From positions 864,001 through 928,000 of the forward strand of contig AL929603.2 in NCBI GenBank assembly GCA_000002445.1: a stretch of DNA of 64,000 bases, written 5' to 3'. The position numbers and the translations under genes are program-made. This document shows, one piece after another, positions 1 to 64,000 of the stretch. This DNA comes from Trypanosoma brucei (lineage: Eukaryota). How positions within the stretch are numbered: position 1 is the first letter of the stretch; each line of letters opens with the position of its first letter. The notes below the pieces were generated by a model, which ran no database searches, was not told the origin of the DNA, and worked only from the letters and a program-made list of their open reading frames with translations.

Positions 1-960
1 CGCGCAATTTGTTGCCCATTTCTTGTTGAACCGTATACCTACTCATTCATGGACTCGGTGCAGTTACTTTACCGAATGCCGCTCTATTTCTTTCATGTTT
101 CATCTTCGTCGTGACACACTCGTTTGTGTGCGCAACTTCTCGCCGTAACTCCGCTGCGCTGCGTTTATTATTGATATTGATATTATTATTATTATTATCA
201 CTACTACTTTTGATGCCTCGATTGTTTCCTCTGCAGTTTCCACCATTTTCATTCTTCTCGCCTCGCCTCACCGCTGTCGTTACGTTGCTGCTTTGATGAT
301 AATGTCACCATCCAACGTTTTTAGGTTCCTTCGCATATATTACATGCGTGTGCGATTTTTTTTATTTTTTAAATTCTGTTGGTTAAAAAGAGAATTACCG
401 TTGCTGTAATCTTCTTTTATTGTCTTTGGCTGTTAGAAGTGTACGTGAGTGCATGTTTTTGTCGTGGTGCGCCTTTTTCCGTTTCATCGCTTTCTTCCTT
501 TTTGTTATTTTGTTTTCCTATTTACTTTTCTGGCCTCTTATTTTTTTCCTCCCTTTCCGTTTTTTCCTTTTATTTTTTTGTTCTCTCGCCTTTAATCTGC
601 TGTTTACCGTCCGAATAGTTTCTTTAAAAAAAAAAAAGAAAAATTCACTGAGGGGAGTCAAAGGGTTGTGTGCGTGCGTATCTGCTTTTTGTGTTACGTT
701 TGCGTCTTTGTGTATATGCTTACTTAGTTGTCCACTTATTATTTGTACCGCAATTTTCTCCTCAAACACCCGCACAAATTTTGTCAGTAATGGACATAGA
801 GCTGCGAATAAGTAAATTTACGTACTGACACGAGGACTGACGGCGCAGCTGAAGAAACTAGAGGTTACTGTTATCACTCTTATCACCGTTATTACTATTA
901 CTACTACTATTATTATTATTGTCTGTGGTGGTTCCGGCCTGTGTGTACAACATTTTTTCA

Positions 961-2070
961 ATGCCAGCTGGTGGTGACACGGCCAAGTCGTCCGCAAAGA
1001 GCGCCCCCACGCTTCTACTGGACCGCACCATCCGTTTTGATACTTCACTTTCTGAGCTTCAGGAGCAAACCAGTCGTGGGGAGCGGATCTTAATGAGACT
1101 TTCTCCCGTGGAGGATACAAAAGGGAATAGCGGTAAGGAAGGCGTTTTGTACGTTACGAACCTTCGTTTCATGTGGCATAGCAGTCACCGTGTGCGAAAC
1201 AACCTTTCCGTGGGTTATTACGGTGTGTACAATATGAGTGTGCAGATGGTCGAGACGCGGCTGCGTGGTCACGCGGAGGCACTTCGCATAACTGCTAGGT
1301 ATGGATCGAATAGGTTTGAGTTCTTTTTTACTCATCCAAGTGAGGACCGTCGGTCACGGTTGAGTGCTGTACGTTTAGTGTGGCGTGCATACGATACCAC
1401 TCGTATTTACCGTGAGGTGCGGCTGCGTAGCTGTGCAGTGCGTGACGGAGAGTTGCTGCTTCTTAAGGGCGAGAGGCTCGTGACACGCGTAAAGGGCGTG
1501 AGCAATGTGAGTAGTGAACAGGGGCATATTGGAACCTTCTTTACAACAAACCTGCGCCTTCTGTGGTGTTCGGACACCTCAGCGGAGTTCAACATATCGA
1601 TCCCTTTTCTGCAGATTGCTGCAATGCGCATTCAGGATACCGAGTTTGGCTTGTCTCTCATGGTTGAGACCACCGCATCCGTCGACTCGTACGTCATTGG
1701 TTTCCGCGTAGATCCCGTCGCGCGGCTGGATCAGCTCTTTAAGGAGTGCACGTCGCTGCTGAATGCCTTCAAAACCCACCCTAACCTCGGTGTGGCCGTT
1801 ACTTTGCAGGATGTGACAGCGGGAAATGATGACGAGGTGTCGGCGATGTTGGGGGCGGCTGAAGGCGCTTCCGTCGGCCCGCAGCCTCGCGAGTTGGATG
1901 GTGAAAATGTTGTGCAGGAGGTGGCGACTGATGCCTTTGCGGCGTATTACGTGGGGATTGGGCAGAAGGGAGCCGATCGCAAACCCGAGTACAACGCTTC
2001 CATAGGGCTCGCAGTGGAGAAGTTGCGTAATGGTGTTACATTGCAGGATTTGTGGAATGTCGTGACATAA
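961..2070 (+). CDS. BBS5: Bardet-Biedl syndrome 5 protein (BBSome subunit BBS5) orthologue
   Basis: ORF 919..2070. The translation matches remembered BBS5 sequence blocks, for example EDTKGNSGKEGVLYVTNLRFMWHS, VGYYGVYNMSVQMVETRLRGHAEAL, NRFEFFFTH, VRLVWRAYDTTRIYREVRLRS, SEQGHIGTFFTTNLRLLWCSD, FNISIPFLQIAAMRIQDTEFGLSLMVET, YVIGFRVDP, DAFAAYYV and GLAVEKLRNGVTLQDLWNVV. The two repeated PH/DM16-like halves are visible. Start chosen at the second Met (961) because the alignment with BBS5 begins near it; the upstream 14 codons are pyrimidine-rich leader. Confidence 0.85.
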   Translation: MPAGGDTAKSSAKSAPTLLLDRTIRFDTSLSELQEQTSRGERILMRLSPVEDTKGNSGKEGVLYVTNLRFMWHSSHRVRNNLSVGYYGVYNMSVQMVETRLRGHAEALRITARYGSNRFEFFFTHPSEDRRSRLSAVRLVWRAYDTTRIYREVRLRSCAVRDGELLLLKGERLVTRVKGVSNVSSEQGHIGTFFTTNLRLLWCSDTSAEFNISIPFLQIAAMRIQDTEFGLSLMVETTASVDSYVIGFRVDPVARLDQLFKECTSLLNAFKTHPNLGVAVTLQDVTAGNDDEVSAMLGAAEGASVGPQPRELDGENVVQEVATDAFAAYYVGIGQKGADRKPEYNASIGLAVEKLRNGVTLQDLWNVVT

Positions 2071-2184
2071 GTCGGGGGAAAGTGGAAAGAGAGAGGAAGG
2101 TTCCTTTTTTTTTTTTTAAAGAAAAAGAAAAGAAAAGAGAAGAAAGGCTATGGAATACGGGCCCCTAAAGGTATTGGAGGTTGT

Positions 2185-2213
2185 GCATGCGCATACGCAT
2201 ACGCATGCACATG

Positions 2214-2248
<35 letters not shown>
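2185..2248. repeat. compound microsatellite (GCATAC/GCATGC)n-(CA)n-(TA)n
   Basis: gcatgcgcatacgcatacgcatgcacatgcacacacacacacatatatatatatatatatatat, downstream of BBS5. Confidence 0.9.
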
Positions 2249-2907
2249 GGGACATGGTGTGGCGATGATTTGTTAGTTGATGGAAACGCCTTTTGGTGAG
2301 GTCATAGATAAACCTTATACTGTTTTTATATTTCTCCTCCATTTTATATTTTGTTGTATCTTCGCCTTTGTCCTTGTGGACGGATCGTTGGGGCGACTAG
2401 TGATCGTTCGCTGCCGCGCGTTCATTTACATTACTCCAGTAAATAAATATATGCGCATATTTACTGTGTCGGTGGTTGCGCTTTTATCCTCTTTTTCATG
2501 CCCCAAAAACCCTGTAGCAAACATTGGTGAAGACAAGATACTTTTCTGTTTTCTACGTTTTTTTTTTTACTTTACCGCTTTACTCATCGTCTTTTCCTCC
2601 TTTTAATTGCGTACGACATCAAATTCCACCGAGGTGTTTTCCGCACCGCCGGCTTGTGTGACGGCCGAGGCCATTAGCGGCAGGAAGTTAAGAGTCGGTA
2701 ACAAAATAAATAGTGATAAGTTACGGCGTCCGACAGGGACGTTTAACAAAGTTAAGGATCATCTTCCCCCACCCCCCACTTCTCCTACCTCAAGAAAAGG
2801 GAGAAAATCTTTCAAGTTAAAGCTGTGAAAAGAGATTAGGGCACTGGGGCGAGGAATCTGTTTTCTTTTTCATTTTGTGTACCTGCGTCTGAGGCATCTT
2901 TGCGCGA

Positions 2908-3468
2908 GTGACTGAATCAAACTTAGGTAAATCTGAGGGGGTTAGTAGGAGAGGGGGAAAAAGGGAAATGCAGATTTATGTGAAGCATCGCGGTAAGTTC
3001 ATTTTCCTCGCGCTATGGAGTGGTTTTACATGCATTGCGATGTTTTGGTTGATGATACGCCGTTCCGGTTTCGGCACTTCGTACAGCCGCTGTTGTTACC
3101 TTGTCATGTGGGGCGAATACAAGCAATTGCTGGAGCCTGGAACTTTCCCCAGTAATGGCTTTCTTCCGCCTCACCTTCGCCTCGACAGTCGCTCGTATTT
3201 GGATCTCCCAGAAACGGAGATCGCCCTCCCACCGCTGATTGATGTGAGTATTGCGGAACGCGACCAGGTGCGAAACCTCGAGTCGATGCTGCCCTCCACT
3301 CAGCGGTCGGATTTGAAGGTGCAGTTCGGACCCATCCGCACCCAAACTATTGTGATGACTAGCGGTGCGAATGAGCGGTACGTGCGGCGCCGTTTAGGCC
3401 TTTCCGAGAAGGACAGGAAGCGCTTGCAGGAGGAGGAGCAACAGAAAGCGGTGGAAGTTAATAAATAA
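2908..3468 (+). CDS. hypothetical small single-pass membrane protein
   Basis: 186-aa ORF on the transcribed strand. A hydrophobic stretch (FIFLALWSGFTCIAMFWLMI) lies near the N-terminus, followed by a charged C-terminal tail. The internal Met at 2968 (MQIYVKHRGKF) is the more likely start, since the sequence upstream of it is purine-rich. No family recognised. Confidence 0.5.
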   Translation: MTESNLGKSEGVSRRGGKREMQIYVKHRGKFIFLALWSGFTCIAMFWLMIRRSGFGTSYSRCCYLVMWGEYKQLLEPGTFPSNGFLPPHLRLDSRSYLDLPETEIALPPLIDVSIAERDQVRNLESMLPSTQRSDLKVQFGPIRTQTIVMTSGANERYVRRRLGLSEKDRKRLQEEEQQKAVEVNK

Positions 3469-4072
3469 TGGCGGTTTAGAGCTGGAATGGGGCCGGGGGG
3501 GGGGGAGAGAAGGGAGGAGAGCGACTTGCGCTGGATGTTTCGTTAGTCGTGTCTGAATTTATTTTTCATCTTCTTTCCCTCTTTCCTCTTTGTCGACATC
3601 TGTCAGTTTGGCGGTGGGTGTTCGGTGCATGGTCAGCGTATGTGTGGAAAACCTGTTGATGTGTTCAAGTCCCGTACATGGTGTTTATATATATATATAT
3701 ATATATTTACTAATGCATTTATATTTACATATGTTGCCACCCATTTTGCTTTTCTTTTCTTTTTGGTTGCACGGGAAATTAGTGCACTGCTGCTTAAAGT
3801 TAAGTGAATAATCCTCTCACCGCACTGTGAGTAAGTGGTTCTCTAGCCGTGGTGACGGAACTAAGCTGCTTCACCGCACATTTCGAGATATATATTTATT
3901 CAAAAAAAGCGGAGAAAGCGTACAGGAAAATAACATTAGAAGAGTCAGAGTGTGCCACATCGTTTTTAAAAGGGCGAAAGGGAGTGTGCAACGGCCGGAT
4001 AGGGAGCTCAAGGAGTGCCGTCAGAAGATATAATTTTTTTACCCTCGTGTTTGTGACACATCCAAGTGAAAG

Positions 4073-6352
4073 TTGAGCCGCAAAGTTGGTTCCCATCCAG
4101 TTGGATTCCAGGAAGGGATGGAGACATCGATCGGCTTAACGGGGGAGCAGGTGTATGGTGACCTTTACCATGCATGGCTCAAAGACACGGGGAAGAAGAA
4201 CACGGACGACTCCATGAAGTTGTTTCGGGAGGTAATGGAGCGTGGATTTCGCGATAAGCAAATAACTCTCCGTAAGGAGCGACTCGGTGCGAACGTCGCT
4301 GCAAGTCTTGCTGCGCTATTGCACCGGACTCCTCTCAACCGTTTAGATCTTCACGGCAATACACTGCGAGATAGCGGTTGTGAGACGATCGCATATCTCA
4401 TCCGTGACATGCCCAACTTAACTTATCTCGACCTTGGAGCGAATGATATTGGCCCGTTAGGCATACAAACGCTCAGTTATGTGCTGGGAGGGCACAAAAA
4501 GCTGCAGACGGTGATCTTGGGTTCCTCCAAACACGATGCCTATGCCAACCGTATCAACGCCTCTAGCGCTGTCATTCTGTTGGAGGGATGTCTGCGTAGT
4601 CGCACACTGCGGCACTTGGACCTGAGTGGAAGTGTTATTGGCCAATGTCAGGGAAGGATGCGTGATTTCAGCTTGATGGCGGGGACCTCATCGAGTGGCG
4701 CTTCATTCCAGGGAGGAGCGCTTTCCAAGGGAGCCTTTCAGCCCACTTCCCCGGGGTCACGGAAGAATGCGCCCGCAGTGTCGAAATCCGGGTACACGGC
4801 AGCGTCCTTCGGTGGTGGTGGGAGTACGGGTGCCGCCCTCAGCAGCGGTGCAACTGGTGAGGATCACAATGGTCTGAAAAGCTCCGGCGAGCGGCATCAT
4901 CGTCCGGTGGATGTGCTGGCCGAGTTAATTAGCACATCGACCACCCTCACCACGTTGAAGTTACGGGAGGTGATGCTGTCTACGCCGGAGGCACTGCGCC
5001 TCATCCGTGCTGCAACGGAAAGCTGCAGCTTGGCTTACATCGATCTTACCGGTAACTCTCTCACACGGTCGGTGGGCGATGCTTTCGGCGACTTGGTGCG
5101 AGCACGCACGCTCATGCAGAGCCCTTCTGTGCTGCACACCATCTTACTGAACGACAACCCCCTCATGCGCCCTAACGCTGGCATGCCAGCGCCACGACTA
5201 TTCTCCGCGCTGTCCAGTGACCGTGTGGTGGTAAAATTGCACTTAGATAGCTGCGGCATTGATGACGCGGCTATAGAGCCTCTTTGCGAAGCACTTCTTG
5301 GAAGTACCAGCGTCTTGCAGTCATTGCATTTAATGAATAACGCCATTACGTCGCGTGGTGCTTCTCTGCTTTCTAGCGTTTTGGTCCGTCATACACGTTT
5401 GCAGGATGTCTCACTGGAGGGGAATGTGATAAAGGATGAAGGGATTTGTTCTCTAGCCCGGATGTTGGAGGTCAACTGCACTCTGCTTTCACTTAACATC
5501 GCTAGAACGTGGATGGGAGAGCGCGGCATAATTGCACTTGGCGTATCACTTGTAAAGAATAGAAAACTTCAGCGCCTGAAGATTGACCATAATCACTTTA
5601 CTGACGAATCTTGTGAATCATTTACCGCGCTTCTAGAGAGCAACCGTTCTCTTCAGTGCTGCAGTTTGAATGGAAACAGCGTGGGGTATCATACCGTGCT
5701 GCGCGCAGAGAAAATTACCGCCCGTAATCTCGAGGAATTCCGCAATATGGAGAGGGTGGAGCTGGAGAAGGATGTCATTCATTTGCACTATCAAATTTAC
5801 AAGGTTGATGAGGCGCGCGTGGAGTTGGAAAACCTTCGCCAGCGGAAAGCAGAGGTTGGCCGGGCGCTAGACGCGTTTGAGATTCAGCACAAGCAGGAGA
5901 CAGGAGACGTCGCTAAGAGACTGCAAGACCTTCAGGAGATGCTCGACACCTGCGTAGAAAAGGAAAACCATTGCTTAAGTGAGAAGCAGCGCCTTGATGA
6001 TGAGCTCCACCAGGCATATAAGCGTGCGGAAGTGGACATGGAGTTGTTGAAGGAGCGGCTCGTTGTGGAAGCAGTGCAGCGTGAAAAGGCGGAAGAGGAC
6101 CTGCGTGCTCTTAAGGCACAGTTAGAGGACATGATGAACAATGGTGCGGGACGTGAGGAAGCTAAGCGGAAGCAGTTGCAGGATGTTAATGAGGATCAGC
6201 GACGGTGGAGTGCTCAGCGAAAGGAGTATCGCAATGCCATTTCGGAGGCGGCGGCTGCCGTGGCTGAGTTGGAGGAGAGGATCAAGGAAGATTCAAAGAA
6301 AGAGGGCCCAAAGAAAAGTTCGAAGAAAGGCAAGGGAAGCAAGAAGAAATAG
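4073..6352 (+). CDS. leucine-rich repeat (RNI-like) protein with C-terminal coiled coil; LRRC45-like architecture
   Basis: 759-aa ORF. The N-terminal half shows repeated LxxLxLxxNxIgxxGxxxL units typical of ribonuclease-inhibitor-type LRRs (LDLHGNTLRDSGCETIAYLIRDMPNLTYLDLGANDIGPLGIQTL; LHLMNNAITSRGASLL; LSLNIARTWMGERGIIAL). The C-terminal 200 aa is heptad-rich and charged (ELENLRQRKAEVGRALDAFEIQHKQE...LKAQLEDMM) and ends in a lysine-rich tail. The LRRC45 assignment is inferred from domain order only. Confidence 0.8.
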   Translation: MSRKVGSHPVGFQEGMETSIGLTGEQVYGDLYHAWLKDTGKKNTDDSMKLFREVMERGFRDKQITLRKERLGANVAASLAALLHRTPLNRLDLHGNTLRDSGCETIAYLIRDMPNLTYLDLGANDIGPLGIQTLSYVLGGHKKLQTVILGSSKHDAYANRINASSAVILLEGCLRSRTLRHLDLSGSVIGQCQGRMRDFSLMAGTSSSGASFQGGALSKGAFQPTSPGSRKNAPAVSKSGYTAASFGGGGSTGAALSSGATGEDHNGLKSSGERHHRPVDVLAELISTSTTLTTLKLREVMLSTPEALRLIRAATESCSLAYIDLTGNSLTRSVGDAFGDLVRARTLMQSPSVLHTILLNDNPLMRPNAGMPAPRLFSALSSDRVVVKLHLDSCGIDDAAIEPLCEALLGSTSVLQSLHLMNNAITSRGASLLSSVLVRHTRLQDVSLEGNVIKDEGICSLARMLEVNCTLLSLNIARTWMGERGIIALGVSLVKNRKLQRLKIDHNHFTDESCESFTALLESNRSLQCCSLNGNSVGYHTVLRAEKITARNLEEFRNMERVELEKDVIHLHYQIYKVDEARVELENLRQRKAEVGRALDAFEIQHKQETGDVAKRLQDLQEMLDTCVEKENHCLSEKQRLDDELHQAYKRAEVDMELLKERLVVEAVQREKAEEDLRALKAQLEDMMNNGAGREEAKRKQLQDVNEDQRRWSAQRKEYRNAISEAAAAVAELEERIKEDSKKEGPKKSSKKGKGSKKK

Positions 6353-6890
6353 GTGTGCACATGCACTCCTCATTTTTTCTTTTTCCTCTTGGTGTTTTCG
6401 TTATTTATCTCCCTCCATCGCTTACTGCGCTGTTGCCCATCTTTGGGCTTACGACAGTCAAGACGTAGCTTAAACCGTTGTGGGGCTCTTTCCTTGTCCG
6501 TCTCTCTGCCTGTTTGTCAGTCAGTTTCACGTATTTGCTTTTGACTAACTTTTATCGAAAAGAGACAAGTGAGCCGCGGTAAAGGCGCTGTACTTTTAAC
6601 TATGTGTGTCGTGCTGCCGTTGGGCACATATGTATTCAAGAGGCGTTAGTGTCGGTGTTTAGTCACTGAGTGGCAATGAAAAAGAGTGGGAGGAGGCGTT
6701 GGAAACTCACTTAAACAATCCGAATCAAAAAGGGAAAACAGAATAAAACAAAGAGAAAATGTACGCGCGATAGGCGGTCGCTGCGCGTGTGCTAGTTTAT
6801 TTCTACGAAGTCAGTAGGAATGAATGGAGTGTTTTAGAAACTTGGCGGTTTCAGCTGAAGCAGCTGCGGGCTTATGGGAGTTGCCCGATA

Positions 6891-6924
<34 letters not shown>

Positions 6925-7817
6925 ACGTTACTTTTTGTTTTTGTTGGTGTTTTCATTTGTTCCTCTGAACATTTGTATACTTTGATATGTAGAGGCACTT
7001 GAGAGCGTTGTTACTATGTGTCACTGTCGGTGTATATAAAACTTGGGGATTGAAGGAGAAAGCAGTGAAGGACAAAATGAGCAAATGAGCTTCAGGACAT
7101 TTAAAAAAAAATATTATTGTTTGGGCTCGTTTCCTTCCCTTTATGCACCGCTTCCGTGCCTTCGTTTCTATTCAGCTTCCCGATGATATGACGTATGGAC
7201 TCGCAACTGTTATATTTTCCTGTGAAAAAGAGAAAAATTTATCTGACTTGCATTATATTTGCCAAACCATGCTGTTATTACTGCTGCTATTCTTTTGGCC
7301 TTGGTTGCATCCCTTTTTTTTTCTTTCCGTTTTCCCTTCTGCCTTATGCCTTCGTAGTTAATGTAGCGATAAGTTGTTGTATATCTCGGTCGTGCCCATC
7401 TTTCTTCTTCATGCGTGCGAGAATCCTTGACATTATTTGTGCATGAGTTTAACTTAAGGTACACCAACAGACATAAGAGAGTTATCTCAATGCGGAAGCG
7501 TAATGTGGGAATAAAAGCGCGGCCGCAAGGGGCGGTGATACTTTCCAACCAACGCTTGTGCCTCGTGGATGCCACAAAGAAAGGAGGGAAACATCTGTGG
7601 GCGTTCATCACTGTATCGGTTTTACGTGCGGCTTTGTTTCACATCTTTTTCTTTTTATTCTCGCATTAAGCTTCACTCAGATCTTCAGGATTTGGTAGGT
7701 AGTATATATGTATATATACTTTGCTGCGGACACACCAATGACACTGATAGTTTCGATGCGACTACCATTTTCCTTTGATGGAGTGGAGTCGACTAACTTT
7801 GTTAAATCGAATATGTC

Positions 7818-7860
7818 ATTTCCTTTTATTGTTTTTTTCTTCTCCTCACTGTCTTCTTAG
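7818..7860 (+). promoter_or_regulatory. polypyrimidine tract plus AG: candidate spliced-leader acceptor for the RNase H2B-like gene
   Basis: tttccttttattgtttttttcttctcctcactgtcttcttAG ends 4 nt before the ATG at 7865. This is the typical kinetoplastid trans-splice signal arrangement (established knowledge; site usage not verifiable here). Confidence 0.5.
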
Positions 7861-7864
7861 CGCA

Positions 7865-9064
7865 ATGCGAGCCGTCAAGAGGAACCGACAGCCCAGTTTG
7901 CAACAACCTGATGGTAAAACCTCTGCTGTTGCGGCACCTGGTAGAAGTGAGCCGCCTTCCAGTTGTTCCTCAGATGTGGGTTCACCGCGGCGAAAGCTGG
8001 AACTCGATGATGAAGGCAGTCAAAGCTTACTTTCTAATCCGAGTCAACCGGTAGCTTCCGGTGGTGCTGTGCGATACGACGTGAGCGATCGTACGACTCC
8101 GTTGCCTGCCGGTGCCCACTCAAGTCATATGATTGTGTTGCCGCGCAGCCTGTTGAATTATCCCTTAGAGTCAGTGGGTGGAATTCCTGTAGGAAACGGT
8201 GGCTTGGGTGGTGAGCATACCAACAGCATTAATGAAGTGAGTAATGATGGTGGTATGGAGTCGTTGCGGTCATCCGGCACACTGTTTCCTGCTGCCTCAG
8301 TTGGTGTTTCACCTGGTGCGGGAATGCAATTATGTGGCCCCACTTTTCGGGAAGTCGCTGTTGCCTCGGTGCGGAAGGGATGTGATTTTGTGCGACTTCC
8401 GCACCCGCGCCATGGTGAGCCCGCATTGTTTTTATGTCCACCAGCCACTGGTGAAGGAGAAAACAGCGATTGCAGTACTCATGGTGCGGTGCTTTATGAA
8501 GTCCAGGCGCAATCTCCAGCTGAGGGATTCGGTCAGACGTGGTTGGTGGGAGAATTAGTGGAACCAAATGAGAACTTACTTATCGTAACTCCATTTGATT
8601 GTACATTCCTCGCCTTGCGGCAGGTTTCGGCACACACCATGAAAGATAAGTTTTTGCCAGCTGAGGATCTCATAACGGGACCAGTACGAAGCGGCGCGTG
8701 TGATTCAACATGGCCCGGTTGGGGCGTGGCACTTGCACAATGTCCTGCACTTGCACCAGCTGTGCAGGCAATGCAATCTCACACCGTACTTTCACGTATT
8801 TGTGATGTTAAATCAGTTGGCGACGATAGTTACTATCGTTTTAGTACAGAGAAGATGGGAATCTGGCTGAAGAATAAAGTGAAGCGCGCCATGGCAAGCC
8901 CAGGTCTTCGCTCACTGTTAGAGCTCGATAAAAGTGGAGCTGAAAACTCGGATGGTGGCGCAACGGAGGTTCCCATATCTGTCGCTTTCGGCGTAGTTGC
9001 CGAATACATTCCGCAAGATCTATGCAGCACCGCAGCGGAATTATGCGGGACTGCAGAAACATAG
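7865..9064 (+). CDS. RNase H2 non-catalytic subunit B-like protein
   Basis: ORF 7775..9064. Codons upstream of the Met at 7865 translate a polypyrimidine tract that ends in AG (7818-7860), so 7865 is taken as the start. The segment VRKGCDFVRLPHPRHGEPALFLCP...GAVLYEVQAQ...TWLVGELV...ENLLIVTPFDCTFLALRQV...KFLPAEDL, and later VAFGVVAEYIPQDL, follows the block order remembered for the RNASEH2B/Rnh202 triple-barrel region (FVKLxNPxxGxxxxYLF...LFEVKxF...SWFINQSV...LLxxATPVDPLFLLL...KFQPLDQV...YIPKEL). Confidence 0.55.
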   Translation: MRAVKRNRQPSLQQPDGKTSAVAAPGRSEPPSSCSSDVGSPRRKLELDDEGSQSLLSNPSQPVASGGAVRYDVSDRTTPLPAGAHSSHMIVLPRSLLNYPLESVGGIPVGNGGLGGEHTNSINEVSNDGGMESLRSSGTLFPAASVGVSPGAGMQLCGPTFREVAVASVRKGCDFVRLPHPRHGEPALFLCPPATGEGENSDCSTHGAVLYEVQAQSPAEGFGQTWLVGELVEPNENLLIVTPFDCTFLALRQVSAHTMKDKFLPAEDLITGPVRSGACDSTWPGWGVALAQCPALAPAVQAMQSHTVLSRICDVKSVGDDSYYRFSTEKMGIWLKNKVKRAMASPGLRSLLELDKSGAENSDGGATEVPISVAFGVVAEYIPQDLCSTAAELCGTAET

Positions 9065-9400
9065 AAATGAATGACAGTAGACGGAAGGCAAAGAGGATTG
9101 CCAAAGGAAGGTGAGTTATTTTCAGAAAGAAAAAGGGAAATATGCGTGTGCATGTGAAAGCGGTGCTGGACGGCGTGTCGTTGGGCGGTTTGACTGCTGC
9201 TGCTGGCGTCACTTTCAAGAGCGGGTGACAGGCATACTGCTCGGTGTAATCTTTTTTTTTTTTGTCGTCATTTAGGGATGATGATGGCATGAATGAGGAA
9301 ATTACATCTGAGAGTTACTCAAGGAAGTAAATAAACCCTGGTGGGATGATGCTTAGCGCATGCGAAGACGATGATGTGGGTGGGACAACCAGCTTTTAAG

Positions 9401-9404
<4 letters not shown>

Positions 9405-9433
<29 letters not shown>
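9405..9433. repeat. (AT)n microsatellite
   Basis: atatatatatatatatatatatatatatat in the intergenic region after the RNase H2B-like gene. Confidence 0.95.
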
Positions 9434-9436
<3 letters not shown>

Positions 9437-9931
9437 ATAGCGACGTAGATGCCATGGAGTAGAATATATTGTGTCATATACAGAGCCGATGAAGGCGGCA
9501 TGCAACGCGGGGTCACCGACAAAGCTCTCTTGAAATAATATTTTCAGAACCTGAAGTATGTGCATGAGTCCTCTTTGAATTTACCGTTATCTGTTAGGTA
9601 AGTGTCGTAAATTGTTTTCCTCCTTGGGTGTGTGGATTGAACACACATAAGCTCAAAACGAAACATTTACTCCTTTTTTATTCTTGTTATTAGCTTTAAC
9701 TCCTCCTCTTTTAAGTTGTGTTACCGGGCTCGTTTTTCGTTTCTTTTTTTTTTGAGATTGCTTTTTTATGGTGTCCTGCGTAATGCCGATCCAGCCAGCG
9801 ATTGCAAGCGTTTTGCTACCTTTTGTTCCTTTTATTGTTTTTGAACCTTCACCTTCCCCTCCACCATCTTATCACGGTCCTTCATTTGTTTTGGTGATAC
9901 GCGATCGCACGCAAATACAAGTTTAGAACTT

Positions 9932-11212
9932 ATGCTTAAGGCCTGTTTGCCGCGGCACCTGCGCGTAACTCCGCTGTTACGCGTGTGGGCCGCTGAAGAG
10001 GATGATGCGAATGCTCCGCCAACTACATTTAAAAACGTCAAACCCGGCCGGTTGTTGCGACTTTGGAGACAAATACGCCAGCGCGCATGGGTTGCCTTCA
10101 CATGGGATGAAGAATGGACGAGTCCTGGAAGTGAGGGTTACTTGCATCAGCAACGACTTGAACAGGTTTGCTTTGCTCCTCTATCAGCATATGGTATGGT
10201 TCCGGGTTCCTACTGTGACCCATTGTTGTACAATACAAAAAATACCTCACCATTCCGCTGGCACGTAGCCAACACTTCATCAGATATCGTCGGTCACTGG
10301 TACATGGAGGCGGATGAAATATTTCGTATCAAAGACTGGCAACCGAAGAATCCCGATGACCCGACTGAGATGTTTCCCCGACCCCCACAACAGATTCTCA
10401 AGTGGGATGAAACCGTGGATGAACACGGCAACCGCACCTTCCGATACAAATATCGTTACGACTTTATGGGACCTACGGGTATGTGGGAGGCATACCCGCG
10501 TTACCCCTTTTCGCATCTTTATCTTAATGGACAAGATCATCATGGCAGGGCAGAGGGATACGGATTCAAGCAGGGTCATTTGTTACGCTGCAGTGAAGAG
10601 GAGGAAGAGGTGTTACGTCGCATCATGGAGGAGGAAGATAAGGAATGGGAGATGGTGAAGCGGACGGAAGTGGTGCAGGAGCCATGGTCGTATCCAGGCA
10701 AAATACGGCCTCAGGACTTTAATGGTGCAGTGGAGCGTGCCAAGGCAAGATTTAGGGAACAAATTAAGCAAGGAAAAGAGACGGATCCGAGTGAGGATCC
10801 AGATTATGATTTAGTGCAAGCAGGTGAATATGTGGAGCCTCGTGATGGACCACGTGCGGAATGGCGGCACTTGTGGACATCAAACAGAGCGAAGGGTGAG
10901 CCACTGCCATATCAGGTAACATTTAACGACGGTATCACTTTTGAGGACAATGAGGAGAAGCCACCTGTGCATCCGGCAAGTCATTACGAGGTGAAGCCGA
11001 AGGAGGCTCCGTACAAGAAATACGAGGAACAAGACACGAAAGAGGCGGACGAGAAACAAAAGAAACTCAAGGAGCAGTGGGAAAAGTCATTTGAAGAGTC
11101 CATTTCGCGACACGAGAAGACTGTTGGGGACGGTAAGACTAGCGGCGGTAACAGTGATAGTCGTAGCAGTGGCAGTGCTGCAGATAGCGGTGCCAAGGAA
11201 CCTCCCAAATAA
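9932..11212 (+). CDS. hypothetical protein, probable mitochondrial presequence, acidic/lysine-rich C-terminus
   Basis: 426-aa ORF. The N-terminus MLKACLPRHLRVTPLLRVW is Arg/Leu-rich with no acidic residues, which is presequence-like. The body is Trp/Tyr-rich and the tail is EK-rich. No family recognised. Confidence 0.75.
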   Translation: MLKACLPRHLRVTPLLRVWAAEEDDANAPPTTFKNVKPGRLLRLWRQIRQRAWVAFTWDEEWTSPGSEGYLHQQRLEQVCFAPLSAYGMVPGSYCDPLLYNTKNTSPFRWHVANTSSDIVGHWYMEADEIFRIKDWQPKNPDDPTEMFPRPPQQILKWDETVDEHGNRTFRYKYRYDFMGPTGMWEAYPRYPFSHLYLNGQDHHGRAEGYGFKQGHLLRCSEEEEEVLRRIMEEEDKEWEMVKRTEVVQEPWSYPGKIRPQDFNGAVERAKARFREQIKQGKETDPSEDPDYDLVQAGEYVEPRDGPRAEWRHLWTSNRAKGEPLPYQVTFNDGITFEDNEEKPPVHPASHYEVKPKEAPYKKYEEQDTKEADEKQKKLKEQWEKSFEESISRHEKTVGDGKTSGGNSDSRSSGSAADSGAKEPPK

Positions 11213-12434
11213 ATGGCGTGGTGTCTTTTTTCTTTTTTCTTTTTTCTTTTTTCCATATATATATATATATATAGCGTTGGGTGTTTAAGGAATCCAAATG
11301 AGGAGATGTTGTGTCTTTGCCTGTCTCTCTTTCTCTATCTGTGTCTGTGTGTGGAGGGAGGGAGGGATAGTTCGCACGGTGGAATAAATGAACAAAATCG
11401 AGTAGCAGTGCTGGAGGATGGGAGCCCTTTCTACTTTGTTTCCCGTAACTCAATTTCGAGGAAGGGATGCTGGAGGGACAAACTTCAGACCCGTAGTAGT
11501 ATGAACTAGTCGGATATGTGTGGGGCGGTGTAGAAAAGGGAAGAAGAAAGGAAAAAAGAAAAGGATGAGAAATGAGGAATGCTGAATGGAGGATTTGCCA
11601 CACGAATTTCATGTTTATGAAGTTGTACGGCCCACCCGTGTTTTCGAAGGGCCGTCCCATCTGTGGGTGAGTGGGGGACGTTCGGTGTTGGCATTAACCA
11701 CAAACGACTAGCACAGACGGCGTTGCACTGCTCTGATACCCGTAGTTTTTTGTTTTTTTGTTTTAAATTCGTGTTCTTCATTTACCATTGTGAGCGAACA
11801 CAGGGTCGAGGGAAAAAGGTCAATTGCCGGCAGTGGCGTGTATGCGGTTACGCTTGTAAATTTTTTGGTTCGTGTCGAATCATCACACGATAAATGTGCA
11901 AACTGTGCTATGTTGGGGAGCCGCCGATGTTCGTGTCGTGGCTGATGCTCAAAGAATGCAAATGCGTGCATTTGTTTATGGAGGATGAGGGGCGAAGATG
12001 GTGAGGCGTTGCACATGAGTGAGTGGGCGTTATGATGTTGTCACAGATGGCCCATGGTTATACGGTTTCTTTTCCTTTTCCTTTTTCTTTTGTGAAGAAA
12101 GGGAACCTTGGTGTTTGTGCGGCAGCTTCGGATAGCTTTGTCTCATTTCGCTTCCATCTTTCCTGAGTCCATTTTTATGCGTTTTTTGTTCTGTCGTTTC
12201 GCTTTCATATCCAGAAATTGGTTTCCTCCTTCTCCATTATCCTCCGTAGTCGCATGGTTCCTTTTTTTTTGCTTCTTTTTTTTTCTTTTCACGACTCGTC
12301 ACCTTCATGTGAGTAGTACGTTACGTTTATTGTTATTTCTCTGGGAGAAGAAAAGTGAACATTCGTATGGGGCGCCGCCTGTTTCCTTTTCAATTCATGC
12401 CTTTTTATCCTTTCTCTTTATTGCATAATAGGGA

Positions 12435-14804
12435 ATGGTAGGAGGATATTTACGTATGCCTCGTGATAACACAAGAAGCAGTCATTTAACTGATGTTGAA
12501 GAAGAGAGTTCAGCAGGGAGTGCCACCAAAAGGTGTAAACTTGAGGGGGGGAGCTGCGATGGTGATTCAAATATGGCCATTACCAGTGATGGCGTTGATG
12601 TCAACGTTGCTGATGGCTTGACTCTCATCCAATCATACATTTTATCTCCGACAAGCTCACGTTCTTTTTGGCATACGGGTGTTGCCGCTGTTTCCAGTAG
12701 TCGAGCAGGGGAAAATGACACGCCTCCAAATAATAGGGGGAATATGTTGGGTCCTCTTTCTGCAGTGGGTGCCAATAATAACCTTCTGCCGATGGTTCCA
12801 TCGGAGGAAGAGAATAGTGACGCCCCTCCTGATTGCGCCAGGAGTGCATGTAGTGGAAGCTTATGTGAGGGTGATGGGAATGAAGGTGTTGCAAGTGTGT
12901 CAGGTGGCGCAGTGCCGTCATCTGTGAACCTTTCATCTTCCTCTTCTTTAAAAGAGTGTACATCCGTATGTGTTGTTGATCACGCCGTCATGTGCAATAT
13001 TGTTCCACTGCTGCCTAAGAAACATCCGGAGTATGGGTTGGTCTTACAGATAGTGCCGCTGACACTGTGGCCACCACCCAAGGCTGAAGTTTCAGGTATC
13101 GGTTCTGAGGGAGGTGATTTAGGAAAGAGCTTGCAAACCACTGTTTCGTTTGCTTCGCAATTGCACAACGATTACTTATTGAGGTCAGATGTAACAGTCC
13201 TCCATCCACCCACTGACGCAGCTCAAGGTGTGATTGTGGAGTGGGTTTCCGGGGACATTGGATATACAGCAGACTCAAAGGGATTATGGGCAGAACAGCG
13301 TCTCTTTAGTCAGCGATATTACACCATGTCCCCTGTCGAACGGTTGGATATTCGACATAACGGTTGTAGTGACAACAACTATGGCAAAGATGACGCTGAA
13401 GTGCGATACACCGCACCACATCTCCCGCCAACTACACTGAGGGGCGCAGTACTGGAGCAACTTCGTCGTTTCCGTGTCAACCCCCGTTACGCTCCGACAT
13501 CTCTAACGAATGGTACGAGGAATAAGGAGTGGGTGCTTCTCTTCGCCCGTGTGATTGAGGTTGGGCAAGACTGCATTGCTCTTACAAGCCGTCTGATGAG
13601 AGCGTGGACGACTGCACCTTCGAGGGAGACTATTGCAATGTGTGATGTGTTGCTCGATGAAGTTATTCACATCGGTATCGCGCCGCAGCAGGAGCCACAT
13701 CGTCTTTCCCTCGTGTGCCCGTCTGTCGCACATCGCATTTTAGTCAGTCAGCACCGATGGATGAATGTCGACAAACGCACGGAGCTTTCGGTAGCAGGAT
13801 CAATGCAGGTGGTAGCAAGAGAGTTGCTAGAGGTGATCCTGCAAGCCATGCGTGGGACGCTGCGGCATCGCATTGCGCTGCAGTACGAACTGATACGACT
13901 TCTGCGGGCTAAGCCGTTAATGTTTGCCAATAACGAACTCGTTGTGCAATACAGCCGCTGGTACACCACCATTGCGCCACCTAATGTCATTCTACACGTG
14001 CTGGCGGGGAGCACAATCTTTAGTGGTGTGATGTCGCAACTGCATATTGTCTCAGGACGCGTTATGGCAAGATCTCAAGTGGAGCGGGTCTGTGGGAATG
14101 GTGGGGATGCTGCGTTGCAACACCACTGTGGCGGATCACTTCTGGATGATGACATGGAGGACAATGATGTCAGTGAGGACCCTCCTGCCAGTGATAACGA
14201 GCCTTCCAGGAAACGCGGGCGACCCCGTGATGAGGTTAAGAACAGATATGCTCCTGCTAACGGAGCCAACCACGATGGTAGTGATGACAACCATGATGAT
14301 AATGATAATGATAGTGATAGTGATGATAATGATGATAATGATGATGATAGTGATAGTGATGATGGTGAAGAGGGCGATGAATGCAGCGGTGAAGAGGAGG
14401 AGGGGACCGGGGACACTGAGAGTACCAATATTATCAGTGATAACCAAAACTATCAGAGGCATGATGTCTCGGCGTGGCTGAGGGCGATATCTGACAGTGC
14501 CGATAATATACCTCTCGTGGATTTGGTGTCAGTTCCATATGAGATGGATCTGCTCGATGAAGGTTTTGTTACCCGCTTCTGTGCTATTCTTAGAGGACAA
14601 GATCCCACCAACAATAAAGGTGGCGGTAGTTCTCATGGTGTTGGTGGAAGTGGGAGTGGCAGTGGCGCTGCCGGTTCCAGCCCCTCTGGGCACACCGGCT
14701 GCGATGAAGTGGCATTGTCTTGCGTGGCGTCATGGTTGAAACGCACGCGGTGCACAATGACCACAGCAGATTTGGAATCTTATGTGCGGAAACTAAGCCG
14801 ATAA
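12435..14804 (+). CDS. hypothetical protein with Asp/Asn/Ser trinucleotide-repeat acidic tract
   Basis: 789-aa ORF. An internal acidic low-complexity block (DDNHDDNDNDSDSDDNDDNDDDSDSDDGEEGDE) is encoded by a (GAT/AAT/AGT)n tract at about 14270-14400. A Gly/Ser tract follows near the C-terminus. No family recognised. Confidence 0.75.
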   Translation: MVGGYLRMPRDNTRSSHLTDVEEESSAGSATKRCKLEGGSCDGDSNMAITSDGVDVNVADGLTLIQSYILSPTSSRSFWHTGVAAVSSSRAGENDTPPNNRGNMLGPLSAVGANNNLLPMVPSEEENSDAPPDCARSACSGSLCEGDGNEGVASVSGGAVPSSVNLSSSSSLKECTSVCVVDHAVMCNIVPLLPKKHPEYGLVLQIVPLTLWPPPKAEVSGIGSEGGDLGKSLQTTVSFASQLHNDYLLRSDVTVLHPPTDAAQGVIVEWVSGDIGYTADSKGLWAEQRLFSQRYYTMSPVERLDIRHNGCSDNNYGKDDAEVRYTAPHLPPTTLRGAVLEQLRRFRVNPRYAPTSLTNGTRNKEWVLLFARVIEVGQDCIALTSRLMRAWTTAPSRETIAMCDVLLDEVIHIGIAPQQEPHRLSLVCPSVAHRILVSQHRWMNVDKRTELSVAGSMQVVARELLEVILQAMRGTLRHRIALQYELIRLLRAKPLMFANNELVVQYSRWYTTIAPPNVILHVLAGSTIFSGVMSQLHIVSGRVMARSQVERVCGNGGDAALQHHCGGSLLDDDMEDNDVSEDPPASDNEPSRKRGRPRDEVKNRYAPANGANHDGSDDNHDDNDNDSDSDDNDDNDDDSDSDDGEEGDECSGEEEEGTGDTESTNIISDNQNYQRHDVSAWLRAISDSADNIPLVDLVSVPYEMDLLDEGFVTRFCAILRGQDPTNNKGGGSSHGVGGSGSGSGAAGSSPSGHTGCDEVALSCVASWLKRTRCTMTTADLESYVRKLSR
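14270..14400 (+). repeat. coding (GAT/AAT/AGT)n trinucleotide tract encoding a D/N/S acidic run
   Basis: gatgataatgataatgatagtgatagtgatgataatgatgataatgatgatgatagtgatagtgatgatggtgaagagggcgatgaa inside the 789-aa ORF. Confidence 0.85.
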
Positions 14805-15411
14805 AGTTCTCCTTCAAATAGTTGCGGTGAATGAGCAACCACGACGCTGGAGGCAGAGAGGCGGTGGGGTTTCAGTATTCAGTGGATGTGTTGATGCCGC
14901 GTGGAGAGGTCTAATCCTTTTTCTTTTCGGTGTCTCGGTCTGTCTCTGTTTTTTCTTTCTTCCTCCCTCCCTCCCTCCCTCTCTTTCTTTCTTTCTTTCG
15001 TCTAGTGCGACTTGGGGCCTAAGGAAAGGGGAAGAAGGGGAAAATAAGCAGAAAACCACTATTGTTTTTTCTTTATTTTTTTCTTTTTCTTATCCTTTTC
15101 GTGGTGGTGGTGGTTGTGGTGGTGGTGATGTTTCCATCCAGTCTCGCCCCCGATTTTACTGAAGCCAGGGCGCAGTTGAAAGATAAAGAGAGGGAAGGAG
15201 ACCGTGTGCGTGTGTGGGGAAAACATTATTGCTGAGTACCTATACCATGCTCCAACATTCCCACATCTATACGCACAGACTTAAAAACTTGTTCACTTTT
15301 GCTTCCTTTTTTTTTTTCTCTTACCTTCACCCTTTCTGGCATTATTTATGATGGCTTCCTCTTCCTCTTCTTCCTTTTTCTTTCTTCATTCTCTGTTTTT
15401 CTGTGTTTTGT

Positions 15412-15414
<3 letters not shown>

Positions 15415-15448
<34 letters not shown>

Positions 15449-15460
15449 TTATTTATTTAT
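15415..15460. repeat. (TA)n followed by (ATTT)n microsatellite
   Basis: tatatatatatatatatatatatatatatatttatttatttatttat. The (TA)n run spans 15415-15444 and (ATTT)4 follows to 15460. Confidence 0.95.
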
Positions 15461-16595
15461 GTTGGTGTAGGGGTAAAGATATGACTGCAAGGCGCTCTAG
15501 AATGGGAGGAATTAGATGGGAATTTATATATATATATAGGAGTTACCGCAACAGAAAGGTTTCCAAATTTTTTTTCTTCTTTTTTTCTTCTAAAAAAAAA
15601 GAAGGAATATTCGGCATTTTCACATCCAACTTTCCACCAATGATGTATAATACTGTAATGTGATGTAATGTGATGTGTGTATTTGGGTGAGGGAAAGAGT
15701 ATTGTGAATACGGCTGCGCCTTGTCATTCGGTATTGCATTTTATTTGTATGTTAAGTTTTAAAAGGATACGGTCTAATAGTGTGTGTGGAATCACTCACT
15801 TATGATAGTGGTAATGCGAGAAAAATGTACGAAAAGGGACAGATGAATAACTGAACTTCTTATGTTATGAACATTGTACGATGCATGTTTTTGTATCATT
15901 ACCTCACATATGTTTATGCGTTAGTATACTTTTGTAAGAGTGTCTGCTTGTTTGGTTATTTGTGTGGAATATTGACGACATAAATCCACGGGACGGTTTG
16001 AAATTGCCATCATTACTGCAGTTGCTGTTACCTTTCGTTATTATTATGCTTCACCTTGTTTACTTTTTTTGTTAAGAAAGTACTTTCTTTTCTTTTCTTT
16101 TCTTCCGTTCTTTCTTTCTTCTTTTGTTTTGTCATTTTTTTTTCTTATCTTCATTGTTACCATGACGTTGTCAAGTTATTCCTCCTTACATATCCCCATA
16201 CATCATTATTATTACCATTATTTACTACTTTTACTATTACTAATATTGTTGTTATTATTTGAGTTGATTGATTTGATTTGTTTGTCCCTTCCCCCCCTTC
16301 CCGTTGCTGCAACTTTAGCTGAAGAATAAAGCAATAGCGGATTTGAAATTTGTGTATCGTGAAGGTATTAAACGTGTAATCTTCAGCAAATATACATTTG
16401 TGTGCATTTATTTGTTTAATTGAAGGGAACTGAAGGAAGGAGAGGCGGAAGGTTGAAATCGGGCCTCTTTTGTTTTTTTCCTTTCTTCTTCTTTCCTTTA
16501 TTCGAATCATTTCATTTGTATAATTTGCAATTGCCAATTAATCATACGATACCCATAATTAAGAAAAAAAGAAAAAGGAAGGAGAAACGAAAGGA

Positions 16596-16607
<12 letters not shown>

Positions 16608-16626
<19 letters not shown>
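16608..16626. repeat. (TA)n microsatellite
   Basis: atatatatatatatatatatatat, flanked by purine-rich (GGAAA-like) sequence. Confidence 0.9.
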
Positions 16627-16628
<2 letters not shown>

Positions 16629-17085
16629 AAAGACAAGAAACAGTTGAAGAAGAGAGGAAAGGTAAATATAAATAAAGGAAAGGGGACAAATCCGAAGGGT
16701 ACTTGGGAGTTTTGGTTGCCATTATTAGAAGTTTGAGGTGAAGTGTACGTGAATTTTAGTCATTTGGGCAATTGGAGAGTTTTGTGTGATTAAGTTGGCT
16801 CGTTGGTAACAAGAAGAAAAAAAGTGCATAAAAAAAGGGGCGACAACCGATATAAGAAAAAAAAAATTCATAATAATACGCGCAGTAAAAAAAACAAGGT
16901 GAGGCACTAGTAAAAAAAAAATAAAACGGGGAAGAAATCCTTAGAGAAGGGCGAAAGGAAGGAAGAGAGAAAGAGAGAGGACGGAAGGAAATAAATAATA
17001 ATAATAAAAAAGAAAGATCAAGAGCAAGAGCAAGAAGAAAAAAAGAAAAAGAGAAATCACCATATATAATAGGAAATAGAGGGAT

Positions 17086-19182
17086 ATGGAGAAGGTAGCA
17101 ACAACAGCGTCTACGGCAGCTTTAAGAAGAGGCATAAACAAAAAGGAGAAGGAAAAAGGGGAGGTAGTGGATGGAGGTTCTGCAAGGCGGAAAAAAGGCA
17201 TCAATGCAGTGGAGGGGGGACAATCTTTAGGTGATTCAGAAGCGCGTCAGCGTCAATTACTCTTGTCCCGGAAGGATGCGGTAACGCCAATACCTGAAGT
17301 GGCTCTCCGTATGTTCAACATCGCCATGGAGGATCTGTGCAACAAATACCTTCAGGATTATTACACTGCTGCTGGAAACCTGTTTCTTGTACACTCCCGA
17401 CGGCTGTCACCACAGACGAACGGGCCACGAAGCTCGCAACAGGTGCAATCACAACGACACCCTGAAAAAGTAATACAAAAAATCAGCAGCGTGCCAGTCA
17501 AAACCGCGAGCTCTGAAAGGCCTTCACAGGCGCCGTCAAGGGGGTGTTCGACGTCATTTAGAAGTTCGCGACTCTCAGCCGGTACTGCCGGGGCGGCAAC
17601 AATAACGAGAAGTAGCCAAAGCATTCCTCTAAGCATTAGGCGTCCAACAAGTCTGTTGTCAAGTTCCAAGGTGGCGCAATCCCGGAAAGACCGCAGCACT
17701 TGCCAGGGCGGTACCGGCACCACTGAAGATATTAATCACACTTCAGCCTCGAGAAATAAGGCCAGCCGGAGCGAATTCATGGACGCACGGACCACGGCTG
17801 TGAGTGACGAGAGGCAGCGAAGCCGATTGTTCACGATGTGTAGCGGGACGACCTCACCGAGCGCAGGGAACTCTTCGCGGCGGTGGACTGCTGCGGGTGC
17901 GGAGGCAAATCAGACTCATCCCTCCGGTGCCTCAAAAACCAGCGCCAATAGCCCCGCAAGTCCGGTGCCACGGATTCCAATCTCAAAGGTTTGGAAGGCA
18001 TCTGTCTCTAGCCGCACAGCGGATAGGCAATTAGAATCACCAGGTCGTCTCACAGAACCATTGCGCACACGCCTGTATGCAACGGACGCGGAAGTCTCTC
18101 CAGAACATCGCCGCCAGACTTCACCGAGCCTGCTGTCACGTAAACATCGTGAATCACGTGCTTCTGCGACGCCAGCGAAGCCGGAGCCACCTCTGAACGA
18201 ATCGTCGCGGCATCCGAGGGCATCTTCCGCCACCACGCCACGGATGTCGAGAGTTTCAGCGAGTAGCACTCCACAGTTTTCAAGGCGGTCGCTCGTGACA
18301 ACACCGCGCGTGCCTCACAGGCCTTCTGTGCGTCGTGCAGGTGAAAGTCCCCATACCTCCGTCTCCCGCCTAACCACTCCGAGGCAGTTACGGCCCTGTA
18401 CGCATTGCAGCGGGCGTGGAATTGAAGGTGGTATCATAGGTTTGGTTTCCTCCACCCGCTCCGCTGACTTGGCGAAGGAAAGTGTGGATTGCTCTACGGA
18501 GTACCGACTGGAGTGGTCCTGCACAAACAGTTGTGCTCAGAGTTACACTCAACAGACTTCTTCACAACGCCGAAGCACCGCCCTCGTTGGCCCCAACAGA
18601 AGTACGCTTACGGGTGTGTTTGAATGGCCTGTTGGGAGACACACCCCGCTTTCGCGACCGTACTCTCAAACTGCGGTACCTCGTGGCTCAATTACGCGTG
18701 ATGGAGGGTGTCCAACAACTGATGTGACGCCACCTTCCCCACTTGTGAGAAGTTTAACACTCATTTCAGAAAGTGTAAATGAAACTCCAGCGGAATATAT
18801 ATCACGGCATTTTTCTTCGTGCGTGATAAACTCAGTTCTTGAATGTGTTCGTGTGAAGATGGGCGGCAGGAAGTCCGACGAAGCGGATCCGAGAGCAGAT
18901 GAGCTCAATGGTAGTGATAGCAGTGACGATACGGATAAGATCGGTAATGGTGATGCAACAAATGATATTTCGTTGGGGCTTCAGAAAGGCGATCTTTTGC
19001 TTGAATGCAATGGACAGCCGCTATCGGGCGCAGCGTCTCTGCAGGAGATTATCAGGAAGGCGCTGCTTTGTGATAATAACACGGTGCTTTTGAGAGTCCT
19101 CCGTGGCGCTGACAGTATCGCGGTGCGTGAGACGTTGCTAAAGGACAGTTCTGCTGTTAGGATTGTTGAACCAGTGATGTGA
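17086..19182 (+). CDS. hypothetical Ser/Arg/Thr/Pro-rich protein with C-terminal PDZ-like domain
   Basis: 698-aa ORF. The central ~450 aa is low complexity (S, R, T, P). The C-terminal block ISLGLQKGDLLLECNGQPLSGAASLQEIIRKALLCDNNTVLLRVLRG follows the GD-hhh-VNG...L...h...h pattern of PDZ domains. Confidence 0.75.
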   Translation: MEKVATTASTAALRRGINKKEKEKGEVVDGGSARRKKGINAVEGGQSLGDSEARQRQLLLSRKDAVTPIPEVALRMFNIAMEDLCNKYLQDYYTAAGNLFLVHSRRLSPQTNGPRSSQQVQSQRHPEKVIQKISSVPVKTASSERPSQAPSRGCSTSFRSSRLSAGTAGAATITRSSQSIPLSIRRPTSLLSSSKVAQSRKDRSTCQGGTGTTEDINHTSASRNKASRSEFMDARTTAVSDERQRSRLFTMCSGTTSPSAGNSSRRWTAAGAEANQTHPSGASKTSANSPASPVPRIPISKVWKASVSSRTADRQLESPGRLTEPLRTRLYATDAEVSPEHRRQTSPSLLSRKHRESRASATPAKPEPPLNESSRHPRASSATTPRMSRVSASSTPQFSRRSLVTTPRVPHRPSVRRAGESPHTSVSRLTTPRQLRPCTHCSGRGIEGGIIGLVSSTRSADLAKESVDCSTEYRLEWSCTNSCAQSYTQQTSSQRRSTALVGPNRSTLTGVFEWPVGRHTPLSRPYSQTAVPRGSITRDGGCPTTDVTPPSPLVRSLTLISESVNETPAEYISRHFSSCVINSVLECVRVKMGGRKSDEADPRADELNGSDSSDDTDKIGNGDATNDISLGLQKGDLLLECNGQPLSGAASLQEIIRKALLCDNNTVLLRVLRGADSIAVRETLLKDSSAVRIVEPVM

Positions 19183-22100
19183 CAACCTCATCATTAAGTA
19201 AGTGATAAAAGGAGAAGGGGGGGGGAGGGAGGAAGGAGGGGAAGAAAAAAAAAAAGGGAGCTGGGGGAAAGGAGAGAAAACGCCAGATCGTATGTATATA
19301 TATATACTTATATATTTGTATGACACAGGTGTGAGCATTCGGGGGTAGCAGCATATGAGGGAATTTTAGTTACGTGTTTCGATGATAAAATGGATAAATT
19401 TCCCTCTCGCCCTCTCAACGTTATATTCCCTTGAGAGTAAACATATAGAGGTGTATGCACTCCTGTTACACATCTGGTTGGCTTGAATTGAGGTAACACA
19501 ACCATTCCCTACTGGTCGCTTCTTCTTTTTTTCTTTTTTTTGTTCATTTGTTGGATCATCATCATCTTAATTGCGACTACCAGGTAGCACGCAGGCGGTT
19601 ATTGACGGCTGTATTTTGTTTTTTTGTCGCTTTTTTTGTGTCTTTATTTACTCAACCAGTTGTTTTTTTTTTCACTCAACTGTTGTTATACGTATTGGAG
19701 ATGACCATTTGTGTTTAGGCGTGCTTATATTTGCGTGCATGCCTAACACATAACCTCAAGTAACTCATTATTGCAATGCTGAGAAATATGGAAACAAAAT
19801 TTATCAAGAAAACACTTCATATCTTTTTTTTATTTAAAATCTTCCGTAGCGGGTTCGGCTGCGTTGAAACCCCTCTTTTTTCTACTTCCTTTTTGTTGAA
19901 AATACGGGATACAATAGATTCTCCCCCTTATCCACGTGGATGATGTTTTGTGATTAAAAAAAAAATGAACATACTCATCAGCATTTTCTGAGGTTCTTCT
20001 TTTGTTGCTGTACTTCACTTCTGCCTCTTTTCCACATATCTTTTCATTTCCGTACAGGAATGAGGGTGAGCACATTAATATTATATAAACGCATGCACAT
20101 GCAGAAGCTTTTCCTTCTTTCCTCTTTCTTTTTTTTTTGTACACTATCTGTGGCTTCTACGTGGCGCTTTTGCTGCTGTACAATTCTTCATACTGCTCTT
20201 TTTATTCTATTTTGTTTCTTTCTACTATATATAATATCTATATATCTATATATCTAAATTTATATTTATTTATATATATATATATGTATGTGTATGTGTG
20301 TGTATGTGTTTGCTTGTGGTGGTGAGTCGTCTGAGGTGTAATGTGTGGTGTGAAGCCGAAGGTGTGTGAGCGGACTCTTCTCTCTCTTTTTGTTCTTTTT
20401 AAAGTTCAAGGTTCATTTTTGTATGCTGTCCGTTACATTTACCTTTGGTGAAAAAATTATTTATATTTATTTATATTTACTTCGATCTATCAATTTCAAT
20501 TGTCTACTTATCTCTACGTGTGGTTAGGCGGCGTAAAGGGAAATTAAAACCTGTCATATTTTCCATTCACTTCGCTGTTTACTTAACCCATGTATTTTTA
20601 TCACTCAAGTGCGCCGCCCGTGTGTTTGTGTTCCACGCGGTATTCGCTGTTCTTTCCTTTTTTTTTTTTTTCAGAAGTGTTTGGCAATTTGTTGAATCCC
20701 TCCGTTTAAATGTTGTTGAATGAAATGTTGCTCATGTCATGTCACGTCATGTTTCACACCTCTCCTTTTTTTTTTTTACACTTCCTTTTTATATCCGTAA
20801 TAAAGAGGAGAGGAGGGAGAAAAGTTAGCATGAGGATGCGGATAAAATGACACGACTGCATCAGGAAAAAAAGAACATAAAGGGAAATAAAAAGTGATGA
20901 AGGGGCAAAAGAAGAAAAAAAAAAGGAAGAGGAAAGAGAGCAAAAGAAAGCAGGGTATTTATTTATTTATATATATATTTATATGAAAACGAAAAAAAAA
21001 ATAATAAGAATGAGAATTATCACTTTGGAGAGGGGATGGAGGAGGGGAGGAGGGGTTTTGATTAGGCGTTTTTTTTATAAATAAATTAAATAACTTCCCT
21101 GTTTCTTTGCTTTACCCACCTCTTTTTCTTCTTTTTCTTTTCTCTCTTGTGTACCTTCCAAACAAACATAGTTTGGGTGCCGTTTTCCTTTTTTTTTTCC
21201 TTTTTTGTCCACATCAGCATATTTTTGCATTGTTGTGTGGATTTGTGGAGCGGGAAGAGTGTATTCTTTTTCTGTATCTCCTTTCTTTCTCACTGCGGTT
21301 AATAATTAATTCACTTCACTTCACTCCACTTCAATTTTTGTTTTTTTTTCTCTTTCTATTTCTCTTTTTGTCTCTCTCTCTCTCTCTTTTTTTTTTTTAA
21401 AACCTCTGTTTCTTTCCATATCTTCTCCTGTGATCCGTTGGACCAATTTGTTCCGTCCATTACGTTTTTTTCCTTTTTTTTCCCCTGCATGTTTGATTGT
21501 ATTTCCGTCTTTACTGTCGTTGCAGCATACCGTGAAGTTGTGATAACACGGGGCAAATGGAAGCCTCAACCCACGCATAAACATTAATAAAAAAAAAAAA
21601 AAGAGTACAAACCACACGAATAAAATGAACAAAAAAGTTTCAATAAATAAATATATTTAAATATATATAAATATTTCCAAAAAAAAAATAACGAAAAATG
21701 ATACATTAAGGGTGGATTGTGTCACTCACGCCGGAAGTGTGTTTGTGCGTTCATAAAAAGCTATGGACTCACGCGTGTTTGTGTGTGTGGAATGCATTAC
21801 TGTAATATGTGCTCTAAGGTGTATTGATACAGCACCTATCCTATCCTATTCTATTCTATTGTATCATTATTATTATTTTTGCATGTGTGTTTTCTTTCCT
21901 TTATTTATTTATATATTATTCATATTCATTTTGCCTCTACTTTCTATTAATATTCACACACAAGGTACCAACATCACCAAACGTGAAAACTGTCTACACA
22001 TCAACCAAAAACAGATCCCGAAATACAGGATTAGAAAGAAAACAAGGGATCGCAAGGGAGATCACTGACGAAAAGTGAAAACACTGAAGGGGTGGTGGGT

Positions 22101-22298
22101 GTTGGCAAAAGTAAGTAAAGGAAGATAAAGTAGAGAAAAGGAATAAACAGGTAAGTACACACACACACAAATACACAAATACACACATATATATTTATAT
22201 TCATCTAAGAGGCAGGAGAGTGACTTTTAGAGTAAGAGAAAGTGTACGTGGCGACCGGCCCAGCGGCGGTGTGGAGGGCTTTTGAAGGAAGTTAAGGT

Positions 22299-23774
22299 AT
22301 GGCTCATATATCCGTTACTGACACCCATTTCCGTGTCCTGGGAATTCCACGTGGTTGTGATGAGACGGCGCTGCGCAAAGCCTTCCGACAGAAGGCCCTC
22401 GATCTTCACCCCGATAGGAACCCAAATGGCGCGGATGAGTTTAAGAAAGTAAATGAAGCGTACGAGGCCTTGCAGCAGCATTTCCGTCGTAATGGAGGCC
22501 GTGATGTGTTACCTCATGCACCACCCTCCAATGCAGGCACCGGCTTTCAATACGCCCGACAGGCGCGGGAACCGCCGTGCCACTTCACAGAGGAGGAACT
22601 GTTTGGATGTTCCCCCGGTGGTTTCTCCCATGAGCGTCGGGGTTACGGGGCGAAATGTTATGCGCGGTTTGGTGGAAGACGGTGGCAAGCCAGCGGCAAC
22701 AGCGGTGATAACAACGTCGGTGGTGGTATCGATTTAGACGGCGGCTCCATGCCTTTTGGGGGTTTTCCTGTTGGATCAAAGGAGGAGCATCAACGCGTGG
22801 ATGAGCGTTGGCGTCAAGCCCATGGCAGGCGAGTACCTGTCAGCGGTTATTCTTACGCCCGTGGTGGTGCTGCCTCATGCCACGCGAGGTCTCACCCATT
22901 TTCTCATAATCATAATCAACAACAGCAACAACAACAACAGCGGCCACCACAATCCTCTTCACCTCCATTTAATGGTGCAAGTGGAAGTCCAATGACAGAA
23001 CCCAAACCAAATGGAGGTGAGAAAGCGAGAGGAACAGGGGAGGGAAGCAGCAGCGCTGGTGGTGGTGCCGCAGGCAGCAATGACAAAAGTTACACTCATG
23101 CAAGCAGCAGCCCTCCTTCTTATGACGGGTCTTATACTCAACAACCTAATGAGAAGAGGATGAGCAGCGATGAGTTGTATCGGGAATGGGAGCGACTCAT
23201 GCGAGAATTTGATAGCAAAACATCCGCAACAGGTGGAGCATTCCGCGACCCATGTGAATGGGAATGGGACAACAGCGATACTAGCGTCGTCAGTGATGGT
23301 GAAGATAGTCAAGACACGGATGATGATGATAATGATGATGATGATGGTGAGGAGAATTATGTTGTTAACAAGAAGAAACACCCCGCTTCTTCAAGTAGCC
23401 GCCGGGCGAGGACGTGCTCTAGTCGCTTTAGTGAGCGTAACAGGTTGAATGAAACCCACATGCGTAGTATCATTGAGGAGAAGATTCAGTTAAAAAAGAT
23501 ACTTTTCACCCAACGTTACACTCCGGACCCTGCGGATGTGGCGCTAATGAGCGATAATGAAGTTTATGTATTATGCGAGGTGCTTCGTGATGTGGAGCAG
23601 CGTATGCAAAAGGTGCTTGTAGGTCGCCTGACTAAAGGTCTTTGTAGCCGCTGCATGAAGGCTCCGAAGATGCAGGGCTCAAAATTATTCACTTGTGGTC
23701 ACGCATCCGTTTGTTCTGAGTGCGCATGCACGTGCGCGGTATGCCCCATTTGTGCGGCTACGAGTCGTCGTTAA
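22299..23774 (+). CDS. DnaJ (J-domain) protein with C-terminal C3HC4 RING finger
   Basis: 491-aa ORF. The N-terminus FRVLGIPRGCDETALRKAFRQKALDLHPDRNPNGADEFKKVNEAYEAL is a canonical J domain with the HPD motif. The C-terminal 45 aa, CSRCMKAPKMQGSKLFTCGHASVCSECACTCAVCPICAATSRR, has the C-x2-C...C-x-H...C-x2-C...C-P-x-C spacing of C-terminal RING-HC fingers. A poly-Q run (Q10) and an Asp-rich tract lie in between. Confidence 0.85.
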   Translation: MAHISVTDTHFRVLGIPRGCDETALRKAFRQKALDLHPDRNPNGADEFKKVNEAYEALQQHFRRNGGRDVLPHAPPSNAGTGFQYARQAREPPCHFTEEELFGCSPGGFSHERRGYGAKCYARFGGRRWQASGNSGDNNVGGGIDLDGGSMPFGGFPVGSKEEHQRVDERWRQAHGRRVPVSGYSYARGGAASCHARSHPFSHNHNQQQQQQQQRPPQSSSPPFNGASGSPMTEPKPNGGEKARGTGEGSSSAGGGAAGSNDKSYTHASSSPPSYDGSYTQQPNEKRMSSDELYREWERLMREFDSKTSATGGAFRDPCEWEWDNSDTSVVSDGEDSQDTDDDDNDDDDGEENYVVNKKKHPASSSSRRARTCSSRFSERNRLNETHMRSIIEEKIQLKKILFTQRYTPDPADVALMSDNEVYVLCEVLRDVEQRMQKVLVGRLTKGLCSRCMKAPKMQGSKLFTCGHASVCSECACTCAVCPICAATSRR

Positions 23775-23924
23775 TTGATATGCGTTTTTGGTTTTGAAAA
23801 TTGCGTTTTTTTTTTTCGGGTGTTGGAAATTTAGAGGGCATTTCTCGCAGTGGGGGAGGCGCTGCGTACATTTATGACTTCTCTTTTTCTTTTTTTTTTT
23901 TGAAAAAAAAGAGAACACAAACAA

Positions 23925-23975
23925 AAAGGAAAAGGAAAAGGAAAAGGAAAAGGAAAAGGAAAAGGAAAAGGGAAA
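23925..23975. repeat. (GGAAAA)n hexanucleotide repeat, ~9 copies
   Basis: aaaaggaaaaggaaaaggaaaaggaaaaggaaaaggaaaaggaaaaggaaaaggg, 150 nt downstream of the DnaJ-RING stop. Confidence 0.9.
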
Positions 23976-25295
23976 GAGAGGTAGGGCAGAGGAGAAAAAG
24001 GTTGTGGTGGTGGAGGATGAGTTTAGATGCGAAAACAATAAATATTAGGATTGAGAAGTGAGATGCGAGTAGAGTTTGGATTATTGCGTCAATTAGGTGA
24101 TAAAACATGTGGGGTGAGGGACGCTGAGGTGTAACATGAAACTAAGGGAAGGGGAACTACACAAATACAAGCAATGACATGTAGGCATCTGCATTTGCGC
24201 ATGAATGTAAAAATAAATATGTTCAAACGTGAATGCATGAGGGGGGGGGAGGATGTGTTGTGGGGAGTTGAAAGGATGGGATTACTGATAATTTTATTAC
24301 TCGATGAGCATTACAAAAAAAAAAAAGAGAAAAAAGGGGATTTCTTGTATCTTTTTTTTTTCTCCTCATTTCCACACCAAAAGGTAGTCAAAAACGTTGG
24401 GACGGGATTATGTGCCGGTGGGCTCCAATGCGGTGCATCATTTTTTTTTCTTTTTTTTCTTTTTAGTTACTTTTATTATTATTATTATAATTATATGGCC
24501 ACAGCCACGGCTATGGTCATCATCATCATCATCACTACCATTGTGATCCTTGTCGTTTCCCGGATTCCTTTTAAGTGTTTGAACCTTTTCACTCCCCTGT
24601 GATGCACTTCTGTTGTTTGAGTGTGCAGAGGGGGCATGATTAAATAGTTAAAGAATTTTTTTTTATTCTAAAAAAAAAAGTAGATCAAAGAAACAAACAA
24701 ACAAACAAACAGAGAAGCGCAAAAGGGATTCACCTGTAAGCACCACTGCGGTTCTCCGGGATTTCACATTCAGGAATCGAAACTTCACGTCTTTTTCCCT
24801 TTTCCCCTCTTCTCTTCTCTGTACCACCCAATTAAGGCAAACACATATGGTGTGTATATTTGCCCATGGTTACATTGGGGGTTGAATGGATGTGGTGTGA
24901 GGGAAATGTTATGAATGAGTAAAGATAAAAGTGTCAGTGCGTGCGTGTGTGTGTGTGTGGCGAGACCATATTTTCGGAATCACGGTTGGTGGTTTTTGAT
25001 TTTCTTTTTTTGATTTTTCTTTTTCTTTTTTTGTTTTTGTTTCTTTCCCTCCTTTTCTCACTCTTTCTTTTTCCCCTGTTTTCGTTATTTGTCGTTCATT
25101 GCTATTTATCATCACCGTTATTATTGCTATTATTTTTCTTATTTATTTATTTTCAAATGATAGCCTTAAATTGTTTTGGTGCCCCTTTTGTTTGTTCCCG
25201 CTAATCCCTCAGCCCTTTTCCCAAACCATTTATCCCCCTGTGAAATTTCTCACGAAATGACATTAGACACTTAAAATGTACGTGTGGAAGTTGTC

Positions 25296-25340
25296 TGTCA
25301 TTTGTCATTTGTCATTTGTCATTTGTCATTTGTTGTTTGT
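25296..25340. repeat. tandem 9-mer (TGTCATTTG)5
   Basis: ctgtcatttgtcatttgtcatttgtcatttgtcatttgttgtttgt in the intergenic region. Confidence 0.9.
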
Positions 25341-26220
25341 ATATTTTCACATTGATATGAGAGCAAAAAACACCAACAAAAAAAACAAAAAAGAAGGACG
25401 ATGATGAAATTAAGTGAATACGTCACTTTAATGGAGGGATGAGTCATGAAAGTTTCCCTTTTCCTGTTACTCATTTTTTTTTTTTTCAGTTTTCACCTTC
25501 TCCCCGAAAGTTTTATTCCCGCTTGCGACTGTCGCCTTCCTTTTCTTCTTTTCTTCTTTCTTTTCCTGTTGTTATTGTTGTTACGGCATCCAATCCATGT
25601 ACTAATACTACAACTCGCCGTTTTCTCGATTCTTTTTTCTTTTTTTTTTTTACTGTTTCGTTCTGCTCTTTTTTTTAAAATTATTTGAAATGTGCTAATC
25701 CTTTTTTTTCTTTTCTTTATTTGTTTGTGAGTTTCTCCCCCCCTGTATTTTAGCCCCTCCTCACATATATATATATATATTGTTTTACATGCGGTCACAA
25801 TCAGCTTCACTTTTACTTCCCTTTCTCTTTTATATTCCTGTAGTTGCACGTTCAATAATATTATGATTATTGAAATGATTGTTGCTACTATTGTTCTTTC
25901 CGTGCTGTTAAAGGCTACGAGGGTTATGGACAATTTATTTTTTTTAGTCATTACTGATGTTTAAACAATTTCACTACATAAAATAATAATAATAATATAA
26001 TATTATTATGTTTGTCATTTATTATTTCTCATCATTACGTTTCTCCCTCTTTCTCTCTCTCTTTCTCGTGTTTCTTTCCTTTCATAAAAGGTAGAATATT
26101 CATTGCTGAATCCAAACCGTCCGTCAGTGTAAAGTATTTGGACATAAACATAAAAAAAAAAAGACACACGCGCACACGTACACACGCAGCTGTGTACAGT
26201 AAAAGCCGAATCAAACGTGC

Positions 26221-26280
26221 TCTCGTTTTTTTTTCCACCCCGTCCTGACTTTTTTTTTTTCGTTGTCATTTTTTCCTCAG
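26221..26280 (+). promoter_or_regulatory. polypyrimidine tract plus AG: candidate spliced-leader acceptor upstream of the large repeat protein gene
   Basis: ctcgtttttttttccaccccgtcctgacttttttttttttcgttgtcattttttcctcAG, about 650 nt upstream of the ATG at 26927. Confidence 0.35.
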
Positions 26281-26926
26281 CGATCGGAATAACAACAACA
26301 ACACCAACAAAAAAGAAAACAAAAGGAGGGGAGGATTTCTTGAGCAGAGTTGTGTGACTGCTCAGTGAGATTTTTGAGGTGAACAGCCATCAAAGTTTCA
26401 GATACGGGTGTGATAAACTCATACGGAAGGAAAGCCTGAAAGAGAAAGAAAAGGAAGGGAATTGACGTTGGTATTTGTGTTTGAACAAAGGATAAGGGTG
26501 ATTTAGAAGAGGGAAAGAAGGGAAAAAAAAAAAAAAGAAACTAAAAGAAAAAAAACAAAGAAAAGGAAAAAAGAGAATTGGATTATAGGGAAGTAGGCGG
26601 AAAGAAAGAAGAGGATAGTGAGATTAGAAGGAAAGAGGGAAGACAAAAGCAGGAGGCCGTAAAAGAATAGAACTGGTGCCTTCCTGTGCAGGTGGGTGCG
26701 TGTTTCCACACTCTTGGGAGCAAGGGGACATACATACATATTGATAAGGAGGGAGAGAGAAGGTAAAAGGAAGGAAGAAGAAGGAAAACCACAACAAAAA
26801 AAAGGAAGGAACCGAACACAGCGGCCGTGGGGTTTGTCAACGACTGTCACTTTCACTTGAGTGAAGGGACGTTATAACAACAACAACAATAACAAAGGGA
26901 ACACAGGGCAAAAATCCAAGTTGAAA

Positions 26927-29900
26927 ATGGAGAACGACTATCCCGTTAACCTGCGAGTGGATATCGCTCCTGAAGATGGCACGGTTATGCTTCCCGGAAG
27001 CATAACCATCACCCGCACCACCGTTTCCGTGTTCAAGTTGCGTGAATCCACGGATGAGGAGCCGCTGTTTATTGGCGTGTGCTCCGTCCCATTAATTAAG
27101 TTCTCCCGCTGCCCCAGTACAGTCTTTCCGAGAACCGATGCCCTTTTGCTGACGAGCGTCTCGGGGCATCTTTTTATTAACGCCGCCCTCACAGCTGGAG
27201 TGGTGCCACCAGAGGAAAGTGGGCTCGGGACCCCGAGCTCTAGTGCCAGTGACATCGCACGCAGTCATGCATCAGGAACCCGGCGAGACTCTGTTGATGA
27301 GCGCCGTAAGAAAATTGACAACCCCGGCCTTTGGACACGACTACGGCTGGAGTTTCGCGACAACGACGACTGCGACCGCTGCGTTGAGGCCCTCCTCGCG
27401 CGCCACGCAGAGGAGCTTAATTCACGCGGTACATCATCCACAAGTTCCCTCTCTAAGTCTCACTCCCAAAACGATGTTACGGGTGCGTCACGTAGTCGCA
27501 GGGATTCTTCCATGCGCACACACAGTGGCCCACGGCGCAGTACACACAGCGAGTCGACCAGGTCAACGGAGAGTTCGATGAGGAGCACACAGGAGGACTT
27601 AGTCCGAAGTTCGCGCGGTGGAGAGAGCCGCAACAGTCGCGGTGACGCAAGCAGATCTGGTGGAACTCCATTAAGAAGTGCGCCAGATGACTCCCGACGT
27701 TCCCGTGGCCCAGAGAGCCATTCCGTCCGCAGCGACACAACAAGAACGGGTGGGACTCCGTCGAGGGGTGGGCCAGATGATGTCCGACACTCTCGAGGCC
27801 CTGATAGCCATTCCAGTCGCAGTGACACAACAAGAACAGGTGCAACTCCATTAAGAAGTGCGCCAGATGACTCCCGACGTTCCCGTGGCCCAGAGAGTCA
27901 CGTCACCCGCAGCGAGACTAGCAGATCAGCAGGGACTCCCTTAAGGAGCGCGCATAACGAAACGGCCCGCAATAGCCGCAGTGAGGCAAGCAGATCTGGT
28001 GGAACTCCATTAAGAAGTGCGCCAGATGACTCTCGACGCTCCCGCGGCCCGGAGAGCCATTCCGTCCGCAGCGACACGACAAGAACGGGTGGGACTCCGT
28101 CGAGGGGTGGGCCAGATGATGTTCGGCACTCTCGAGGCCCTGATAGCCATTCCAGTCACAGTGAGCTGAGCAGGTCTGGTGGAACGCCCCCACGAAGTGC
28201 GCCAGATGCTATGTTCCGACATTCCCGTGGCCCCGATAGTCAAACTACCCGCAGTGAAGCGAGCAGGTCGGTCAGGAGCTCCTCAAAGCACTCACCCGCT
28301 GGTGCAGGCAGATCAACGGGAACGACTAGGTCAAGTGGAACAGCCCTTCCCGCCGGAGCTGGTGTCAGCGAAATGATGCACACGTGCCGCAGCGGACCGA
28401 CGTACATGGAGGGCTCATGCACGAGTTCTAATGCCCGCCGAAACGGTGGGATCCATCACGGGTCGGACCGGACACCCATCCGTGCTGGTCGAGGTCCCGC
28501 GGACGGCGATTCCGAATCAGATGCAGCCTCATCTGCTGTGGACATCCGACGGCATGGCCGGAGCAGCGTAACCAGTAGCGCCAGCAGGGGCAGTGGTTTG
28601 GACAGCCAACCCTTAACTCCTAGCGGGAGCGAAGTGGGGGGGCAGAAGCGCCGTTCAGGTTCCCCAGCAGACTTCCACACTCCCAACAGCAAGCGGCGGG
28701 ATTCTCAGTCGGAGTACTCACAGGACAGTCAGTTAACCCCCCGTGGCCTCCCGAATCGCAGCCGGGGAGACGGCAGTTATAGAGAGGCGGATTCCGTAAG
28801 CGAGCTACGGACACCACGGAGCTCGTTAAGGGAAGGGAGCCGCGACGGCTATGGAACAAGGGCTCCAGGCACCGCAAGGGATGCACCAAACGCAGCCCAG
28901 TCCCCATACAACATCCGCCGACATTCACTCAACAGCACTGGAACAAGCACGATGCAAACATCAGTGATCGACTCCATCGTGGGGGGCGGCCATGATAGGG
29001 GGCGTGCCCACAGCCAAGCAACGTCCGCAAGAACGACACCGTACAACTCTCGCAGCCCACCCGGCCACCCATCCACGGGCAAAAAGCGCACGGAGCTGCA
29101 GTATTTCCTGCGATGCATTCTCAAATTTATGCACCACCGTCTCCATTTCATGCAATACTTACACAAGGAGGTCGTCTTCGAGGCTTACCTCCACGAGGAG
29201 GCGCGGCTGCTCGGCGGACGCCCCCGATCGCGTTCGATGCGACGTTCCTCCCGTGCCACCTCCGCCAGTCACAACGCCAGCCGCATGAGTGCCTCACCGC
29301 GCCGCTCATTGATCCCTCCTGGTCTGGAGGAGGCTCATCGGCTCCGTGAGATCGAGGACCGCCTTCGCGAGGTGGAGAATTTGCACCGCACGACCGAACT
29401 GGAGCGAGCTGAGTTGGAGAGGCGGCAGCGTGAATTTGAGGAGGAGCGGCGAGATTTCGAGAGGCGCCGTCAGGAACTGGCCCACCAGCGCCTAGAGGTA
29501 CAGGATTTGTTGCGAGAAGTTGGGGATAGGTGGAGGGATGGTGACCGCATGGGTGGTATGGGCAGTGGCATCAACAGGTTTGACTACCTGAGTGATCAGA
29601 GACCTCGTGACAGCTACGGTTATGGTGAGGGCATCGGATCTCGCCATTCTTCACATCACAGTAGGCAGCGTGATAGTGACACCCTTTCAGTACCTACAGG
29701 AGAGGCTAAGTTGCTTTTGTCCTCGCAGAAGCCTCCGGCATTAGAGGAGGCGTTGGATGAGGCCGATTACCCCACTGCTTTTGTGGATCGTTACGTTTAC
29801 GGTGATGAGTGGAGAATGCTGCTCCCCAAGCGCGAGATGGAGGTTCGTTTCAATGCCCTCGTCGACACATGCATCGCTCTTAAGCTGCCACGCCGCCTTG

Positions 29901-31843
29901 TGACAATTTTAACCGTGTCCGTGGAACAACCGGGACTGCGGGTTACAGCAGAGGTTCGCCACAACCCAGAAACCCTGTCGCGCGATGTGTTGACGCGTCG
30001 CTTCACCACGCAGCCTCTCCGCTTTCTCCAGCGGCTTTATGATCTCCGCCACTACTACGCCATGGACGATACGGTTGCAAACGCACCGCAGCGGAGCCTG
30101 CCACGTGGGTCGCGGGGAACATCACGAGGCACGCCGCTTCAAGGTAGCCGCGTGCTCCCAGGTGTGATACCGCGGGTGAATGAAAACAGCGGTATTTATG
30201 ATGAGTCCAGCGACGACGATCTGATGGGTGACAACGCGATGGTGGACCCGATGGCTCGCATGCGTGAGTTTCAGCGAGGTGCTGAACGCCGCCGCCTCCA
30301 GCGTGAACTCGAGTCAGCGAATATGCGTGAAAAAAAGCAAGCCACACAGCAGAAGCAGCGTAGATTTCAGCAATTAGAGCAGCTGGAGCAGGAGGAATCG
30401 ATGGGCCGCAGCAGCATTGTGCTTGCCGAGCTACAAACCCGCCGCTCAATGTTTGCATCTGCTGTTTTCAGGCAGCGTCCCAGCGCCATTACACTAAGAC
30501 GACAGCTGGAGGAAAAGGAACAAGTGGAGCGTTCTTTGCTTGAGGTGGGGTACGTCCGGCAGACGCAGGTGCTCATGCAGGCTCATCGCCGTAATCTCAA
30601 TTTTGTTCGCCTCCTCATGCACGAGGCTGAGCGTCGCTTGCGTCATGTGGAGCTTGAGCGTGAGGCTCGCATGGAGTTGGATATCATGATGAATCCCACA
30701 CGGTGGGTAAAGTCCGTGTCGCTGCCGGAGGTGAATGAGCGCACGCGGCGGCAGAGGCTTGTTGCTGCAGAGATGAAGCAGCGGATGCACATATACGCGA
30801 ACATCCGGAGTTTTGTGGCCGATGCCGTGCAGAGTGAAATTGACACACTGATCAGCGACGAGATGGCCGCACGTTTGGTGCTCGGTGCGGATGAGATGAA
30901 GTCGCGTATAGATCTTTACAGCTGGAGCCAGGCACCCGGCAGCATTTACACACCTCGCTCAGCCGCAATAGCGGCTGCAGGGCGTCAGGGGATTCCACCG
31001 CAAGCATTACATGCTCTTTTTGCGGAAGAATCCGTTGAGCGTGTTCACTTGGGTAACGATGAGTTGCGCCGCCGCCATCTTTACCAGCGGGAGTACATCA
31101 TTACAACAGAGGACGCAGCCCGCAATGACATTGAGCTAGAGGAACTGGATGAGCACGTTACCATGTTGGATGGGCTCGTGCAGAAGAACCGTAAAATGTT
31201 GGAGCGCCGCCGCCAGGAGCAGCAGCGATCAATTAAACTCCTCAGCGAGGAACAGTACTACCGTAAGAGTATCATAAATGACGAGCAGGACGAGTTTGAA
31301 GAGTTTATGGAGCAATTTGATGCAGAGATTAATGATATGATTATGACGGAGGCTTCACAGTTAGGCCCAGCACATGACATTGATAGTCCTTCCCGTCGCC
31401 GCCGCGTCCCCAGCACTCCACGACAGGCAAAATTGTTCCACTACATGTCTTTTGTGCCTGAAGACATGGATCATGTTCCCACTGCCAACTTGGCCATTGA
31501 AGGGATGCTTGGTTGCAGCATTAATAAGAACTTGGAAGTAACATGTATTGCCCGGCCACTTCCAAAGGCAGAAGCGGAGGAACTTCAATTCCAAGCAGGT
31601 GATATGATACTTGACGTGGCTGGATATTCCCTCCACTCGCTCTCTCATCTACGTGAAGTACTTGCGAATCGCGCGATGCAAATTCAGCATGAAGCGCGTG
31701 AAGAATTTGATGATGTACCGGAAGATGAGCTTCTCACAAATCCTGCACTGCAGAAGTACATTGAAGTGCTTTGTGAGCACCATAACTTCCTCGTGCAGGT
31801 GCTGCGTGGTTGTGATATCTTCCAAATCATTGTGAAGTCCTAA
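26927..31843 (+). CDS. very large repeat-containing coiled-coil protein with C-terminal PDZ-like domain
   Basis: ORF 26861..31843. The N-terminal 22 codons are poly-Asn low complexity, so the Met at 26927 (MENDYPVNL) is preferred. It contains an in-frame tandem array of ~30-aa units (…SRGPESHSVRSDTTRTGGTPSRGGPDDVRHSRGPDSHSSRSDTTRTGATPLRSAPDDSRRS…) at about 27600-28270. Downstream are long Arg/Glu-rich coiled-coil stretches. The C-terminal block LQFQAGDMILDVAGYSLHSLSHLREVLANRAMQ is PDZ-like. Confidence 0.85.
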   Translation: MENDYPVNLRVDIAPEDGTVMLPGSITITRTTVSVFKLRESTDEEPLFIGVCSVPLIKFSRCPSTVFPRTDALLLTSVSGHLFINAALTAGVVPPEESGLGTPSSSASDIARSHASGTRRDSVDERRKKIDNPGLWTRLRLEFRDNDDCDRCVEALLARHAEELNSRGTSSTSSLSKSHSQNDVTGASRSRRDSSMRTHSGPRRSTHSESTRSTESSMRSTQEDLVRSSRGGESRNSRGDASRSGGTPLRSAPDDSRRSRGPESHSVRSDTTRTGGTPSRGGPDDVRHSRGPDSHSSRSDTTRTGATPLRSAPDDSRRSRGPESHVTRSETSRSAGTPLRSAHNETARNSRSEASRSGGTPLRSAPDDSRRSRGPESHSVRSDTTRTGGTPSRGGPDDVRHSRGPDSHSSHSELSRSGGTPPRSAPDAMFRHSRGPDSQTTRSEASRSVRSSSKHSPAGAGRSTGTTRSSGTALPAGAGVSEMMHTCRSGPTYMEGSCTSSNARRNGGIHHGSDRTPIRAGRGPADGDSESDAASSAVDIRRHGRSSVTSSASRGSGLDSQPLTPSGSEVGGQKRRSGSPADFHTPNSKRRDSQSEYSQDSQLTPRGLPNRSRGDGSYREADSVSELRTPRSSLREGSRDGYGTRAPGTARDAPNAAQSPYNIRRHSLNSTGTSTMQTSVIDSIVGGGHDRGRAHSQATSARTTPYNSRSPPGHPSTGKKRTELQYFLRCILKFMHHRLHFMQYLHKEVVFEAYLHEEARLLGGRPRSRSMRRSSRATSASHNASRMSASPRRSLIPPGLEEAHRLREIEDRLREVENLHRTTELERAELERRQREFEEERRDFERRRQELAHQRLEVQDLLREVGDRWRDGDRMGGMGSGINRFDYLSDQRPRDSYGYGEGIGSRHSSHHSRQRDSDTLSVPTGEAKLLLSSQKPPALEEALDEADYPTAFVDRYVYGDEWRMLLPKREMEVRFNALVDTCIALKLPRRLVTILTVSVEQPGLRVTAEVRHNPETLSRDVLTRRFTTQPLRFLQRLYDLRHYYAMDDTVANAPQRSLPRGSRGTSRGTPLQGSRVLPGVIPRVNENSGIYDESSDDDLMGDNAMVDPMARMREFQRGAERRRLQRELESANMREKKQATQQKQRRFQQLEQLEQEESMGRSSIVLAELQTRRSMFASAVFRQRPSAITLRRQLEEKEQVERSLLEVGYVRQTQVLMQAHRRNLNFVRLLMHEAERRLRHVELEREARMELDIMMNPTRWVKSVSLPEVNERTRRQRLVAAEMKQRMHIYANIRSFVADAVQSEIDTLISDEMAARLVLGADEMKSRIDLYSWSQAPGSIYTPRSAAIAAAGRQGIPPQALHALFAEESVERVHLGNDELRRRHLYQREYIITTEDAARNDIELEELDEHVTMLDGLVQKNRKMLERRRQEQQRSIKLLSEEQYYRKSIINDEQDEFEEFMEQFDAEINDMIMTEASQLGPAHDIDSPSRRRRVPSTPRQAKLFHYMSFVPEDMDHVPTANLAIEGMLGCSINKNLEVTCIARPLPKAEAEELQFQAGDMILDVAGYSLHSLSHLREVLANRAMQIQHEAREEFDDVPEDELLTNPALQKYIEVLCEHHNFLVQVLRGCDIFQIIVKS
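27600..28270 (+). repeat. in-frame tandem repeat array (~90-nt subunits forming ~180-nt higher-order units, roughly 7 subunits) within the large CDS
   Basis: Near-identical nucleotide blocks recur. The string ggaactccattaagaagtgcgccagatgactcccgacgttcccgtggcccagagag occurs at about 27661, 27841 and 28001. The string ggtgggactccgtcgaggggtgggccagatgatgt occurs at about 27751 and 28091. The translation repeats RSDTTRTGGTP(S/L)R(G/S)(G/A)PDD(V/S)R(H/R)SRGP(D/E)SHS. Confidence 0.85.
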
Positions 31844-32408
31844 ACGATGGAAAGTGCAATTAATCGGTTGAGTGACTGGAACTGTGTGTAAAGTAGAAGA
31901 AAAGTAATTGAGGAGGAGACGACAAATAAAAGGAGAATTAGATATGGCTTTTTCTTATGTTTTAGATGGAGCCAAAGAGCTTGGCACAAGGAAAAAGGTA
32001 TGAGCCAATGTATATATATATATATTAAACGTATTGATAACTCCGTTCTATGAGATGAAAGGGGTAAAAAAAAAAGAAAAAGAAAAGAAGAGAGGGAAAA
32101 AAGAGTGACAGCGTGGCAGTGAATTATACATGCCATTCCGCACACATTTTCATTTTTTGTCACCCCAATGGGGTCTCTCTGTTGTTGCCTCCTTGTTGGA
32201 AATGGCCGGCAGGCATTTTAAAGGCGACGGGGTTCATATATGAGTGTTGTTGTTGTTGTTTTTCTTGCTTTTCGCTTTAAAATGAAAATGAATAAAAAGT
32301 GAGAGTGAAAGAGAAGGGAACGAAAAGAAGAAAAAAAAAGTAGATCAAACAGACAAACGGACTAAAACGAAAAAGGAAAAGAAAATAAATGAGAGGAAGC
32401 GCGGCACT

Positions 32409-32425
32409 TCCATTTCCATTTCCAT

Positions 32426-32461
<36 letters not shown>
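32409..32461. repeat. (CCATTT)3 plus (AT)16 microsatellite
   Basis: ccatttccatttccatttgaatatatatatatatatatatatatatatatatatat. Confidence 0.95.
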
Positions 32462-32464
<3 letters not shown>

Positions 32465-35400
32465 CCTCTTCACATTTGCGAAGCATGAAACAAATAAACA
32501 AAGAGAAGAAGAAAAAAAAGATATGGGGTGAGTTGAGATCATAATAATTTACTACAATTACTGTTATGATGGTTATTTTTATTACTGTTGTCAAGTCAAC
32601 ACAAGGAGAGGATTAGAGGCGTGAAAAGGAGAGAAAACAAATTTTGAAATATAAAGCACTTTTTTTTTTGTTGCTGTTGTTGATGTTGATGAATTTTGAT
32701 GATGTTCCCTCCTTTTTTTAAAAAAATTTAACTACCTATTTATCTATTTATCTATTTATTTAGTTATCTTTCTTTCCTTCTTTGTTTTATTTTTATTTTG
32801 TGTCCTACCGTTTTGATTTGACTCTTTCCGTTGCTATATTTCCATTTATTAGACGTAATGAAGTGTTTTGAAAGATACAAGAAAGACAAGAAAAGAAAAG
32901 AGAAGGAAAAGAAAAAAGAAAACAACAACAACAACATTATTAAAAGAAGAAAAGAAAAGAAGAAGCAAATAAAACAAATAAAAGGGGAAATGAGGGAGTG
33001 TTCTCTCTATCCCTGCGTGGGACTGCAGGAGGTTCCAGCAGTTATGCACATGTAGTTCATATGTTATGTATTAATGTCGTGAGGGGAAAATGATGACACG
33101 TATTTATTTATTTGTGTGTGTTTTATTATTATTATTATTTAAAATAAATAAATAAACATAAAACAAAAACAAAAATATAAAAATGTTTATTTATGCCTGT
33201 GAGAAGAGACATGGAAAAGGAAAAGGGGAATACGGGAGAGGGAGAGTATGGGAAGAGGAATATATAGGGAAAAATAGAGCAAAAAGGAATGGAGGGTTCC
33301 GTTTGGTTTTCGATGGTAATATTCATAATAAATAATAAATAATAATAATGAGAAAAATAATGAGGTGAAATATGCGGGATTGTGTTTATATGGCGCGCAC
33401 ACATTTTTTCTTTTTTTTGTTTTTGCATCATCATTGCTTTGGCTACTTGTTTTCTTTTCTTTTCTTTTTTTTTGCATTATTTGTTTACTGGGAAGAATTT
33501 TTTTGTTTTGTGTGTTTGTGTGTGTGTGGGTTTTTTTTTTGCCACTGGATCAAATAAAATAGCGGCAACAATAATAAAAAGAAAAAAAAGAGAAAGACTA
33601 AGGGAAATTATAATTGTTGTGTTAAATGTTAAACAAAAGTGAGTAATGTAAACAAAAAGAAATTATATATATTTCTAATGGGAGCAGGAGAAAAAAAAAG
33701 GAAGAGAGGAGAAAATAAAAATAAAATAAAAATAAAATACAAGGAGGTTTGGAGGATTACGATATTTGGAGTTTATGAACATAAGGGGGTAAATAGTCAC
33801 CGTGAGATGAGAGTGAGGGTAAACGTGAAGATAAATAAATAAATTAATCGTATATGTAATAATGAAAAAAAAAAGGTGAATACTTGGAGAAAAGTATAAC
33901 AAAAAATAAACAAAAAGAAAAGAAAAGAGGAAAATGCAGGAGGAGAAAAAAGAGGGATGAAGTCCCATGCGACAGTGTCCCACCGTTTTCTAAGATTTTT
34001 TTTCGTTCCATTTACAATTTTGCCACTGAACACGTCACAGTTTCCTTTTTCCTTTTTTCCTTTTCCTCCTCTCCTCCGTCATTGCCCTTAAATTAAAGAA
34101 TATGCGAATGATATGGTAACGTTGGGGAAGAGAAATGTCTGGGGAAATTTACATATGTTTTATATACCTGTTGGTTCGCACTTTATATATATATATATTT
34201 ATTTATTTTCCAGTTGTGTTTGTTGAAACCCGTGAGTCTGAGAGAAAATAGAAGGAAGTGAAGTGCAGCGGGTTCGCGCTTCTTTTTTTTTTTTATAGAG
34301 TTTTTTTTTTACATTTTTACTCATCTCCGGTATGGTGGCGCACAGCAGTAATTCCTAATATTATTATTATTAATTATTAATTATTGTTTATTATTATTAT
34401 TATCATTTCCCTTTCCTTCCCTCTTTTCAGCTCCGAAGTTCCGTATGTGTCAAACTTCCACAAAAATGTCGAATGTAGAGGCTCCTGCCAGCGAAATGAA
34501 CAAAAAAGAAAGAAAAAAGGAAGAAAAGGAAAGAGAGCAGGGTAAAGTTTTAAAAAAAGAAAAAAATACTAAAAAGGAAAGTTTCTCCCTGTCTTTTTTT
34601 AAAAAAAATTTATTTACACTTTTATTTCATGAATTTTGGTTCTTTCTTTGTTTGTTTGTTTCTTTCTTCTCATTTCTTCTCTCATTTCCTCGTAATTCGG
34701 TGCCACTGTACGTTTATATCATGGCAACAGTGCCACAACCGTATGTCACCATCGCTACCACTGTTATTATATTATATATTTATATTTATATAGTAATAAT
34801 ACTAAAAATAATTACTTTCATTACGACTAGTACCTACGATTACTACCATTGCTAGAGGAGTGGTTGTAGTGAAATAGTTGGAAATATTATGTGATGTTGC
34901 TAACAATTATTGCGGTGCATACGAACATATACACATATGCTTATATATGCGTATGTGCGTGTGTCAGTGCCATGTCGTCTTTTATTTATTTTCATTTTTA
35001 TTCCTCTTTCACCTGGTTCTCCCAACTTGTTGTTCGCGTATGTATTTTTCTCGTTTTCTTTTTTTCCTCTTCTTCTTTTCTTTTCCTTTTGTGAATGTTG
35101 AGTTGAGTTGAGTTTAGTTTAGTTTCTGTTTTACTTTTTGTTTTTTTTTCCTTTTTTATTTAGTTGCTGGCTCCCTGTCTTTGAATCTCTGCGGGGAGCC
35201 TCTGTTGTGGTATATTCTCGTTTCTTTTTTTTTTTTTGTGTTTGTGTGACTTTGCGGCAGTCCATCAACGAAACTTATAAAAGTGAAAAGGAAACAAAAA
35301 CAAAAGGAAAGGAACGTTGAAAAAAAAACCCCTAAGAGATATTAACTATCAACATTTACGAAGAAAGGATAGGGGGAATAGATATAACGGGAAGCCGCAT

Positions 35401-35637
35401 TGATACAAAAATATACACATACACACAAGGGAATAAATATATACTCATAAATATAGAAGGTAAGAGAGGGAAAGAAAAATAAAAAAAGAAAAAAAGAAAA
35501 GGAAAAGGAATAAGGGAATAAGGGAATAAGAGAACAGAAACCAGAGACACATACACACACGAAGAAGGACAAGTAGTCCATTGTCGAGCTGTTTTCTTTT
35601 TTTTGTCTGTTTACCGTAACGAAGTGAGCATTTTTCA

Positions 35638-37788
35638 ATGAGTAGTACTGAAAGCAGCGGTGGAGGGTCGAGTAACGCTTCCCCAAGGTCAGATGGTGAA
35701 GGCTCCACTTCCATTACTAGAGTCAGCAGCAGCAGCAGCAGCGATAGCAGTAAAAGCAGCAGCAAAAGTAGTACCAGCAGCAGCGGTAGCAGTAAAAGCA
35801 GCAGCGAAGATGAGAGAAAGAAAAACCCTGGAAAGAAAAAAGGAGTGTCTGTGCAGTCAAGTGACACGACGAGTTATAATATGCAGTCGTCTTCGTTCAA
35901 AGTTAGCGGATCTACTGAAAGAAAAGACAGCCGTAGCACAACAACGAAGTCCCAACTTGGGTCAGAAAGTAAAGCACAAACTAGTTTAGATTCAGAACTA
36001 GCGACAACAGAAGATAAATCGGGGTGCCGTGAGGAGTGGGCGGAGTTGCGCAACATGGTGTCGGATATCCGCTCGCGAATGAAGCAGTGCCACCTGCCAC
36101 CATTAGATGTGACAGTAATTGAAAAGTTTATACTCCGAGTAGTGGAGGAGAGCGAAGGGGGTAACAGCTCACCCGCAGTCGTCTCCGCTCCTCAGCGCCT
36201 CAGGAATTGCGGGAGGGTTCGCCCACTGCGATATTCTTTGCCTGGAGGGCCATATGTTAGAAACATACCGAGTCGCATTACTGTGACGAAGTCACTTGGG
36301 CGTGTGGTGCAGTTCAGAGCGCGGTCACGTCACGCCGATCATTATAATTCCGTGTACAATCAGTTGCAGGCCGCTGCTGATGTATGTGTGCCGGGACGCT
36401 TAAGCGCAACGGAAGGTGGCGATGGTGGTGGTAGTGCCGTTGGTGCGCATGGAAGTAAAATGCCAGGAGGATCTTCTCACGCTCCGTTGGTTTTCGTTGG
36501 GTACGATAACGGTAACGGTGATAAAGGCGGTGACATTGATATGGACCAGGATATAGACGTGCCAATGTTGTTTACTCCAGGTGTAATGGAGGTTATATGC
36601 CTAGACAACATTTTGCGCAGGCATGAGCAATCCATTCTCATCACGCTGGCTGCCATTAACAAACGGGAATCTGTTATGGAGAGACTTCGTGCCTTCTTGG
36701 TTATTGCTGCTAAAGATTTATCTATACCTTCAGCGGGTGGATATGACGTGGGGACGGATGGTTGTTCCAATAGTGCAGACGGCAATCCTGCATCTGCTAC
36801 TGCATCGTCTCTGGTTCTCCAGCGCTGTGGTGCACCGGTACCCCTTAGGCGTTACATGGATGTTAACGATGCGAGCTGGACTTCATTCCGTGCCAAAGCC
36901 AACAAGAAGAAGTGGGGTGTTCAAAGTTTGAAACAGCGGTGGGGCTCCGATGCACGACTGCGCGGCGGATATCCGGCCGTGTGGCAGCGCTATTATAAGT
37001 TGGGTGTGTTGTGCCTCTTATATCAGCTCCAGCAGGCATCGTTGGAGGTGGTGGAGGGCATTCGTGCATGGCGTGGGACTCTTACCGCCCCGTTTCCATT
37101 TGTTACCAAAGGGCACAATTATTTGCTTGCCATGGCGCAAAGTATGGCTGAACTCGCCAATGACCCCGTCATGCATTTCCTCTTCCCGCCACCTACCCCG
37201 AGGAAGAAGAGGCCTGGGGAACCAAAACCAAAGCCTGGCATCAGTTTCAAATTTAGTGATCCCGACCCGGCGAGTTTTGTATTGCCCATGTGCCTACAAT
37301 ATTACCCACTGCTTTCCAATATGCCGCATTTACCAGTGTACAAACAACCTCCTAATGCTTTGGTTGGGATTAACACTCCATTCGACTTTGGAGGTGCTGA
37401 CACCAAAGGAAATGAGGAGGGTCTGAGAGGAACAATTCCCATGCCATCTTCTTATGTTGGGGCATTGGTGGTGCATCAAGGCCGTATACGCCCTAACAGT
37501 AGCAGTGGCGGCAGCGGTTCCTCTCAGACCCTTTTAGATTTATCGTATGGCCGTCGGTTATTAAAGGCTGAACAGGTTGTACATAGTGAACTGCGTGTAC
37601 AGTTGCGGTTGATAGAATGGGAATTGACGTTGTGTGCGAAGGGGTGTTATCCCCTTCTGCTACGCGATGTGGGCCAAACGGAAGTAGTATATTTACGATC
37701 AACAAAGCGGCAAGAAGAATGGTACTTTCACCTGCGTGACAAACTCATTTGTCTTGAGGAGGGAAGTAGTGCCGTAGTGAGAGGTTAG
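35638..37788 (+). CDS. hypothetical protein, poly-Ser N-terminal region
   Basis: 716-aa ORF. The N-terminus is (AGC)n-encoded SSSSSSDSSKSSSKSSTSSSGSSKSSS. The remainder is an ordinary-complexity globular region (e.g. NILRRHEQSILITLAAINKRESVMERLRAFLVIAAKDL). No family recognised. Confidence 0.75.
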   Translation: MSSTESSGGGSSNASPRSDGEGSTSITRVSSSSSSDSSKSSSKSSTSSSGSSKSSSEDERKKNPGKKKGVSVQSSDTTSYNMQSSSFKVSGSTERKDSRSTTTKSQLGSESKAQTSLDSELATTEDKSGCREEWAELRNMVSDIRSRMKQCHLPPLDVTVIEKFILRVVEESEGGNSSPAVVSAPQRLRNCGRVRPLRYSLPGGPYVRNIPSRITVTKSLGRVVQFRARSRHADHYNSVYNQLQAAADVCVPGRLSATEGGDGGGSAVGAHGSKMPGGSSHAPLVFVGYDNGNGDKGGDIDMDQDIDVPMLFTPGVMEVICLDNILRRHEQSILITLAAINKRESVMERLRAFLVIAAKDLSIPSAGGYDVGTDGCSNSADGNPASATASSLVLQRCGAPVPLRRYMDVNDASWTSFRAKANKKKWGVQSLKQRWGSDARLRGGYPAVWQRYYKLGVLCLLYQLQQASLEVVEGIRAWRGTLTAPFPFVTKGHNYLLAMAQSMAELANDPVMHFLFPPPTPRKKRPGEPKPKPGISFKFSDPDPASFVLPMCLQYYPLLSNMPHLPVYKQPPNALVGINTPFDFGGADTKGNEEGLRGTIPMPSSYVGALVVHQGRIRPNSSSGGSGSSQTLLDLSYGRRLLKAEQVVHSELRVQLRLIEWELTLCAKGCYPLLLRDVGQTEVVYLRSTKRQEEWYFHLRDKLICLEEGSSAVVRG

Positions 37789-38950
37789 AGGGGCTAATTT
37801 AATGTTTTAATTATTTTTGTTATTTTTACTTTTCGTTACTAGAAGGTACGCGTCCACGTCTCACCCAATTTTCCCCCCTCTCTTCATCCGTGACACGTGC
37901 ATGTATATATGCTTTTGCCTATGCTTGTGCTTATGCTTGTGTGTTTACATGTGTAACCACCGCCCTATATTCTTCTTTGTTCATCCCTGTTGCTCTTTTC
38001 ATTTCTCTCCCCCATTTGCTTTACTCCGCTTCCGCTTCCTCTCCTTCATTTTTTATTTTTCCGTATTTGCTTATTATAGCTTTAATTTTAATTTTAATTT
38101 TGTTGTTCGTCCTTATTTTCATTGGTTTTCATTTCTTTTTTTTTCTGTTTTGTGTGCACTTTTTTGTCACATTATTTGCATATACTTTTTAAAGAATTTG
38201 CACATGGTCATGAGGTCTCAGTTGTGTAGACGAGCGGGTAAGGAGAAAAGAAAAGAAAAGAAGAGAAGAGAAGAGAAGAGGAGATGAGAAGATGAGAGAA
38301 TAGAGAAGATAAAGTGACGATAACAAAGTCACAGAAACAAATAGATGAGTGAATGAGGAGACATGTGTGACGGGAAGGGGGAGAATTTTTTTTTTTAAAA
38401 GAAAAAGTGAATGCTTCTGATGTTTATTTAGGAAGAAGAAGAAGGGACGCCGGTACCTACCCGTGTATTTGTGTGCATGCCGATGCCGCAACTCCCTTTG
38501 AGAGAAGAAAGAGAGAAGAAAAAAAGAAGGAAGAGGAAAGTTTATATATATAAATATATATAAACATATGTCTGTGGGAGTGGGAGTGCGTACATAAAAG
38601 GGAATGATAGAAGCACATGAATGAGAGATAAAGAGAAAAGATCAGAGAGTGTCGGTCATTATTATTATTATTTTTTTTTTTTGGCTGCAAAACTTTACAT
38701 TCCCTATATTATGTTCACAGCTGCCTTCATTTCTTTGCACTTTCTCTACTCCGTATAATCTTTTCTCCTCTTTTCTTTTTTTTCTTTTCTTTATATATTT
38801 TCCCATCCTACTTATGCAGTGCCCAAGGAAGAACATCTTATGTGAGCATTTCATAGGACAGAAGCGGAATCAACATCAGGTGGGACGCCACACAACACAT
38901 TTGTCAAAAACTTGAACGTGTGCTCTCCTGAAGGAAGAGAAACATAAAAA

Positions 38951-38988
38951 ACACCACCACCACCACCACCACCACCAACAACAACAAC
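38951..38988. repeat. (CCA)n-(CAA)n trinucleotide repeat
   Basis: caccaccaccaccaccaccaccaccaacaacaacaacta in the spacer upstream of the SMP pair. Confidence 0.85.
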
Positions 38989-39220
38989 TAAACAGAAAAC
39001 TAAACTAAAAAAAAGAATAGGGGGAAGGGTGTGGTACACTGACAACGCAAACGAAGGACAGATTAGCCTACTGTGAGGGTTGGAACTTTTAAAAAAAAAA
39101 TAATTAAAAAATCCGGAAAGGAAAAGTTTCAATAATAAAAGGAAAAAGAGAGAGAGAACGGGACAAAAGAGGAGGAAGTCTCTCTCTGTGTGTGTGTGTG
39201 TTTGTGTGTTTGTGTGAGAC

Positions 39221-41026
39221 GTGATGGATACTCTCTTTTATTTTCCTGTTGGATGCCTTATTGGCGCTGTTTGTGTAGTTATATGTTACCTCTTTGGCAT
39301 GGAGTGTCCGGTATTTGTTGGTTCCACCGTCAAGGGCGCCGCATGCTTTATGGTGCAGAAGCTTACTAACTGTGATGTTTCCCTTTTACGCAGCAGCACA
39401 TTATTCATACCATCTGATAGTTCCTCTTTTTCTTTTGTCCCGAATCATGGGATTGGATCAGCTGCCAGGAGGTCGCTGTATGGCAGGAATGATAATGAGA
39501 TTAAAAATCCACTGATGACACAACGATGCCAGAGTCCTCACTCGGCGGGATCGACTTTATCACCGGAACGGTTAACAGTCATGTGCCAACTGGCCATGTG
39601 CCATGAAGATGAGGAGGATTATGTTGTGAGGAACTGCCACCTGGTGATGTCGGAATCGTTTATGATGTTATACGAAGTGCTTTCTTCACATAGCGTTGGA
39701 AACCATGAACGTGCAATTACAAATGAACGTTTTATTGGCCGCATACAGATGGACCGAGTGGTATCCCGGGCGATTTATGTGAGCTCGGCGGATAAGCGCT
39801 CCCTTCGCACCGGTGGGTTGCATGGGCACATGTTGATGCTCACAACTCATTCGGGCGATGACGGTCTCTTCTTTGAGGCTGAAGATGGTGAATGTGGTAT
39901 AGAGGAGGAGGATCCATCATTGGGTGTGACGGTGCGTGGCAGTAAATGGTGGGATGCAAGTAGTAAAACCCTTCATGATGTAATGTTAGGGAGGAGGAGG
40001 AGCAGTGGGTTGGTAGGTGTCACTAAGAGGGATGAGTCAGTTGAAAAACTCAGCAACTCGGCTAGTCTTCGTGCATCTGTCGGCGGACATGGGGAGAATT
40101 CATGCAGTGACCACGTTGGTGGGGGGAGTCCATGGGATGAAGATAATGGTAGTGAAGAGCCCGACCCCGATGCCAAAGGAACATCACAGATGTATATATT
40201 TTTGAAGTTTCGCTACGCGCGGGAGCAAGAGCGGGTGCACAATCTCCTTGTGGGAATGCACGAAGCGGTGCATTGGCACGAGTACTTGCAGACAATCCCA
40301 ACACCTAATGCCTTCAATGTCTTTCTGTCACGCGTGATATTTCAAAGTCTGCGTAGTACGGCGCTCGCCAACTTTATTCGTGAGAAGATCCAAAAATCAT
40401 TGGACATCATGGCCGTCAAAAAGTTCCCGAGAGGGCTTGAAGGTCGGATTCTTCTCGATGACGTTGCCCTAAACTCTGAGGTTCCTGTCATTAGCAATGT
40501 AACGGATCCACTTATTTTGGCGAAGGGTGAAATGATGTTCGACCTCGACATATTGTACCGTGGTGGTGCCTCGCTTCTGTTTCGATCGTGTTTGACGTAT
40601 CGTGGTGTTCGCATTCCCCACGTTACACTTTATGTGAAACTCGTGCGGGCAGAGGCGCGGCTGCGAGTGAGCGTTGGTCCGCCACCCAGCAAAGTGTTTT
40701 GGGTTGGCTGCCTCGCTCCACCGGATGTGCAATTGGAGGTGAGTCAAGGCATGGAAAGCGGTCATGGCTTGCTTCATCGCCTCCTCACCTCACTGCCTAA
40801 TTTGAGCGGTATCGTAACGAAACTTCTCAAATTGTACCTCTTGCATGAGATGATGTTGCCACTGATGGATGACTTTCCACTGCCTAATGTTGAGGACACA
40901 CCTCCCGTTACACCGCGAGATGATGGCAAGAAGACGTGGAATGTTCCGTTTTGTAGAAGGGAGGCGATGAGGTACATTCAGGAGCATATGAACATACACT
41001 GGTTTCAGGAGGCGGGTGATCATTAG
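39221..41026 (+). CDS. membrane-anchored SMP-domain (synaptotagmin-like mitochondrial lipid-binding, TEX2/Nvj2-like) protein, paralogue A
   Basis: 601-aa ORF. The N-terminal hydrophobic anchor is MMDTLFYFPVGCLIGAVCVVICYLFG. The C-terminal ~160 aa (ILLDDVALNSEVPVISNVTDPLILAKGEMMFDLDILYRGGASLLFRS...TYRGVRIPHVTLYVKLVRAEARLRVSVGPPPSKVFWVGCLAPPDVQLEV...LPLMDDFPLP) matches the SMP consensus I remember from the TEX2/Nvj2/PDZD8 group: PPS-x-R/K-hW-hGF-x-PP-x-hxh...h-LP-NMDD. It aligns clearly with the downstream gene. Confidence 0.8.
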   Translation: MMDTLFYFPVGCLIGAVCVVICYLFGMECPVFVGSTVKGAACFMVQKLTNCDVSLLRSSTLFIPSDSSSFSFVPNHGIGSAARRSLYGRNDNEIKNPLMTQRCQSPHSAGSTLSPERLTVMCQLAMCHEDEEDYVVRNCHLVMSESFMMLYEVLSSHSVGNHERAITNERFIGRIQMDRVVSRAIYVSSADKRSLRTGGLHGHMLMLTTHSGDDGLFFEAEDGECGIEEEDPSLGVTVRGSKWWDASSKTLHDVMLGRRRSSGLVGVTKRDESVEKLSNSASLRASVGGHGENSCSDHVGGGSPWDEDNGSEEPDPDAKGTSQMYIFLKFRYAREQERVHNLLVGMHEAVHWHEYLQTIPTPNAFNVFLSRVIFQSLRSTALANFIREKIQKSLDIMAVKKFPRGLEGRILLDDVALNSEVPVISNVTDPLILAKGEMMFDLDILYRGGASLLFRSCLTYRGVRIPHVTLYVKLVRAEARLRVSVGPPPSKVFWVGCLAPPDVQLEVSQGMESGHGLLHRLLTSLPNLSGIVTKLLKLYLLHEMMLPLMDDFPLPNVEDTPPVTPRDDGKKTWNVPFCRREAMRYIQEHMNIHWFQEAGDH

Positions 41027-41053
41027 GTTTTGGGTTTGCCCATTTTTGTCCAT

Positions 41054-41064
41054 GTGTGTGTGTG

Positions 41065-41096
<32 letters not shown>
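41054..41096. repeat. compound microsatellite (GT)8(CA)(TA)12
   Basis: catgtgtgtgtgtgtgtgtgcatatatatatatatatatatatata, immediately 3' of the stop of the first SMP gene. Confidence 0.95.
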
Positions 41097-41098
<2 letters not shown>

Positions 41099-41701
41099 TA
41101 TAGTGAAGGTCCCTGGACCACCCACTAAACAGTTTCTTTGACGCGATCTTCTGGCATCCTGCCAAAAATTTCCTGCTTCATCAACGACACTTATCGCTCG
41201 TACGTTGTTTGAGTTCTATTCAACTTGGGGGAGGATTTGAGATGTTTTTCTTTCTTCTTTTGATTGCTTCTGTTTATTGCTTTTCTTTTTCTTCTTTCTT
41301 TTTTTTAAAAACCCTTTTCGCGTGGTGTTGGAGCTTGTGAGCACGCGACACGCTGGAAATGGGGGGAGGGAGATGGGCGGCTCCTCAGGACATTTCGTCG
41401 CAAAAAAAAAAAAGAGGTGTCTGTAGTTATACGCTATACTAACGGACGTGCTTGACTAAAGTTAAGGAAGATAAGTTGTTGCGAGAGCATTATCTTATCT
41501 CTGTATATGCATACAAATATTTGCATATACAGATGTAAGAATATTCCTACGTGCAGATTGGTTGTTGATTACACTTGCGTCAGAAAACAACAACAACAAG
41601 CAAACATATCTATTGGAGCTTGTTGTACCTGATTTCTGCTTGTCATTATGTTGACCTCAATTTTCTCCTTTTTACAGTTCGCTTCCTTTCGTCTTTTATA
41701 T

Positions 41702-41736
<35 letters not shown>

Positions 41737-41737
41737 C
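41702..41737. repeat. (TA)n microsatellite
   Basis: ttatatatatatatatatatatatatgtatatatatatc in the spacer between the two SMP genes. It lies inside the upstream extension of ORF 41575, which is why that extension is rejected. Confidence 0.95.
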
Positions 41738-42009
41738 ATGTTATTTATTTAATCTTTTTCATCTTTTTTTTTCTCATCTTCTTCTCTCGCATTTCTCATC
41801 GTGAAACACCACGTAATTCCCTGCGCCGTAGCCCTCAGAGCCAAAGTGTAGAAGGAGAGGAGAGACATTTAAACGAAAGGGGTGGTGAAGGCGGAGGCCT
41901 CCACCAATCCGCTTCGAGTGCCCGTGCGGACGCTCACACACGCTGTAACGTTGAGCCAATAGCTTTTGTTGCGTTGCAGGAGGAAAGACGGGCGTGTCAG
42001 GTTTTGTGT

Positions 42010-43602
42010 ATGTTGAGTCTGCTGCTTCTACTGCTATGTGGTGTTGCCTGCGGGGCAGTGGCAACTGTCTTTAGCGTGTGGTTCGCTTTCATTAGGTTCG
42101 ATAACTTCCTTCAGCGCGTGTTGGAGCGTAATGAGGAAGCTGCTATCCGAGCATTGGAGGATACGCGTACGAGTGTGACGGTGCCGGCATCCAAAGTGGA
42201 GGGTATTTGTGAAATGGCATGTTTTGATGGTGATGTCGTATGGAAGACGATTCCTGTGCGGGCTGTGCTCTTTGGTTCTACCGTGTCCGTGTATCGATTA
42301 GTTACGCGGGAGATGTCAGATGACCTTAACAACACCGTTGTGTGTGGAGATCAGTTGATTGGGAAGATAAATACAGATTCTGTCATCAGTTCTGTGGTAA
42401 AGATATCTAAATATCATCGACATGTGAATATAGCGGAACGGTGTTCGCCAGTGTCGGGCCAATGTCTTCTGCTTCGTCATAAACCAGGCCTTCCTTTGTT
42501 TCTTGTAGATCCAGTCGTGCAACTGAAGCAAAGACTTCGTCGGAAGCAGAGGGAGCAAACCAGCAGGGGGACAGTTCATCATTCACCGCTTCAAGACGAT
42601 GACGAGGATTTCATCAACGCGAAGGACACGCATAGCGACCAAAGGAACAACAGCCAGAGTAATAACTTGTCCAGTTCTGCGCTTGACTCTTCATCTTCTG
42701 TGGATGGTAGCGGGGAAGACTATAGTAAGTGGACCGCGGTGCTGTTTAAGATGTGTACGAGAAGGGAGTTGGAGCGCTGGTACAATTTGCTCCAGGGTAA
42801 TTCTCAATCAGAGGAGTGGCGCAATTTCATCAAACGGTTAACACGCGCCGATGCTCTCAGTCTTGTAGTTGCACGTCTCTACTTTGCTAACACGGACACG
42901 AGTAGTCTACAAGATTTGCTCACCCGAAAGATCAGACGGAAGCTACGAAGGGTGTCGAGGAGGCTTCCTAATCACATGAAAGGGGAGATTATACTGGACC
43001 GCTTGGAGCTTGGTGAAGAGATTCCGCTTCTTGACTCGGTAAGCGATCCAGTTGTTTCACCCAATGGTGAGATAGAATTTGACTTTTATCTCCTGTATCG
43101 CGGCGGCCTCCACTTCAGCCTACGGTTCAGCATAACGTATCGCGGCATGCGTGTGCCAGACATTATTTTTAATGTGAAGGTGCTTCAGCTGTCGAACCGT
43201 GTGCGGCTCAATGTCGGTCCCCCTCCATCAGCAAAGATTTGGCTGAGCAGCCCACACACGCCGCATCTGCAGCTGGAGTTTACGCAGGAAGTTGCCACAA
43301 ATGATGGTTTCCTACACACCTTACTGAAGCTCCTTCCAGATATGAGTGCCATCATGACGACCATCGTGAAGGTGAAATTATTTGAGGATATGCTGCTTCC
43401 ATCCATGGATGACTTCCCATTGCCGTGCCTAAGTTACTCTCCATCCTCTTCGGAGGCGAGTGATGATGGTGAAGAGGATGTGGATGCAAAAGTGGAGTAC
43501 AGTTTTGCATCACCAGCAGAAGAGGAGTCGTCACCACCGCCACTCCGCAGCTTTGACGCCGTGAGCATGGGGTCATTGATCGAACGTCGACCACATAGGT
43601 GA
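42010..43602 (+). CDS. membrane-anchored SMP-domain (TEX2/Nvj2-like) protein, paralogue B
   Basis: The ORF is given as 41575..43602, but codons 41575-42009 run through an (AT)n microsatellite and poly-T tracts (translation LYIYIYIYVYIYHV...FFIFFFLIFF). The Met at 42010 (MLSLLLLLLCGVACGAVATVFSVWFAF, a hydrophobic anchor mirroring paralogue A) is taken as the start. The C-terminal block IILDRLELGEEIPLLDSVSDPVVSPNGEIEFDFYLLYRGG...TYRGMRVPDIIFNVKVLQLSNRVRLNVGPPPSAKIWLSSPHTPHLQLEF...LPSMDDFPLP aligns with the upstream gene. Confidence 0.8.
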   Translation: MLSLLLLLLCGVACGAVATVFSVWFAFIRFDNFLQRVLERNEEAAIRALEDTRTSVTVPASKVEGICEMACFDGDVVWKTIPVRAVLFGSTVSVYRLVTREMSDDLNNTVVCGDQLIGKINTDSVISSVVKISKYHRHVNIAERCSPVSGQCLLLRHKPGLPLFLVDPVVQLKQRLRRKQREQTSRGTVHHSPLQDDDEDFINAKDTHSDQRNNSQSNNLSSSALDSSSSVDGSGEDYSKWTAVLFKMCTRRELERWYNLLQGNSQSEEWRNFIKRLTRADALSLVVARLYFANTDTSSLQDLLTRKIRRKLRRVSRRLPNHMKGEIILDRLELGEEIPLLDSVSDPVVSPNGEIEFDFYLLYRGGLHFSLRFSITYRGMRVPDIIFNVKVLQLSNRVRLNVGPPPSAKIWLSSPHTPHLQLEFTQEVATNDGFLHTLLKLLPDMSAIMTTIVKVKLFEDMLLPSMDDFPLPCLSYSPSSSEASDDGEEDVDAKVEYSFASPAEEESSPPPLRSFDAVSMGSLIERRPHR

Positions 43603-44099
43603 GGAGTGAATGGCATTTCGGCCCCCCCCCCAAAAAAAAAACATGTGCAGTGTGTGACGGTTTTCCTCCTTTTCAATTTGCTTTCCCTGAATATAAACAA
43701 GTATTACACATGTATATGTGTTTGCTTGTGTTATGTGCTGCCCCACAGACGCTTTAACTGAGCCTCGTGTCTTTTATCGTTTTTTTTTTGCGATCTTTTC
43801 ATCTCCTATTGAGTTATTTCCTGATCTGGATTCTGTTTCCCTTTTGTATTGTGTGGACATTTCCCCCCTTTTTTGAAAGGATGCGGCTTAGTGCCGAGGA
43901 CAACCGCACCAACACACATCATAGGGGTCGGAAGAATTTGTGACGAAGAAGTGCAGTTAACATATCTCTATCTATACATCTATCTATATATATTGTACGC
44001 ATATACATATATCTCACCGAAGGGAGAACGGGAAAGGAGTGGTGGTTGTGTTGGCACCGTAGAGTAACCAACAACCAAACGGGCAAATTGTAAATCCAC

Positions 44100-44966
44100 A
44101 TGCCCATCACTGGACCGTCACATTCGCTTCGGTTTGGACCCGATGATACCGGCAGGGAGGGATGCTCTCAAGGGCCATTATTGGGCACATCAACCGGGCA
44201 GTCCCGTCTCGATGGGAGCAGCGCATCACTGAATGCCATTGCTCGATTTCGTTCTTTGGATAGATCTTTTCCCGTTGCGCAAGCTCTACGACAGAGGGTG
44301 AGGGGACCAGAACCTGCCGCCCCAACATCCGCAATTCAGCGCGCCGCCCCTCTCAGTAATGAAAATTCCGGCATTAACCGATCGGGAATCAACAACACCC
44401 GCGGCTCGTCGGTGGTTTCACCATATGGCATAGGCCCAGCTGCTCTTGTCTACCCAACTCATTCACAAACATCAGCGGTGGAATCCATGTCCCGGTCATC
44501 ATCGTCATCGTCGTCATCGTCATTGCCTCCTCGGCAACTAAATGAGTTGTGGCAGATGGTACGAGATCTCAGGGCAGAAAATGCTGTACTGCAGCAGCGA
44601 GTTGGTATATTGATGGAGGGCGGTGATGAGAAATTTGAGGAGACACTGCAGGGCATTCCACTGCATGGGACTGAGCATGAAAAGAATACCACGGGAGTAT
44701 CTTCAAATAACACCACCACTACCACCAGTGCCGCACGTCCTAGCAGTGAGAAAGCTGGTGCAGTTTCCGATACTACACTTCTCAGCGAAGGAAGTGGAGG
44801 TAAGAATGGACATATGACACCATATCTATTTGCAGAGAGGGAAGCGATGCTAAAGCGAATACGGCGGTTGGAAGCGGCACTAAAGTTGGAGGCGATGGAA
44901 CGTGATGCGCTGGAACTGCGGTTGAGAGCTCAGGAACGTGTACTTGCCCGGTTTGTGCAACAATGA
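44100..44966 (+). CDS. hypothetical low-complexity protein with C-terminal coiled coil
   Basis: 288-aa ORF on the transcribed strand with a polypyrimidine tract upstream (about 43790-43900). It is Ser/Thr-rich (S9 run) and has a C-terminal heptad region (EREAMLKRIRRLEAALKLEAMERDALELRLRAQERVLARF). No family recognised. Confidence 0.55.
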   Translation: MPITGPSHSLRFGPDDTGREGCSQGPLLGTSTGQSRLDGSSASLNAIARFRSLDRSFPVAQALRQRVRGPEPAAPTSAIQRAAPLSNENSGINRSGINNTRGSSVVSPYGIGPAALVYPTHSQTSAVESMSRSSSSSSSSSLPPRQLNELWQMVRDLRAENAVLQQRVGILMEGGDEKFEETLQGIPLHGTEHEKNTTGVSSNNTTTTTSAARPSSEKAGAVSDTTLLSEGSGGKNGHMTPYLFAEREAMLKRIRRLEAALKLEAMERDALELRLRAQERVLARFVQQ

Positions 44967-45534
44967 GGTCTCATGGTCTTATCATACTGAAGCTGAGTCG
45001 GCGGATATCTGATCATGATTTGTAGGTGTACGAGGGGAAAAATGGAGAAGGAGAGGGGGAAGGGGGAGGGAGGGAGGGGAAAGTATAAAAGACGTGTCCA
45101 TGTGGAAAAAAAAAAAGGAAGGGGCTACTATGTTTTTATTCAAAAGCAGATTTAATAAGCGAATGCACATCTTGTTTTGCACTGTTTTTTTTTTTCGCCC
45201 GCTACTGGTTGTTCCTGGTGGTCTATATATCGAAACATCCGAGGTTCCACGTGGTATGTACGGGGGTACCATTCGCTTTCTCTGCCCACCCCCCACTCCC
45301 CTTGCCCCCGTTCCCTTATCGTGACTTTGCTACTGTTACCGTCAGTGCTATTATTATTTTTATTATTGTTACTTGTTGTTTCTTTCCACTTCACTAACTG
45401 CTAAAAAGGTGTGAGAAGGAGCGTGCCAGGGAACAGTCATCAGGTGCCACCACTTCTCTGGCTCCTATTTTCCCCCCCTCCGCGTTCCTCCGTCTATTTT
45501 ACGGAGTCATATTAGTTGAAAAGGGTTCAGAAAA

Positions 45535-47871
45535 ATGCAAAAAACCCCTCGATTAACGACGCGAAACCTCTTTGACGAGGTATTTGCCACTATTCCTGCA
45601 GATGTAGTTCTGAACACCGGGCCCGCCTCTCTGAGGGAGAAATACGCCCTGATGGAGAGTATTCAGGCTGAAAATGAAGAACAAAATACTGACGGCATTA
45701 CTTTTACCACTGAGGAAGGGGGCGACAACGGCTCTGCGGCAGACGACCCGGGCCCTAACGGTAATTTGACGGAAGAAGGCATTTTAGATTTCAGCGCGGT
45801 AATGCGCCATGCAGCCAAAAGGACAGAGGAGCAGCAGCATGGGGATCAAGAGCAGGGAGGGGAAGTTCACCGTACGATTGATCTGCAGCTCGACGCTGAG
45901 GACGAGGCGGTGCAGGAGGCTATGAAGTACGCTTCGTTGTTTGACGATGTTGAACAGCCGCAACGTCAGCAGTCCGTTGGGGTTGACGCTGATGGTAATG
46001 AAGGTGGGGATGGAATTGTTAATAACACTGGAGATGGCGGGCCAGGCGTTGGGGCTTCCAGTAAAGGTACAGCAGGAGGGATGTTTACTTCCTCGCACGG
46101 CACAAGACACCATACGATGCAACATCAACATCAACATCAACAGACAAGTGGTTCTGCACAAAACGCGCCACGCAGGCAGCTTACGGCGGAAGAGCAGATT
46201 GCGTTAATGTGCCCTGGGGACGGGAGACGTCATACAGGGCGTTGTGTGTTGTTCAGACAGAACAAAAATTTTGGTTTCATTGCGCCGGACATAGGAAACC
46301 CAGATGTGTATTTCACACGGGAAAGCATTGAATTCACTTTCACTCGCCGTGTACTGGAAGCGTTTTTTGGCATGCCGGTGAGCGCTAACGCGCAGCATAG
46401 AGAAGGAGGAAGAGATGACGGAGTGGATAGCCGCCAGTCCCATCGTCGCCAGCGCCGGCATGGAAGTGAGACAGTTTCTAACACGAGTGGCACCAACAAT
46501 TGCAACAACGAGGGAAGTGGAAATGAGGCCGTGCTTGACGGGTTTGCCATTGCAGAAAGGAATATTGAAAGTAGTTGCACGGGTGAAGTTATCAGGGAAG
46601 AGCAACCGGCTTTGCCTGTGGCTGAGACTAATGCGGGTGGGGAAGTCTCGCTAGAGCAACCTCCAGATTCCGATACGGTGACCTCAAGAGGGGATAAGAA
46701 GGGGAATGGAGTTAAGGCGATGACAACAGTTGGGGTTAGTGAAATAGTGCAGACTGAAGAGGTTAAGGAAAAACCCGATGATGGAAGTGCGGGAAGTGGG
46801 GATAATGGTGGAACTGTTGCCAATGCAGAAGCGAACGATATGATCCAGAGGGCTGCTGCACTCCTTACCCCCGAGGCAGCTCGACTGCTTGCGCTCTTCC
46901 TACAAGTTGGTCAACCCGTTTTGTTGGTGGGGGAACCCTTGACATTTACGGTGCGGTGGAACACTTCTGTTAACCGGACAAACAGACGGTTGCGAGCTGA
47001 CAACATCGGTGGTCTTCCAATAAATCATCACGCATTAGCGATTGAGCAATCTTGGTTTAGTTTCGTCTTTAATCCTGGAGCCGAGCGCGGGCGAGACGGA
47101 AGGGGGAATCGGAACCAAGGCGTGCCAACGGAAGGATCGCCATCAGCCTCAGCGGGGGAAAGTGTGCCCGAAGAAAAAAAAGGTGGTGCTGAAGAGAAGG
47201 TATCGGTTCCCGGGAAGGAAGGGGGCCCAGAGACCGGGGATGCGGTGCAGAAGCAAGGGGGAAATGGACTAATGGAAGGAGGGGATAGTGGAGGTGTGAC
47301 GGTAAAGGAAAATGAGGGGGGGAAGAAGGAGAAGCGGAGGGAACGGGACAAAGGTGGGACAGGAAGCGAACGACCGGTTTGTTCTGTTCTTCGGCGCTAT
47401 CGCGGGGTTATTTACGTTTACGATGCGGATGAGCACCGGGGTCACATTCGCCCTGAAGTGAACGGCTCCTCAACGGTACAATTTAGCAGTGATGCTTTCC
47501 TATGGGCGTCATGGATGGAGGCCGGCAGGCGTCGCCCCGCGGAAGGGCTCGTGGTGAATTACTCTCTTGGTGGCACAAATAAGGGTGGTAAACACATTGC
47601 GACATTAATCACTGCCACTGACGACACTGCTCTGAGTGATACAAACTTGGTGTGGGAGACGAAAGTGGCAAATGAGAGAGCACTCAATATCGGCAGGACA
47701 GCTAGTGGTAATGGCAGCAGAGTGGAGAACGGTGATGGGGACCGGCGTAACGGCGGTGCCGGTGGTGCTACGGGCGCTGGTGGAAATCGTGACGAAGGAG
47801 CAAAGGGGCGAAAGCGTGGACGTGATGAAGAGTTACCATTGCTGGAGGAGGACGACTACGGCATCATGTGA
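45535..47871 (+). CDS. large protein with two cold-shock (CSD/OB-fold) nucleic-acid-binding domains
   Basis: 778-aa ORF. The segment HTGRCVLFRQNKNFGFIAPDIGNPDVYFTRESIEF fits the cold-shock domain pattern G-x-V-x-WF-N-x-x-KGFGFI-x-x-D-x-G-x-DVF-VH-x-S-I. A second, weaker copy is CSVLRRYRGVIYVYDADEHRGHIRPEVNGSSTVQFSSDAF. Gly/Glu/Lys-rich low-complexity linkers and a C-terminal tail surround them. Confidence 0.8.
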   Translation: MQKTPRLTTRNLFDEVFATIPADVVLNTGPASLREKYALMESIQAENEEQNTDGITFTTEEGGDNGSAADDPGPNGNLTEEGILDFSAVMRHAAKRTEEQQHGDQEQGGEVHRTIDLQLDAEDEAVQEAMKYASLFDDVEQPQRQQSVGVDADGNEGGDGIVNNTGDGGPGVGASSKGTAGGMFTSSHGTRHHTMQHQHQHQQTSGSAQNAPRRQLTAEEQIALMCPGDGRRHTGRCVLFRQNKNFGFIAPDIGNPDVYFTRESIEFTFTRRVLEAFFGMPVSANAQHREGGRDDGVDSRQSHRRQRRHGSETVSNTSGTNNCNNEGSGNEAVLDGFAIAERNIESSCTGEVIREEQPALPVAETNAGGEVSLEQPPDSDTVTSRGDKKGNGVKAMTTVGVSEIVQTEEVKEKPDDGSAGSGDNGGTVANAEANDMIQRAAALLTPEAARLLALFLQVGQPVLLVGEPLTFTVRWNTSVNRTNRRLRADNIGGLPINHHALAIEQSWFSFVFNPGAERGRDGRGNRNQGVPTEGSPSASAGESVPEEKKGGAEEKVSVPGKEGGPETGDAVQKQGGNGLMEGGDSGGVTVKENEGGKKEKRRERDKGGTGSERPVCSVLRRYRGVIYVYDADEHRGHIRPEVNGSSTVQFSSDAFLWASWMEAGRRRPAEGLVVNYSLGGTNKGGKHIATLITATDDTALSDTNLVWETKVANERALNIGRTASGNGSRVENGDGDRRNGGAGGATGAGGNRDEGAKGRKRGRDEELPLLEEDDYGIM

Positions 47872-48272
47872 GGGATATATTTTAGTGTCAAATCATCGCG
47901 GTTGAGAAAAAAAAAAGAAAAGGTCTCAGCGAGCAAGAACACGCATGCCGGAAAAAAAAAGAATTGGTCATTCTTACAGCCGGGTATACCCATGTGTATG
48001 TGTGTGTGGTGTTCTTCACCTCCAAAATAGTTTGGAGCTGGGGTGTCCATCTCATTTTTGTCGCAATGGTGTATACTTTCGGTTTTCACATCTGTCGCAA
48101 ATGTTATATTACGTTGCACCACGTACTTTCTTCTCACCCTCACTTTTTATGTCTTATGCGCATCAGATTATAGAAAGAGGACAAATAAAACAAAGCGAAC
48201 TCTCTTATACTCCTTATTATTTACCTAACTTGGTTTTTATAGCTCTGTTTGTACCGTACCTTGCCGGAGTGA

Positions 48273-51161
48273 TTGTGGAGGGGAGTATTCGCTGTTCGAC
48301 AAACACCGAAACAGCCACGACGAATGACGACAACTCAAGGTGAAGTAATCTCCACCACTTTTTTCAGCAGCAAGGCTCTACTGAAATCCCTGCAAGATGT
48401 GAGCCGCAGCCTCCACATAAGTGGTAATCAATTTCTGCCGCCCAACACCGTTTTGCTTTGTGCCGTCGGTTTAGGCTTTTTGGTTGATGGCGTTTATACT
48501 GCAACCGTGTGGTTTCGAAACCGACGGGCCCTTAATGTGGAACGTGCCGTCAACCATCATAATGGGCCGGTGAAGTTTGTGGTGACCGATGAGTTAGAGG
48601 ACCGCGACGAGGAAGCGAAAGCGTGTTTAGTGCAGCAGTACAGTGACGAGTTATGCAAAGCAATTCTTGGGGCGCCGCGGACGTCACCAGGCTCATGGGC
48701 CAGATCTCCCCCTGCAGACGCCGTCGCCGAGTACGAGACACTTCCTGAGCCGATTCGACTGCTGTGGGAGGACCGTGTGAGGTACACTTTGGACGCGCGT
48801 GAGGTCGTGGGTCTTCTGCGCAGGCGGCTGGAGCCTCACTTGGCCGGGTCGAGGTACGGGCCCAGTGCCGCTCTGATGGCATTATTGTGGCGTTTGCAGC
48901 TCCTGCGCACCGTTCACGAGTCTATAGTGATCGCCGGAGACGTGGGACGGTGCAATGCCGAGTTGACCGAACTTGGAAAGCACACAGGAGCTCTTTATCG
49001 AGAGTTTATTTCTACGTTACACGCACCGGTGCGGGTCCCCTTCGACTCTTGCTGGGAGTGTTTGTCCGCCGAAGACGACCGGTTGCGTGGGCAGGCAAGG
49101 GCGTTACAGCTGCGCAACCTTTGGAGTCTCACCAGATATGTGTTTGCAGGGGGGCTCGATAAGTTATGCACTTACGGTATGGTGGGACTGCTCACTGCTT
49201 TTGCTGCCCGTAGTGCGAGTGCGATTTGTACAATCAGGGTGGACGTGGAGCAACTTCTTCCTAATCTCTTTGGCACCGCTGCTTCCATCAATACTGGGGG
49301 AACCACCGGGGACGGTGCCATCGTCTCATGGACTGCCATGCACATCGTCGTAGCGCGTCTTCTCGTTTCCGAGTGGATGTTGCACATGTTGCGTCTGGGA
49401 ATCACACGGGTAACACAGGACTACACCCACGCCTCTGCTGCATGGCGCAGGGACACTGTGAAGCACCGACTATACGATGCACTCACGCGGACACCCTTAA
49501 GTTACTTCGACAAAACGGAACGTTACGCTGTTGAGGAGATTGTGTACTACGTTAATGACCTTGAGGGGGTTGATGTTTTTGTGCATGACTTCTTTACGCG
49601 GCTGGCACAGTCTGGCATTTCATTGTGTGTGGCATTAAGGGTGTTAGACATGCGGAGTGCGGTGACCGTTATGGGAGCGGTTGCTGGAGCAAGTCTTTTA
49701 AATGCTAGCCTGAGTTTTCTCAAGAAGACCTACTGCGCCCTCTCATATTGTAATGGGATTGGGTTTGAGGCGGTTGACAGCCCGTCGGATGCAGAGGAGG
49801 AGGAGAATCGGAAAGATACAACAGACCACCTGATGTTCTGTGGGATGGACATTATCGAGCACATCCCCGAGCTGCGCCCGTACGGCGCTGACACCAAACT
49901 GATGGAATGGTGGAACAACTACACCGCTCACTACCGACGGCGTTCCTGTGGCCTGCGTCGTGTTTTCCAATTAACCTATAACTCCCGCTACCTTTGGGCG
50001 ATTGACGCTCTTAAACCGGTCGCACGGTGGCTTCTTCCCGCTATTGTCGCTGCGAATGCTGCGGGCACGTGTCAAATACAAGTCTTTCTTCTTGAGGCAA
50101 TACGGGCCTCGCAGGATGTATTGGAGCGTGTGGTGGACGTTCAGCGTGTTGTGGACGTAGTGGGATATAATGCATACAAGGCTGGGGTGCTTGAACGTAT
50201 CCTCGACTCCAAGAATTGGGAGGATGGAGACACCGCGGAGAGGATCTGTGAGCATACGAATAAGGGCAATATCAGTGATACTACTGCACTTACTTGTGAT
50301 ATGAATGGCGGTACGTATAAGAAAAACAAGGAAGATGGAGAGTTGAGGCTTAAAGGAAACGACGTGGAGGTGCTGGCTGTTCGCGCGAACGGTTTGCAGT
50401 TTCGTTATCCAACAGCACCAACTGTTGATGCCTTTCTGAAGCCCGCTTCGTTTCAATTTGAGTTGAGGAATAGGACGACAGGTCTTGGGCGGCTTGTGTG
50501 CATCACGGGAGTTAGTGGCTGCGGCAAAACAACACTCCTGCGCCTTCTATTGGGGCTTTACGCGCCGGAGAACCCCAACACTCTCCTTCTTGAGTTTCGG
50601 TTGCGACGGCATCATGTGTCGGAATCCAACGGAGGGGGAACGGGTAATAGCGGTAATAAAGAGCAGTGGGCTCCAGTTGAGCTTATACCGCGAGCTCAGC
50701 TTCGGTCTACTTTTTTCAGCTACGTGCCACAGGCCCCAACTATATTTCCTGGCGCGACCATAGCCCAGAATGTCTCACTTCGGAACCGCGTTTCAATTAC
50801 GGATACGTTGGTCCTTGAGCGGGTGCGTGTCTGCACGGAGGCTGCGGGTTGCGGTCATTTCATTAAGCGCTTGCCAAATGGTATCATGACGCCACTGTGC
50901 GTGAATGTTGGTTGGGCGACGCCCGATGCCGTGCGACTGAGTTGTGGTCAGGGGCAGAGACTAATGTTAGCTCGTGCTCTATTCCACTGTTCCAGTGTAC
51001 TTTTGTTGGATGAACCCACAGCAGGGTTAGACAGTGAGACGAAGAAAGCAGTCATGTCACAGTGGCGTGAGTTGCTGTCTTCTGGACTCGTGGGTGGTAT
51101 CATATGCGTGTCGCATGACGCCGATGTGTTGCAAATGGCGGATGAGACCGTAACATTGTGA
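48273..51161 (+). CDS. ABC transporter family protein (N-terminal hydrophobic region plus C-terminal ABC ATPase domain)
   Basis: 962-aa ORF. The C-terminal domain carries a Walker A (ITGVSGCGKTTLL), a Q-loop (YVPQAPTIFPGATIAQNV) and a variant ABC signature (LSCGQGQRLMLARAL). It also has a Walker B (LLLDEPTAGLD) and an H-loop (ICVSHD). The N-terminal ~650 aa has several hydrophobic segments (LLCAVGLGFLVDGVYTATVWF; ISLCVALRVLDMRSAVTVMGAVAGASLL). An alternative start is the Met at 48324. Confidence 0.85.
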   Translation: MWRGVFAVRQTPKQPRRMTTTQGEVISTTFFSSKALLKSLQDVSRSLHISGNQFLPPNTVLLCAVGLGFLVDGVYTATVWFRNRRALNVERAVNHHNGPVKFVVTDELEDRDEEAKACLVQQYSDELCKAILGAPRTSPGSWARSPPADAVAEYETLPEPIRLLWEDRVRYTLDAREVVGLLRRRLEPHLAGSRYGPSAALMALLWRLQLLRTVHESIVIAGDVGRCNAELTELGKHTGALYREFISTLHAPVRVPFDSCWECLSAEDDRLRGQARALQLRNLWSLTRYVFAGGLDKLCTYGMVGLLTAFAARSASAICTIRVDVEQLLPNLFGTAASINTGGTTGDGAIVSWTAMHIVVARLLVSEWMLHMLRLGITRVTQDYTHASAAWRRDTVKHRLYDALTRTPLSYFDKTERYAVEEIVYYVNDLEGVDVFVHDFFTRLAQSGISLCVALRVLDMRSAVTVMGAVAGASLLNASLSFLKKTYCALSYCNGIGFEAVDSPSDAEEEENRKDTTDHLMFCGMDIIEHIPELRPYGADTKLMEWWNNYTAHYRRRSCGLRRVFQLTYNSRYLWAIDALKPVARWLLPAIVAANAAGTCQIQVFLLEAIRASQDVLERVVDVQRVVDVVGYNAYKAGVLERILDSKNWEDGDTAERICEHTNKGNISDTTALTCDMNGGTYKKNKEDGELRLKGNDVEVLAVRANGLQFRYPTAPTVDAFLKPASFQFELRNRTTGLGRLVCITGVSGCGKTTLLRLLLGLYAPENPNTLLLEFRLRRHHVSESNGGGTGNSGNKEQWAPVELIPRAQLRSTFFSYVPQAPTIFPGATIAQNVSLRNRVSITDTLVLERVRVCTEAAGCGHFIKRLPNGIMTPLCVNVGWATPDAVRLSCGQGQRLMLARALFHCSSVLLLDEPTAGLDSETKKAVMSQWRELLSSGLVGGIICVSHDADVLQMADETVTL

Positions 51162-52244
51162 GCGACTCGCTGCTGCTGAAATTGCATTACTCGCAAAACT
51201 AATTGATGCCAATGTGTGGCAGTACATATGTGTGGAGGTAGTTGGGGTATGATGGCGGAAATTTAATACATGAAGCTGACAGCGGTATCGACATTCGTGG
51301 CGTGCTGTTATTTCCAGTTTTGTCATCTCCTTTTGTCTCGTTTTATTTTTATTTTCATGCACATGATCCATTTTCCCTCCGTAGTGTTATGCGCTCTCTT
51401 TGCGTGTCATAATGCCATTTGGTGCATGCACGAATTGTGCGGGTTGGCGTTAGAAGTGATGGGATCAACGTTGGTGGGTATGGGGGGGGGAGGTAAGGGA
51501 GTAACGAAGGCTTTTATGTTTCGTCGCCGTTCACATTAATATTTATCAACAGTTCTACGTGTGGAGCGTGAAGGAAATTTCATTTGGTTCCCTTCAACTT
51601 TTTCCAGCTTCCAGTATCTCCGCTTGTTCGTTGTTTGATTGTTTGTTTTTCCTTTTCATTTTCGTCCCTAAGATTGTTTGTGACATTTTAGTTTGTCTGA
51701 ATACCGCAGTTAGTGAACTTTTTGTCGTCGTATCGTCGTATTATTATTATTATCATTATTATTATTTTTTGGTCACTGGTCTGACTTTTTTAAAAAAGGA
51801 AAAGAAACAGTGGGGGAAGGAAATAGGCATAAATCTGTGTACGAGTGTTTTTCTTTTTTCGTATGTGTGTGTGTGTGTGTGTTCCCCCTTTCCGATTTTG
51901 TGTTAAACCCTTCGAGCTGTTTGGACGTGTCAGACAAACGTTCCGCTCGCTTATTCCATCGGTCTTCGTGATCCCATTTTCCTTTTTTTTTTTTGGGGGG
52001 GGACCAGTACGCGTGTGCGTTTACGCTAAATCACATTGGTTTTCCTTGGGTTTGATCTTCTTTTCCTTCTTCCCTTCTGTCCCATTTTTTTCTTTTTGGT
52101 TTATCGTATTGTACTTATGTGTTTGTGTGTGCCTACTACAAACGTATGCGTGCGTCTCTCTCTCTCTCTCTCTCTGTGGGTTGTGTGTTTCCGTGTTCAA
52201 CATGTACTTCTTTTTCACCCCATTATTCGTGCATCTGCGTGTCA

Positions 52245-52312
52245 ATTCTGTATTTTACCTTTCCTTCTTTCACTTTCTTACTTCTTTTCTCTCTCCATCT
52301 CCCTGCCCATTT
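52245..52312 (+). promoter_or_regulatory. polypyrimidine tract: candidate trans-splicing/polyadenylation signal upstream of the K+ channel gene
   Basis: tgtattttacctttccttctttcactttcttacttcttttctctctccatctccctgcccattttcatg is a C/T-rich run about 220 nt upstream of the ATG at 52526. Confidence 0.35.
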
Positions 52313-52525
52313 TCATGTATTCATGCGCGTGGTATAAAATGTACACATGTGCATATATGCACAAACAATGACAATACGAAAACAAATGATGTAGTGGGAC
52401 TGGTACCCACATCATCCTCCCCTCGAACTTTTTCAAAAAACCAGAGGTTGAAACGGTTGTGTGGGTTCAGCGCGCGTGAGTGGGAAGGTAAACTGTAAGT
52501 AATTTTTCAAATCGAGGAGGCGGAA

Positions 52526-55500
52526 GTGAAGGAGGTGGGGAGGGAAGTGTGCATGTACACGCTGTACCCCCGCTTTGATGCTCAACCCTCCGATCCAGCG
52601 CTTTTGGGGGAGGCTGCAGGAAATGAGTTACTGAAGGAAGTGACAGATCTGACGTCGAAGGGACACCGCATGGACGTTGGTGAATATATTCCCTTTAGGC
52701 GTTCACTGCGGTTCAACACACCTCAAAGCCGCCGCCCGGCCCGGCGCAGACGAGGCCTGCAGGACACGGCACCCGAGTACGAATCTGAGGGAAGCAGTGG
52801 CTTCTGTAGTGATGTATTGGCTACTTTTGCCAGCCAGTTGCGCTGCCTCTTCCCCTGCTGTGGTCCCAGGAGGGTGGAGGATGAGAAGCTTTGGTTTGGT
52901 TTCGCCATGACACGAGGAGTAAGAAATATATACTTGCGTGTGGTGCGGCAGCACCCAATCGTTTCCATGATTGTCTGGTCCGTCCTCTTCTTGTGCGAGA
53001 CAACGATGGTGGCCATTTATTTGTGGCAAGTGTCAGGTGTTGCAGAGGGCGCCACGTGGAATTCTTTCACTGAGGAGGAATTAGGCTTGTGCTTCTGCAT
53101 AAGCAGTGCCCTGTCCATTTTACTACTATCCCAACTGATCTTTGCGTACTCCTTTACGCCTTTTACCATCGTTGTGGTGCTCGTTACAACTATCTATCAG
53201 ATTGTCCTCCTTTTTATGGCCTTGGTTTTCGGCCTGACTTGGGCGAGTCGGATGTACGTTCCGATGTTTCTGCGGTGTTGGCCCATGCGGCAGTATTTTC
53301 TCTTTCTGCTGGACTCCGTGGCCATGTTGTCATCCAGTAGTGATAGGCTCGATGTTGTTCGTTTGGCAGCACCATCGCTTTCGTTGTTCTTAACCATGGT
53401 ATTCACAACTGCGTGCATCTTTCAAATTCAGCAAATTTTTTCCGGCACGATGATTGGCACAATAGATTCGCTGTACTTTGTCATGGCGACCGTATCAACG
53501 ACTGGGTTCGGTGACGTTCTTCCGCAGGGCAACATTGGCCGTATGTTGACGATTGGAATTATCTTTGTCTTTCTTGCGAAGATGCCTTCGTGGATTGTGG
53601 TTGTGGTAGGGATGGTGAAGATGCTGCGTGACTTTCCGAAGTACGGCGGTCCACCGCATCACTTCATCGTGTATGGTCACGTGAGCCAGGAGGACGCTGT
53701 GTCCATACTTGACGAGGTCTTCAAACTATACCCAACGAGATCTGTGTGCTTTTGCAATGCAAGTTTTCCGCGGGATGTTCTATCATTGGGTGGACACCCA
53801 AATTATAGGATGCGCAGTACATTTATGGTAGTGAAGGTACTCAACAAGGCTTCGCTGCATCGCATGCGGGTGAGTGAGGCGGATGCGGTTATCATTTCCC
53901 CAACTAGCGATGGGACGGCGAAGGCGCGGGACGATGACGTGTTTTTGTCCTCCGTTACGTTCCAGCGGCATGCACCTTTTGTTCAGCAGTACCTGCAACT
54001 CCGATTCGGTACCCACATCAAACTGCTGGAGGAGCGCGAAACGATGGTGGATCAGAATATGAGGAGCATTATGGCGAGTGCTCTTATTCTTCCCGGTATT
54101 GTTCCATTTTTGGTGAACCTTGTTCGTACTGCATCGTCAGGTGGAAGCTCTCCGGCTTCTCTGTGGTCTGAGGAGGGAATGGATAACTGGAAGGACCTGT
54201 ACGAATACAGTCGGCGCGCTACATTTCGCACATTTACGGTTCCACCTTATTTTGAGCGGCGGCCTCTGCGGGACGCAGTATACCTGTTGAAGACCTTTAA
54301 TGTATTAGTTGTTGGCGTGGAGGAAGGGAGGAATAGGATGATGATACTCGACCTTGATTATAAACTTGCGTTGAGTGACACTATCCTTGTACTACATGAA
54401 AGTGGTAGCGACAGTGTGGACCTGGCGCTAAGAGCGCTTGACCCAACAGAGGGCTCCCGTGGGAGCATGACGGGGTGTGATAGGAGTGAGCAATGGGAGG
54501 CGCGGATGGCTTCGCCCGCGGCTGATGCATCCGCACAAAGCGGCTCCCGTGGTGACGTGCCGGACGCTGAGGTGGAGGAGTTGGGCGCTGTTGGAATCGA
54601 CAGCGCGAGCCTCATTTACCCGTTCAACCCAAGCTTTGAGGTGCCTACTGGTAGTAATGAGGAGGTGCCATGTCTCGGTACAGAGTGTGACAATTCGCCT
54701 GGAAAGACTCCACCAGTGGCGATGCAGGGACATAAAGGGAAAGCAAATGTGCCATTGCCGAACAGTGTAGCTCTCTCCAAAGGTACCATCACCAGCGTGT
54801 TGGATATGCAGGTCGAAAGACTGCGGAGGAGGCTGTTGGGAGAGGACTTCGTGGTTAAATGTTTCGGTGATGTTTCACTCTCACGCCTTCCTCTAGGCGG
54901 TTCGTTGGCGGTGCTGACGCATTTGCTGAACTGGCGCCAGGCGGTTTGCACAAGGTCTGAGCCTGTGGAATCTTCGGTTGAACGAATAGAGCGGCAGATC
55001 AATGACATACTGAGACATGTAAGTAACGAGTACCAGTGCGGGAGGAGCGGGAAAGCCCCTGGGGAAAACTTTCTTTTTATTGACCATGTGTCCTCGTTCA
55101 AACAACCATTGCTAGAGTCCATGTATGACCATTACCTTAATGACCATGCTTCACGGTTTGAACTCGTACAAATGATGCGTTGCATCCGGGGCATTCACTC
55201 CCGCTCCCGCGTTACACTTCTCAGTTGGCAGAGTCTGAGCGATTCTTTCCTCCGGCAGTGGGACTCTTCATTTGAGTTTCCCCTACGACATATTCGGGGC
55301 TCGAGTACAATGGAGTCTCACTTAAACTATGCCATCAAGGAAAGTGGAGGGGCGGCTAACCTGCGTGGTATTCTCATATACTGCTCACAGCTTAGTCACT
55401 GGGACTTTAAGGACGTCCCGCTTGTTGCTGTGGAGAACAACATACGCGCTATCCTTGATTGCCATGCCACTTCGGAGAAGCAGCAACAGGGGGTGGGCGG

Positions 55501-56056
55501 TGGGTCGTCTCGCGGTGCAGAGGTGGAGCAGCAGGTTATGGTGGAGCTAAAATCCTTTAAGTCCTGCATTTCAGTTACACCTCACCACGCGGACACGGAA
55601 TGGCGACAGCGTGGTGAGGTCCATTTCCAGTACTCCCTGGCGTTCATGATGGGTCGTTGCTTCTCTGCCAACATGCTGCAAACAATTTTTATCCACGCTC
55701 ACCGGAATCGTTGTATTATGAAATTCCTTAACAACGTGTTGTGCCTGCATCGGCAGGGAAGTGTGTTTGATACAGGGGGGTGGAACAGCGGCGACAAGTC
55801 GGACACCACTCTTTTTAAGGTATGTGGGAACCAGCTTTTGCATTTTCAAACGTTCGGCGATTTGTTTGTGTTCCTCCTGAAACACCGTTCGTGGGTGGCC
55901 ATCGGTGTTTTCCGCCGATTCCCGACGTCTGAGGGGCTTCCAGGCGTTCCCCGCTATTTCATTACGAACCCCCCAATGAAAATGCCGTTAAGGGTTGATG
56001 ATGTGGTGTACGCCCTTTCTGGAGTCACGGGAGCACATAACAGAATGGGTTGCTAA
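52526..56056 (+). CDS. calcium-activated-type (Slo/BK-like) potassium channel subunit
   Basis: 1176-aa ORF. The N-terminus has multiple hydrophobic helices, then a pore-helix/selectivity-filter segment LYFVMATVSTTGFGDVLPQ (TxGFGD, a variant of the K+ channel TxGYGD). Directly after comes an RCK/TrkA-N-type segment HFIVYGHVSQEDAVSILDEV...AVIISPTSDG, and a long cytosolic tail follows. Trypanosomes are known to encode K+ channels of this type; no specific gene identifier is claimed. Confidence 0.8.
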   Translation: MKEVGREVCMYTLYPRFDAQPSDPALLGEAAGNELLKEVTDLTSKGHRMDVGEYIPFRRSLRFNTPQSRRPARRRRGLQDTAPEYESEGSSGFCSDVLATFASQLRCLFPCCGPRRVEDEKLWFGFAMTRGVRNIYLRVVRQHPIVSMIVWSVLFLCETTMVAIYLWQVSGVAEGATWNSFTEEELGLCFCISSALSILLLSQLIFAYSFTPFTIVVVLVTTIYQIVLLFMALVFGLTWASRMYVPMFLRCWPMRQYFLFLLDSVAMLSSSSDRLDVVRLAAPSLSLFLTMVFTTACIFQIQQIFSGTMIGTIDSLYFVMATVSTTGFGDVLPQGNIGRMLTIGIIFVFLAKMPSWIVVVVGMVKMLRDFPKYGGPPHHFIVYGHVSQEDAVSILDEVFKLYPTRSVCFCNASFPRDVLSLGGHPNYRMRSTFMVVKVLNKASLHRMRVSEADAVIISPTSDGTAKARDDDVFLSSVTFQRHAPFVQQYLQLRFGTHIKLLEERETMVDQNMRSIMASALILPGIVPFLVNLVRTASSGGSSPASLWSEEGMDNWKDLYEYSRRATFRTFTVPPYFERRPLRDAVYLLKTFNVLVVGVEEGRNRMMILDLDYKLALSDTILVLHESGSDSVDLALRALDPTEGSRGSMTGCDRSEQWEARMASPAADASAQSGSRGDVPDAEVEELGAVGIDSASLIYPFNPSFEVPTGSNEEVPCLGTECDNSPGKTPPVAMQGHKGKANVPLPNSVALSKGTITSVLDMQVERLRRRLLGEDFVVKCFGDVSLSRLPLGGSLAVLTHLLNWRQAVCTRSEPVESSVERIERQINDILRHVSNEYQCGRSGKAPGENFLFIDHVSSFKQPLLESMYDHYLNDHASRFELVQMMRCIRGIHSRSRVTLLSWQSLSDSFLRQWDSSFEFPLRHIRGSSTMESHLNYAIKESGGAANLRGILIYCSQLSHWDFKDVPLVAVENNIRAILDCHATSEKQQQGVGGGSSRGAEVEQQVMVELKSFKSCISVTPHHADTEWRQRGEVHFQYSLAFMMGRCFSANMLQTIFIHAHRNRCIMKFLNNVLCLHRQGSVFDTGGWNSGDKSDTTLFKVCGNQLLHFQTFGDLFVFLLKHRSWVAIGVFRRFPTSEGLPGVPRYFITNPPMKMPLRVDDVVYALSGVTGAHNRMGC

Positions 56057-56129
56057 CGTTTACAAGAAGGGAGTGTTAAATTGTGACTAGGTAACCGTGG
56101 GGTTTAAGGGACATGGTTTGGTGTGCGTC

Positions 56130-56196
56130 ATATATATATATATATATATATAATGCGTTTGTGAGAATGGTACTCACGCGCTGGTGCTGGGAGATG

Positions 56197-56270
<74 letters not shown>
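56130..56270. repeat. compound microsatellite (TA)11 ... (TG)35
   Basis: tatatatatatatatatatatata at 56130-56152 and an uninterrupted (tg)n from 56201 to 56270, in the intergenic region downstream of the K+ channel gene. Confidence 0.95.
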
Positions 56271-56272
<2 letters not shown>

Positions 56273-57356
56273 AGCCACGTTGGTTTCTTCTTCGATTAAC
56301 GTAACTTATTGTGTGTACATGCCTTTAGTCGTTCCCTTACCTCGTTTGCACAGGAATTGTGTGCTAACGTTGTTTTCCCTGCTTCTGTTCCCTCCCTTCA
56401 CAAGTGACGAGATGTGAACGCGCCGCTGTCAGCAATGTTGTTATTGCGGATTTCCCTTCTTTGTTTCTTTTTTCAGTTACCGTTTTCTCCATTATTCCCT
56501 TTATCCGCTTCTCTTTCCTTTCTGTTGGCACTGGAGTTAAGCCGTGAAGGGAAAGGAAGCCTGCGTTGTCGTTCTTTTTGCCAGCGTTTTGGCGTTCTTT
56601 CACTCTTTTTTTTTCCGTGCTTCACTCCCTTTTTTCGTGGCTGAGAGCGCGCAACTGAAAAGTGTTCATAAACGGCGAGATCGTGGTGGTGGTGGATGAT
56701 GAATGAGTTGTGGCAGTGTTTTTACCGTTCGCGTGTATAAGTGTTGTTCCAAGAGTGGTAATAGCAGTAAGAGTTGATAATGCTCGCAGCATTTTTTTAA
56801 AGTATATGGGTAAATGAAGAAAAATACATAAATATAAATTTATGTATGCGCGTGTGTAAACGTGCTTATAGCAATATGTGAAGGTATCTTACGATGCTGG
56901 TGTTGGTGCTTGCGTTGCGCGTCTATCTCTTTGGCCACATGCGCGCACCAAATGCGAAACTCTTTTTTGTCGCTGTAGATTTTTTTTATTTCGTTGCTTT
57001 CCCCGTCTGCTCCGTTGCTTATGGAGGGGAAGAGCTGTGTACTTGCTCCGACTCGTTAACCCTAGCCCTCTCCATTGTCCTTGTTCGGCAGGAGCAGGTT
57101 TTGTAGTTGAGTCTTTGCTCATATTCTTTCGTCATATTGTTTTTCTTTTCTTTTTTTTCCCCTCTCCTCTACCTCTCACTTGGAATTCATTGCCCCCCCT
57201 TTTGAAAAAAAATTGCGCCATCTTGTTTATTGTAAAAGAGGGTAATTGTTGCTCTGTCATCCAATTGGTGACGTGCATCTCTAGACGGTTGCAATAGCAA
57301 TCGTGTCAAAGGGGACCCGGAGGCCCGGCACAAATTGCAATAGAAAAAAAAAATAA

Positions 57357-58754
57357 GTGAACCCACGGAGAAATAACACTAATACCCAACGCCTGTGTGT
57401 GGAGCAGGGAGTTAAGCGTCTCATGATAAAAAACGCGTCGCCACTGCATCCTTACAACATTGATGCACCAATGGGAACATCTCTGTGGAGAATAGGGCGC
57501 AGCTCGCAGCATCGACCCTCGCCAGAGTGCCACACCACCGTTCCAGATGTCGTGGCCACTGTTGCCACTGACTCGATGGATTCACACCATAATTCCACAG
57601 AAGAGAAGCCGTCGTGTTGCCCACGTCTGAGAACACCCGTGAGAGGTGATGACTACGATGGTTTGTTTTCACACGCGTGGTGGCGTTGTAGTAACTGCGT
57701 ACACGACCCGGGATTACTTGCCTACGGCCTCCATCGGACGGCTGCACTGTCATCCTTTCAGGCTGCTCAACAGCAAACCACATGCGCTGCACGGCTGAAT
57801 GGCTGTTCTCATCACGCCAATCTCGGTGGTAACGACTGCGGAGGGTCATATAATTTTGTTAGGGGTTGCTGCGGGAAATTCGGCTGTGGCCACCTTCCGT
57901 GTCGCGCAACCGCTCATGGCAGCGTGGCTGAAGGAGTCAACCCTATGCGGTATTGGCCACAGACAAACGAATACCACTCATATAACTACCCCCATGCCGC
58001 GGGGCGTGCGCACGAGGCGTCCGAATTAGCGCCGTCAGGAAAGCCAACGACGCGGGCGTGGTATCAAGTGCCCTGTGACACAAGTGAACTACATCCCCTT
58101 AGTCAGCCGTACAATATTTCGGAACGTCCGTCCACTCCACAGTGTGATGCCGCTACGGCTTCTGGGGGAGTGGAAGCACCCGACTGGTTAACCAGTCGCG
58201 CTCGGGCCCGGTATGAGCAGAGCAGGTCGCGATCGCCGGTGTGCACGCCATGTCGTTCCTCCCCTGTATTGGGCGGCGATGTGGAGGGAGCCCGAGGTGA
58301 AGCATTTGCCATTCATCGATTCAGTTGCCAGTTGGAGTCGTTGCAGCGGCGACTGGACGCATTGGAAGCGGAGTGTGTGGTGAAGTCTGGTGTTATGCAT
58401 GGAAGGCCACCACCGCATGGAGTGGGAGAAATGGGATCGGTATACACGGCGGATGAGTGTCCGAGCAACCGCAGCACTGCCGTAGCGCCGACTCCCTCAA
58501 CCCCAGCAACACCGCCGCCTTTGCCACCGGAGCCGAAGATGTCACCGATGGATTCTGCATCTCATGAAGGGACAACAATGAAGTCACCGCCCTATCGGCA
58601 AGTGTGGCCGCACTCGACACCATCGTCACCGACTGCAGGCGCGTCTGACAACGGCGGTGGGATTACACTTGAGCGTCTCATGCGGGCAGTGCGTTCGGCA
58701 AGGGAGCGGGCAAGGCAGCAGGACTGCCAAACTGCAGCCTCATCAAATGCATAG
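57357..58754 (+). CDS. hypothetical Cys-rich protein
   Basis: 465-aa ORF. It has a Cys/His cluster (WWRCSNCVHDPG...CAARLNGCSHHANLGGNDCGGSYNFVRGCCGKFGCGHLPCR), a short C-terminal heptad region and a Pro-rich tail. No family recognised. Confidence 0.65.
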   Translation: MNPRRNNTNTQRLCVEQGVKRLMIKNASPLHPYNIDAPMGTSLWRIGRSSQHRPSPECHTTVPDVVATVATDSMDSHHNSTEEKPSCCPRLRTPVRGDDYDGLFSHAWWRCSNCVHDPGLLAYGLHRTAALSSFQAAQQQTTCAARLNGCSHHANLGGNDCGGSYNFVRGCCGKFGCGHLPCRATAHGSVAEGVNPMRYWPQTNEYHSYNYPHAAGRAHEASELAPSGKPTTRAWYQVPCDTSELHPLSQPYNISERPSTPQCDAATASGGVEAPDWLTSRARARYEQSRSRSPVCTPCRSSPVLGGDVEGARGEAFAIHRFSCQLESLQRRLDALEAECVVKSGVMHGRPPPHGVGEMGSVYTADECPSNRSTAVAPTPSTPATPPPLPPEPKMSPMDSASHEGTTMKSPPYRQVWPHSTPSSPTAGASDNGGGITLERLMRAVRSARERARQQDCQTAASSNA

Positions 58755-59434
58755 ACGGTGAGAAGGTGAAAGAAAACTGATGATCGAATTCCAAAAACTT
58801 GTTTGGATTCTTTTGCCCAGTGCATCCGAGTGTGTGAGGTGGGTGCAGTGATGGTGGTACGGAGGGCTGCTGAATGCTGCTGCGACTGGTGTGTCTTACT
58901 TGCACCTTAGGGGTAAGGAAAGAAAATATTATATCTTCATCTTCCTTCTACGCCTCTCTGTATTTTTCTGTTGAGCACTTGTAAACTTCATTTTTTTTGT
59001 TTGATCACGAAAGAATGTATCACTGTATGGCATGTGCCATATGCATGTTTGCTTTTACGGCAGTCGGTGGACACCCCTCAGAAATCGAGCCCAAGTACGA
59101 TTAGGCGTCCTCACCTCTCGTGCTTACTTACTTCCTTCGTTTTTTTTTTTGTACGGGCTCAACCGCTTCTAATTTATTTTCTTTTACTATTAATACCTCA
59201 GCCGTTTATATCTTCTCTTGGACCCTCATCTCATTATCCACTCTAAGCGGTTGACACCTTTTGGGTTTAACTGTTTACTCTTTGGTGTAAAGGACGGCTA
59301 GCGAGCCGCCACTATATTGGTGGTACTAAGCAAGTATCGAACACATACTGGTAGATAGATACACATTCAAACAGTTTGGTGAGTTACACCACATCATAGA
59401 AGCTAGACCGCATACATAATATTGTTATAATAAT

Positions 59435-59439
<5 letters not shown>

Positions 59440-59476
<37 letters not shown>
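59440..59476. repeat. (AT)n microsatellite preceded by (TAA)4
   Basis: taataataataatatatatatatatatatatatatatatatatatatatata, 50 nt upstream of the Ctf4-like ATG. Confidence 0.95.
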
Positions 59477-59478
<2 letters not shown>

Positions 59479-59526
59479 GTGCAAATCCCTAACTAACACT
59501 CTGACACGAATTATTTAAGGATCTGA

Positions 59527-62500
59527 GTGTGGCAAACCATGGAACATCCCCATTTGCAGGTACACTCCCCCGGCCCCATTCGAGTGAGCATCGATGGGCA
59601 TTATGCCTTAAGTGGTGGGGCTGATGGAGTTGTGGCGCTTCACCCGCTCCGACGGTTCCCAACAGCTCAGCCGCTTTGGGCACGTCAATGCCATACGGGG
59701 GCCGTCACATGTGTGCGACTTCACACTGCCCTGCGTCTTGCCATCTCTTGTGGCCGTGACGGCACCGTCGTACTCCATGAAAATGTTATTAGCGACGTCA
59801 ACGCCACAAGCAACAATAACAGCAACACAAATGCTTCCACTGCTGGAACCGATGCTAACAGCGGGGAACATACGGTGCGCGTCATGTGTCGTGTAACTGG
59901 TGAATTGCGGACGGTACTGTTTGATTCAGAGAGACGGCGTGTCTTTATTGCGGGCGACTCGTTACGTTGCCTTCACATGTCACCAAGTGGCTGTGTGGTG
60001 CAAACTATTCCTATGTGTGTGCCATCCCCAGTTGTTTCTCTCGCTCTTTCACCGTGTGGGGGCGTGTTGGCAGTTGCGTCTGCTAGCTGTGCGCTAGGTG
60101 TTGTTTCAGTTTGCAGCTCGTCGTCAAATGATTCGGCATCGTCGCACTTCTCACGTGAAAACTCCCAAGAGTCACAGGAAAGGGCTAACCGGCTGAAGGA
60201 CTTGAAGATTGTTCTTCCAAATGTGTTAACACCGGTGGCTAAGCGAGAGGACGAAGTGGCCTATCGCCTCACCTGGTGCACCACTGGAAATGGTGCTTTG
60301 TTTCTGCTGGTTCCTCGAGTGACAGAGGCGCGTGTGCTGCGCTTTGAAGAGGCGACCACACCCCCATATACTCATCGGCTTCGACATGTTGGTAATATTG
60401 ATAGTCTTGGGCTCACGGATCTACTTGGTGTGGCATGTCACCCGTTGAGTGTGCACGTGATATCCGTGCTCCTGGTGAGCGGGGCAGGTACTGTTGTGGG
60501 AAAAGTGGATACACGCAAGTGGAATATTGTGCGAATCCGGTCACAAAATTACACGGGCTGTGCGGACGCCGAAGTGGACTCAACAAGTGGCGATGTGGTT
60601 GTGGGGACGCTGGACGGGAGGGTGACATATATGAAACGGGAGGCTCCAAAGGCTGTGGGAGCATCAACAAAAGGTGCCACGGAAGGTGAAGGCAAGACTA
60701 ACAGGGTGTCGGAAAGTGACTGTGGAGGAGCAAAGAAGAAGTTGAAGACGGAGCCATCTGTGAGGGACCGAAGCAGGGACGTGACGAATGGCGATAAGGC
60801 GGGGCAACGAAATAACCGGGAGGTGAGGGACGGTGGTGGTCGCGACGGTAGTGACGATGGGTTTATTGTTGATGACGACGATAGTGGTAGTAGCGGTGGT
60901 GTCAAGTCAGTTTCCTCAGGATCATCGGTTATGGCTGTGGAGGAGGATTTTAAACAAGTGGTTGCGGATCTGAAGCGGACGAATCCGACGTACGACGATG
61001 AGATCGATCAAAAGGAGCGACCATCCCGATGGCGGAGGGAAGATCCCCGTCGAGTAATACGTGACGTGGAGGATGGTGATGCTACGGGAACCCCCCGCCG
61101 GTCAGTTTTCCTCGATGACGAGGCAGAAGAGTCATCAGACGGTAACAGTGACGACGACGGTCGCGAGGAGGAGGATGAGGAGGGTGAGGATGATTATGAT
61201 GGAAACCATGTCGCCAGTACCGTGAGGGGACATGGTCGAAAGAAATTCAATGACGGTGGTGACAACGACTGTGACAGTGAAGCGGTGGACGTTGGAAGTA
61301 CATCAAGCTCCACACACTTGCCGAACGACGCAGCTGCCACACATTCGGGCGCAGCCATGGGTGGATCACCTGTCATGGATTACTTCTTTCAGATTGGCGC
61401 AACGCCCCCTGGGGAGGAGGGCAGTTGCTACCTTGCCTATAACTCCGTTGGGTACATTCACTGCACAGCCGAGGCGACCACAATTCACTTTCACGATATG
61501 TCCCTGCAAGCAGTACGGGTTCTGGAGCGTGGGACAATGCTTATGGCTTCTCTCAGTCCTGTTGGGGCTGCTTTTGTTATTGCGCAGGAGGCTACTGACA
61601 TGGAAAGTGTTGATGACCTCGTTCCACGTCTTACCATTTACTACCGCACCTTTGTTTCTATTGGCTTACAACCTGATTGGCGGTTGCGACTTCACACGGG
61701 TGAGGTGGTGCGTTGCATTGCCACCGGTGTGCGCTATACGGCCGTCGCAACGAGCCGTTACCTTCGTATTTTCTCACTCTCTGGATTGCAGCTCGCCGTA
61801 ATAAGCCTATTTCCTCGCATTGTAGCGATGGTGGGAACCAACAGCAAAAAAGTGATGCAGGGCTACGGGGCAGATTTTGACCCACTTGCTGTGTGTTACC
61901 TTGAGGGGGGTGGGGAGTTGCGGCTTCAGGTGCTCGATGTGGGCTCTAGAAGTGTGGTGGTGCCCGCTACCACTGTTCCAGTCACTACAACACATCAGCT
62001 GCAATGGATGGGTTGGTCAGAGGATGGTCCACTTCACATTGCCGACACCGCTGGTGTGTTGCAGATGTTCACACAGAATTGGGGTGGCAGTTGGGTTCCG
62101 GTCTATGATCCGCGGTGTATGAATGATCAAACTTACAACCTGTGGATTTGGGGTGTGTGTGATGAGTCCATGCTTGTCTATCGTTCATGCAAAGACGATC
62201 CACCCTATCCAGCTGCCGTTGCAAGTGGGTTACCAACTGAGCGGGTATCGTTGTTTCTTCCTCTGCTACACTCTGGCACAGAGCGGGATACGGTCATGTG
62301 GGATCATCTTATACGCCGTGAGGTCCGCACAGATGAGATAAAGCGACGTAGCGACTTTTATACGAGTAATATCGCGAAACACGATATGTTGCACGACAAG
62401 AAGATTATGGAGTTCTTTAATAAGGCACTAGGTGATCAGCAGACCTCGAGAGCGGTGGATCTTGCCACATTTCTTGAACTTCGAGACAATATTGAGGTAT

Positions 62501-63993
62501 GTGCAAAGGAGGCAAACGCAAAGGGACATGCGCAGCTTGTGCAGAAACTTCTCGCCTTGTTGGAGGTGCGCGTAAAGTCCAGGAAAAAGAGACGCTGCTC
62601 GTTACCTTTGGAGGGCTCCGTTGTGAGCGAGCGAGAGCGGGATATGCTGTTGAGGAAGATGCTCATGAAAGAAAAGTCTGAGATGAACAATAACAACGGC
62701 AGTGGGGATTCCACCAAAGTCCACAGCAGCCTCGGTGCCACCAGCAATGAATGTGGCCACGACAACACCAAAGGCGATGGTACCAACAGCAGCAACCCAA
62801 CTGCTGGAAGTCCGGACCGTTCTCTGAATCAGGTGGAAGATAAGCCCGAAACCGCTAACAGTTCTTGTGCAACTGCGAGTTTCCCCACACGGCGGCGTGT
62901 CACGTTTGCTGACGCTCCAAGCTCTTCTCCATCGCCAGGGAGATCTCTCCGAGCCTCGCCAGGAGGTGCTGGCGCCGTAAGCACCAAAACTCCCGCGGTT
63001 CTGGGACCATCATCAGCCTCAAAGGCAACGAACCCTTTTAGCAAGCGGCCCACGGGTGGAAAGGCTCCCACAACCGCTTCGACTGCAGCGACGGCAGTGC
63101 AGGCACCGCCGCAGCCCAAGAAACCGATAAACCCCTTCAACAAGTCGGTGAAGGCGGCAACAAGTTCGGTTGATTTGTCAGCTTTACAGAGTCGCTCGTT
63201 AACCCAGTCGCCTGAAAAAGGCGCACCACCCTCCACCACCATGCTTGTTCTCGGAGATTCGCAGTCGCAGGATACCTTTGAGACGGAGGGAAGTGAAGGA
63301 AGGACAAAGGACTTAGAAATGGGGAGGGATGTTGTGGGATCACCCCAGCAGCGCTTGTCATCAAACGCAAGTGCTGTGACTCCACTGTTGTCACCATCGT
63401 TAACAACTTCAGCTGCCGCTTCGGGGACACCGAAAAGAGGCGATGGTGCTGGCATGCAGTCACCAGAGGCTGCAGCACACGGCCCCGGGTGTAACAAAGG
63501 AAATGTTATGCATCCCCAAAAAGGGATTAGTACAGAAACCGTACACCCCGCCACGCAGAAGGATTCTACCAACGGCCTCTACACTGCAGGGGGTTTGGCA
63601 ACGACAACCACAGTTACCAGAACTCAGAATAATAGTGTAACGACGACTCACTTCGTCCCAAAGGTGGAGCCTTTTCTTTCACCACAGAATGCCGTGTCTT
63701 CATCGCTACCAGTGACTAATGAGGTTGCTGATCCGTTCCTCGATGTGAATGATGGTGGTCCCGTTTCGCTTGATTCACTTTTGCTCGATGTGGGCCACGA
63801 TTCATCGGCAACCTTCACTCCACGCAGCGCCTCTTTCGGGGCGGCTTTGCTGAAGCGCTACCGCGAAGAGGAAGAGGACAACAGTAATGGTAGCGTAGGA
63901 TTTGTGGTTGAGACCAAGTTGTCTGCGGCTGCGGCTGGTAATGATATCGACGGCAGTGGTAGTGGCGGAAGTCATGACAACGTTGGCTTGTAG
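59527..63993 (+). CDS. Ctf4/AND-1 (WDHD1)-like protein: N-terminal WD40 repeats plus SepB beta-propeller/helical domain with long Ser/Thr/Pro-rich tail
   Basis: 1488-aa ORF. The N-terminal WD-like blades are DGHYALSGGADGVVALHPL and ISCGRDGTVVLHEN. The central region (YLAYNSVGYIHCTAEATTIHFHDMS...GAAFVIAQ...WRLRLHTGEVVRCIATGVRYTAVATSRYLRIFSLSGLQLAVISL...IVAMVGT...LQWMGWSEDGPLHIADTAGVLQMF...WVPVYD) follows the pattern I remember for the Ctf4/Mcl1/AND-1 SepB domain. A helical bundle comes next (WDHLIRREV...FFNKALGDQQTSRAVDLATFLEL), then an ~400-aa STP-rich disordered tail. Confidence 0.75.
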   Translation: MWQTMEHPHLQVHSPGPIRVSIDGHYALSGGADGVVALHPLRRFPTAQPLWARQCHTGAVTCVRLHTALRLAISCGRDGTVVLHENVISDVNATSNNNSNTNASTAGTDANSGEHTVRVMCRVTGELRTVLFDSERRRVFIAGDSLRCLHMSPSGCVVQTIPMCVPSPVVSLALSPCGGVLAVASASCALGVVSVCSSSSNDSASSHFSRENSQESQERANRLKDLKIVLPNVLTPVAKREDEVAYRLTWCTTGNGALFLLVPRVTEARVLRFEEATTPPYTHRLRHVGNIDSLGLTDLLGVACHPLSVHVISVLLVSGAGTVVGKVDTRKWNIVRIRSQNYTGCADAEVDSTSGDVVVGTLDGRVTYMKREAPKAVGASTKGATEGEGKTNRVSESDCGGAKKKLKTEPSVRDRSRDVTNGDKAGQRNNREVRDGGGRDGSDDGFIVDDDDSGSSGGVKSVSSGSSVMAVEEDFKQVVADLKRTNPTYDDEIDQKERPSRWRREDPRRVIRDVEDGDATGTPRRSVFLDDEAEESSDGNSDDDGREEEDEEGEDDYDGNHVASTVRGHGRKKFNDGGDNDCDSEAVDVGSTSSSTHLPNDAAATHSGAAMGGSPVMDYFFQIGATPPGEEGSCYLAYNSVGYIHCTAEATTIHFHDMSLQAVRVLERGTMLMASLSPVGAAFVIAQEATDMESVDDLVPRLTIYYRTFVSIGLQPDWRLRLHTGEVVRCIATGVRYTAVATSRYLRIFSLSGLQLAVISLFPRIVAMVGTNSKKVMQGYGADFDPLAVCYLEGGGELRLQVLDVGSRSVVVPATTVPVTTTHQLQWMGWSEDGPLHIADTAGVLQMFTQNWGGSWVPVYDPRCMNDQTYNLWIWGVCDESMLVYRSCKDDPPYPAAVASGLPTERVSLFLPLLHSGTERDTVMWDHLIRREVRTDEIKRRSDFYTSNIAKHDMLHDKKIMEFFNKALGDQQTSRAVDLATFLELRDNIEVCAKEANAKGHAQLVQKLLALLEVRVKSRKKRRCSLPLEGSVVSERERDMLLRKMLMKEKSEMNNNNGSGDSTKVHSSLGATSNECGHDNTKGDGTNSSNPTAGSPDRSLNQVEDKPETANSSCATASFPTRRRVTFADAPSSSPSPGRSLRASPGGAGAVSTKTPAVLGPSSASKATNPFSKRPTGGKAPTTASTAATAVQAPPQPKKPINPFNKSVKAATSSVDLSALQSRSLTQSPEKGAPPSTTMLVLGDSQSQDTFETEGSEGRTKDLEMGRDVVGSPQQRLSSNASAVTPLLSPSLTTSAAASGTPKRGDGAGMQSPEAAAHGPGCNKGNVMHPQKGISTETVHPATQKDSTNGLYTAGGLATTTTVTRTQNNSVTTTHFVPKVEPFLSPQNAVSSSLPVTNEVADPFLDVNDGGPVSLDSLLLDVGHDSSATFTPRSASFGAALLKRYREEEEDNSNGSVGFVVETKLSAAAAGNDIDGSGSGGSHDNVGL

Positions 63994-64000
63994 GAAATCT

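What the first reader, a model, noticed from the sequence alone, without database searches (positions are those of the whole stretch)
22299..23774. J-domain co-chaperone fused to a C-terminal RING-HC E3-type finger
One ORF combines a canonical N-terminal DnaJ J domain with a C-terminal C3HC4 RING in the last 45 residues. The J domain shows the HPD motif and the KKVNEAYEAL helix III. The RING sequence is CSRCMKAPKMQGSKLFTCGHASVCSECACTCAVCPICAATSRR. C-terminal RINGs of this spacing are typical of ubiquitin E3 ligases. A J domain would recruit and activate Hsp70. The architecture therefore suggests a single polypeptide coupling Hsp70 substrate capture to ubiquitylation, a triage function usually carried by separate proteins (for example an Hsp70/J-protein plus CHIP). 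The middle of the protein is disordered, with Q10, D-rich and G-rich tracts.
Basis: partly seen in the sequence, partly recalled or inferred. Interest (0 to 1): 0.55.

Follow-up and report, generated by a model that had tools for sequence, protein, structure and literature searches.

The report
Trypanosome J-domain protein with RING finger
This Trypanosoma brucei gene, annotated only as a "putative DnaJ chaperone", really does join an Hsp70-activating J domain to an IAP-like RING zinc finger in one conserved protein, so it may link chaperone capture directly to ubiquitin tagging, although the RING lacks several residues that make classical RINGs active.

Summary
ORF 22299..23774 (+), 491 aa, is identical to T. 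brucei TREU927 Q4GYE8 / XP_001219123.1, "chaperone protein DNAJ, putative". It has a canonical J domain (Pfam DnaJ 54 bits, HPD at 37-39). It ends in a C3HC4 RING (C449...C485) whose eight ligands are invariant from Trypanosoma to Leishmania and in about 20 more divergent relatives.

The RING scores below Pfam's cut-off, and the precomputed Pfam lists for the orthologues give only DnaJ. A family profile nevertheless hits cIAP2, cIAP1, XIAP and IDOL RINGs. An AlphaFold model (pLDDT about 93 in the RING) superposes on the same structures. The fusion is not an assembly artefact: about 33 representative clusters share the architecture J domain, disordered linker with short conserved motifs, two long helices, RING.

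E3 activity is plausible but not shown. The trypanosome RING has Arg where E2-binding RINGs have Ile/Val/Leu, Ala at the linchpin position, and no IAP-type aromatic tail.

Best reading: a kinetoplastid-lineage class C J-protein that acts as an Hsp70-coupled RING E3 or E3 adaptor, a functional analogue of CHIP and not a relative. I found no published description. Interest is moderate.

The parts
22299..23774 (+). Complete gene for the J-RING protein (491 aa plus stop). It equals T. brucei TREU927 Q4GYE8 / XP_001219123.1, 'chaperone protein DNAJ, putative'.
   Evidence: ORF list; exact-sequence look-up; upstream in-frame stop at 22293 and no internal stops.
22320..22508 (+). J domain (about residues 8-70). 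HPD is at 37-39 (22407-22415), and helix III FKKVNEAYEAL at 48-58.
   Evidence: Pfam DnaJ E=1.4e-14, residues 10-64. PDB hits are dnj-12, DNAJA2 and DNAJA1 J domains at E 2e-11 to 4e-10. AF2 pLDDT is 79-89 and Foldseek TM is 0.6-0.72 to J-domain structures. Identity among Trypanosoma species is 79%.
22509..23399 (+). Low-complexity, predicted disordered linker (about residues 71-367). It carries Q8 (about residues 206-213), a D/N run encoded partly by a (GAT)n repeat at 23319-23350, and G/S-rich tracts. Its length differs between strains.
   Evidence: pLDDT below 50; composition; TRF. Identity between species is 14-31%. Cluster members are 490, 491, 494 and 500 aa long.
22584..22622 (+). Conserved short motif FTEEELFG..PGG (residues 96-108) inside the linker. 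Its partner is unknown.
   Evidence: F96, T97, E100, L101, F102, P106 and G107 are invariant in A1. It recurs as PLF(T/S)(E/D)EELF in divergent relatives.
22779..22853 (+). Conserved motif ERWRQAHGRRVPVSGYS (residues 161-185, with a short predicted helix at 161-175). It is a family signature.
   Evidence: R170, W171, R172, A174, H175, G176, R178, V179, P180, V181, S182 and Y184 are invariant. An RxPxSxY match is found in most family members. Identity among Trypanosoma is 68%, and 58% to Leishmania.
23400..23636 (+). Two long helices (residues 368-405 and 419-446) joined by the invariant turn Y-TPDPADVALMSD. This is a pre-RING helical module and a possible dimerisation element.
   Evidence: In the AF2 C-terminal model the blocks over the helices reach pLDDT 91-98, with overall pTM 0.71. 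Invariant columns are Y407, P409, P411, A412, V414, A415, S418 and D419. Identity among Trypanosoma is 72%.
23643..23771 (+). C3HC4 RING finger plus tail (residues 449-491). Ligands are C449, C452, C466, H468, C472, C475, C482 and C485. The tail is AATSRR.
   Evidence: Pattern and spacing. All eight ligands are invariant. zf-C3HC4_3 scores below threshold. The profile hits IAP and MYLIP RINGs. AF2 pLDDT is 92-94 and Foldseek probability is 0.97-0.99 to IDOL, cIAP2 and cIAP1 RINGs.
21830..21945 (+). Pyrimidine-rich tract upstream of the ORF. It is the likely trans-splicing signal for this gene's mRNA (inferred).
   Evidence: Sequence read directly. The role is inferred from established knowledge of trypanosomatid mRNA processing and was not tested.

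Best explanation
The locus is an intact, expressed-looking T. brucei gene for a class C (type III) J-domain protein. Its C-terminus is an IAP-like RING-HC finger preceded by a two-helix module. The most likely mechanism has four steps. (1) The N-terminal J domain is closest to cytosolic DNAJA-type J domains. It docks on ATP-bound cytosolic Hsp70 through HPD and helix II, and it triggers ATP hydrolysis so that Hsp70 clamps a client. (2) The long disordered linker carries three conserved short motifs. It acts as a flexible tether and probably holds client-, partner- or regulator-binding sites. (3) The helical module positions the RING and perhaps dimerises it. (4) The RING recruits an E2~ubiquitin, alone or through a partner RING, so that the Hsp70-held client, or Hsp70 itself, is ubiquitylated. 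This would be a one-polypeptide chaperone-to-degradation coupler, working like CHIP but built from unrelated parts. Shown here: the ORF, both domains, their conservation as a unit across the kinetoplastid lineage, and the predicted folds. Inferred: Hsp70 stimulation, zinc binding, E2 recruitment, ubiquitin transfer, the substrates and the location in the cell.
For: The ORF and its identity are established. The J domain scores above Pfam's cut-off, has an invariant HPD, and is 37-50% identical to DNAJA1, DNAJA2 and dnj-12 J domains. The RING ligands are invariant and correctly spaced. The family profile hits cIAP2, cIAP1, XIAP, MYLIP, BIRC7, MIB1 and MDM4 RINGs. The confident C-terminal model (mean pLDDT 89, pTM 0.71) superposes on IDOL, cIAP and XIAP RING structures together with their preceding helix. 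Pro483 after C7 is invariant. The architecture J + FTEEELF + RVPVSGY + helices + RING is kept in about 33 of 41 representative hits down to about 25-30% identity. All 9 divergent members tested hit Pfam DnaJ and 6 of 9 hit zf-C3HC4_3. The J domain, helices and RING are 65-79% identical among Trypanosoma, against 14-31% for the linker, so both ends are under purifying selection. No TM segment or signal peptide is evident, which points to a soluble protein. [quoted passage not shown]
Against: No experiment bears on E3 activity or Hsp70 stimulation. The RING is below Pfam's gathering score in every member tested. In T. brucei and all trypanosomatids the residue at C1+2 is Arg, Ala, Cys or Ser. 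In canonical E2-binding RINGs it is Ile/Val/Leu (cIAP2 has Val in the alignment). Divergent relatives keep I/L/V there, which suggests a derived change. The linchpin position is Ala or Gly in the whole family, whereas unrelated RING hits in the same search carry Arg. Ala linchpin variants of Hrd1 and Doa10 stimulate Ubc7 much less than Arg variants (PMC7667886). The IAP-type trans-acting Phe/Tyr tail required for cIAP1 activity is absent (PMC6349121). One inventory reports a CHIP homologue in T. cruzi, Q4DHT9 (PMC5976635), so the 'missing CHIP' argument is disputed.
Confidence: 0.45

Rival explanations
1. The RING is a structural or non-catalytic zinc module, a pseudo-E3. It serves as a dimerisation or docking domain, for example as the inactive half of a heterodimer with another RING protein, as BARD1 and BMI1 do. 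The protein would then be a specialised J-protein that brings Hsp70 to a particular complex without itself activating an E2.
For: Arg451 sits at the E2-contact position, Ala486 at the linchpin, and there is no aromatic C-terminal tail (PMC7667886, PMC6349121). From my own memory, not tested here, BARD1's RING also begins CSRC and lacks an Arg linchpin. The long pre-RING helices are confidently predicted and could mediate pairing.
Against: Over half of human and yeast RINGs lack an Arg linchpin and many are active (PMC7667886). Pro483 and the IAP-like helix-RING geometry are retained. Divergent relatives keep I/L/V at C1+2, so the ancestor probably bound an E2. No partner RING has been identified.
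Confidence: 0.3
2. It is an active E3 with a dedicated, non-quality-control substrate, for example a cytoskeletal, trafficking or cell-cycle factor recognised through the conserved linker motifs. The J domain would use Hsp70 to remodel or extract that substrate, or to regulate the ligase itself, with no general triage of misfolded proteins.
For: Three short linker motifs (FTEEELFG, ERWRxAHGxRVPVSGY, REWERL) are conserved from Trypanosoma to divergent relatives. This is typical of specific partner-binding sites. Class C J-proteins are generally specialised (established knowledge of JDP classes).
Against: No partner is known. No localisation signal was found. Nothing distinguishes this reading from general triage at the sequence level.
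Confidence: 0.2
3. It is an artefact: two neighbouring genes (a J-protein and a small RING protein) merged by a frameshift or assembly error, or a chance Cys/His pattern at the end of a J-protein.
For: The RING is below Pfam's gathering score. A long low-complexity linker with repeat-encoded tracts separates the two domains.
Against: The same single ORF is found in T. b. brucei, T. b. gambiense, T. equiperdum, T. congolense, T. vivax, T. cruzi marinkellei, T. rangeli, T. grayi, T. conorhini and Leishmania. It is also found in unnamed divergent assemblies, always with the J domain at the N-terminus and the RING at or near the C-terminus. The eight ligands are invariant. Profile and structure matches to RINGs are significant.
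Confidence: 0.02

Closest known systems
CHIP / STUB1 (TPR + helical hairpin + U-box)
   Same: Both are single polypeptides that combine an Hsp70-engaging module, a helical region and a RING-fold E2-recruiting domain at the C-terminus. The proposed triage logic is the same.
   Different: There is no TPR domain and no U-box. Hsp70 would be engaged through its ATPase domain by a J domain, which drives client trapping, whereas CHIP binds the EEVD tail through TPR. The finger binds zinc. There is no sequence relationship, so this is an analogue and not a family member.
IAP-type C-terminal RING E3s (cIAP1, cIAP2, XIAP, BIRC7, IDOL/MYLIP; Pfam zf-C3HC4_3)
   Same: They are the best sequence and structure matches. 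Ligand spacing is the same (C-x2-C-x11-13-C-x-H-x3-C-x2-C-x6-C-P-x-C), a helix precedes the RING, and the position is C-terminal.
   Different: There is no Arg or Tyr at the linchpin (Ala486). Arg replaces Val/Ile at C1+2. The tail is 6 residues with no trans-acting Phe/Tyr (PMC6349121). The score is below the Pfam cut-off. There are no BIR, FERM or other IAP/IDOL domains.
Class C (type III) J-domain proteins that link Hsp70 to the ubiquitin system, e.g. DNAJB2/HSJ1 (J + UIMs) and sacsin (UbL + J) (recalled from memory, not tested)
   Same: In each a J domain is combined with a ubiquitin-system module, to route Hsp70 clients towards degradation.
   Different: Those proteins bind ubiquitin or the proteasome. 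None carries a RING that could itself catalyse ubiquitin transfer.
Class A DnaJ (DNAJA1, DNAJA2, Ydj1, dnj-12)
   Same: The J domain is most similar to these (37-50% identity over about 55-60 residues).
   Different: There is no G/F region, no CXXCXGXG zinc-finger domain (PF00684) and no C-terminal client-binding domains (PF01556). The zinc module here is a RING at the extreme C-terminus.

Membership tests
J-domain proteins (Pfam PF00226) | J-domain sequence profile above the curated threshold | tested here: met
   54.4 bits against a cut-off of 27.8, E=1.4e-14, residues 10-64. PDB J domains match at E down to 2e-11.
J-domain proteins (Pfam PF00226) | HPD tripeptide in the loop between helices II and III | tested here: met
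   H37, P38 and D39 are invariant in all 12 aligned orthologues and in 9 divergent relatives.
J-domain proteins (Pfam PF00226) | Four-helix J fold | tested here: met
   In the AF2 model, pLDDT is 79-89 over residues 11-60. Foldseek TM is 0.6-0.72 to solved J domains. This rests on a prediction, not a solved structure.
J-domain proteins (Pfam PF00226) | Stimulation of Hsp70 ATPase | not testable with these tools
   Needs a biochemical assay with TbHsp70 or TbHsp70.4.
Class C (type III) J-proteins | Absence of the G/F region, CXXCXGXG zinc finger and DnaJ C-terminal domains of classes A and B | tested here: met
   No PF00684 or PF01556 hit even at E up to 10.
RING-HC finger (C3HC4; Pfam zf-C3HC4_3 PF13920) | Eight zinc ligands with spacing C-x2-C-x(9-39)-C-x(1-3)-H-x(2-3)-C-x2-C-x(4-48)-C-x2-C | tested here: met
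   C449-x2-C452-x13-C466-x-H468-x3-C472-x2-C475-x6-C482-x2-C485. All eight are invariant across the family.
RING-HC finger (C3HC4; Pfam zf-C3HC4_3 PF13920) | Score at or above Pfam's gathering threshold | tested here: not met
   17.6 bits in the whole protein and 22.8 bits as a fragment, against 27. Six of 9 divergent relatives also hit below threshold. The family profile against PDB reaches E=7e-5 to cIAP2.
RING-HC finger (C3HC4; Pfam zf-C3HC4_3 PF13920) | Cross-brace RING fold | tested here: met
   AF2 pLDDT is 92-94 over the RING. Foldseek probability is 0.97-0.99 to IDOL, cIAP2 and cIAP1 RINGs. This is a prediction; zinc is not modelled.
RING-HC finger (C3HC4; Pfam zf-C3HC4_3 PF13920) | Binding of two zinc ions | not testable with these tools
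   Needs metal analysis of recombinant protein.
Catalytically active RING E3 (IAP-like dimeric type) | Hydrophobic E2-contact residue (Ile/Val/Leu) two residues after the first Cys | tested here: not met
   CSRC: Arg451 aligns with Val of cIAP2 and Ile of XIAP. Trypanosomatids have R, A, C or S there, while divergent relatives mostly have I, L or V.
Catalytically active RING E3 (IAP-like dimeric type) | Pro after the seventh ligand (C-P-x-C) | tested here: met
   P483 is invariant.
Catalytically active RING E3 (IAP-like dimeric type) | Hydrogen-bonding linchpin (usually Arg) at n+1 after the last ligand | tested here: not met
   Ala486, and Ala or Gly in almost the whole family, against Arg in unrelated RING hits P0074, P0079 and P0080. 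The position is defined in PMC7667886, which also shows that it is not obligatory.
Catalytically active RING E3 (IAP-like dimeric type) | C-terminal tail with Phe/Tyr that contacts donor ubiquitin in trans | tested here: not met
   The tail is AATSRR, 5-6 residues in all Trypanosoma, with no aromatic residue. The requirement in cIAP1, BIRC7, RNF4 and MDM2 is described in PMC6349121.
Catalytically active RING E3 (IAP-like dimeric type) | Helix preceding the RING that contributes to dimerisation | tested here: inconclusive
   A helix at 419-446 abuts the RING and aligns with the IAP and IDOL pre-RING helix. Dimerisation itself could not be modelled.
Catalytically active RING E3 (IAP-like dimeric type) | E2-dependent ubiquitin transfer | not testable with these tools
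   Needs in vitro ubiquitylation or discharge assays.
CHIP / STUB1 | N-terminal TPR domain that binds the Hsp70/Hsp90 EEVD tail | tested here: not met
   No TPR family was hit at E up to 10.
CHIP / STUB1 | C-terminal U-box (RING fold without zinc ligands) | tested here: not met
   The domain has all eight zinc ligands, and there is no U-box hit.

The most novel reading that the evidence does not exclude
The J-RING family may be the kinetoplastid lineage's own chaperone-coupled ubiquitin ligase. It would be the first example in which the E3 itself carries the J domain. The same molecule that triggers Hsp70 to clamp a client would then also deliver E2~ubiquitin to it, filling the role CHIP plays elsewhere. 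CHIP is reported as unidentified in Leishmania and Trypanosoma (PMC12570473). The non-canonical E2 surface (Arg at C1+2, Ala linchpin, no aromatic tail) would imply pairing with an unusual E2 or a new activation mode.
Probability: 0.3. Interest if true: 0.7.

Novelty: new variant of a known kind. Interest (0 to 1): 0.5.

Why it matters
Cells must decide whether an Hsp70-bound protein is refolded or destroyed. In animals that link is made by CHIP (TPR + U-box) and by separate J-proteins and E3s. A protein that fuses the Hsp70-activating J domain directly to a RING would be a different and simpler wiring of the same decision.

It occurs in a parasite lineage where a CHIP orthologue is disputed (PMC12570473 against PMC5976635). 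These parasites depend heavily on heat-shock responses when they move between insect and mammal.

The precomputed Pfam lists for the orthologues give only DnaJ. A published T. cruzi RING inventory does not list DnaJ among the domains appended to its RING E3s. The protein may therefore have been overlooked as a candidate E3.

It is directly testable with standard assays and genetic tools in T. brucei. If the RING proves inactive, the family would instead be an example of a conserved pseudo-E3 tethered to Hsp70.

Tried and rejected
1. I tried to name the divergent relatives.
- A profile of their C-termini (A3) against the 5.8-billion-protein index returned nothing.
- The full-length profile (A4) returned only family members already seen, one further unnamed DnaJ-only protein, and then bacterial DnaJ.
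- Cluster look-ups gave no organism names, only automatic 'CbpA' labels.
- The family's range beyond trypanosomatids therefore rests on unnamed Logan, ENA and JGI assemblies. Two of their contigs show dense same-strand gene arrays but no synteny with the window.

3. The afdb50 fold library was unavailable.

4. The T. brucei J-protein catalogue (Bentley et al. 2019, PMC6363631) and the RING review PMC4109693 are not held. I could not check whether the RING has been noted there, and I could not recover the TriTrypDB gene ID.

5. Ten literature searches found no paper describing a J + RING protein. These included exact phrases such as 'DnaJ and RING'.

6. Rejected readings.
- A DnaJ class A CXXCXGXG zinc finger: there is no PF00684 hit and the spacing is wrong.
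- A PHD, FYVE or B-box finger: only RING families are hit, and the ligand order is C3HC4.
- A membrane or secreted protein: the highest 19-residue hydropathy window is the Cys-rich RING itself.
- A gene-fusion artefact: see the rival explanations.
Full report
**Observation**

The window carries an uninterrupted ORF at 22299..23774 on the + strand, 491 aa, with an ATG start and a TAA stop. An in-frame stop at 22293 sits immediately before the ATG, so the start is unambiguous. The protein is identical to T. brucei brucei TREU927 Q4GYE8 / XP_001219123.1 on the 1.06-Mb chromosome record. The same sequence is also recorded for T. equiperdum. It is annotated 'chaperone protein DNAJ, putative'.

All 18 other ORFs of at least 200 aa in the window lie on the + strand, apart from one that is nested antisense. 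This is what a trypanosome polycistronic unit looks like. A pyrimidine-rich tract lies about 350-450 nt upstream of the ATG.

- HPD is at residues 37-39, FKKVNEAYEAL at 48-58, and the quoted RING string is residues 449-491.
- The glutamine run is Q8, not Q10.

**J domain**

- Pfam DnaJ scores 54.4 bits (cut-off 27.8, E=1.4e-14) over residues 10-64.
- The best solved relatives are the J domains of C. elegans dnj-12 and human DNAJA2 and DNAJA1, at E 2e-11 to 4e-10.
- The AlphaFold model is confident here (pLDDT 79-89). It superposes on J-domain structures with TM 0.6-0.72.
- There is no hit to the class A/B modules PF00684 or PF01556, so this is a class C J-protein.

**RING**

The pattern is C449-x2-C452-x13-C466-x-H468-x3-C472-x2-C475-x6-C482-P-x-C485.

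Pfam zf-C3HC4_3 is the top zinc-finger hit but falls below the gathering score: 17.6 bits in context and 22.8 bits as a fragment, against 27. This matches the precomputed Pfam lists, which give only PF00226 for every orthologue.

Three independent lines show that the domain is a RING.
1. All eight ligands are invariant in 12 trypanosomatid sequences. They are also invariant in divergent relatives of 22-30% identity.
2. A profile of the family's last 120 residues matches solved RINGs with the ligands in register.
   - cIAP2 at E=7e-5, cIAP1 at 1.2e-4, XIAP at 1e-3, MYLIP/IDOL at 3e-3 and BIRC7 at 5e-3.
   - MIB1 RING3 and MDM4 also match, more weakly.
3. A model of residues 366-491 built on 15 sequences has mean pLDDT 89 and pTM 0.71, with 92-94 over the RING. 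Its best Foldseek matches are IDOL, cIAP2, cIAP1, XIAP and BIRC7 RING domains, at probability 0.84-0.99.

Six of nine divergent relatives also hit zf-C3HC4_3 on their own.

The extra cysteines C477 and C479 are not conserved and are not ligands.

**Is it one gene?**

Yes. The same N-terminal J domain and C-terminal RING are present in T. b. gambiense, T. equiperdum, T. congolense, T. vivax, T. cruzi marinkellei, T. rangeli, T. grayi, T. conorhini and two Leishmania species.

An exhaustive HMMER scan of 1.84 billion representatives with the C-terminal profile found 41 proteins. About 33 of them carry an HPD near residue 31-38 and a RING at or near the C-terminus.

Nine divergent members (363-506 aa) share the whole layout: J domain, PLFTEEELF, AHGxRxPVSGY, a charged coiled region with ETREEWER, two helices, then the RING. 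All nine hit Pfam DnaJ.

Two of their contigs show dense, same-strand gene arrays. I could not attach organism names to them, and there is no synteny with the window. The named range is therefore Trypanosomatidae. A wider kinetoplastid or euglenozoan range is likely but unproven.

**Anatomy between the domains**

Residues about 72-360 are predicted disordered (pLDDT below 50). The exceptions are short helices at 161-175 and 290-310.

Identity to other Trypanosoma species varies strongly by region.

| Region | Identity among Trypanosoma |
|---|---|
| J domain | 79% |
| Motif 161-185 | 68% |
| Pre-RING helices | 72% |
| RING | 65% |
| Rest of the linker | 14-31% |

Both ends and three short linear motifs are therefore under constraint, while the linker is free to vary. 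Linker length even differs between T. brucei-group strains: 490, 491, 494 and 500 aa. Part of the acidic run is encoded by a (GAT)n repeat.

No transmembrane segment or signal peptide is evident.

**Does the RING look catalytic?**

Against the closest structural relatives, four features can be compared.
- **C1+2 position.** Trypanosoma has Arg (CSRC) and Leishmaniinae have Ala, Cys or Ser, where cIAP2 has Val and XIAP has Ile in the alignments. Divergent relatives mostly keep I, L or V. That this position contacts the E2 is established knowledge from c-Cbl, BRCA1 and cIAP2 work and was not tested here.
- **Linchpin.** This is defined as n+1 after the last ligand (PMC7667886). It is Ala486, and Ala or Gly in almost the whole family, whereas unrelated RINGs caught by the same search have Arg.
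  - Arg is the commonest linchpin, but 53-60% of human and yeast RINGs have something else.
  - Ala variants of Hrd1 and Doa10 are weaker but not dead (PMC7667886).
- **C-terminal tail.** IAP-type dimers need a C-terminal Phe/Tyr acting in trans; cIAP1 F616H is defective (PMC6349121). Here the tail is only AATSRR.
- **Retained features.** The invariant Pro after C7 and a helix abutting the RING are both kept.

Taken together, the fold is a RING. E2 activation is plausible but would have to work differently from IAPs, or need a partner.

**Mechanism**

I rate an Hsp70-coupled E3 or E3 adaptor as the most likely single reading, at about 0.45. In this reading the J domain triggers Hsp70 to trap a client, the flexible linker and helices place the RING nearby, and the RING brings E2~ubiquitin.

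The rivals are as follows.
- A non-catalytic RING that docks or heterodimerises: about 0.3.
- A dedicated-substrate ligase that uses Hsp70 for remodelling: about 0.2.
- An artefact: about 0.02.

**Comparison with known systems**

Functionally the nearest analogue is CHIP. It is not a relative, because there is no TPR and no U-box. Structurally the finger belongs with the IAP/IDOL zf-C3HC4_3 group, but it fails three of that group's activity-linked features. By class it is a type III J-protein.

I found no paper describing a J + RING protein.
- A T. cruzi ubiquitin-system inventory lists the domains appended to its RING E3s without DnaJ. It used only the PF00097 and PF08746 RING models, which would miss this RING (PMC5976635).
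- The T. brucei J-protein catalogue (Bentley 2019) could not be read. UniProt or InterPro may already flag the RING automatically, and I could not check this.

**Verdict**

This is a real, conserved and so far uncharacterised architecture: a new variant of the known theme of chaperone-linked ubiquitin ligases. Its catalytic competence is open. Interest is moderate (0.5).

Noticed in passing
window 1-64000: Every ORF of at least 200 aa lies on the + strand, apart from one nested antisense ORF at 62829..63572. Cumulative GC skew rises steadily across the window. The whole window looks like one polycistronic transcription unit of T. brucei chromosome 1.
   Followed up: partly
window 26861-31843 (+): The next gene downstream encodes a 1660-aa protein with a FAZ1_cons domain (PF23398, 31.9 bits against a cut-off of 27.5, residues 980-1062). 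It is probably a protein related to the flagellum attachment zone.
   Followed up: partly
window 7775-9064 (+): A 429-aa ORF matches the RNase H2 subunit B family (Ydr279 wHTH domain, E=9e-10, with a weaker hit to the N-terminal triple-barrel domain).
   Followed up: partly
window 9932-19182 and 35638-43602 (+): Six further large ORFs have no Pfam hit at E up to 0.001. Their lengths are 426, 789, 698, 716, 601 and 675 aa. They may be lineage-specific proteins.
   Followed up: no
window 32001-36000: A 3.8-kb stretch between ORFs is unusually AT-rich (GC 0.31-0.35). GC skew is strong in the first half (+0.34 for 32001-34000). It contains (AT)16, (TAT)15 and A/G-rich repeats and has no ORF of 200 aa or more. 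It may be a long UTR or intergenic region, but this was not examined.
   Followed up: partly
window 23924-23976: A near-perfect (AAAAGG) x 8.8 tandem repeat lies about 150 nt downstream of the stop codon of the J-RING gene, in its presumed 3' UTR.
   Followed up: no
window 23319-23350 and residues about 255-262, 336-347: The low-complexity tracts of the protein differ between T. brucei-group isolates, which have 490, 491, 494 and 500 aa. Examples are an extra GGG in the Gly run and a DDDDNDDDD / DDDDDNDDND variation. Part of this is encoded by a (GAT)n microsatellite.
   Followed up: partly
L001 4309-5400; L002 5001-6500: Divergent J-RING homologues (P0061, P0068) come from unnamed Logan assemblies SRR22387936 and SRR7467761. 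They sit on roughly 10-kb contigs with tightly packed same-strand genes, which looks like kinetoplastid genome organisation. The organisms are unidentified.
   Followed up: partly
P0055, P0058, P0059, P0060 (relatives, not in the window): Some family members are much longer (949-3045 aa), with hundreds of low-complexity residues after the RING. In P0060 the J-RING unit lies near the C-terminus of a 3045-aa protein. These may be gene-model fusions or real extensions.
   Followed up: no

What the first reader, a model, noticed from the sequence alone, without database searches (positions are those of the whole stretch)
27600..28270. In-frame higher-order tandem repeat array (90-nt and 180-nt units) inside a 1660-aa coiled-coil/PDZ protein
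Nucleotide blocks of ~55-60 nt recur almost perfectly at a 180-nt period (around 27661, 27841 and 28001). A second block recurs at about 27751 and 28091. Together they give about seven ~30-aa Ser/Arg/Thr/Pro/Asp-rich units: RSDTTRTGGTPSRGGPDDVRHSRGPDSHSS alternating with RS(D/E)TTRTG(A/G)TPLRSAPDDSRRSRGPESH(S/V). High nucleotide identity between units implies recent concerted evolution and likely copy-number variation between strains. Such arrays in trypanosomatids are often immunodominant B-cell epitopes or phospho-regulated linkers. The minus strand of the same array carries mirror-image spurious ORFs (27460-27851 and 27918-28243), an artefact of the repeat.
Basis: seen in the sequence. Interest (0 to 1): 0.5.

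Follow-up and report, generated by a model that had tools for sequence, protein, structure and literature searches.

The report
Phosphorylated repeat array inside trypanosome FAZ2
The repeats are real: seven imperfect ~30-amino-acid units in the disordered, heavily phosphorylated linker of the known Trypanosoma brucei flagellum-attachment protein FAZ2, which is an ordinary feature already flagged in the literature.

Summary
The window is T. brucei TREU927 chromosome 1. The ORF is FAZ2 (Tb927.1.4310), 1638 aa from the ATG at 26927, not 1660.

The repeat is confirmed and far above chance. It is not a regular 90/180-nt array. It has seven in-frame units (27638-28249) in the order A-B-A-c-A-B-a', and the strongest self-match is at a 339-nt offset.

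- **Origin:** a segmental duplication plus patchy gene conversion. The peptide is under purifying selection (pN/pS 0.10).
- **Setting:** the array lies in a 570-aa Ser/Arg-rich, predicted-disordered region between a PH-like N-terminal domain and the conserved C-terminal part.
- **Phosphorylation:** published phosphoproteomes report 26 phosphoserines in the array, plus pT337 in one of its seven T-P-x-R motifs. The "phospho-linker" reading is therefore supported. Regulation is not shown.
- **Copy-number variation:** evidence is weak. The T. b. gambiense "deletion" is a 94-N assembly gap. Only one short-read assembly (T. equiperdum OVI) lacks one unit.
- **Antigenicity:** no evidence found.
- **Minus-strand ORFs:** spurious.
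- **Prior knowledge:** a 2016 review already lists FAZ2 as having repeats.
- **Orthologues:** a congolense-like orthologue has a homologous array. T. vivax has none. T. cruzi and T. theileri amplify a different linker segment.

Low interest; already known.

The parts
26927..31843 (+). FAZ2 (Tb927.1.4310) coding sequence, 1638 aa plus stop
   Evidence: 100% identical over its full length to XP_001219124/CAJ16637 of T. brucei TREU927. The literature equates Tb927.1.4310 with FAZ2. The ATG is at 26927 and TAA at 31841.
27638..28249 (+). The repeat array, aa 238-441, seven units U1-U7 in the order A-B-A-c-A-B-a'
27638..27727 (+). U1 (type A) RGDASRSGGTPLRSAPDDSRRSRGPESHSV
   Evidence: 84/90 nt identical to U5. 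Bases 27664-27717 are identical to U3.
27728..27817 (+). U2 (type B) RSDTTRTGGTPSRGGPDDVRHSRGPDSHSS
   Evidence: 87/90 nt and 30/30 aa identical to U6; all three differences are synonymous.
27818..27907 (+). U3 (type A mosaic: B-like 5' end, core identical to U1) RSDTTRTGATPLRSAPDDSRRSRGPESHVT
   Evidence: The U3-specific phosphopeptide SRGPESHVTR was observed, as was pS324.
27908..27976 (+). U4, short 23-aa unit RSETSRSAGTPLRSAHNETARNS. It breaks the 90/180-nt register.
   Evidence: pS334, pS341 and pT337 are reported.
27977..28066 (+). U5 (type A) RSEASRSGGTPLRSAPDDSRRSRGPESHSV
28067..28156 (+). U6 (type B) RSDTTRTGGTPSRGGPDDVRHSRGPDSHSS
   Evidence: Three Logan short-read contigs all begin at 28127, inside this unit.
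28157..28249 (+). U7, degenerate 31-aa A/B hybrid HSELSRSGGTPPRSAPDAMFRHSRGPDSQTT
   Evidence: pS412, pS417, pS424 and pS433.
27538..27637 (+). Decayed repeat-like flank upstream of U1 (about 61-69% identity to the units)
   Evidence: D1 copy at 27538, D2 copy at 27604.
28250..28270 (+). Remnant start of a further unit (RSEASRS, identical to the start of U5)
27422..29131 (+). Ser/Arg-rich, predicted-disordered region (aa 166-735) that contains the array
   Evidence: 31% S+T and 17% hydrophobic residues; on the charge-hydropathy plot it falls on the disordered side. It holds 58 of the 78 reported phosphoserines.
26927..27421 (+). N-terminal PH-like domain (aa 1-165)
   Evidence: AF2 model with pLDDT 72.5 and pTM 0.68. 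The Foldseek PDB top hits are PH domains (GRP1 1fhx, E 5.5e-4).
29798..30046 (+). FAZ1_cons domain (aa 958-1040)
   Evidence: Pfam PF23398, 31.9 bits against a cut-off of 27.5.
31538..31675 (+). Possible PDZ-like segment (aa 1538-1583) in the highly conserved C-terminus
   Evidence: Pfam PDZ and PDZ_6 at E about 0.05, below their cut-offs. Harmonin PDZ at E 0.15. The AF2 model was too poor to test it.
27460..27851 (-). Two overlapping antisense ORFs in different frames (27460-27828, 122 aa; 27477-27851, 124 aa); non-coding
   Evidence: Their translations repeat with the array. All large ORFs are on the + strand.
27898..28243 (-). Three further antisense ORFs (27898-28077, 27918-28193, 28010-28243); non-coding
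   Evidence: The minus frames have only 3-5 stops across the array.

Best explanation
The feature is an imperfect, mosaic, in-frame tandem array of seven ~30-aa units. [quoted passage not shown]

**How it arose (inferred from the sequence).** A block of about four units (A-B-x-c, 339 nt) was duplicated by unequal crossing-over. Short gene-conversion tracts later re-homogenised parts of units; the U1 and U3 cores share 54 identical bases.

**What it does (partly shown, partly inferred).** It is translated. It is one of the most densely phosphorylated stretches of the protein: 26 of its 43 serines, plus T337. Each unit carries one T-P-x-R motif (the proline-directed/CDK-type consensus) and four to seven serines that are found phosphorylated. 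I infer that it acts as a flexible, multi-site phosphorylated spacer between the N-terminal PH-like domain and the C-terminal FAZ1_cons, coiled-coil and PDZ-like part. The charge added by phosphorylation would tune FAZ2's interactions or assembly. Whether phosphorylation regulates anything, and which kinase acts, is not shown.
For: - **Identity of the gene:**
- **Repeat architecture and chance control:**
- **Purifying selection on the peptide:** between U1U2 and U5U6 there are 7 synonymous and 2 non-synonymous differences (pS 0.147, pN 0.015, ratio 0.10, binomial p 0.002).
- **Conversion signatures:** a 54-nt exact run shared by U1 and U3. In T. equiperdum OVI, U1 carries the U5-type synonymous variants.
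- **Disorder:** composition and charge-hydropathy.
- **Phosphorylation:** 78 pS positions are listed for FAZ2 in PMC11408851 supplementary dataset 3. All 78 fall on Ser in this translation, and 26 are in the array, which is the densest region at 12.7 per 100 aa. pT337 lies in the TPLR motif of U4. pS264 is in PMC6907760. The phosphopeptide SRGPESHVTR is in PMC12222847. PMC7218301 describes FAZ2 as "heavily phosphorylated".
- **Motif:** 7 of the protein's 8 T-P-x-[RK] motifs are in the array, one per unit. Composition shuffles average 0.36 and never exceed 4.
- **Conservation:** an unnamed orthologue (P0003) has a homologous array at the same place, with one TPS[RK] per unit.
Against: - No experiment links the array to any function.
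- T. vivax FAZ2 has no array at this position. Stercorarian trypanosomes expand a different linker segment. So this particular array is dispensable for FAZ2 function in other species.
- No array site appears in the held (truncated) part of the table that carries phospho-cluster labels in PMC6907760.
- A FAZ2 peptide was not a CK1.2 substrate in vitro. Which peptide was used is not stated in the text I read.
- Phosphothreonine at the other six TPxR motifs was not seen in the held, truncated tables.
- For peptides shared by U1/U5 and by U2/U6, sites cannot be assigned to one unit.
Confidence: 0.75

Rival explanations
1. Neutral low-complexity expansion. The array is a by-product of unequal crossing-over in a disordered spacer. 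Only the approximate length and composition of the spacer matter, and phosphorylation is incidental.
For: - Different lineages expand different segments of the same linker, with unit lengths of 23, 27, 30-41 and 66-67 aa.
- T. vivax lacks this array, and the most distant orthologues (P0024-P0030) show no clear repeats.
- Unit lengths inside the array are irregular: 23, 30 and 31 aa.
Against: - pN/pS is 0.10 between the duplicated A-B pairs, although they differ at 14.7% of synonymous sites.
- One T-P-x-[RK] plus (A/G)PDD per unit is kept in most units of both T. brucei and the P0003 orthologue.
- Phosphosite density here is the highest in the protein.
Confidence: 0.2
2. Immunodominant B-cell repeat antigen. 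This is by analogy with the FAZ repeat antigens GM6/ClpGM6 and T. cruzi H49.
For: Other repetitive FAZ proteins are established serodiagnostic antigens (PMC3808341 and PMC3214072, listed). The array is hydrophilic and disordered.
Against: - There are only seven degenerate units. TRF recognises 2.9 copies at 73% matches.
- None of the six papers in the searched library that mention Tb927.1.4310 is an antigen study.
- The unit peptides occur in no other paper.
- The protein is intracellular, and the epitopes would be heavily phosphorylated in vivo.
Confidence: 0.05
3. Assembly artefact. The unit order or number in the reference is mis-assembled, and the apparent higher-order structure is not real.
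For: The array breaks other assemblies. DAL972 has a 94-N gap inside it. OVI lacks one unit. Three Logan contigs stop at the same repeated 31-mer.
Against: - An independent assembly (T. b. equiperdum, RHW74291) encodes the same 1638-aa length and an identical array.
- Unit-specific phosphosites are seen by mass spectrometry: U3 GPESHVTR, U4 S334/T337/S341, the U6-U7 junction S402-S412, and U7.
Confidence: 0.03

Closest known systems
FAZ2 (Tb927.1.4310), flagellum attachment zone filament protein of T. brucei
   Same: It is this gene: 100% identity to the TREU927 protein. The literature records FAZ localisation, an essential role in FAZ assembly, coiled coils, "Repeats: Yes" (PMC4827413 Table 1) and heavy phosphorylation.
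   Different: The held literature does not describe the following:
- the unit structure (A-B-A-c-A-B-a', 339-nt higher-order offset);
- one TPxR motif per unit;
- the pN/pS value;
- the lineage-specific position of the arrays;
- the N-terminal PH-like fold. The review lists "No domains".
Repetitive FAZ antigens: ClpGM6/GM6 (T. brucei, T. vivax) and H49 (T. cruzi), with 68-aa repeats
   Same: They are FAZ proteins with in-frame tandem amino-acid repeats (PMC3808341, PMC3214072).
   Different: From my own knowledge, those are long arrays of many nearly identical 68-aa units and are proven serological antigens. Here there are seven degenerate 23-31-aa units, no sequence similarity to those repeats, and no serological evidence.
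Multi-site phosphorylated disordered linkers (RS-domain-like regions; clusters of CDK-consensus S/T-P-x-K/R sites)
   Same: Ser/Arg-rich composition with 17 RS dipeptides in 204 aa, predicted disorder, dense phosphorylation and seven T-P-x-R motifs.
   Different: There is no RRM or splicing context, so it is not an SR protein. The kinase is unknown. Only one TPxR threonine (T337) is documented as phosphorylated in the data I could read. This is a functional analogy only.
Repeat arrays in FAZ2 orthologues of other trypanosomes
   Same: The unnamed orthologue P0003 (UniParc UPI00021AB1E2, probably T. congolense by inference) has a homologous array at the same place, built on SRSRGTPSRGAPDD (BLASTP E 9e-7).
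   Different: Its units are 34 or 41 aa, and they have been homogenised separately in each species. T. vivax has none at this position. T. cruzi, T. theileri and T. melophagium instead amplify the segment RGLPxRSNPTxSRREL...TPRS with a 66-67-aa period. That segment is single-copy in T. brucei (aa 604-636).

Membership tests
FAZ2 orthologue group (Tb927.1.4310) | Sequence identity to the named T. brucei protein and full-length similarity to proteins named FAZ2 in other trypanosomes | tested here: met
   100% identity and 100% coverage to XP_001219124. 46-47% identity to T. cruzi "Flagellum attachment zone protein 2". The gene ID is linked to FAZ2.
FAZ2 orthologue group (Tb927.1.4310) | Localisation to the FAZ filament and requirement for FAZ assembly | not testable with these tools
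   Taken from the literature only (PMC4406125, PMC4827413).
Pfam FAZ1_cons (PF23398) | Score above the Pfam gathering threshold | tested here: met
   31.9 bits against a cut-off of 27.5, aa 958-1040.
PDZ domain (PF00595 / PF17820) | Score above the Pfam gathering threshold | tested here: not met
   14.3 and 13.9 bits against cut-offs of 23.2 and 27 (E about 0.05).
PDZ domain (PF00595 / PF17820) | PDZ fold (six strands and two helices, with a GLGF-type loop) | tested here: inconclusive
   The AF2 model of the C-terminal 151 aa had pLDDT 44.7. The best PDB sequence hits are PDZ domains but are not significant (harmonin E 0.15).
PH-like domain superfold | Seven-stranded beta-sandwich capped by a C-terminal helix, with structural matches to solved PH domains | tested here: met
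   AF2 pLDDT 72.5, strands E7-77 plus E138-142, helix 146-158. The Foldseek top hits are predominantly PH domains, best E 5.5e-4, TM (target-normalised) 0.6-0.7. No Pfam PH hit.
Trypanosomatid tandem-repeat B-cell antigens (GM6/H49 type) | Array of many nearly identical units | tested here: not met
   Seven units. Identity between A-type and B-type units is 61-65 of 90 nt, and TRF reports 2.9 copies at 73% matches.
Trypanosomatid tandem-repeat B-cell antigens (GM6/H49 type) | Recognition by infection sera | not testable with these tools
   No report was found in the searched library.
Copy-number-polymorphic coding minisatellite | Different unit numbers in independent, gap-free assemblies or amplicons of different strains | tested here: inconclusive
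   TREU927 and T. b. equiperdum RHW74291 have the same array. T. equiperdum OVI lacks exactly 90 nt, in register. The DAL972 difference is an N-gap. No further strains were available.
Multi-site CDK-type phospho-cluster | Repeated S/T-P-x-K/R motifs | tested here: met
   Seven TPx[R] motifs, one per unit. Shuffles average 0.36, with a maximum of 4.
Multi-site CDK-type phospho-cluster | Phosphorylation of those threonines by a CDK/CRK, varying with the cell cycle | tested here: inconclusive
   Only pT337 was found. The tables held are truncated. No kinase data.

The most novel reading that the evidence does not exclude
The array is a tunable multi-site phospho-switch. Its seven T-P-x-R sites (one per unit) and the surrounding serines would be phosphorylated by a cdc2-related or other proline-directed kinase. 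[quoted passage not shown] Unit number, which differs between species and perhaps between strains, would set the threshold and so contribute to species differences in FAZ and cell morphology.
Probability: 0.1. Interest if true: 0.45.

Novelty: already known. Interest (0 to 1): 0.15.

Why it matters
It matters little beyond annotation. FAZ2 is an essential morphogenetic protein. Knowing that its most densely phosphorylated stretch is a repeat array with one TPxR per unit gives a clean target for mutagenesis, by unit deletion or T/S-to-A substitution.

Three practical points follow:
- Short-read and some reference assemblies break or collapse here, so the database protein lengths of 1581 aa (DAL972) and 1608 aa (OVI) should not be read as biology without checking.
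- Phosphosites on peptides shared by U1/U5 and by U2/U6 cannot be assigned to a single unit.
- The N-terminal PH-like fold is a small addition for a protein listed as having no domains.

Tried and rejected
1. **Homology search with the array peptide alone.** It returned nothing, not even the parent protein, presumably because of composition filtering. The test against known repeat antigens is therefore uninformative rather than negative.
2. **AF2 model of the C-terminal 151 aa to test the PDZ claim.** pLDDT was 44.7, so it is unusable.
3. **T. b. gambiense DAL972 as evidence of copy-number variation.** Rejected: the 57-aa "deletion" is a 94-N gap at L001 1843-1936.
4. **Logan contigs (L003-L005) as extra strains.** They all start at window position 28127, inside U6, so they say nothing about copy number.
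5. **Zhou et al. 2015 (PMC4524107) and Urbaniak et al. 2013 (PMC3646404).** Not held. The supplements of PMC7218301 are not held either.
6. **Search for phosphothreonine rows.** It is limited by truncated, tab-separated tables. Only T337 was recovered.
7. **A regular 180-nt higher-order repeat.** Rejected in favour of a 339-nt segmental duplication.
8. **Naming P0003.** It is only an unnamed UniParc entry. "T. congolense" is my inference.
Full report
**Where the window comes from**

The ORF covering the finding (26861-31843 under the bacterial code) has its first ATG at 26927. From there it encodes 1638 aa. That protein is 100% identical over its full length to XP_001219124/CAJ16637 of Trypanosoma brucei brucei TREU927, carried on a 1,064,672-bp contig. 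No ATG lies between the GTG and 26927, so "1660 aa" is an artefact of the ORF caller.

Orthologues in T. cruzi are named flagellum attachment zone protein 2. The literature equates Tb927.1.4310 with FAZ2, a FAZ-filament protein whose depletion detaches the flagellum (PMC4406125, PMC4827413). All 17 ORFs of 250 aa or more in the window are on the + strand, as expected for one polycistronic unit.

**Checking the observation**

The repeat is real.
- TRF reports a 90-nt period at 27659-27915 (2.9 copies, 73% matches, score 325). This is the strongest tandem repeat in the window.
- The repeat finder gives seven copies spaced 90, 90, 90, 159, 90 and 93 nt, and a 242-nt pair at 89% identity.
- An offset scan ranks 339 nt first (59/60), then 180 (58/60), 159 (54/60) and 90 (48/60).
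- 200 triplet shuffles of the same region never exceed 36/60.

In protein register the units are as follows.

| Unit | aa | Window nt | Type and length |
|---|---|---|---|
| U1 | 238-267 | 27638-27727 | A, 30 aa |
| U2 | 268-297 | 27728-27817 | B, 30 aa |
| U3 | 298-327 | 27818-27907 | A, 30 aa |
| U4 | 328-350 | 27908-27976 | short, 23 aa |
| U5 | 351-380 | 27977-28066 | A, 30 aa |
| U6 | 381-410 | 28067-28156 | B, 30 aa |
| U7 | 411-441 | 28157-28249 | A/B hybrid, 31 aa |

The "180-nt period" holds only for U1 to U3. The third A block is 159 nt further on because U4 is short. The real higher-order offset is 339 nt. Decayed unit-like sequence flanks the array on both sides.

**How the array arose**

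U2 and U6 are 87/90 nt identical, with three synonymous and no non-synonymous differences. U1 and U5 are 84/90 identical. Identity at the 339-nt offset is high from about 27626 to 27830 and then decays. That pattern fits duplication of a multi-unit block.

U3 is a mosaic. Its 5' end resembles the B units, but its core (27844-27897) is an exact 54-nt copy of U1. That is a conversion tract.

In the T. equiperdum OVI assembly, U1 carries exactly the four synonymous variants that distinguish U5 from U1 in TREU927. One unit (90 nt, from mid-U5 to mid-U6) is also missing, in register. Both fit conversion and unequal exchange, but they could also come from short-read assembly.

Across the U1U2/U5U6 pair, pS is 0.147 and pN is 0.015 (ratio 0.10, p = 0.002). 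So the main duplication is not very recent, and the peptide sequence has been conserved since it happened.

**Copy-number variation**

The 90% cluster holds proteins of 1638, 1638, 1608 and 1581 aa, and all the length differences fall within the array.
- The 1581-aa T. b. gambiense DAL972 protein is a gene model joined across a 94-N gap inside the array. It is an artefact.
- T. b. equiperdum RHW74291 has an array identical to that of TREU927.
- Three Logan contigs all begin at 28127, in U6, at sequence shared with U2.

Only the OVI deletion remains as a candidate polymorphism. The prediction is plausible but not established.

**What the array is in the protein**

- aa 1-165 model as a PH-like beta-sandwich with a C-terminal helix (pLDDT 72.5). 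The Foldseek top hits are PH domains, best E 5.5e-4.
- aa 166-735 are Ser/Arg-rich (31% S+T, 16% K+R, 17% hydrophobic) and fall on the disordered side of the charge-hydropathy plot. The array is the middle of this region.
- Downstream lie FAZ1_cons (Pfam, above threshold), regions the literature calls coiled coil, and a C-terminal 135 aa that is 81-89% identical across Trypanosoma.
- PDZ is only hinted at: Pfam E about 0.05, harmonin PDZ E 0.15. My model of that part was too poor to test it.

**Phosphorylation**

- PMC7218301 calls FAZ2 "heavily phosphorylated".
- Supplementary dataset 3 of PMC11408851 (bloodstream-form Lister 427) lists 78 phosphoserine positions for Tb927.1.4310. All 78 are Ser in my translation. 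Of these, 26 lie in the array, out of its 43 serines. That is 12.7 per 100 aa, the highest density in the protein.
- The sites recur at the same positions in the units: S-R-S before GTP, R-S-APDD, R-S-RGP and GP(E/D)-S-H.
- Unit-specific sites show that these particular units are expressed: S324 in U3; S334, T337 and S341 in U4; S402-S412 across the U6-U7 junction; S417, S424 and S433 in U7.
- PMC6907760 lists pS264.
- PMC12222847 lists the U3-specific phosphopeptide SRGPESHVTR, which rose 55-fold on expression of a BBP59 mutant.
- Seven of the protein's eight T-P-x-[RK] motifs are in the array, one per unit (shuffle mean 0.36). pT337, the TPLR threonine of U4, is reported.

Tryptic peptides from the array are 2-13 aa long and are duplicated between units. 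Coverage is therefore incomplete, and sites on U1/U5 and U2/U6 are ambiguous.

**Comparison with orthologues**

- An unnamed orthologue (P0003, UniParc UPI00021AB1E2, probably T. congolense by inference) has a homologous array at the same place, upstream of the conserved M(H/Y)TCRS motif. Its units are 34 or 41 aa, built on SRSRGTPSRGAPDD, each with one TPS[RK].
- T. vivax has about 50 aa and no array there.
- T. cruzi, T. theileri and T. melophagium instead amplify a segment downstream of that motif (RGLPxRSNPTxSRREL...TPRS, 66-67-aa period). This segment is single-copy in T. brucei at aa 604-636.
- Some more distant representatives have two-copy repeats of 23-27 aa built on LPSRRE; others have none.

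The FAZ2 linker is therefore repeat-prone, and this array is specific to one lineage.

**Interpretation**

The best reading is a multi-site phosphorylated, disordered spacer that arose by unequal exchange and is maintained under selection on its peptide. A purely neutral expansion is the main rival. It is weakened by the pN/pS value and the conserved motif.

The antigen idea has no support. No antigen paper cites the gene or its peptides, and the array is short and degenerate compared with the GM6 and H49 arrays. A search with the array peptide against the protein database was uninformative.

The minus-strand ORFs (five, in different frames) are by-products. The minus frames happen to have only 3-5 stops across the array, the polycistronic unit runs on the + strand, and the + frame is confirmed by peptides.

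**Novelty**

The gene, its function, the presence of repeats (Table 1 of PMC4827413: "Coiled Coils Yes, Repeats Yes") and its heavy phosphorylation are all published. What I add is descriptive detail: unit map, 339-nt structure, one TPxR per unit, pN/pS, the assembly artefact in DAL972, lineage-specific arrays and the PH-like N-terminus. The finding is real but ordinary.

Noticed in passing
window 26927-27421 (FAZ2 aa 1-165): The N-terminus models as a PH-like domain, with a roughly 30-aa disordered loop at aa 90-121. The 2016 FAZ review lists FAZ2 as having no known domains.
   Followed up: partly
window 31436-31840 (FAZ2 aa 1504-1638): The C-terminal 135 aa are the most conserved part of the protein, 81-89% identical across Trypanosoma. 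They give consistent but sub-threshold PDZ hits. My AF2 model was too poor (pLDDT 44.7) to decide.
   Followed up: partly
L001 1843-1936 (T. b. gambiense DAL972, FN554964.1): The deposited 1581-aa FAZ2 protein (CBH09122) is a gene model joined across a 94-N assembly gap inside the array. Its shorter length is an artefact.
   Followed up: yes
L002 about 1730-1790 and about 2120 (T. equiperdum OVI, CZPT02000763.1): U1 carries the four synonymous variants that mark U5 in TREU927, and exactly one 90-nt unit is missing between mid-U5 and mid-U6. This is either gene conversion plus unequal exchange or a short-read assembly effect.
   Followed up: partly
window 28736-28834 (FAZ2 aa 604-636): The segment TPRGLPNRSRGDGSYREADSVSELRTPRSSLRE is single-copy here. 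Its counterpart is tandemly amplified in T. cruzi (2 copies), T. melophagium and T. theileri (6 or more copies, 67-aa period). So different lineages expand different parts of the same linker.
   Followed up: partly
window 14293-14364, 23924-23976, 35734-35807, 56200-56270: There are other small tandem repeats. An 18/36-nt GAT/AAT-rich repeat lies inside ORF 12435-14804. (AAAAGG)x8.8 falls outside the ORFs of 250 aa or more. A 21-nt AGC-rich repeat lies inside ORF 35638-37788. (GT)x35 lies just downstream of ORF 52526-56056.
   Followed up: no
window 20001-22000, 24001-26000, 32001-36000: G+C drops to 31-35% between the large + strand ORFs, against 45-60% elsewhere. This fits AT-rich intergenic or UTR regions of a trypanosome polycistron.
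   Followed up: no
window 26861-26926: The in-frame stretch upstream of the ATG (…YNNNNNNKGNTGQKSKLK) is what inflated the ORF to 1660 aa. It contains no ATG and is presumably 5' UTR.
   Followed up: yes

What the first reader, a model, noticed from the sequence alone, without database searches (positions are those of the whole stretch)
39221..43602. Tandem pair of diverged, membrane-anchored SMP-domain (TEX2/Nvj2-like) lipid-transfer-type proteins
The two adjacent genes are 39221-41026 and 42010-43602. Each encodes an N-terminal hydrophobic anchor, a long middle region that does not align between the two copies, and a C-terminal ~160-aa block that aligns with the other copy. The blocks ...YRGG...TYRG(V/M)R(I/V)P...RL(R/N)VGPPPS(K/A)(V/I)W...P(P/H)...LQLE(V/F)...LL..LP..S.I.T...K..L.E.ML(P/L)(L/S)MDDFPLP appear in both. 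The PPS-x-hW ... hLP-NMDD pattern is what I recall for SMP (synaptotagmin-like mitochondrial lipid-binding) domains of the TEX2/Nvj2/PDZD8 branch. Those domains form tubular lipid-transfer modules at ER membrane contact sites. Two side-by-side copies with about one third identity in the domain suggest an old duplication, with both copies kept. They could form a heterodimeric tube (SMP domains dimerise) or serve different contact sites. The intervening spacer carries (GT)n(TA)n and (TA)n microsatellites.
Basis: partly seen in the sequence, partly recalled or inferred. Interest (0 to 1): 0.6.

Follow-up and report, generated by a model that had tools for sequence, protein, structure and literature searches.

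The report
Tandem trypanosome PH–SMP lipid-transfer gene pair
Two neighbouring trypanosome genes encode old, diverged copies of a membrane-anchored PH + SMP lipid-transfer-type protein of the yeast Nvj2 / human TEX2 kind; databases already label them this way, so this is a correct but fairly ordinary finding about uncharacterised genes.

Summary
Gene A (39224-41026, 600 aa) and gene B (42010-43602, 530 aa) are intact + strand ORFs. There is no meaningful DNA-level similarity.

Two corrections:
- A direct Pfam scan of A and B finds nothing significant.

The same A-then-B tandem is present in Leishmania mexicana, so the duplication predates the Trypanosoma/Leishmania split.

Public records already call these proteins "DUF2404" or "SMP-LTD domain-containing". 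No experimental study was found. Lipid transfer, ER anchoring and any A–B heterodimer are inferred, not shown. Novelty is low and interest modest.

The parts
39224..41026 (+). Gene A: 600-aa TM-PH-SMP protein, the faster-evolving paralogue
   Evidence: ORF. 99% identical to the 600-aa P0001. Orthologues in T. congolense (49%), T. cruzi (39%) and T. conorhini (39%). L. mexicana orthologue L001:3066-5897, phmmer 1e-80.
39230..39298 (+). Gene A N-terminal hydrophobic helix (aa ~3-25), a presumed membrane anchor
   Evidence: The only hydropathy peak in the protein (2.33). AF2 helix 2-27, pLDDT 78-84. Membrane insertion and topology are inferred.
39572..39847 (+). Gene A PH domain, strands 1-6 (aa 117-208)
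39884..40180 (+). Gene A low-confidence, presumably disordered, insert within the PH domain (aa 221-319)
   Evidence: pLDDT below 50. Poorly conserved and of variable length among orthologues.
40190..40294 (+). Gene A PH domain strand 7 and C-terminal helix (aa 323-357)
   Evidence: AF2 E323-329 and H332-357, pLDDT 82-85. Aligns with the 'KEDWY..L' PH C-terminal helix of non-kinetoplastid PH-SMP proteins in hhalign.
40310..40885 (+). Gene A SMP (TULIP-fold) domain (aa 363-554) with the YRGG, VGPPPSKVFW and LPLMDDFPLP motifs
41053..41102 (.). (TG)9(AT)15 compound microsatellite just after the gene A stop codon
   Evidence: TRF; sequence.
41697..41736 (.). (TA)20 microsatellite in the A-B spacer, next to polypyrimidine tracts at 41245-41306 and 41745-41790
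   Evidence: TRF; sequence. The role of the pyrimidine tracts as trans-splicing signals is inferred from general trypanosomatid biology.
42010..43602 (+). Gene B: 530-aa TM-PH-SMP protein, the slower-evolving paralogue
   Evidence: ORF. 100% identical to T. equiperdum 'Putative integral membrane protein conserved region (DUF2404)'. Orthologues across Trypanosoma, Leishmania, Novymonas and Angomonas.
42013..42096 (+). Gene B N-terminal hydrophobic helix (aa ~2-29)
   Evidence: The only hydropathy peak in the protein (2.49). AF2 helix from residue 2, pLDDT 79-86.
42196..42480 (+). Gene B PH domain, strands 1-6 (aa 63-157), including the B-clade-specific conserved SKYHRH loop
   Evidence: AF2 strands E63-157, pLDDT up to 91. 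Foldseek DH-PH and PH matches. SKYHRH is conserved in B orthologues and absent from A orthologues.
42571..42711 (+). Gene B low-confidence insert within the PH domain (aa 188-234)
   Evidence: pLDDT below 50.
42736..42795 (+). Gene B PH strand 7 and C-terminal helix (aa 243-262)
   Evidence: AF2 E243-247 and H251-262, pLDDT 75-88. Aligns with A323-342.
42844..43425 (+). Gene B SMP domain (aa 279-472) with the YRGG, VGPPPSAKIW and LPSMDDFPLP motifs
   Evidence: Foldseek: Mmm1 E 4e-5, Mdm12 TM 0.60, TMEM24 SMP. 37% identical to the SMP domain of A.

Best explanation
Genes A and B are ancient tandem paralogues. Each encodes an N-terminal membrane anchor, a PH domain interrupted by a disordered loop between strands 6 and 7, and a C-terminal SMP (TULIP-fold) lipid-binding domain. 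This is the architecture of yeast Nvj2 and animal TEX2.

**Most likely mechanism (inferred by analogy, not shown)**
- The N-terminal helix anchors each protein in the ER, with the rest facing the cytosol.
- The PH domain and the flexible linker reach a partner organelle membrane through phosphoinositides or a protein adaptor.
- The SMP domain, probably as a dimer, shields glycerolipid or ceramide acyl chains in its hydrophobic groove and shuttles them between the two membranes at a contact site.

**History and divergence.** The duplication happened before Trypanosoma and Leishmania diverged, and both copies have been kept in the same order. The PH domains have diverged much more than the SMP domains. 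B keeps a conserved SKYHRH loop that A lacks. This points to sub-functionalisation in targeting (different contact sites or regulation) rather than in the lipid-carrying core.
For: **Shown**
- The two proteins are homologous (phmmer 5e-56).
- One hydrophobic N-terminal helix in each.
- The family profile reaches 679 proteins.
- The non-kinetoplastid relatives carry KPPPSNRxWxGF and VLPNMDD. 50 of 62 hit Pfam PF10296, 27 hits fall in three PH families, and none hits the E-Syt-type SMP_LBD family.
- hhalign between the kinetoplastid and PH-SMP alignments: probability 100%, E 3e-38.
- The PH-SMP profile hits solved Mmm1 at 1e-13, Mdm12 at 4e-6 and PH domains at 1e-5 to 7e-7.
- Public names: 'DUF2404', 'SMP-LTD domain-containing', and precomputed Pfam PF26547 PDZD8_N.
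- The tandem A-B order plus the downstream gene is conserved in L. mexicana. T. conorhini has adjacent locus tags 01329 and 01328.
- A diverges faster than B: 49% against 60% identity to T. congolense, and 39% against 50% to T. cruzi.

**From the literature**
- Nvj2/Tex2 are built as TM helices + PH + SMP, reside in the ER, and transfer ceramide or glycerolipids. SMP domains dimerise (PMC11320393, PMC9930140).
- Amoebozoan SMP proteins of this type are classed as Nvj2 (PMC10648710).
Against: - No direct significant Pfam hit for A or B. Orthologues reach only sub-threshold PF10296 matches, E 0.07-0.26.
- The kinetoplastid profile alone finds no solved SMP chain by sequence.
- The models have moderate confidence: mean pLDDT 62, domains about 70-90, from only 19 sequences.
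- The best solved-structure matches are ERMES subunits, because no TEX2/Nvj2 structure appeared among the hits. Fold alone therefore cannot place the proteins in the TEX2 branch.
- Nvj2/Tex2 are described with two TM helices (PMC11320393). Here only one clearly hydrophobic segment is present.
- No localisation, lipid-binding or dimerisation data exist for these proteins in the literature searched.
Confidence: 0.8

Rival explanations
1. A and B are the divergent kinetoplastid counterparts of ERMES SMP subunits (Mdm12, Mdm34/Mmm2 or Mmm1-like) and act at ER-mitochondrion contacts rather than as Nvj2/TEX2-type proteins.
For: - The top solved-structure matches are Mmm1 and Mdm12.
- The sub-threshold Pfam hits are to the family named MMM1.
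- PMC6027259 says Mmm2 and Mdm12 orthologues were proposed in T. brucei (citing Wideman 2013).
- I could not determine which genes those papers mean.
Against: - Mdm12 and Mdm34 are soluble or peripheral proteins with no TM helix and no PH domain, and Mmm1 has no PH domain. A and B have TM + PH + SMP.
- The closest sequence relatives are PH-SMP proteins carrying the KPPPSNRxW / VLPNMDD motifs.
- The kinetoplastid profile does not hit Mmm1 or Mdm12 sequences directly.
- PF10296 also covers the PH-SMP proteins, so the family name does not discriminate.
Confidence: 0.08
2. A and B are PDZD8-type SMP proteins, as the precomputed Pfam label PF26547 'PDZD8_N' suggests.
For: All kinetoplastid orthologues carry the precomputed PF26547 hit. 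PDZD8 also has an N-terminal TM helix followed by an SMP domain.
Against: - There is no PDZ, C1 or coiled-coil region C-terminal to the SMP domain. The tails are short and low-confidence and no other Pfam domain is found.
- A PH domain precedes the SMP domain, which PDZD8 lacks (PMC11320393, Figure 1 legend).
- The same PF26547 label is attached to dictyostelid PH-SMP proteins that also hit PF10296 and PF23065, so it is not PDZD8-specific.
Confidence: 0.04
3. The SMP-like domains have lost lipid-transfer capacity. The proteins act only as tethers or scaffolds, or one copy is a degenerating duplicate.
For: - Gene A evolves faster than B and has lost the conserved SKYHRH loop.
- No lipid-binding data exist.
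- For Tex2, the literature notes that SMP dimerisation and lipid transfer have not been separated functionally (PMC9930140).
Against: - Both ORFs are intact, and both have orthologues retained from Trypanosoma to Leishmania with 34 invariant columns, most of them in the SMP domain.
- The SMP core is the best conserved part in both clades.
Confidence: 0.08

Closest known systems
Nvj2 (S. cerevisiae) / TEX2 (animals): the TM-PH-SMP branch of SMP lipid-transfer proteins
   Same: - Domain order: N-terminal membrane anchor, PH domain, C-terminal SMP domain (PMC11320393).
- Shared motifs with non-kinetoplastid PH-SMP proteins: PPPS..W after the long beta-hairpin, and LP.MDD at the C-terminal end.
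- hhalign E 3e-38 to an alignment of amoebozoan and fungal PH-SMP proteins.
   Different: - Only one clearly hydrophobic N-terminal segment, against the two TM helices described for Nvj2/Tex2.
- No long disordered N-terminal extension like the TMEM55-binding region of Tex2.
- The PH domain is split by a 50-100-residue low-confidence insert.
- The sequence is too diverged for a direct Pfam hit.
- Two tandem paralogues are present.
- Orthology was not tested with named reference sequences.
ERMES SMP subunits Mmm1 / Mdm12 (solved structures 5yk6, 5yk7, 5gyd)
   Different: No PH domain in ERMES subunits, only 14-16% sequence identity, and no direct sequence-profile hit.
TbE-Syt (Tb927.10.13740), the one characterised SMP protein of T. 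brucei (PMC8093936)
   Different: TbE-Syt has a TM hairpin, an SMP domain and two C2 domains, with no PH domain. None of the 62 relatives scanned hit the E-Syt-type Pfam SMP_LBD family.

Membership tests
SMP / TULIP-fold lipid-transfer domain superfamily | TULIP fold: an N-terminal helix or helices packed against a long, highly twisted beta-sheet that forms a barrel or groove | tested here: met
SMP / TULIP-fold lipid-transfer domain superfamily | Significant sequence-profile match to a curated SMP family (Pfam PF10296 or PROSITE SMP-LTD) | tested here: inconclusive
   - Direct hmmscan of A and B: no hit at E <= 1. Orthologues reach only E 0.07-0.26.
- Indirect link: the kinetoplastid profile reaches relatives at 1e-13 to 1e-28, and 50 of the 62 scanned hit PF10296. 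hhalign E 3e-38. That profile hits solved Mmm1 at 1e-13.
- UniRef names the orthologues 'SMP-LTD domain-containing', and PF26547 is precomputed for them.
SMP / TULIP-fold lipid-transfer domain superfamily | Hydrophobic lipid-binding groove and actual lipid binding or transfer | not testable with these tools
Nvj2 / TEX2 branch | Architecture: N-terminal TM anchor(s), PH domain, then SMP domain | tested here: met
Nvj2 / TEX2 branch | Phylogenetic grouping with named Nvj2/TEX2 SMP domains to the exclusion of PDZD8, Mmm1, Mdm12, Mdm34 and E-Syt | not tested
   No named reference sequences could be obtained. The nearest relatives are unnamed or called 'PH domain-containing' / 'SMP-LTD'. Only indirect support: shared motifs and PF23065 PH_SMPa in relatives.
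Nvj2 / TEX2 branch | ER residence and recruitment to contact sites | not testable with these tools
   Needs tagging and microscopy.
ERMES SMP subunits (Mmm1/Mdm12/Mdm34) | SMP domain without a PH domain; Mdm12 and Mdm34 lack a TM helix; assembly with the Mdm10 beta-barrel | tested here: not met
   A and B each have a TM helix and a PH domain. Complex formation is not testable here.
PDZD8 | TM-SMP followed by PDZ, C1 and coiled-coil regions | tested here: not met
   No PDZ or C1 hits. The C-terminal tails are short and low-confidence.
Extended synaptotagmins / tricalbins | TM hairpin, SMP domain and C2 domains | tested here: not met
   No C2 hits. None of 62 relatives hit Pfam SMP_LBD.

The most novel reading that the evidence does not exclude
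The two paralogues are an obligate A-B heterodimer: a head-to-head SMP tube with two different PH targeting heads. Such a pair would be a trypanosomatid-specific lipid conduit, possibly standing in for the missing conventional ERMES at contacts between the ER and the single mitochondrion or the acidocalcisome. The 'proposed Mdm12/Mmm2 orthologues' of the older literature would then in fact be this Nvj2-like pair.
Probability: 0.1. Interest if true: 0.6.

Novelty: new member of a known kind. Interest (0 to 1): 0.3.

Why it matters
Trypanosomatids lack a conventional ERMES complex. They have a single mitochondrion, and how lipids reach it is poorly understood. Only one SMP protein, TbE-Syt, has been studied there (PMC8093936). 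A 2023 review even states that Leishmania donovani has no SMP-domain proteins (PMC10341546). That statement conflicts with this family, which is clearly present in Leishmania mexicana.

A conserved pair of Nvj2/TEX2-like proteins gives two concrete, testable candidates for non-vesicular lipid transport at ER contact sites in these parasites. It is also a natural case for asking what a retained SMP duplication does: heterodimer or separate targeting. It is not a new kind of system, and automated annotation already flags the domain.

Tried and rejected
- **BLASTP via protein comparison.** With composition-based statistics it missed the main alignment. phmmer and uncorrected BLASTP were used instead.
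- **Direct Pfam scans** of A, B, their C-terminal halves and four orthologues: nothing significant.
- **Kinetoplastid profile against PDB sequences:** only chance hits.
- **afdb50 fold library:** unavailable, so no match to predicted TEX2/Nvj2 models could be made.
- **Third homologue search with the PH-SMP alignment:** returned only dictyostelid proteins, none named Nvj2/TEX2.
- **Three cluster look-ups.** They gave 'PH domain-containing' or 'SMP-LTD' names for distant relatives. They gave no names or taxa for the deep relatives of the A and B clades, all of which come from unnamed Logan/ENA assemblies. The age of the duplication beyond trypanosomatids is therefore unknown.
- **Literature searches** for DUF2404, Nvj2/TEX2 or SMP together with trypanosomes found no study of these genes.
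- **Schnarwiler 2014 (PMC4040615)** is not held. I could not check whether the 'Mdm12/Mmm2 orthologues' proposed for T. brucei are these genes.
- **Rfam:** no RNA family anywhere in the window.
- **Recent or assembly duplication:** rejected, since there is no DNA-level similarity.
- **Pseudogene:** rejected, since both ORFs are intact and both clades are conserved.


Full report
**Observation**

The window reads like a trypanosomatid polycistronic unit: all 19 ORFs of 200 aa or more but one are on the + strand.

- Gene A is 39224-41026. The ORF lister starts at GTG 39221, but the next codon is ATG, and it gives the same 600-aa length as a 99%-identical database protein.
- Gene B is 42010-43602, 530 aa, starting at the first in-frame ATG. 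It is 100% identical over its full length to a Trypanosoma equiperdum protein annotated 'Putative integral membrane protein conserved region (DUF2404)'. The window therefore comes from a T. brucei-group genome.

Each protein has a single strongly hydrophobic N-terminal segment.

The C-terminal parts are clearly homologous.
- phmmer gives E=5.3e-56 over A324-570 against B243-489.
- The quoted motifs are invariant or nearly invariant in 19 orthologues.
- At the DNA level only a 38-bp, 76% match exists, so this is not an assembly artefact or a recent duplication.
- The spacer microsatellites are as described.

One detail needs correcting. The middle region is not wholly unalignable. A111-220 and B57-166 align weakly but well above shuffled controls: score 54 against 25 +/- 4.3, reached by 0 of 500 shuffles.

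BLASTP with composition-based statistics did not report the main HSP. This is a tool quirk, not a property of the sequences.

**What the proteins are**

Direct Pfam scans of A, B and their C-terminal halves found nothing significant. Orthologues gave only sub-threshold PF10296 (MMM1, formerly DUF2404) matches at E 0.07-0.26. A profile of the 19 kinetoplastid sequences found no solved structure by sequence.

Three independent lines nevertheless agree.

*Structure.*
- AlphaFold2 models were built from the 19-sequence alignment. Mean pLDDT is about 62, with ordered domains mostly between 70 and 90.
- Both models show, in order: an N-terminal helix; six beta-strands; a low-confidence insert; a seventh strand plus a long helix; then two or three helices followed by a long twisted beta-sheet and two C-terminal helices.
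- Foldseek gives Mmm1, Mdm12, TMEM24-SMP and other TULIP proteins first, then PH domains, for both A and B.
- I read the seven strands plus helix as one PH domain whose beta6-beta7 loop carries the disordered insert. This rests on the order of secondary-structure elements in the models and is an inference.

*Profile search.*
- The kinetoplastid profile, run against 1.84 billion representative proteins, found 679 hits at E <= 1e-3.
- Beyond the close relatives, the hits at E 1e-13 to 1e-28 match the SMP part.
- Of the 62 scanned, 50 hit PF10296. There were 27 hits to PH families (PF00169, PF23065 'PH domain associated with SMP domain', PF15413). None hit the E-Syt-type SMP_LBD family.
- Named examples are dictyostelid 'PH domain-containing' proteins and fungal 'SMP-LTD domain-containing' proteins.
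- hhalign between the two alignments gives probability 100% and E 3e-38. The alignment covers the last PH strand and helix (ERW.NLL against KEDWY..L) and the whole SMP domain.
- The PH-SMP profile in turn hits solved Mmm1 at 1e-13, Mdm12 at 4e-6 and PH domains at 1e-5 to 7e-7. This closes the chain from the window proteins to experimentally solved SMP and PH domains.

*Existing annotation.* UniRef calls many orthologues 'SMP-LTD domain-containing protein', and all carry a precomputed Pfam PF26547 (PDZD8_N) hit. That label is also attached to dictyostelid PH-SMP proteins, so it is not specific to PDZD8.

**Which SMP branch**

The literature describes the following architectures (PMC11320393; PMC9930140):

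| Branch | Architecture |
|---|---|
| Nvj2 / Tex2 | TM helices, PH domain, C-terminal SMP domain |
| ERMES subunits | no PH domain |
| PDZD8 | PDZ and C1 domains after the SMP domain |
| E-Syt, TMEM24 | C2 domains |

The TM-PH-SMP order found here, the shared motifs and the identity of the nearest relatives all point to the Nvj2/TEX2 type. Amoebozoan SMP proteins of this sort are classified as Nvj2 in PMC10648710.

I could not run a phylogeny with named reference sequences, and the AlphaFold database library was unavailable. Orthology to Nvj2/TEX2 is therefore probable rather than proven. One difference is that only one clearly hydrophobic N-terminal segment is present, whereas Nvj2/Tex2 are described with two TM helices.

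**Evolution of the pair**

In Leishmania mexicana (FR799565.1), the gene immediately upstream of the B orthologue is the A orthologue.
- Upstream gene: phmmer 1e-80 to A and 3e-65 to B.
- B orthologue: 3e-119 to B and 2e-59 to A.
- The next gene downstream matches window gene 45535-47871 by its N-terminal sequence.

T. conorhini orthologues have adjacent locus tags, and both T. congolense orthologues lie on one contig. The duplication therefore predates the Trypanosoma-Leishmania split, and order and orientation have been kept since.

A neighbour-joining tree of the domain separates an A clade from a B clade. It also places further relatives from unnamed assemblies beside them. Their taxa could not be determined.

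Gene A evolves faster than gene B: 49% against 60% identity to T. congolense, and 39% against 50% to T. cruzi. The PH halves are far more diverged than the SMP cores (21% against 37%). A SKYHRH loop is conserved throughout the B clade and absent from the A clade.

**Mechanism (inferred)**

By analogy with Nvj2/Tex2, the N-terminal helix would anchor each protein in the ER with the rest in the cytosol. Arg residues follow the helix in B, consistent with that orientation. The PH domain and flexible insert would contact a partner membrane or adaptor. The SMP domain would carry lipid acyl chains between membranes, probably as a dimer.

The pattern of divergence favours different targeting or regulation of the two paralogues over different cargo. 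A heterodimer is possible, since Mmm1 and Mdm12 show that unlike SMP domains can pair, but nothing here tests it.

**Rivals considered**
- ERMES-like subunits. These are the best structural matches, and older papers mention proposed Mdm12/Mmm2 orthologues in T. brucei (PMC6027259, PMC6871780). The TM helix, the PH domain and the nearest relatives argue against it.
- PDZD8-like. There is no PDZ or C1 domain.
- Loss of transfer function. The strongest conservation lies in the SMP core, which argues against it.

**Novelty and interest**

The domain assignment already exists in automated annotation. I found no paper that studies these genes. One review asserts that L. donovani lacks SMP proteins (PMC10341546), which is at odds with the Leishmania members found here.

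This is a new, uncharacterised member pair of a known kind. It offers useful candidates for lipid-transport biology in trypanosomatids, but it is not surprising to a specialist.

Noticed in passing
window 39221-43602; BLASTP with composition-based statistics (the protein comparison default, and -comp_based_stats 2) did not report the 178-bit A-B alignment at all. phmmer and BLASTP without the correction find it at E about 1e-53 to 1e-56. A negative result from that tool should not be trusted for these proteins.
   Followed up: yes
L001:3066-5897 (L. mexicana FR799565.1): The Leishmania orthologue of gene A (943 aa) carries no precomputed Pfam hit, unlike the B orthologue next to it. The A clade is therefore under-annotated. 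A 2023 review (PMC10341546) states that L. donovani lacks SMP-domain proteins, which conflicts with this family.
   Followed up: partly
window 44100-44966 (+): A 288-aa Ser-rich ORF with a coiled-coil-like C-terminus lies between gene B and the next conserved gene. It has no Pfam hit, and no gene is called at the equivalent position in L. mexicana. It may be Trypanosoma-specific or not a gene.
   Followed up: no
window 26861-31843 (+): A 1660-aa ORF with a Pfam FAZ1 conserved-domain hit (PF23398, E 1.3e-7). It is a flagellum-attachment-zone-type protein.
   Followed up: no
window 52526-56056 (+) and 48273-51161 (+): A Slowpoke/BK-type Ca2+-activated K+ channel homologue (Ion_trans_2, BK_channel_a, Slowpoke_C) and an ABC-transporter ATPase ORF lie downstream. 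An ABC transporter is also present downstream in the L. mexicana locus, so synteny extends beyond the pair.
   Followed up: no
window 39187-39216: A (TG)15-like repeat sits only a few bases upstream of the gene A start codon, inside what must be its 5' UTR.
   Followed up: no
window 32001-36000 and 20001-26000: There are long intergenic stretches of low G+C (0.31-0.35). One has strong GC skew (0.34 at 32001-34000). No high-scoring tandem repeats (31800-35700) and no Rfam hits were found.
   Followed up: partly
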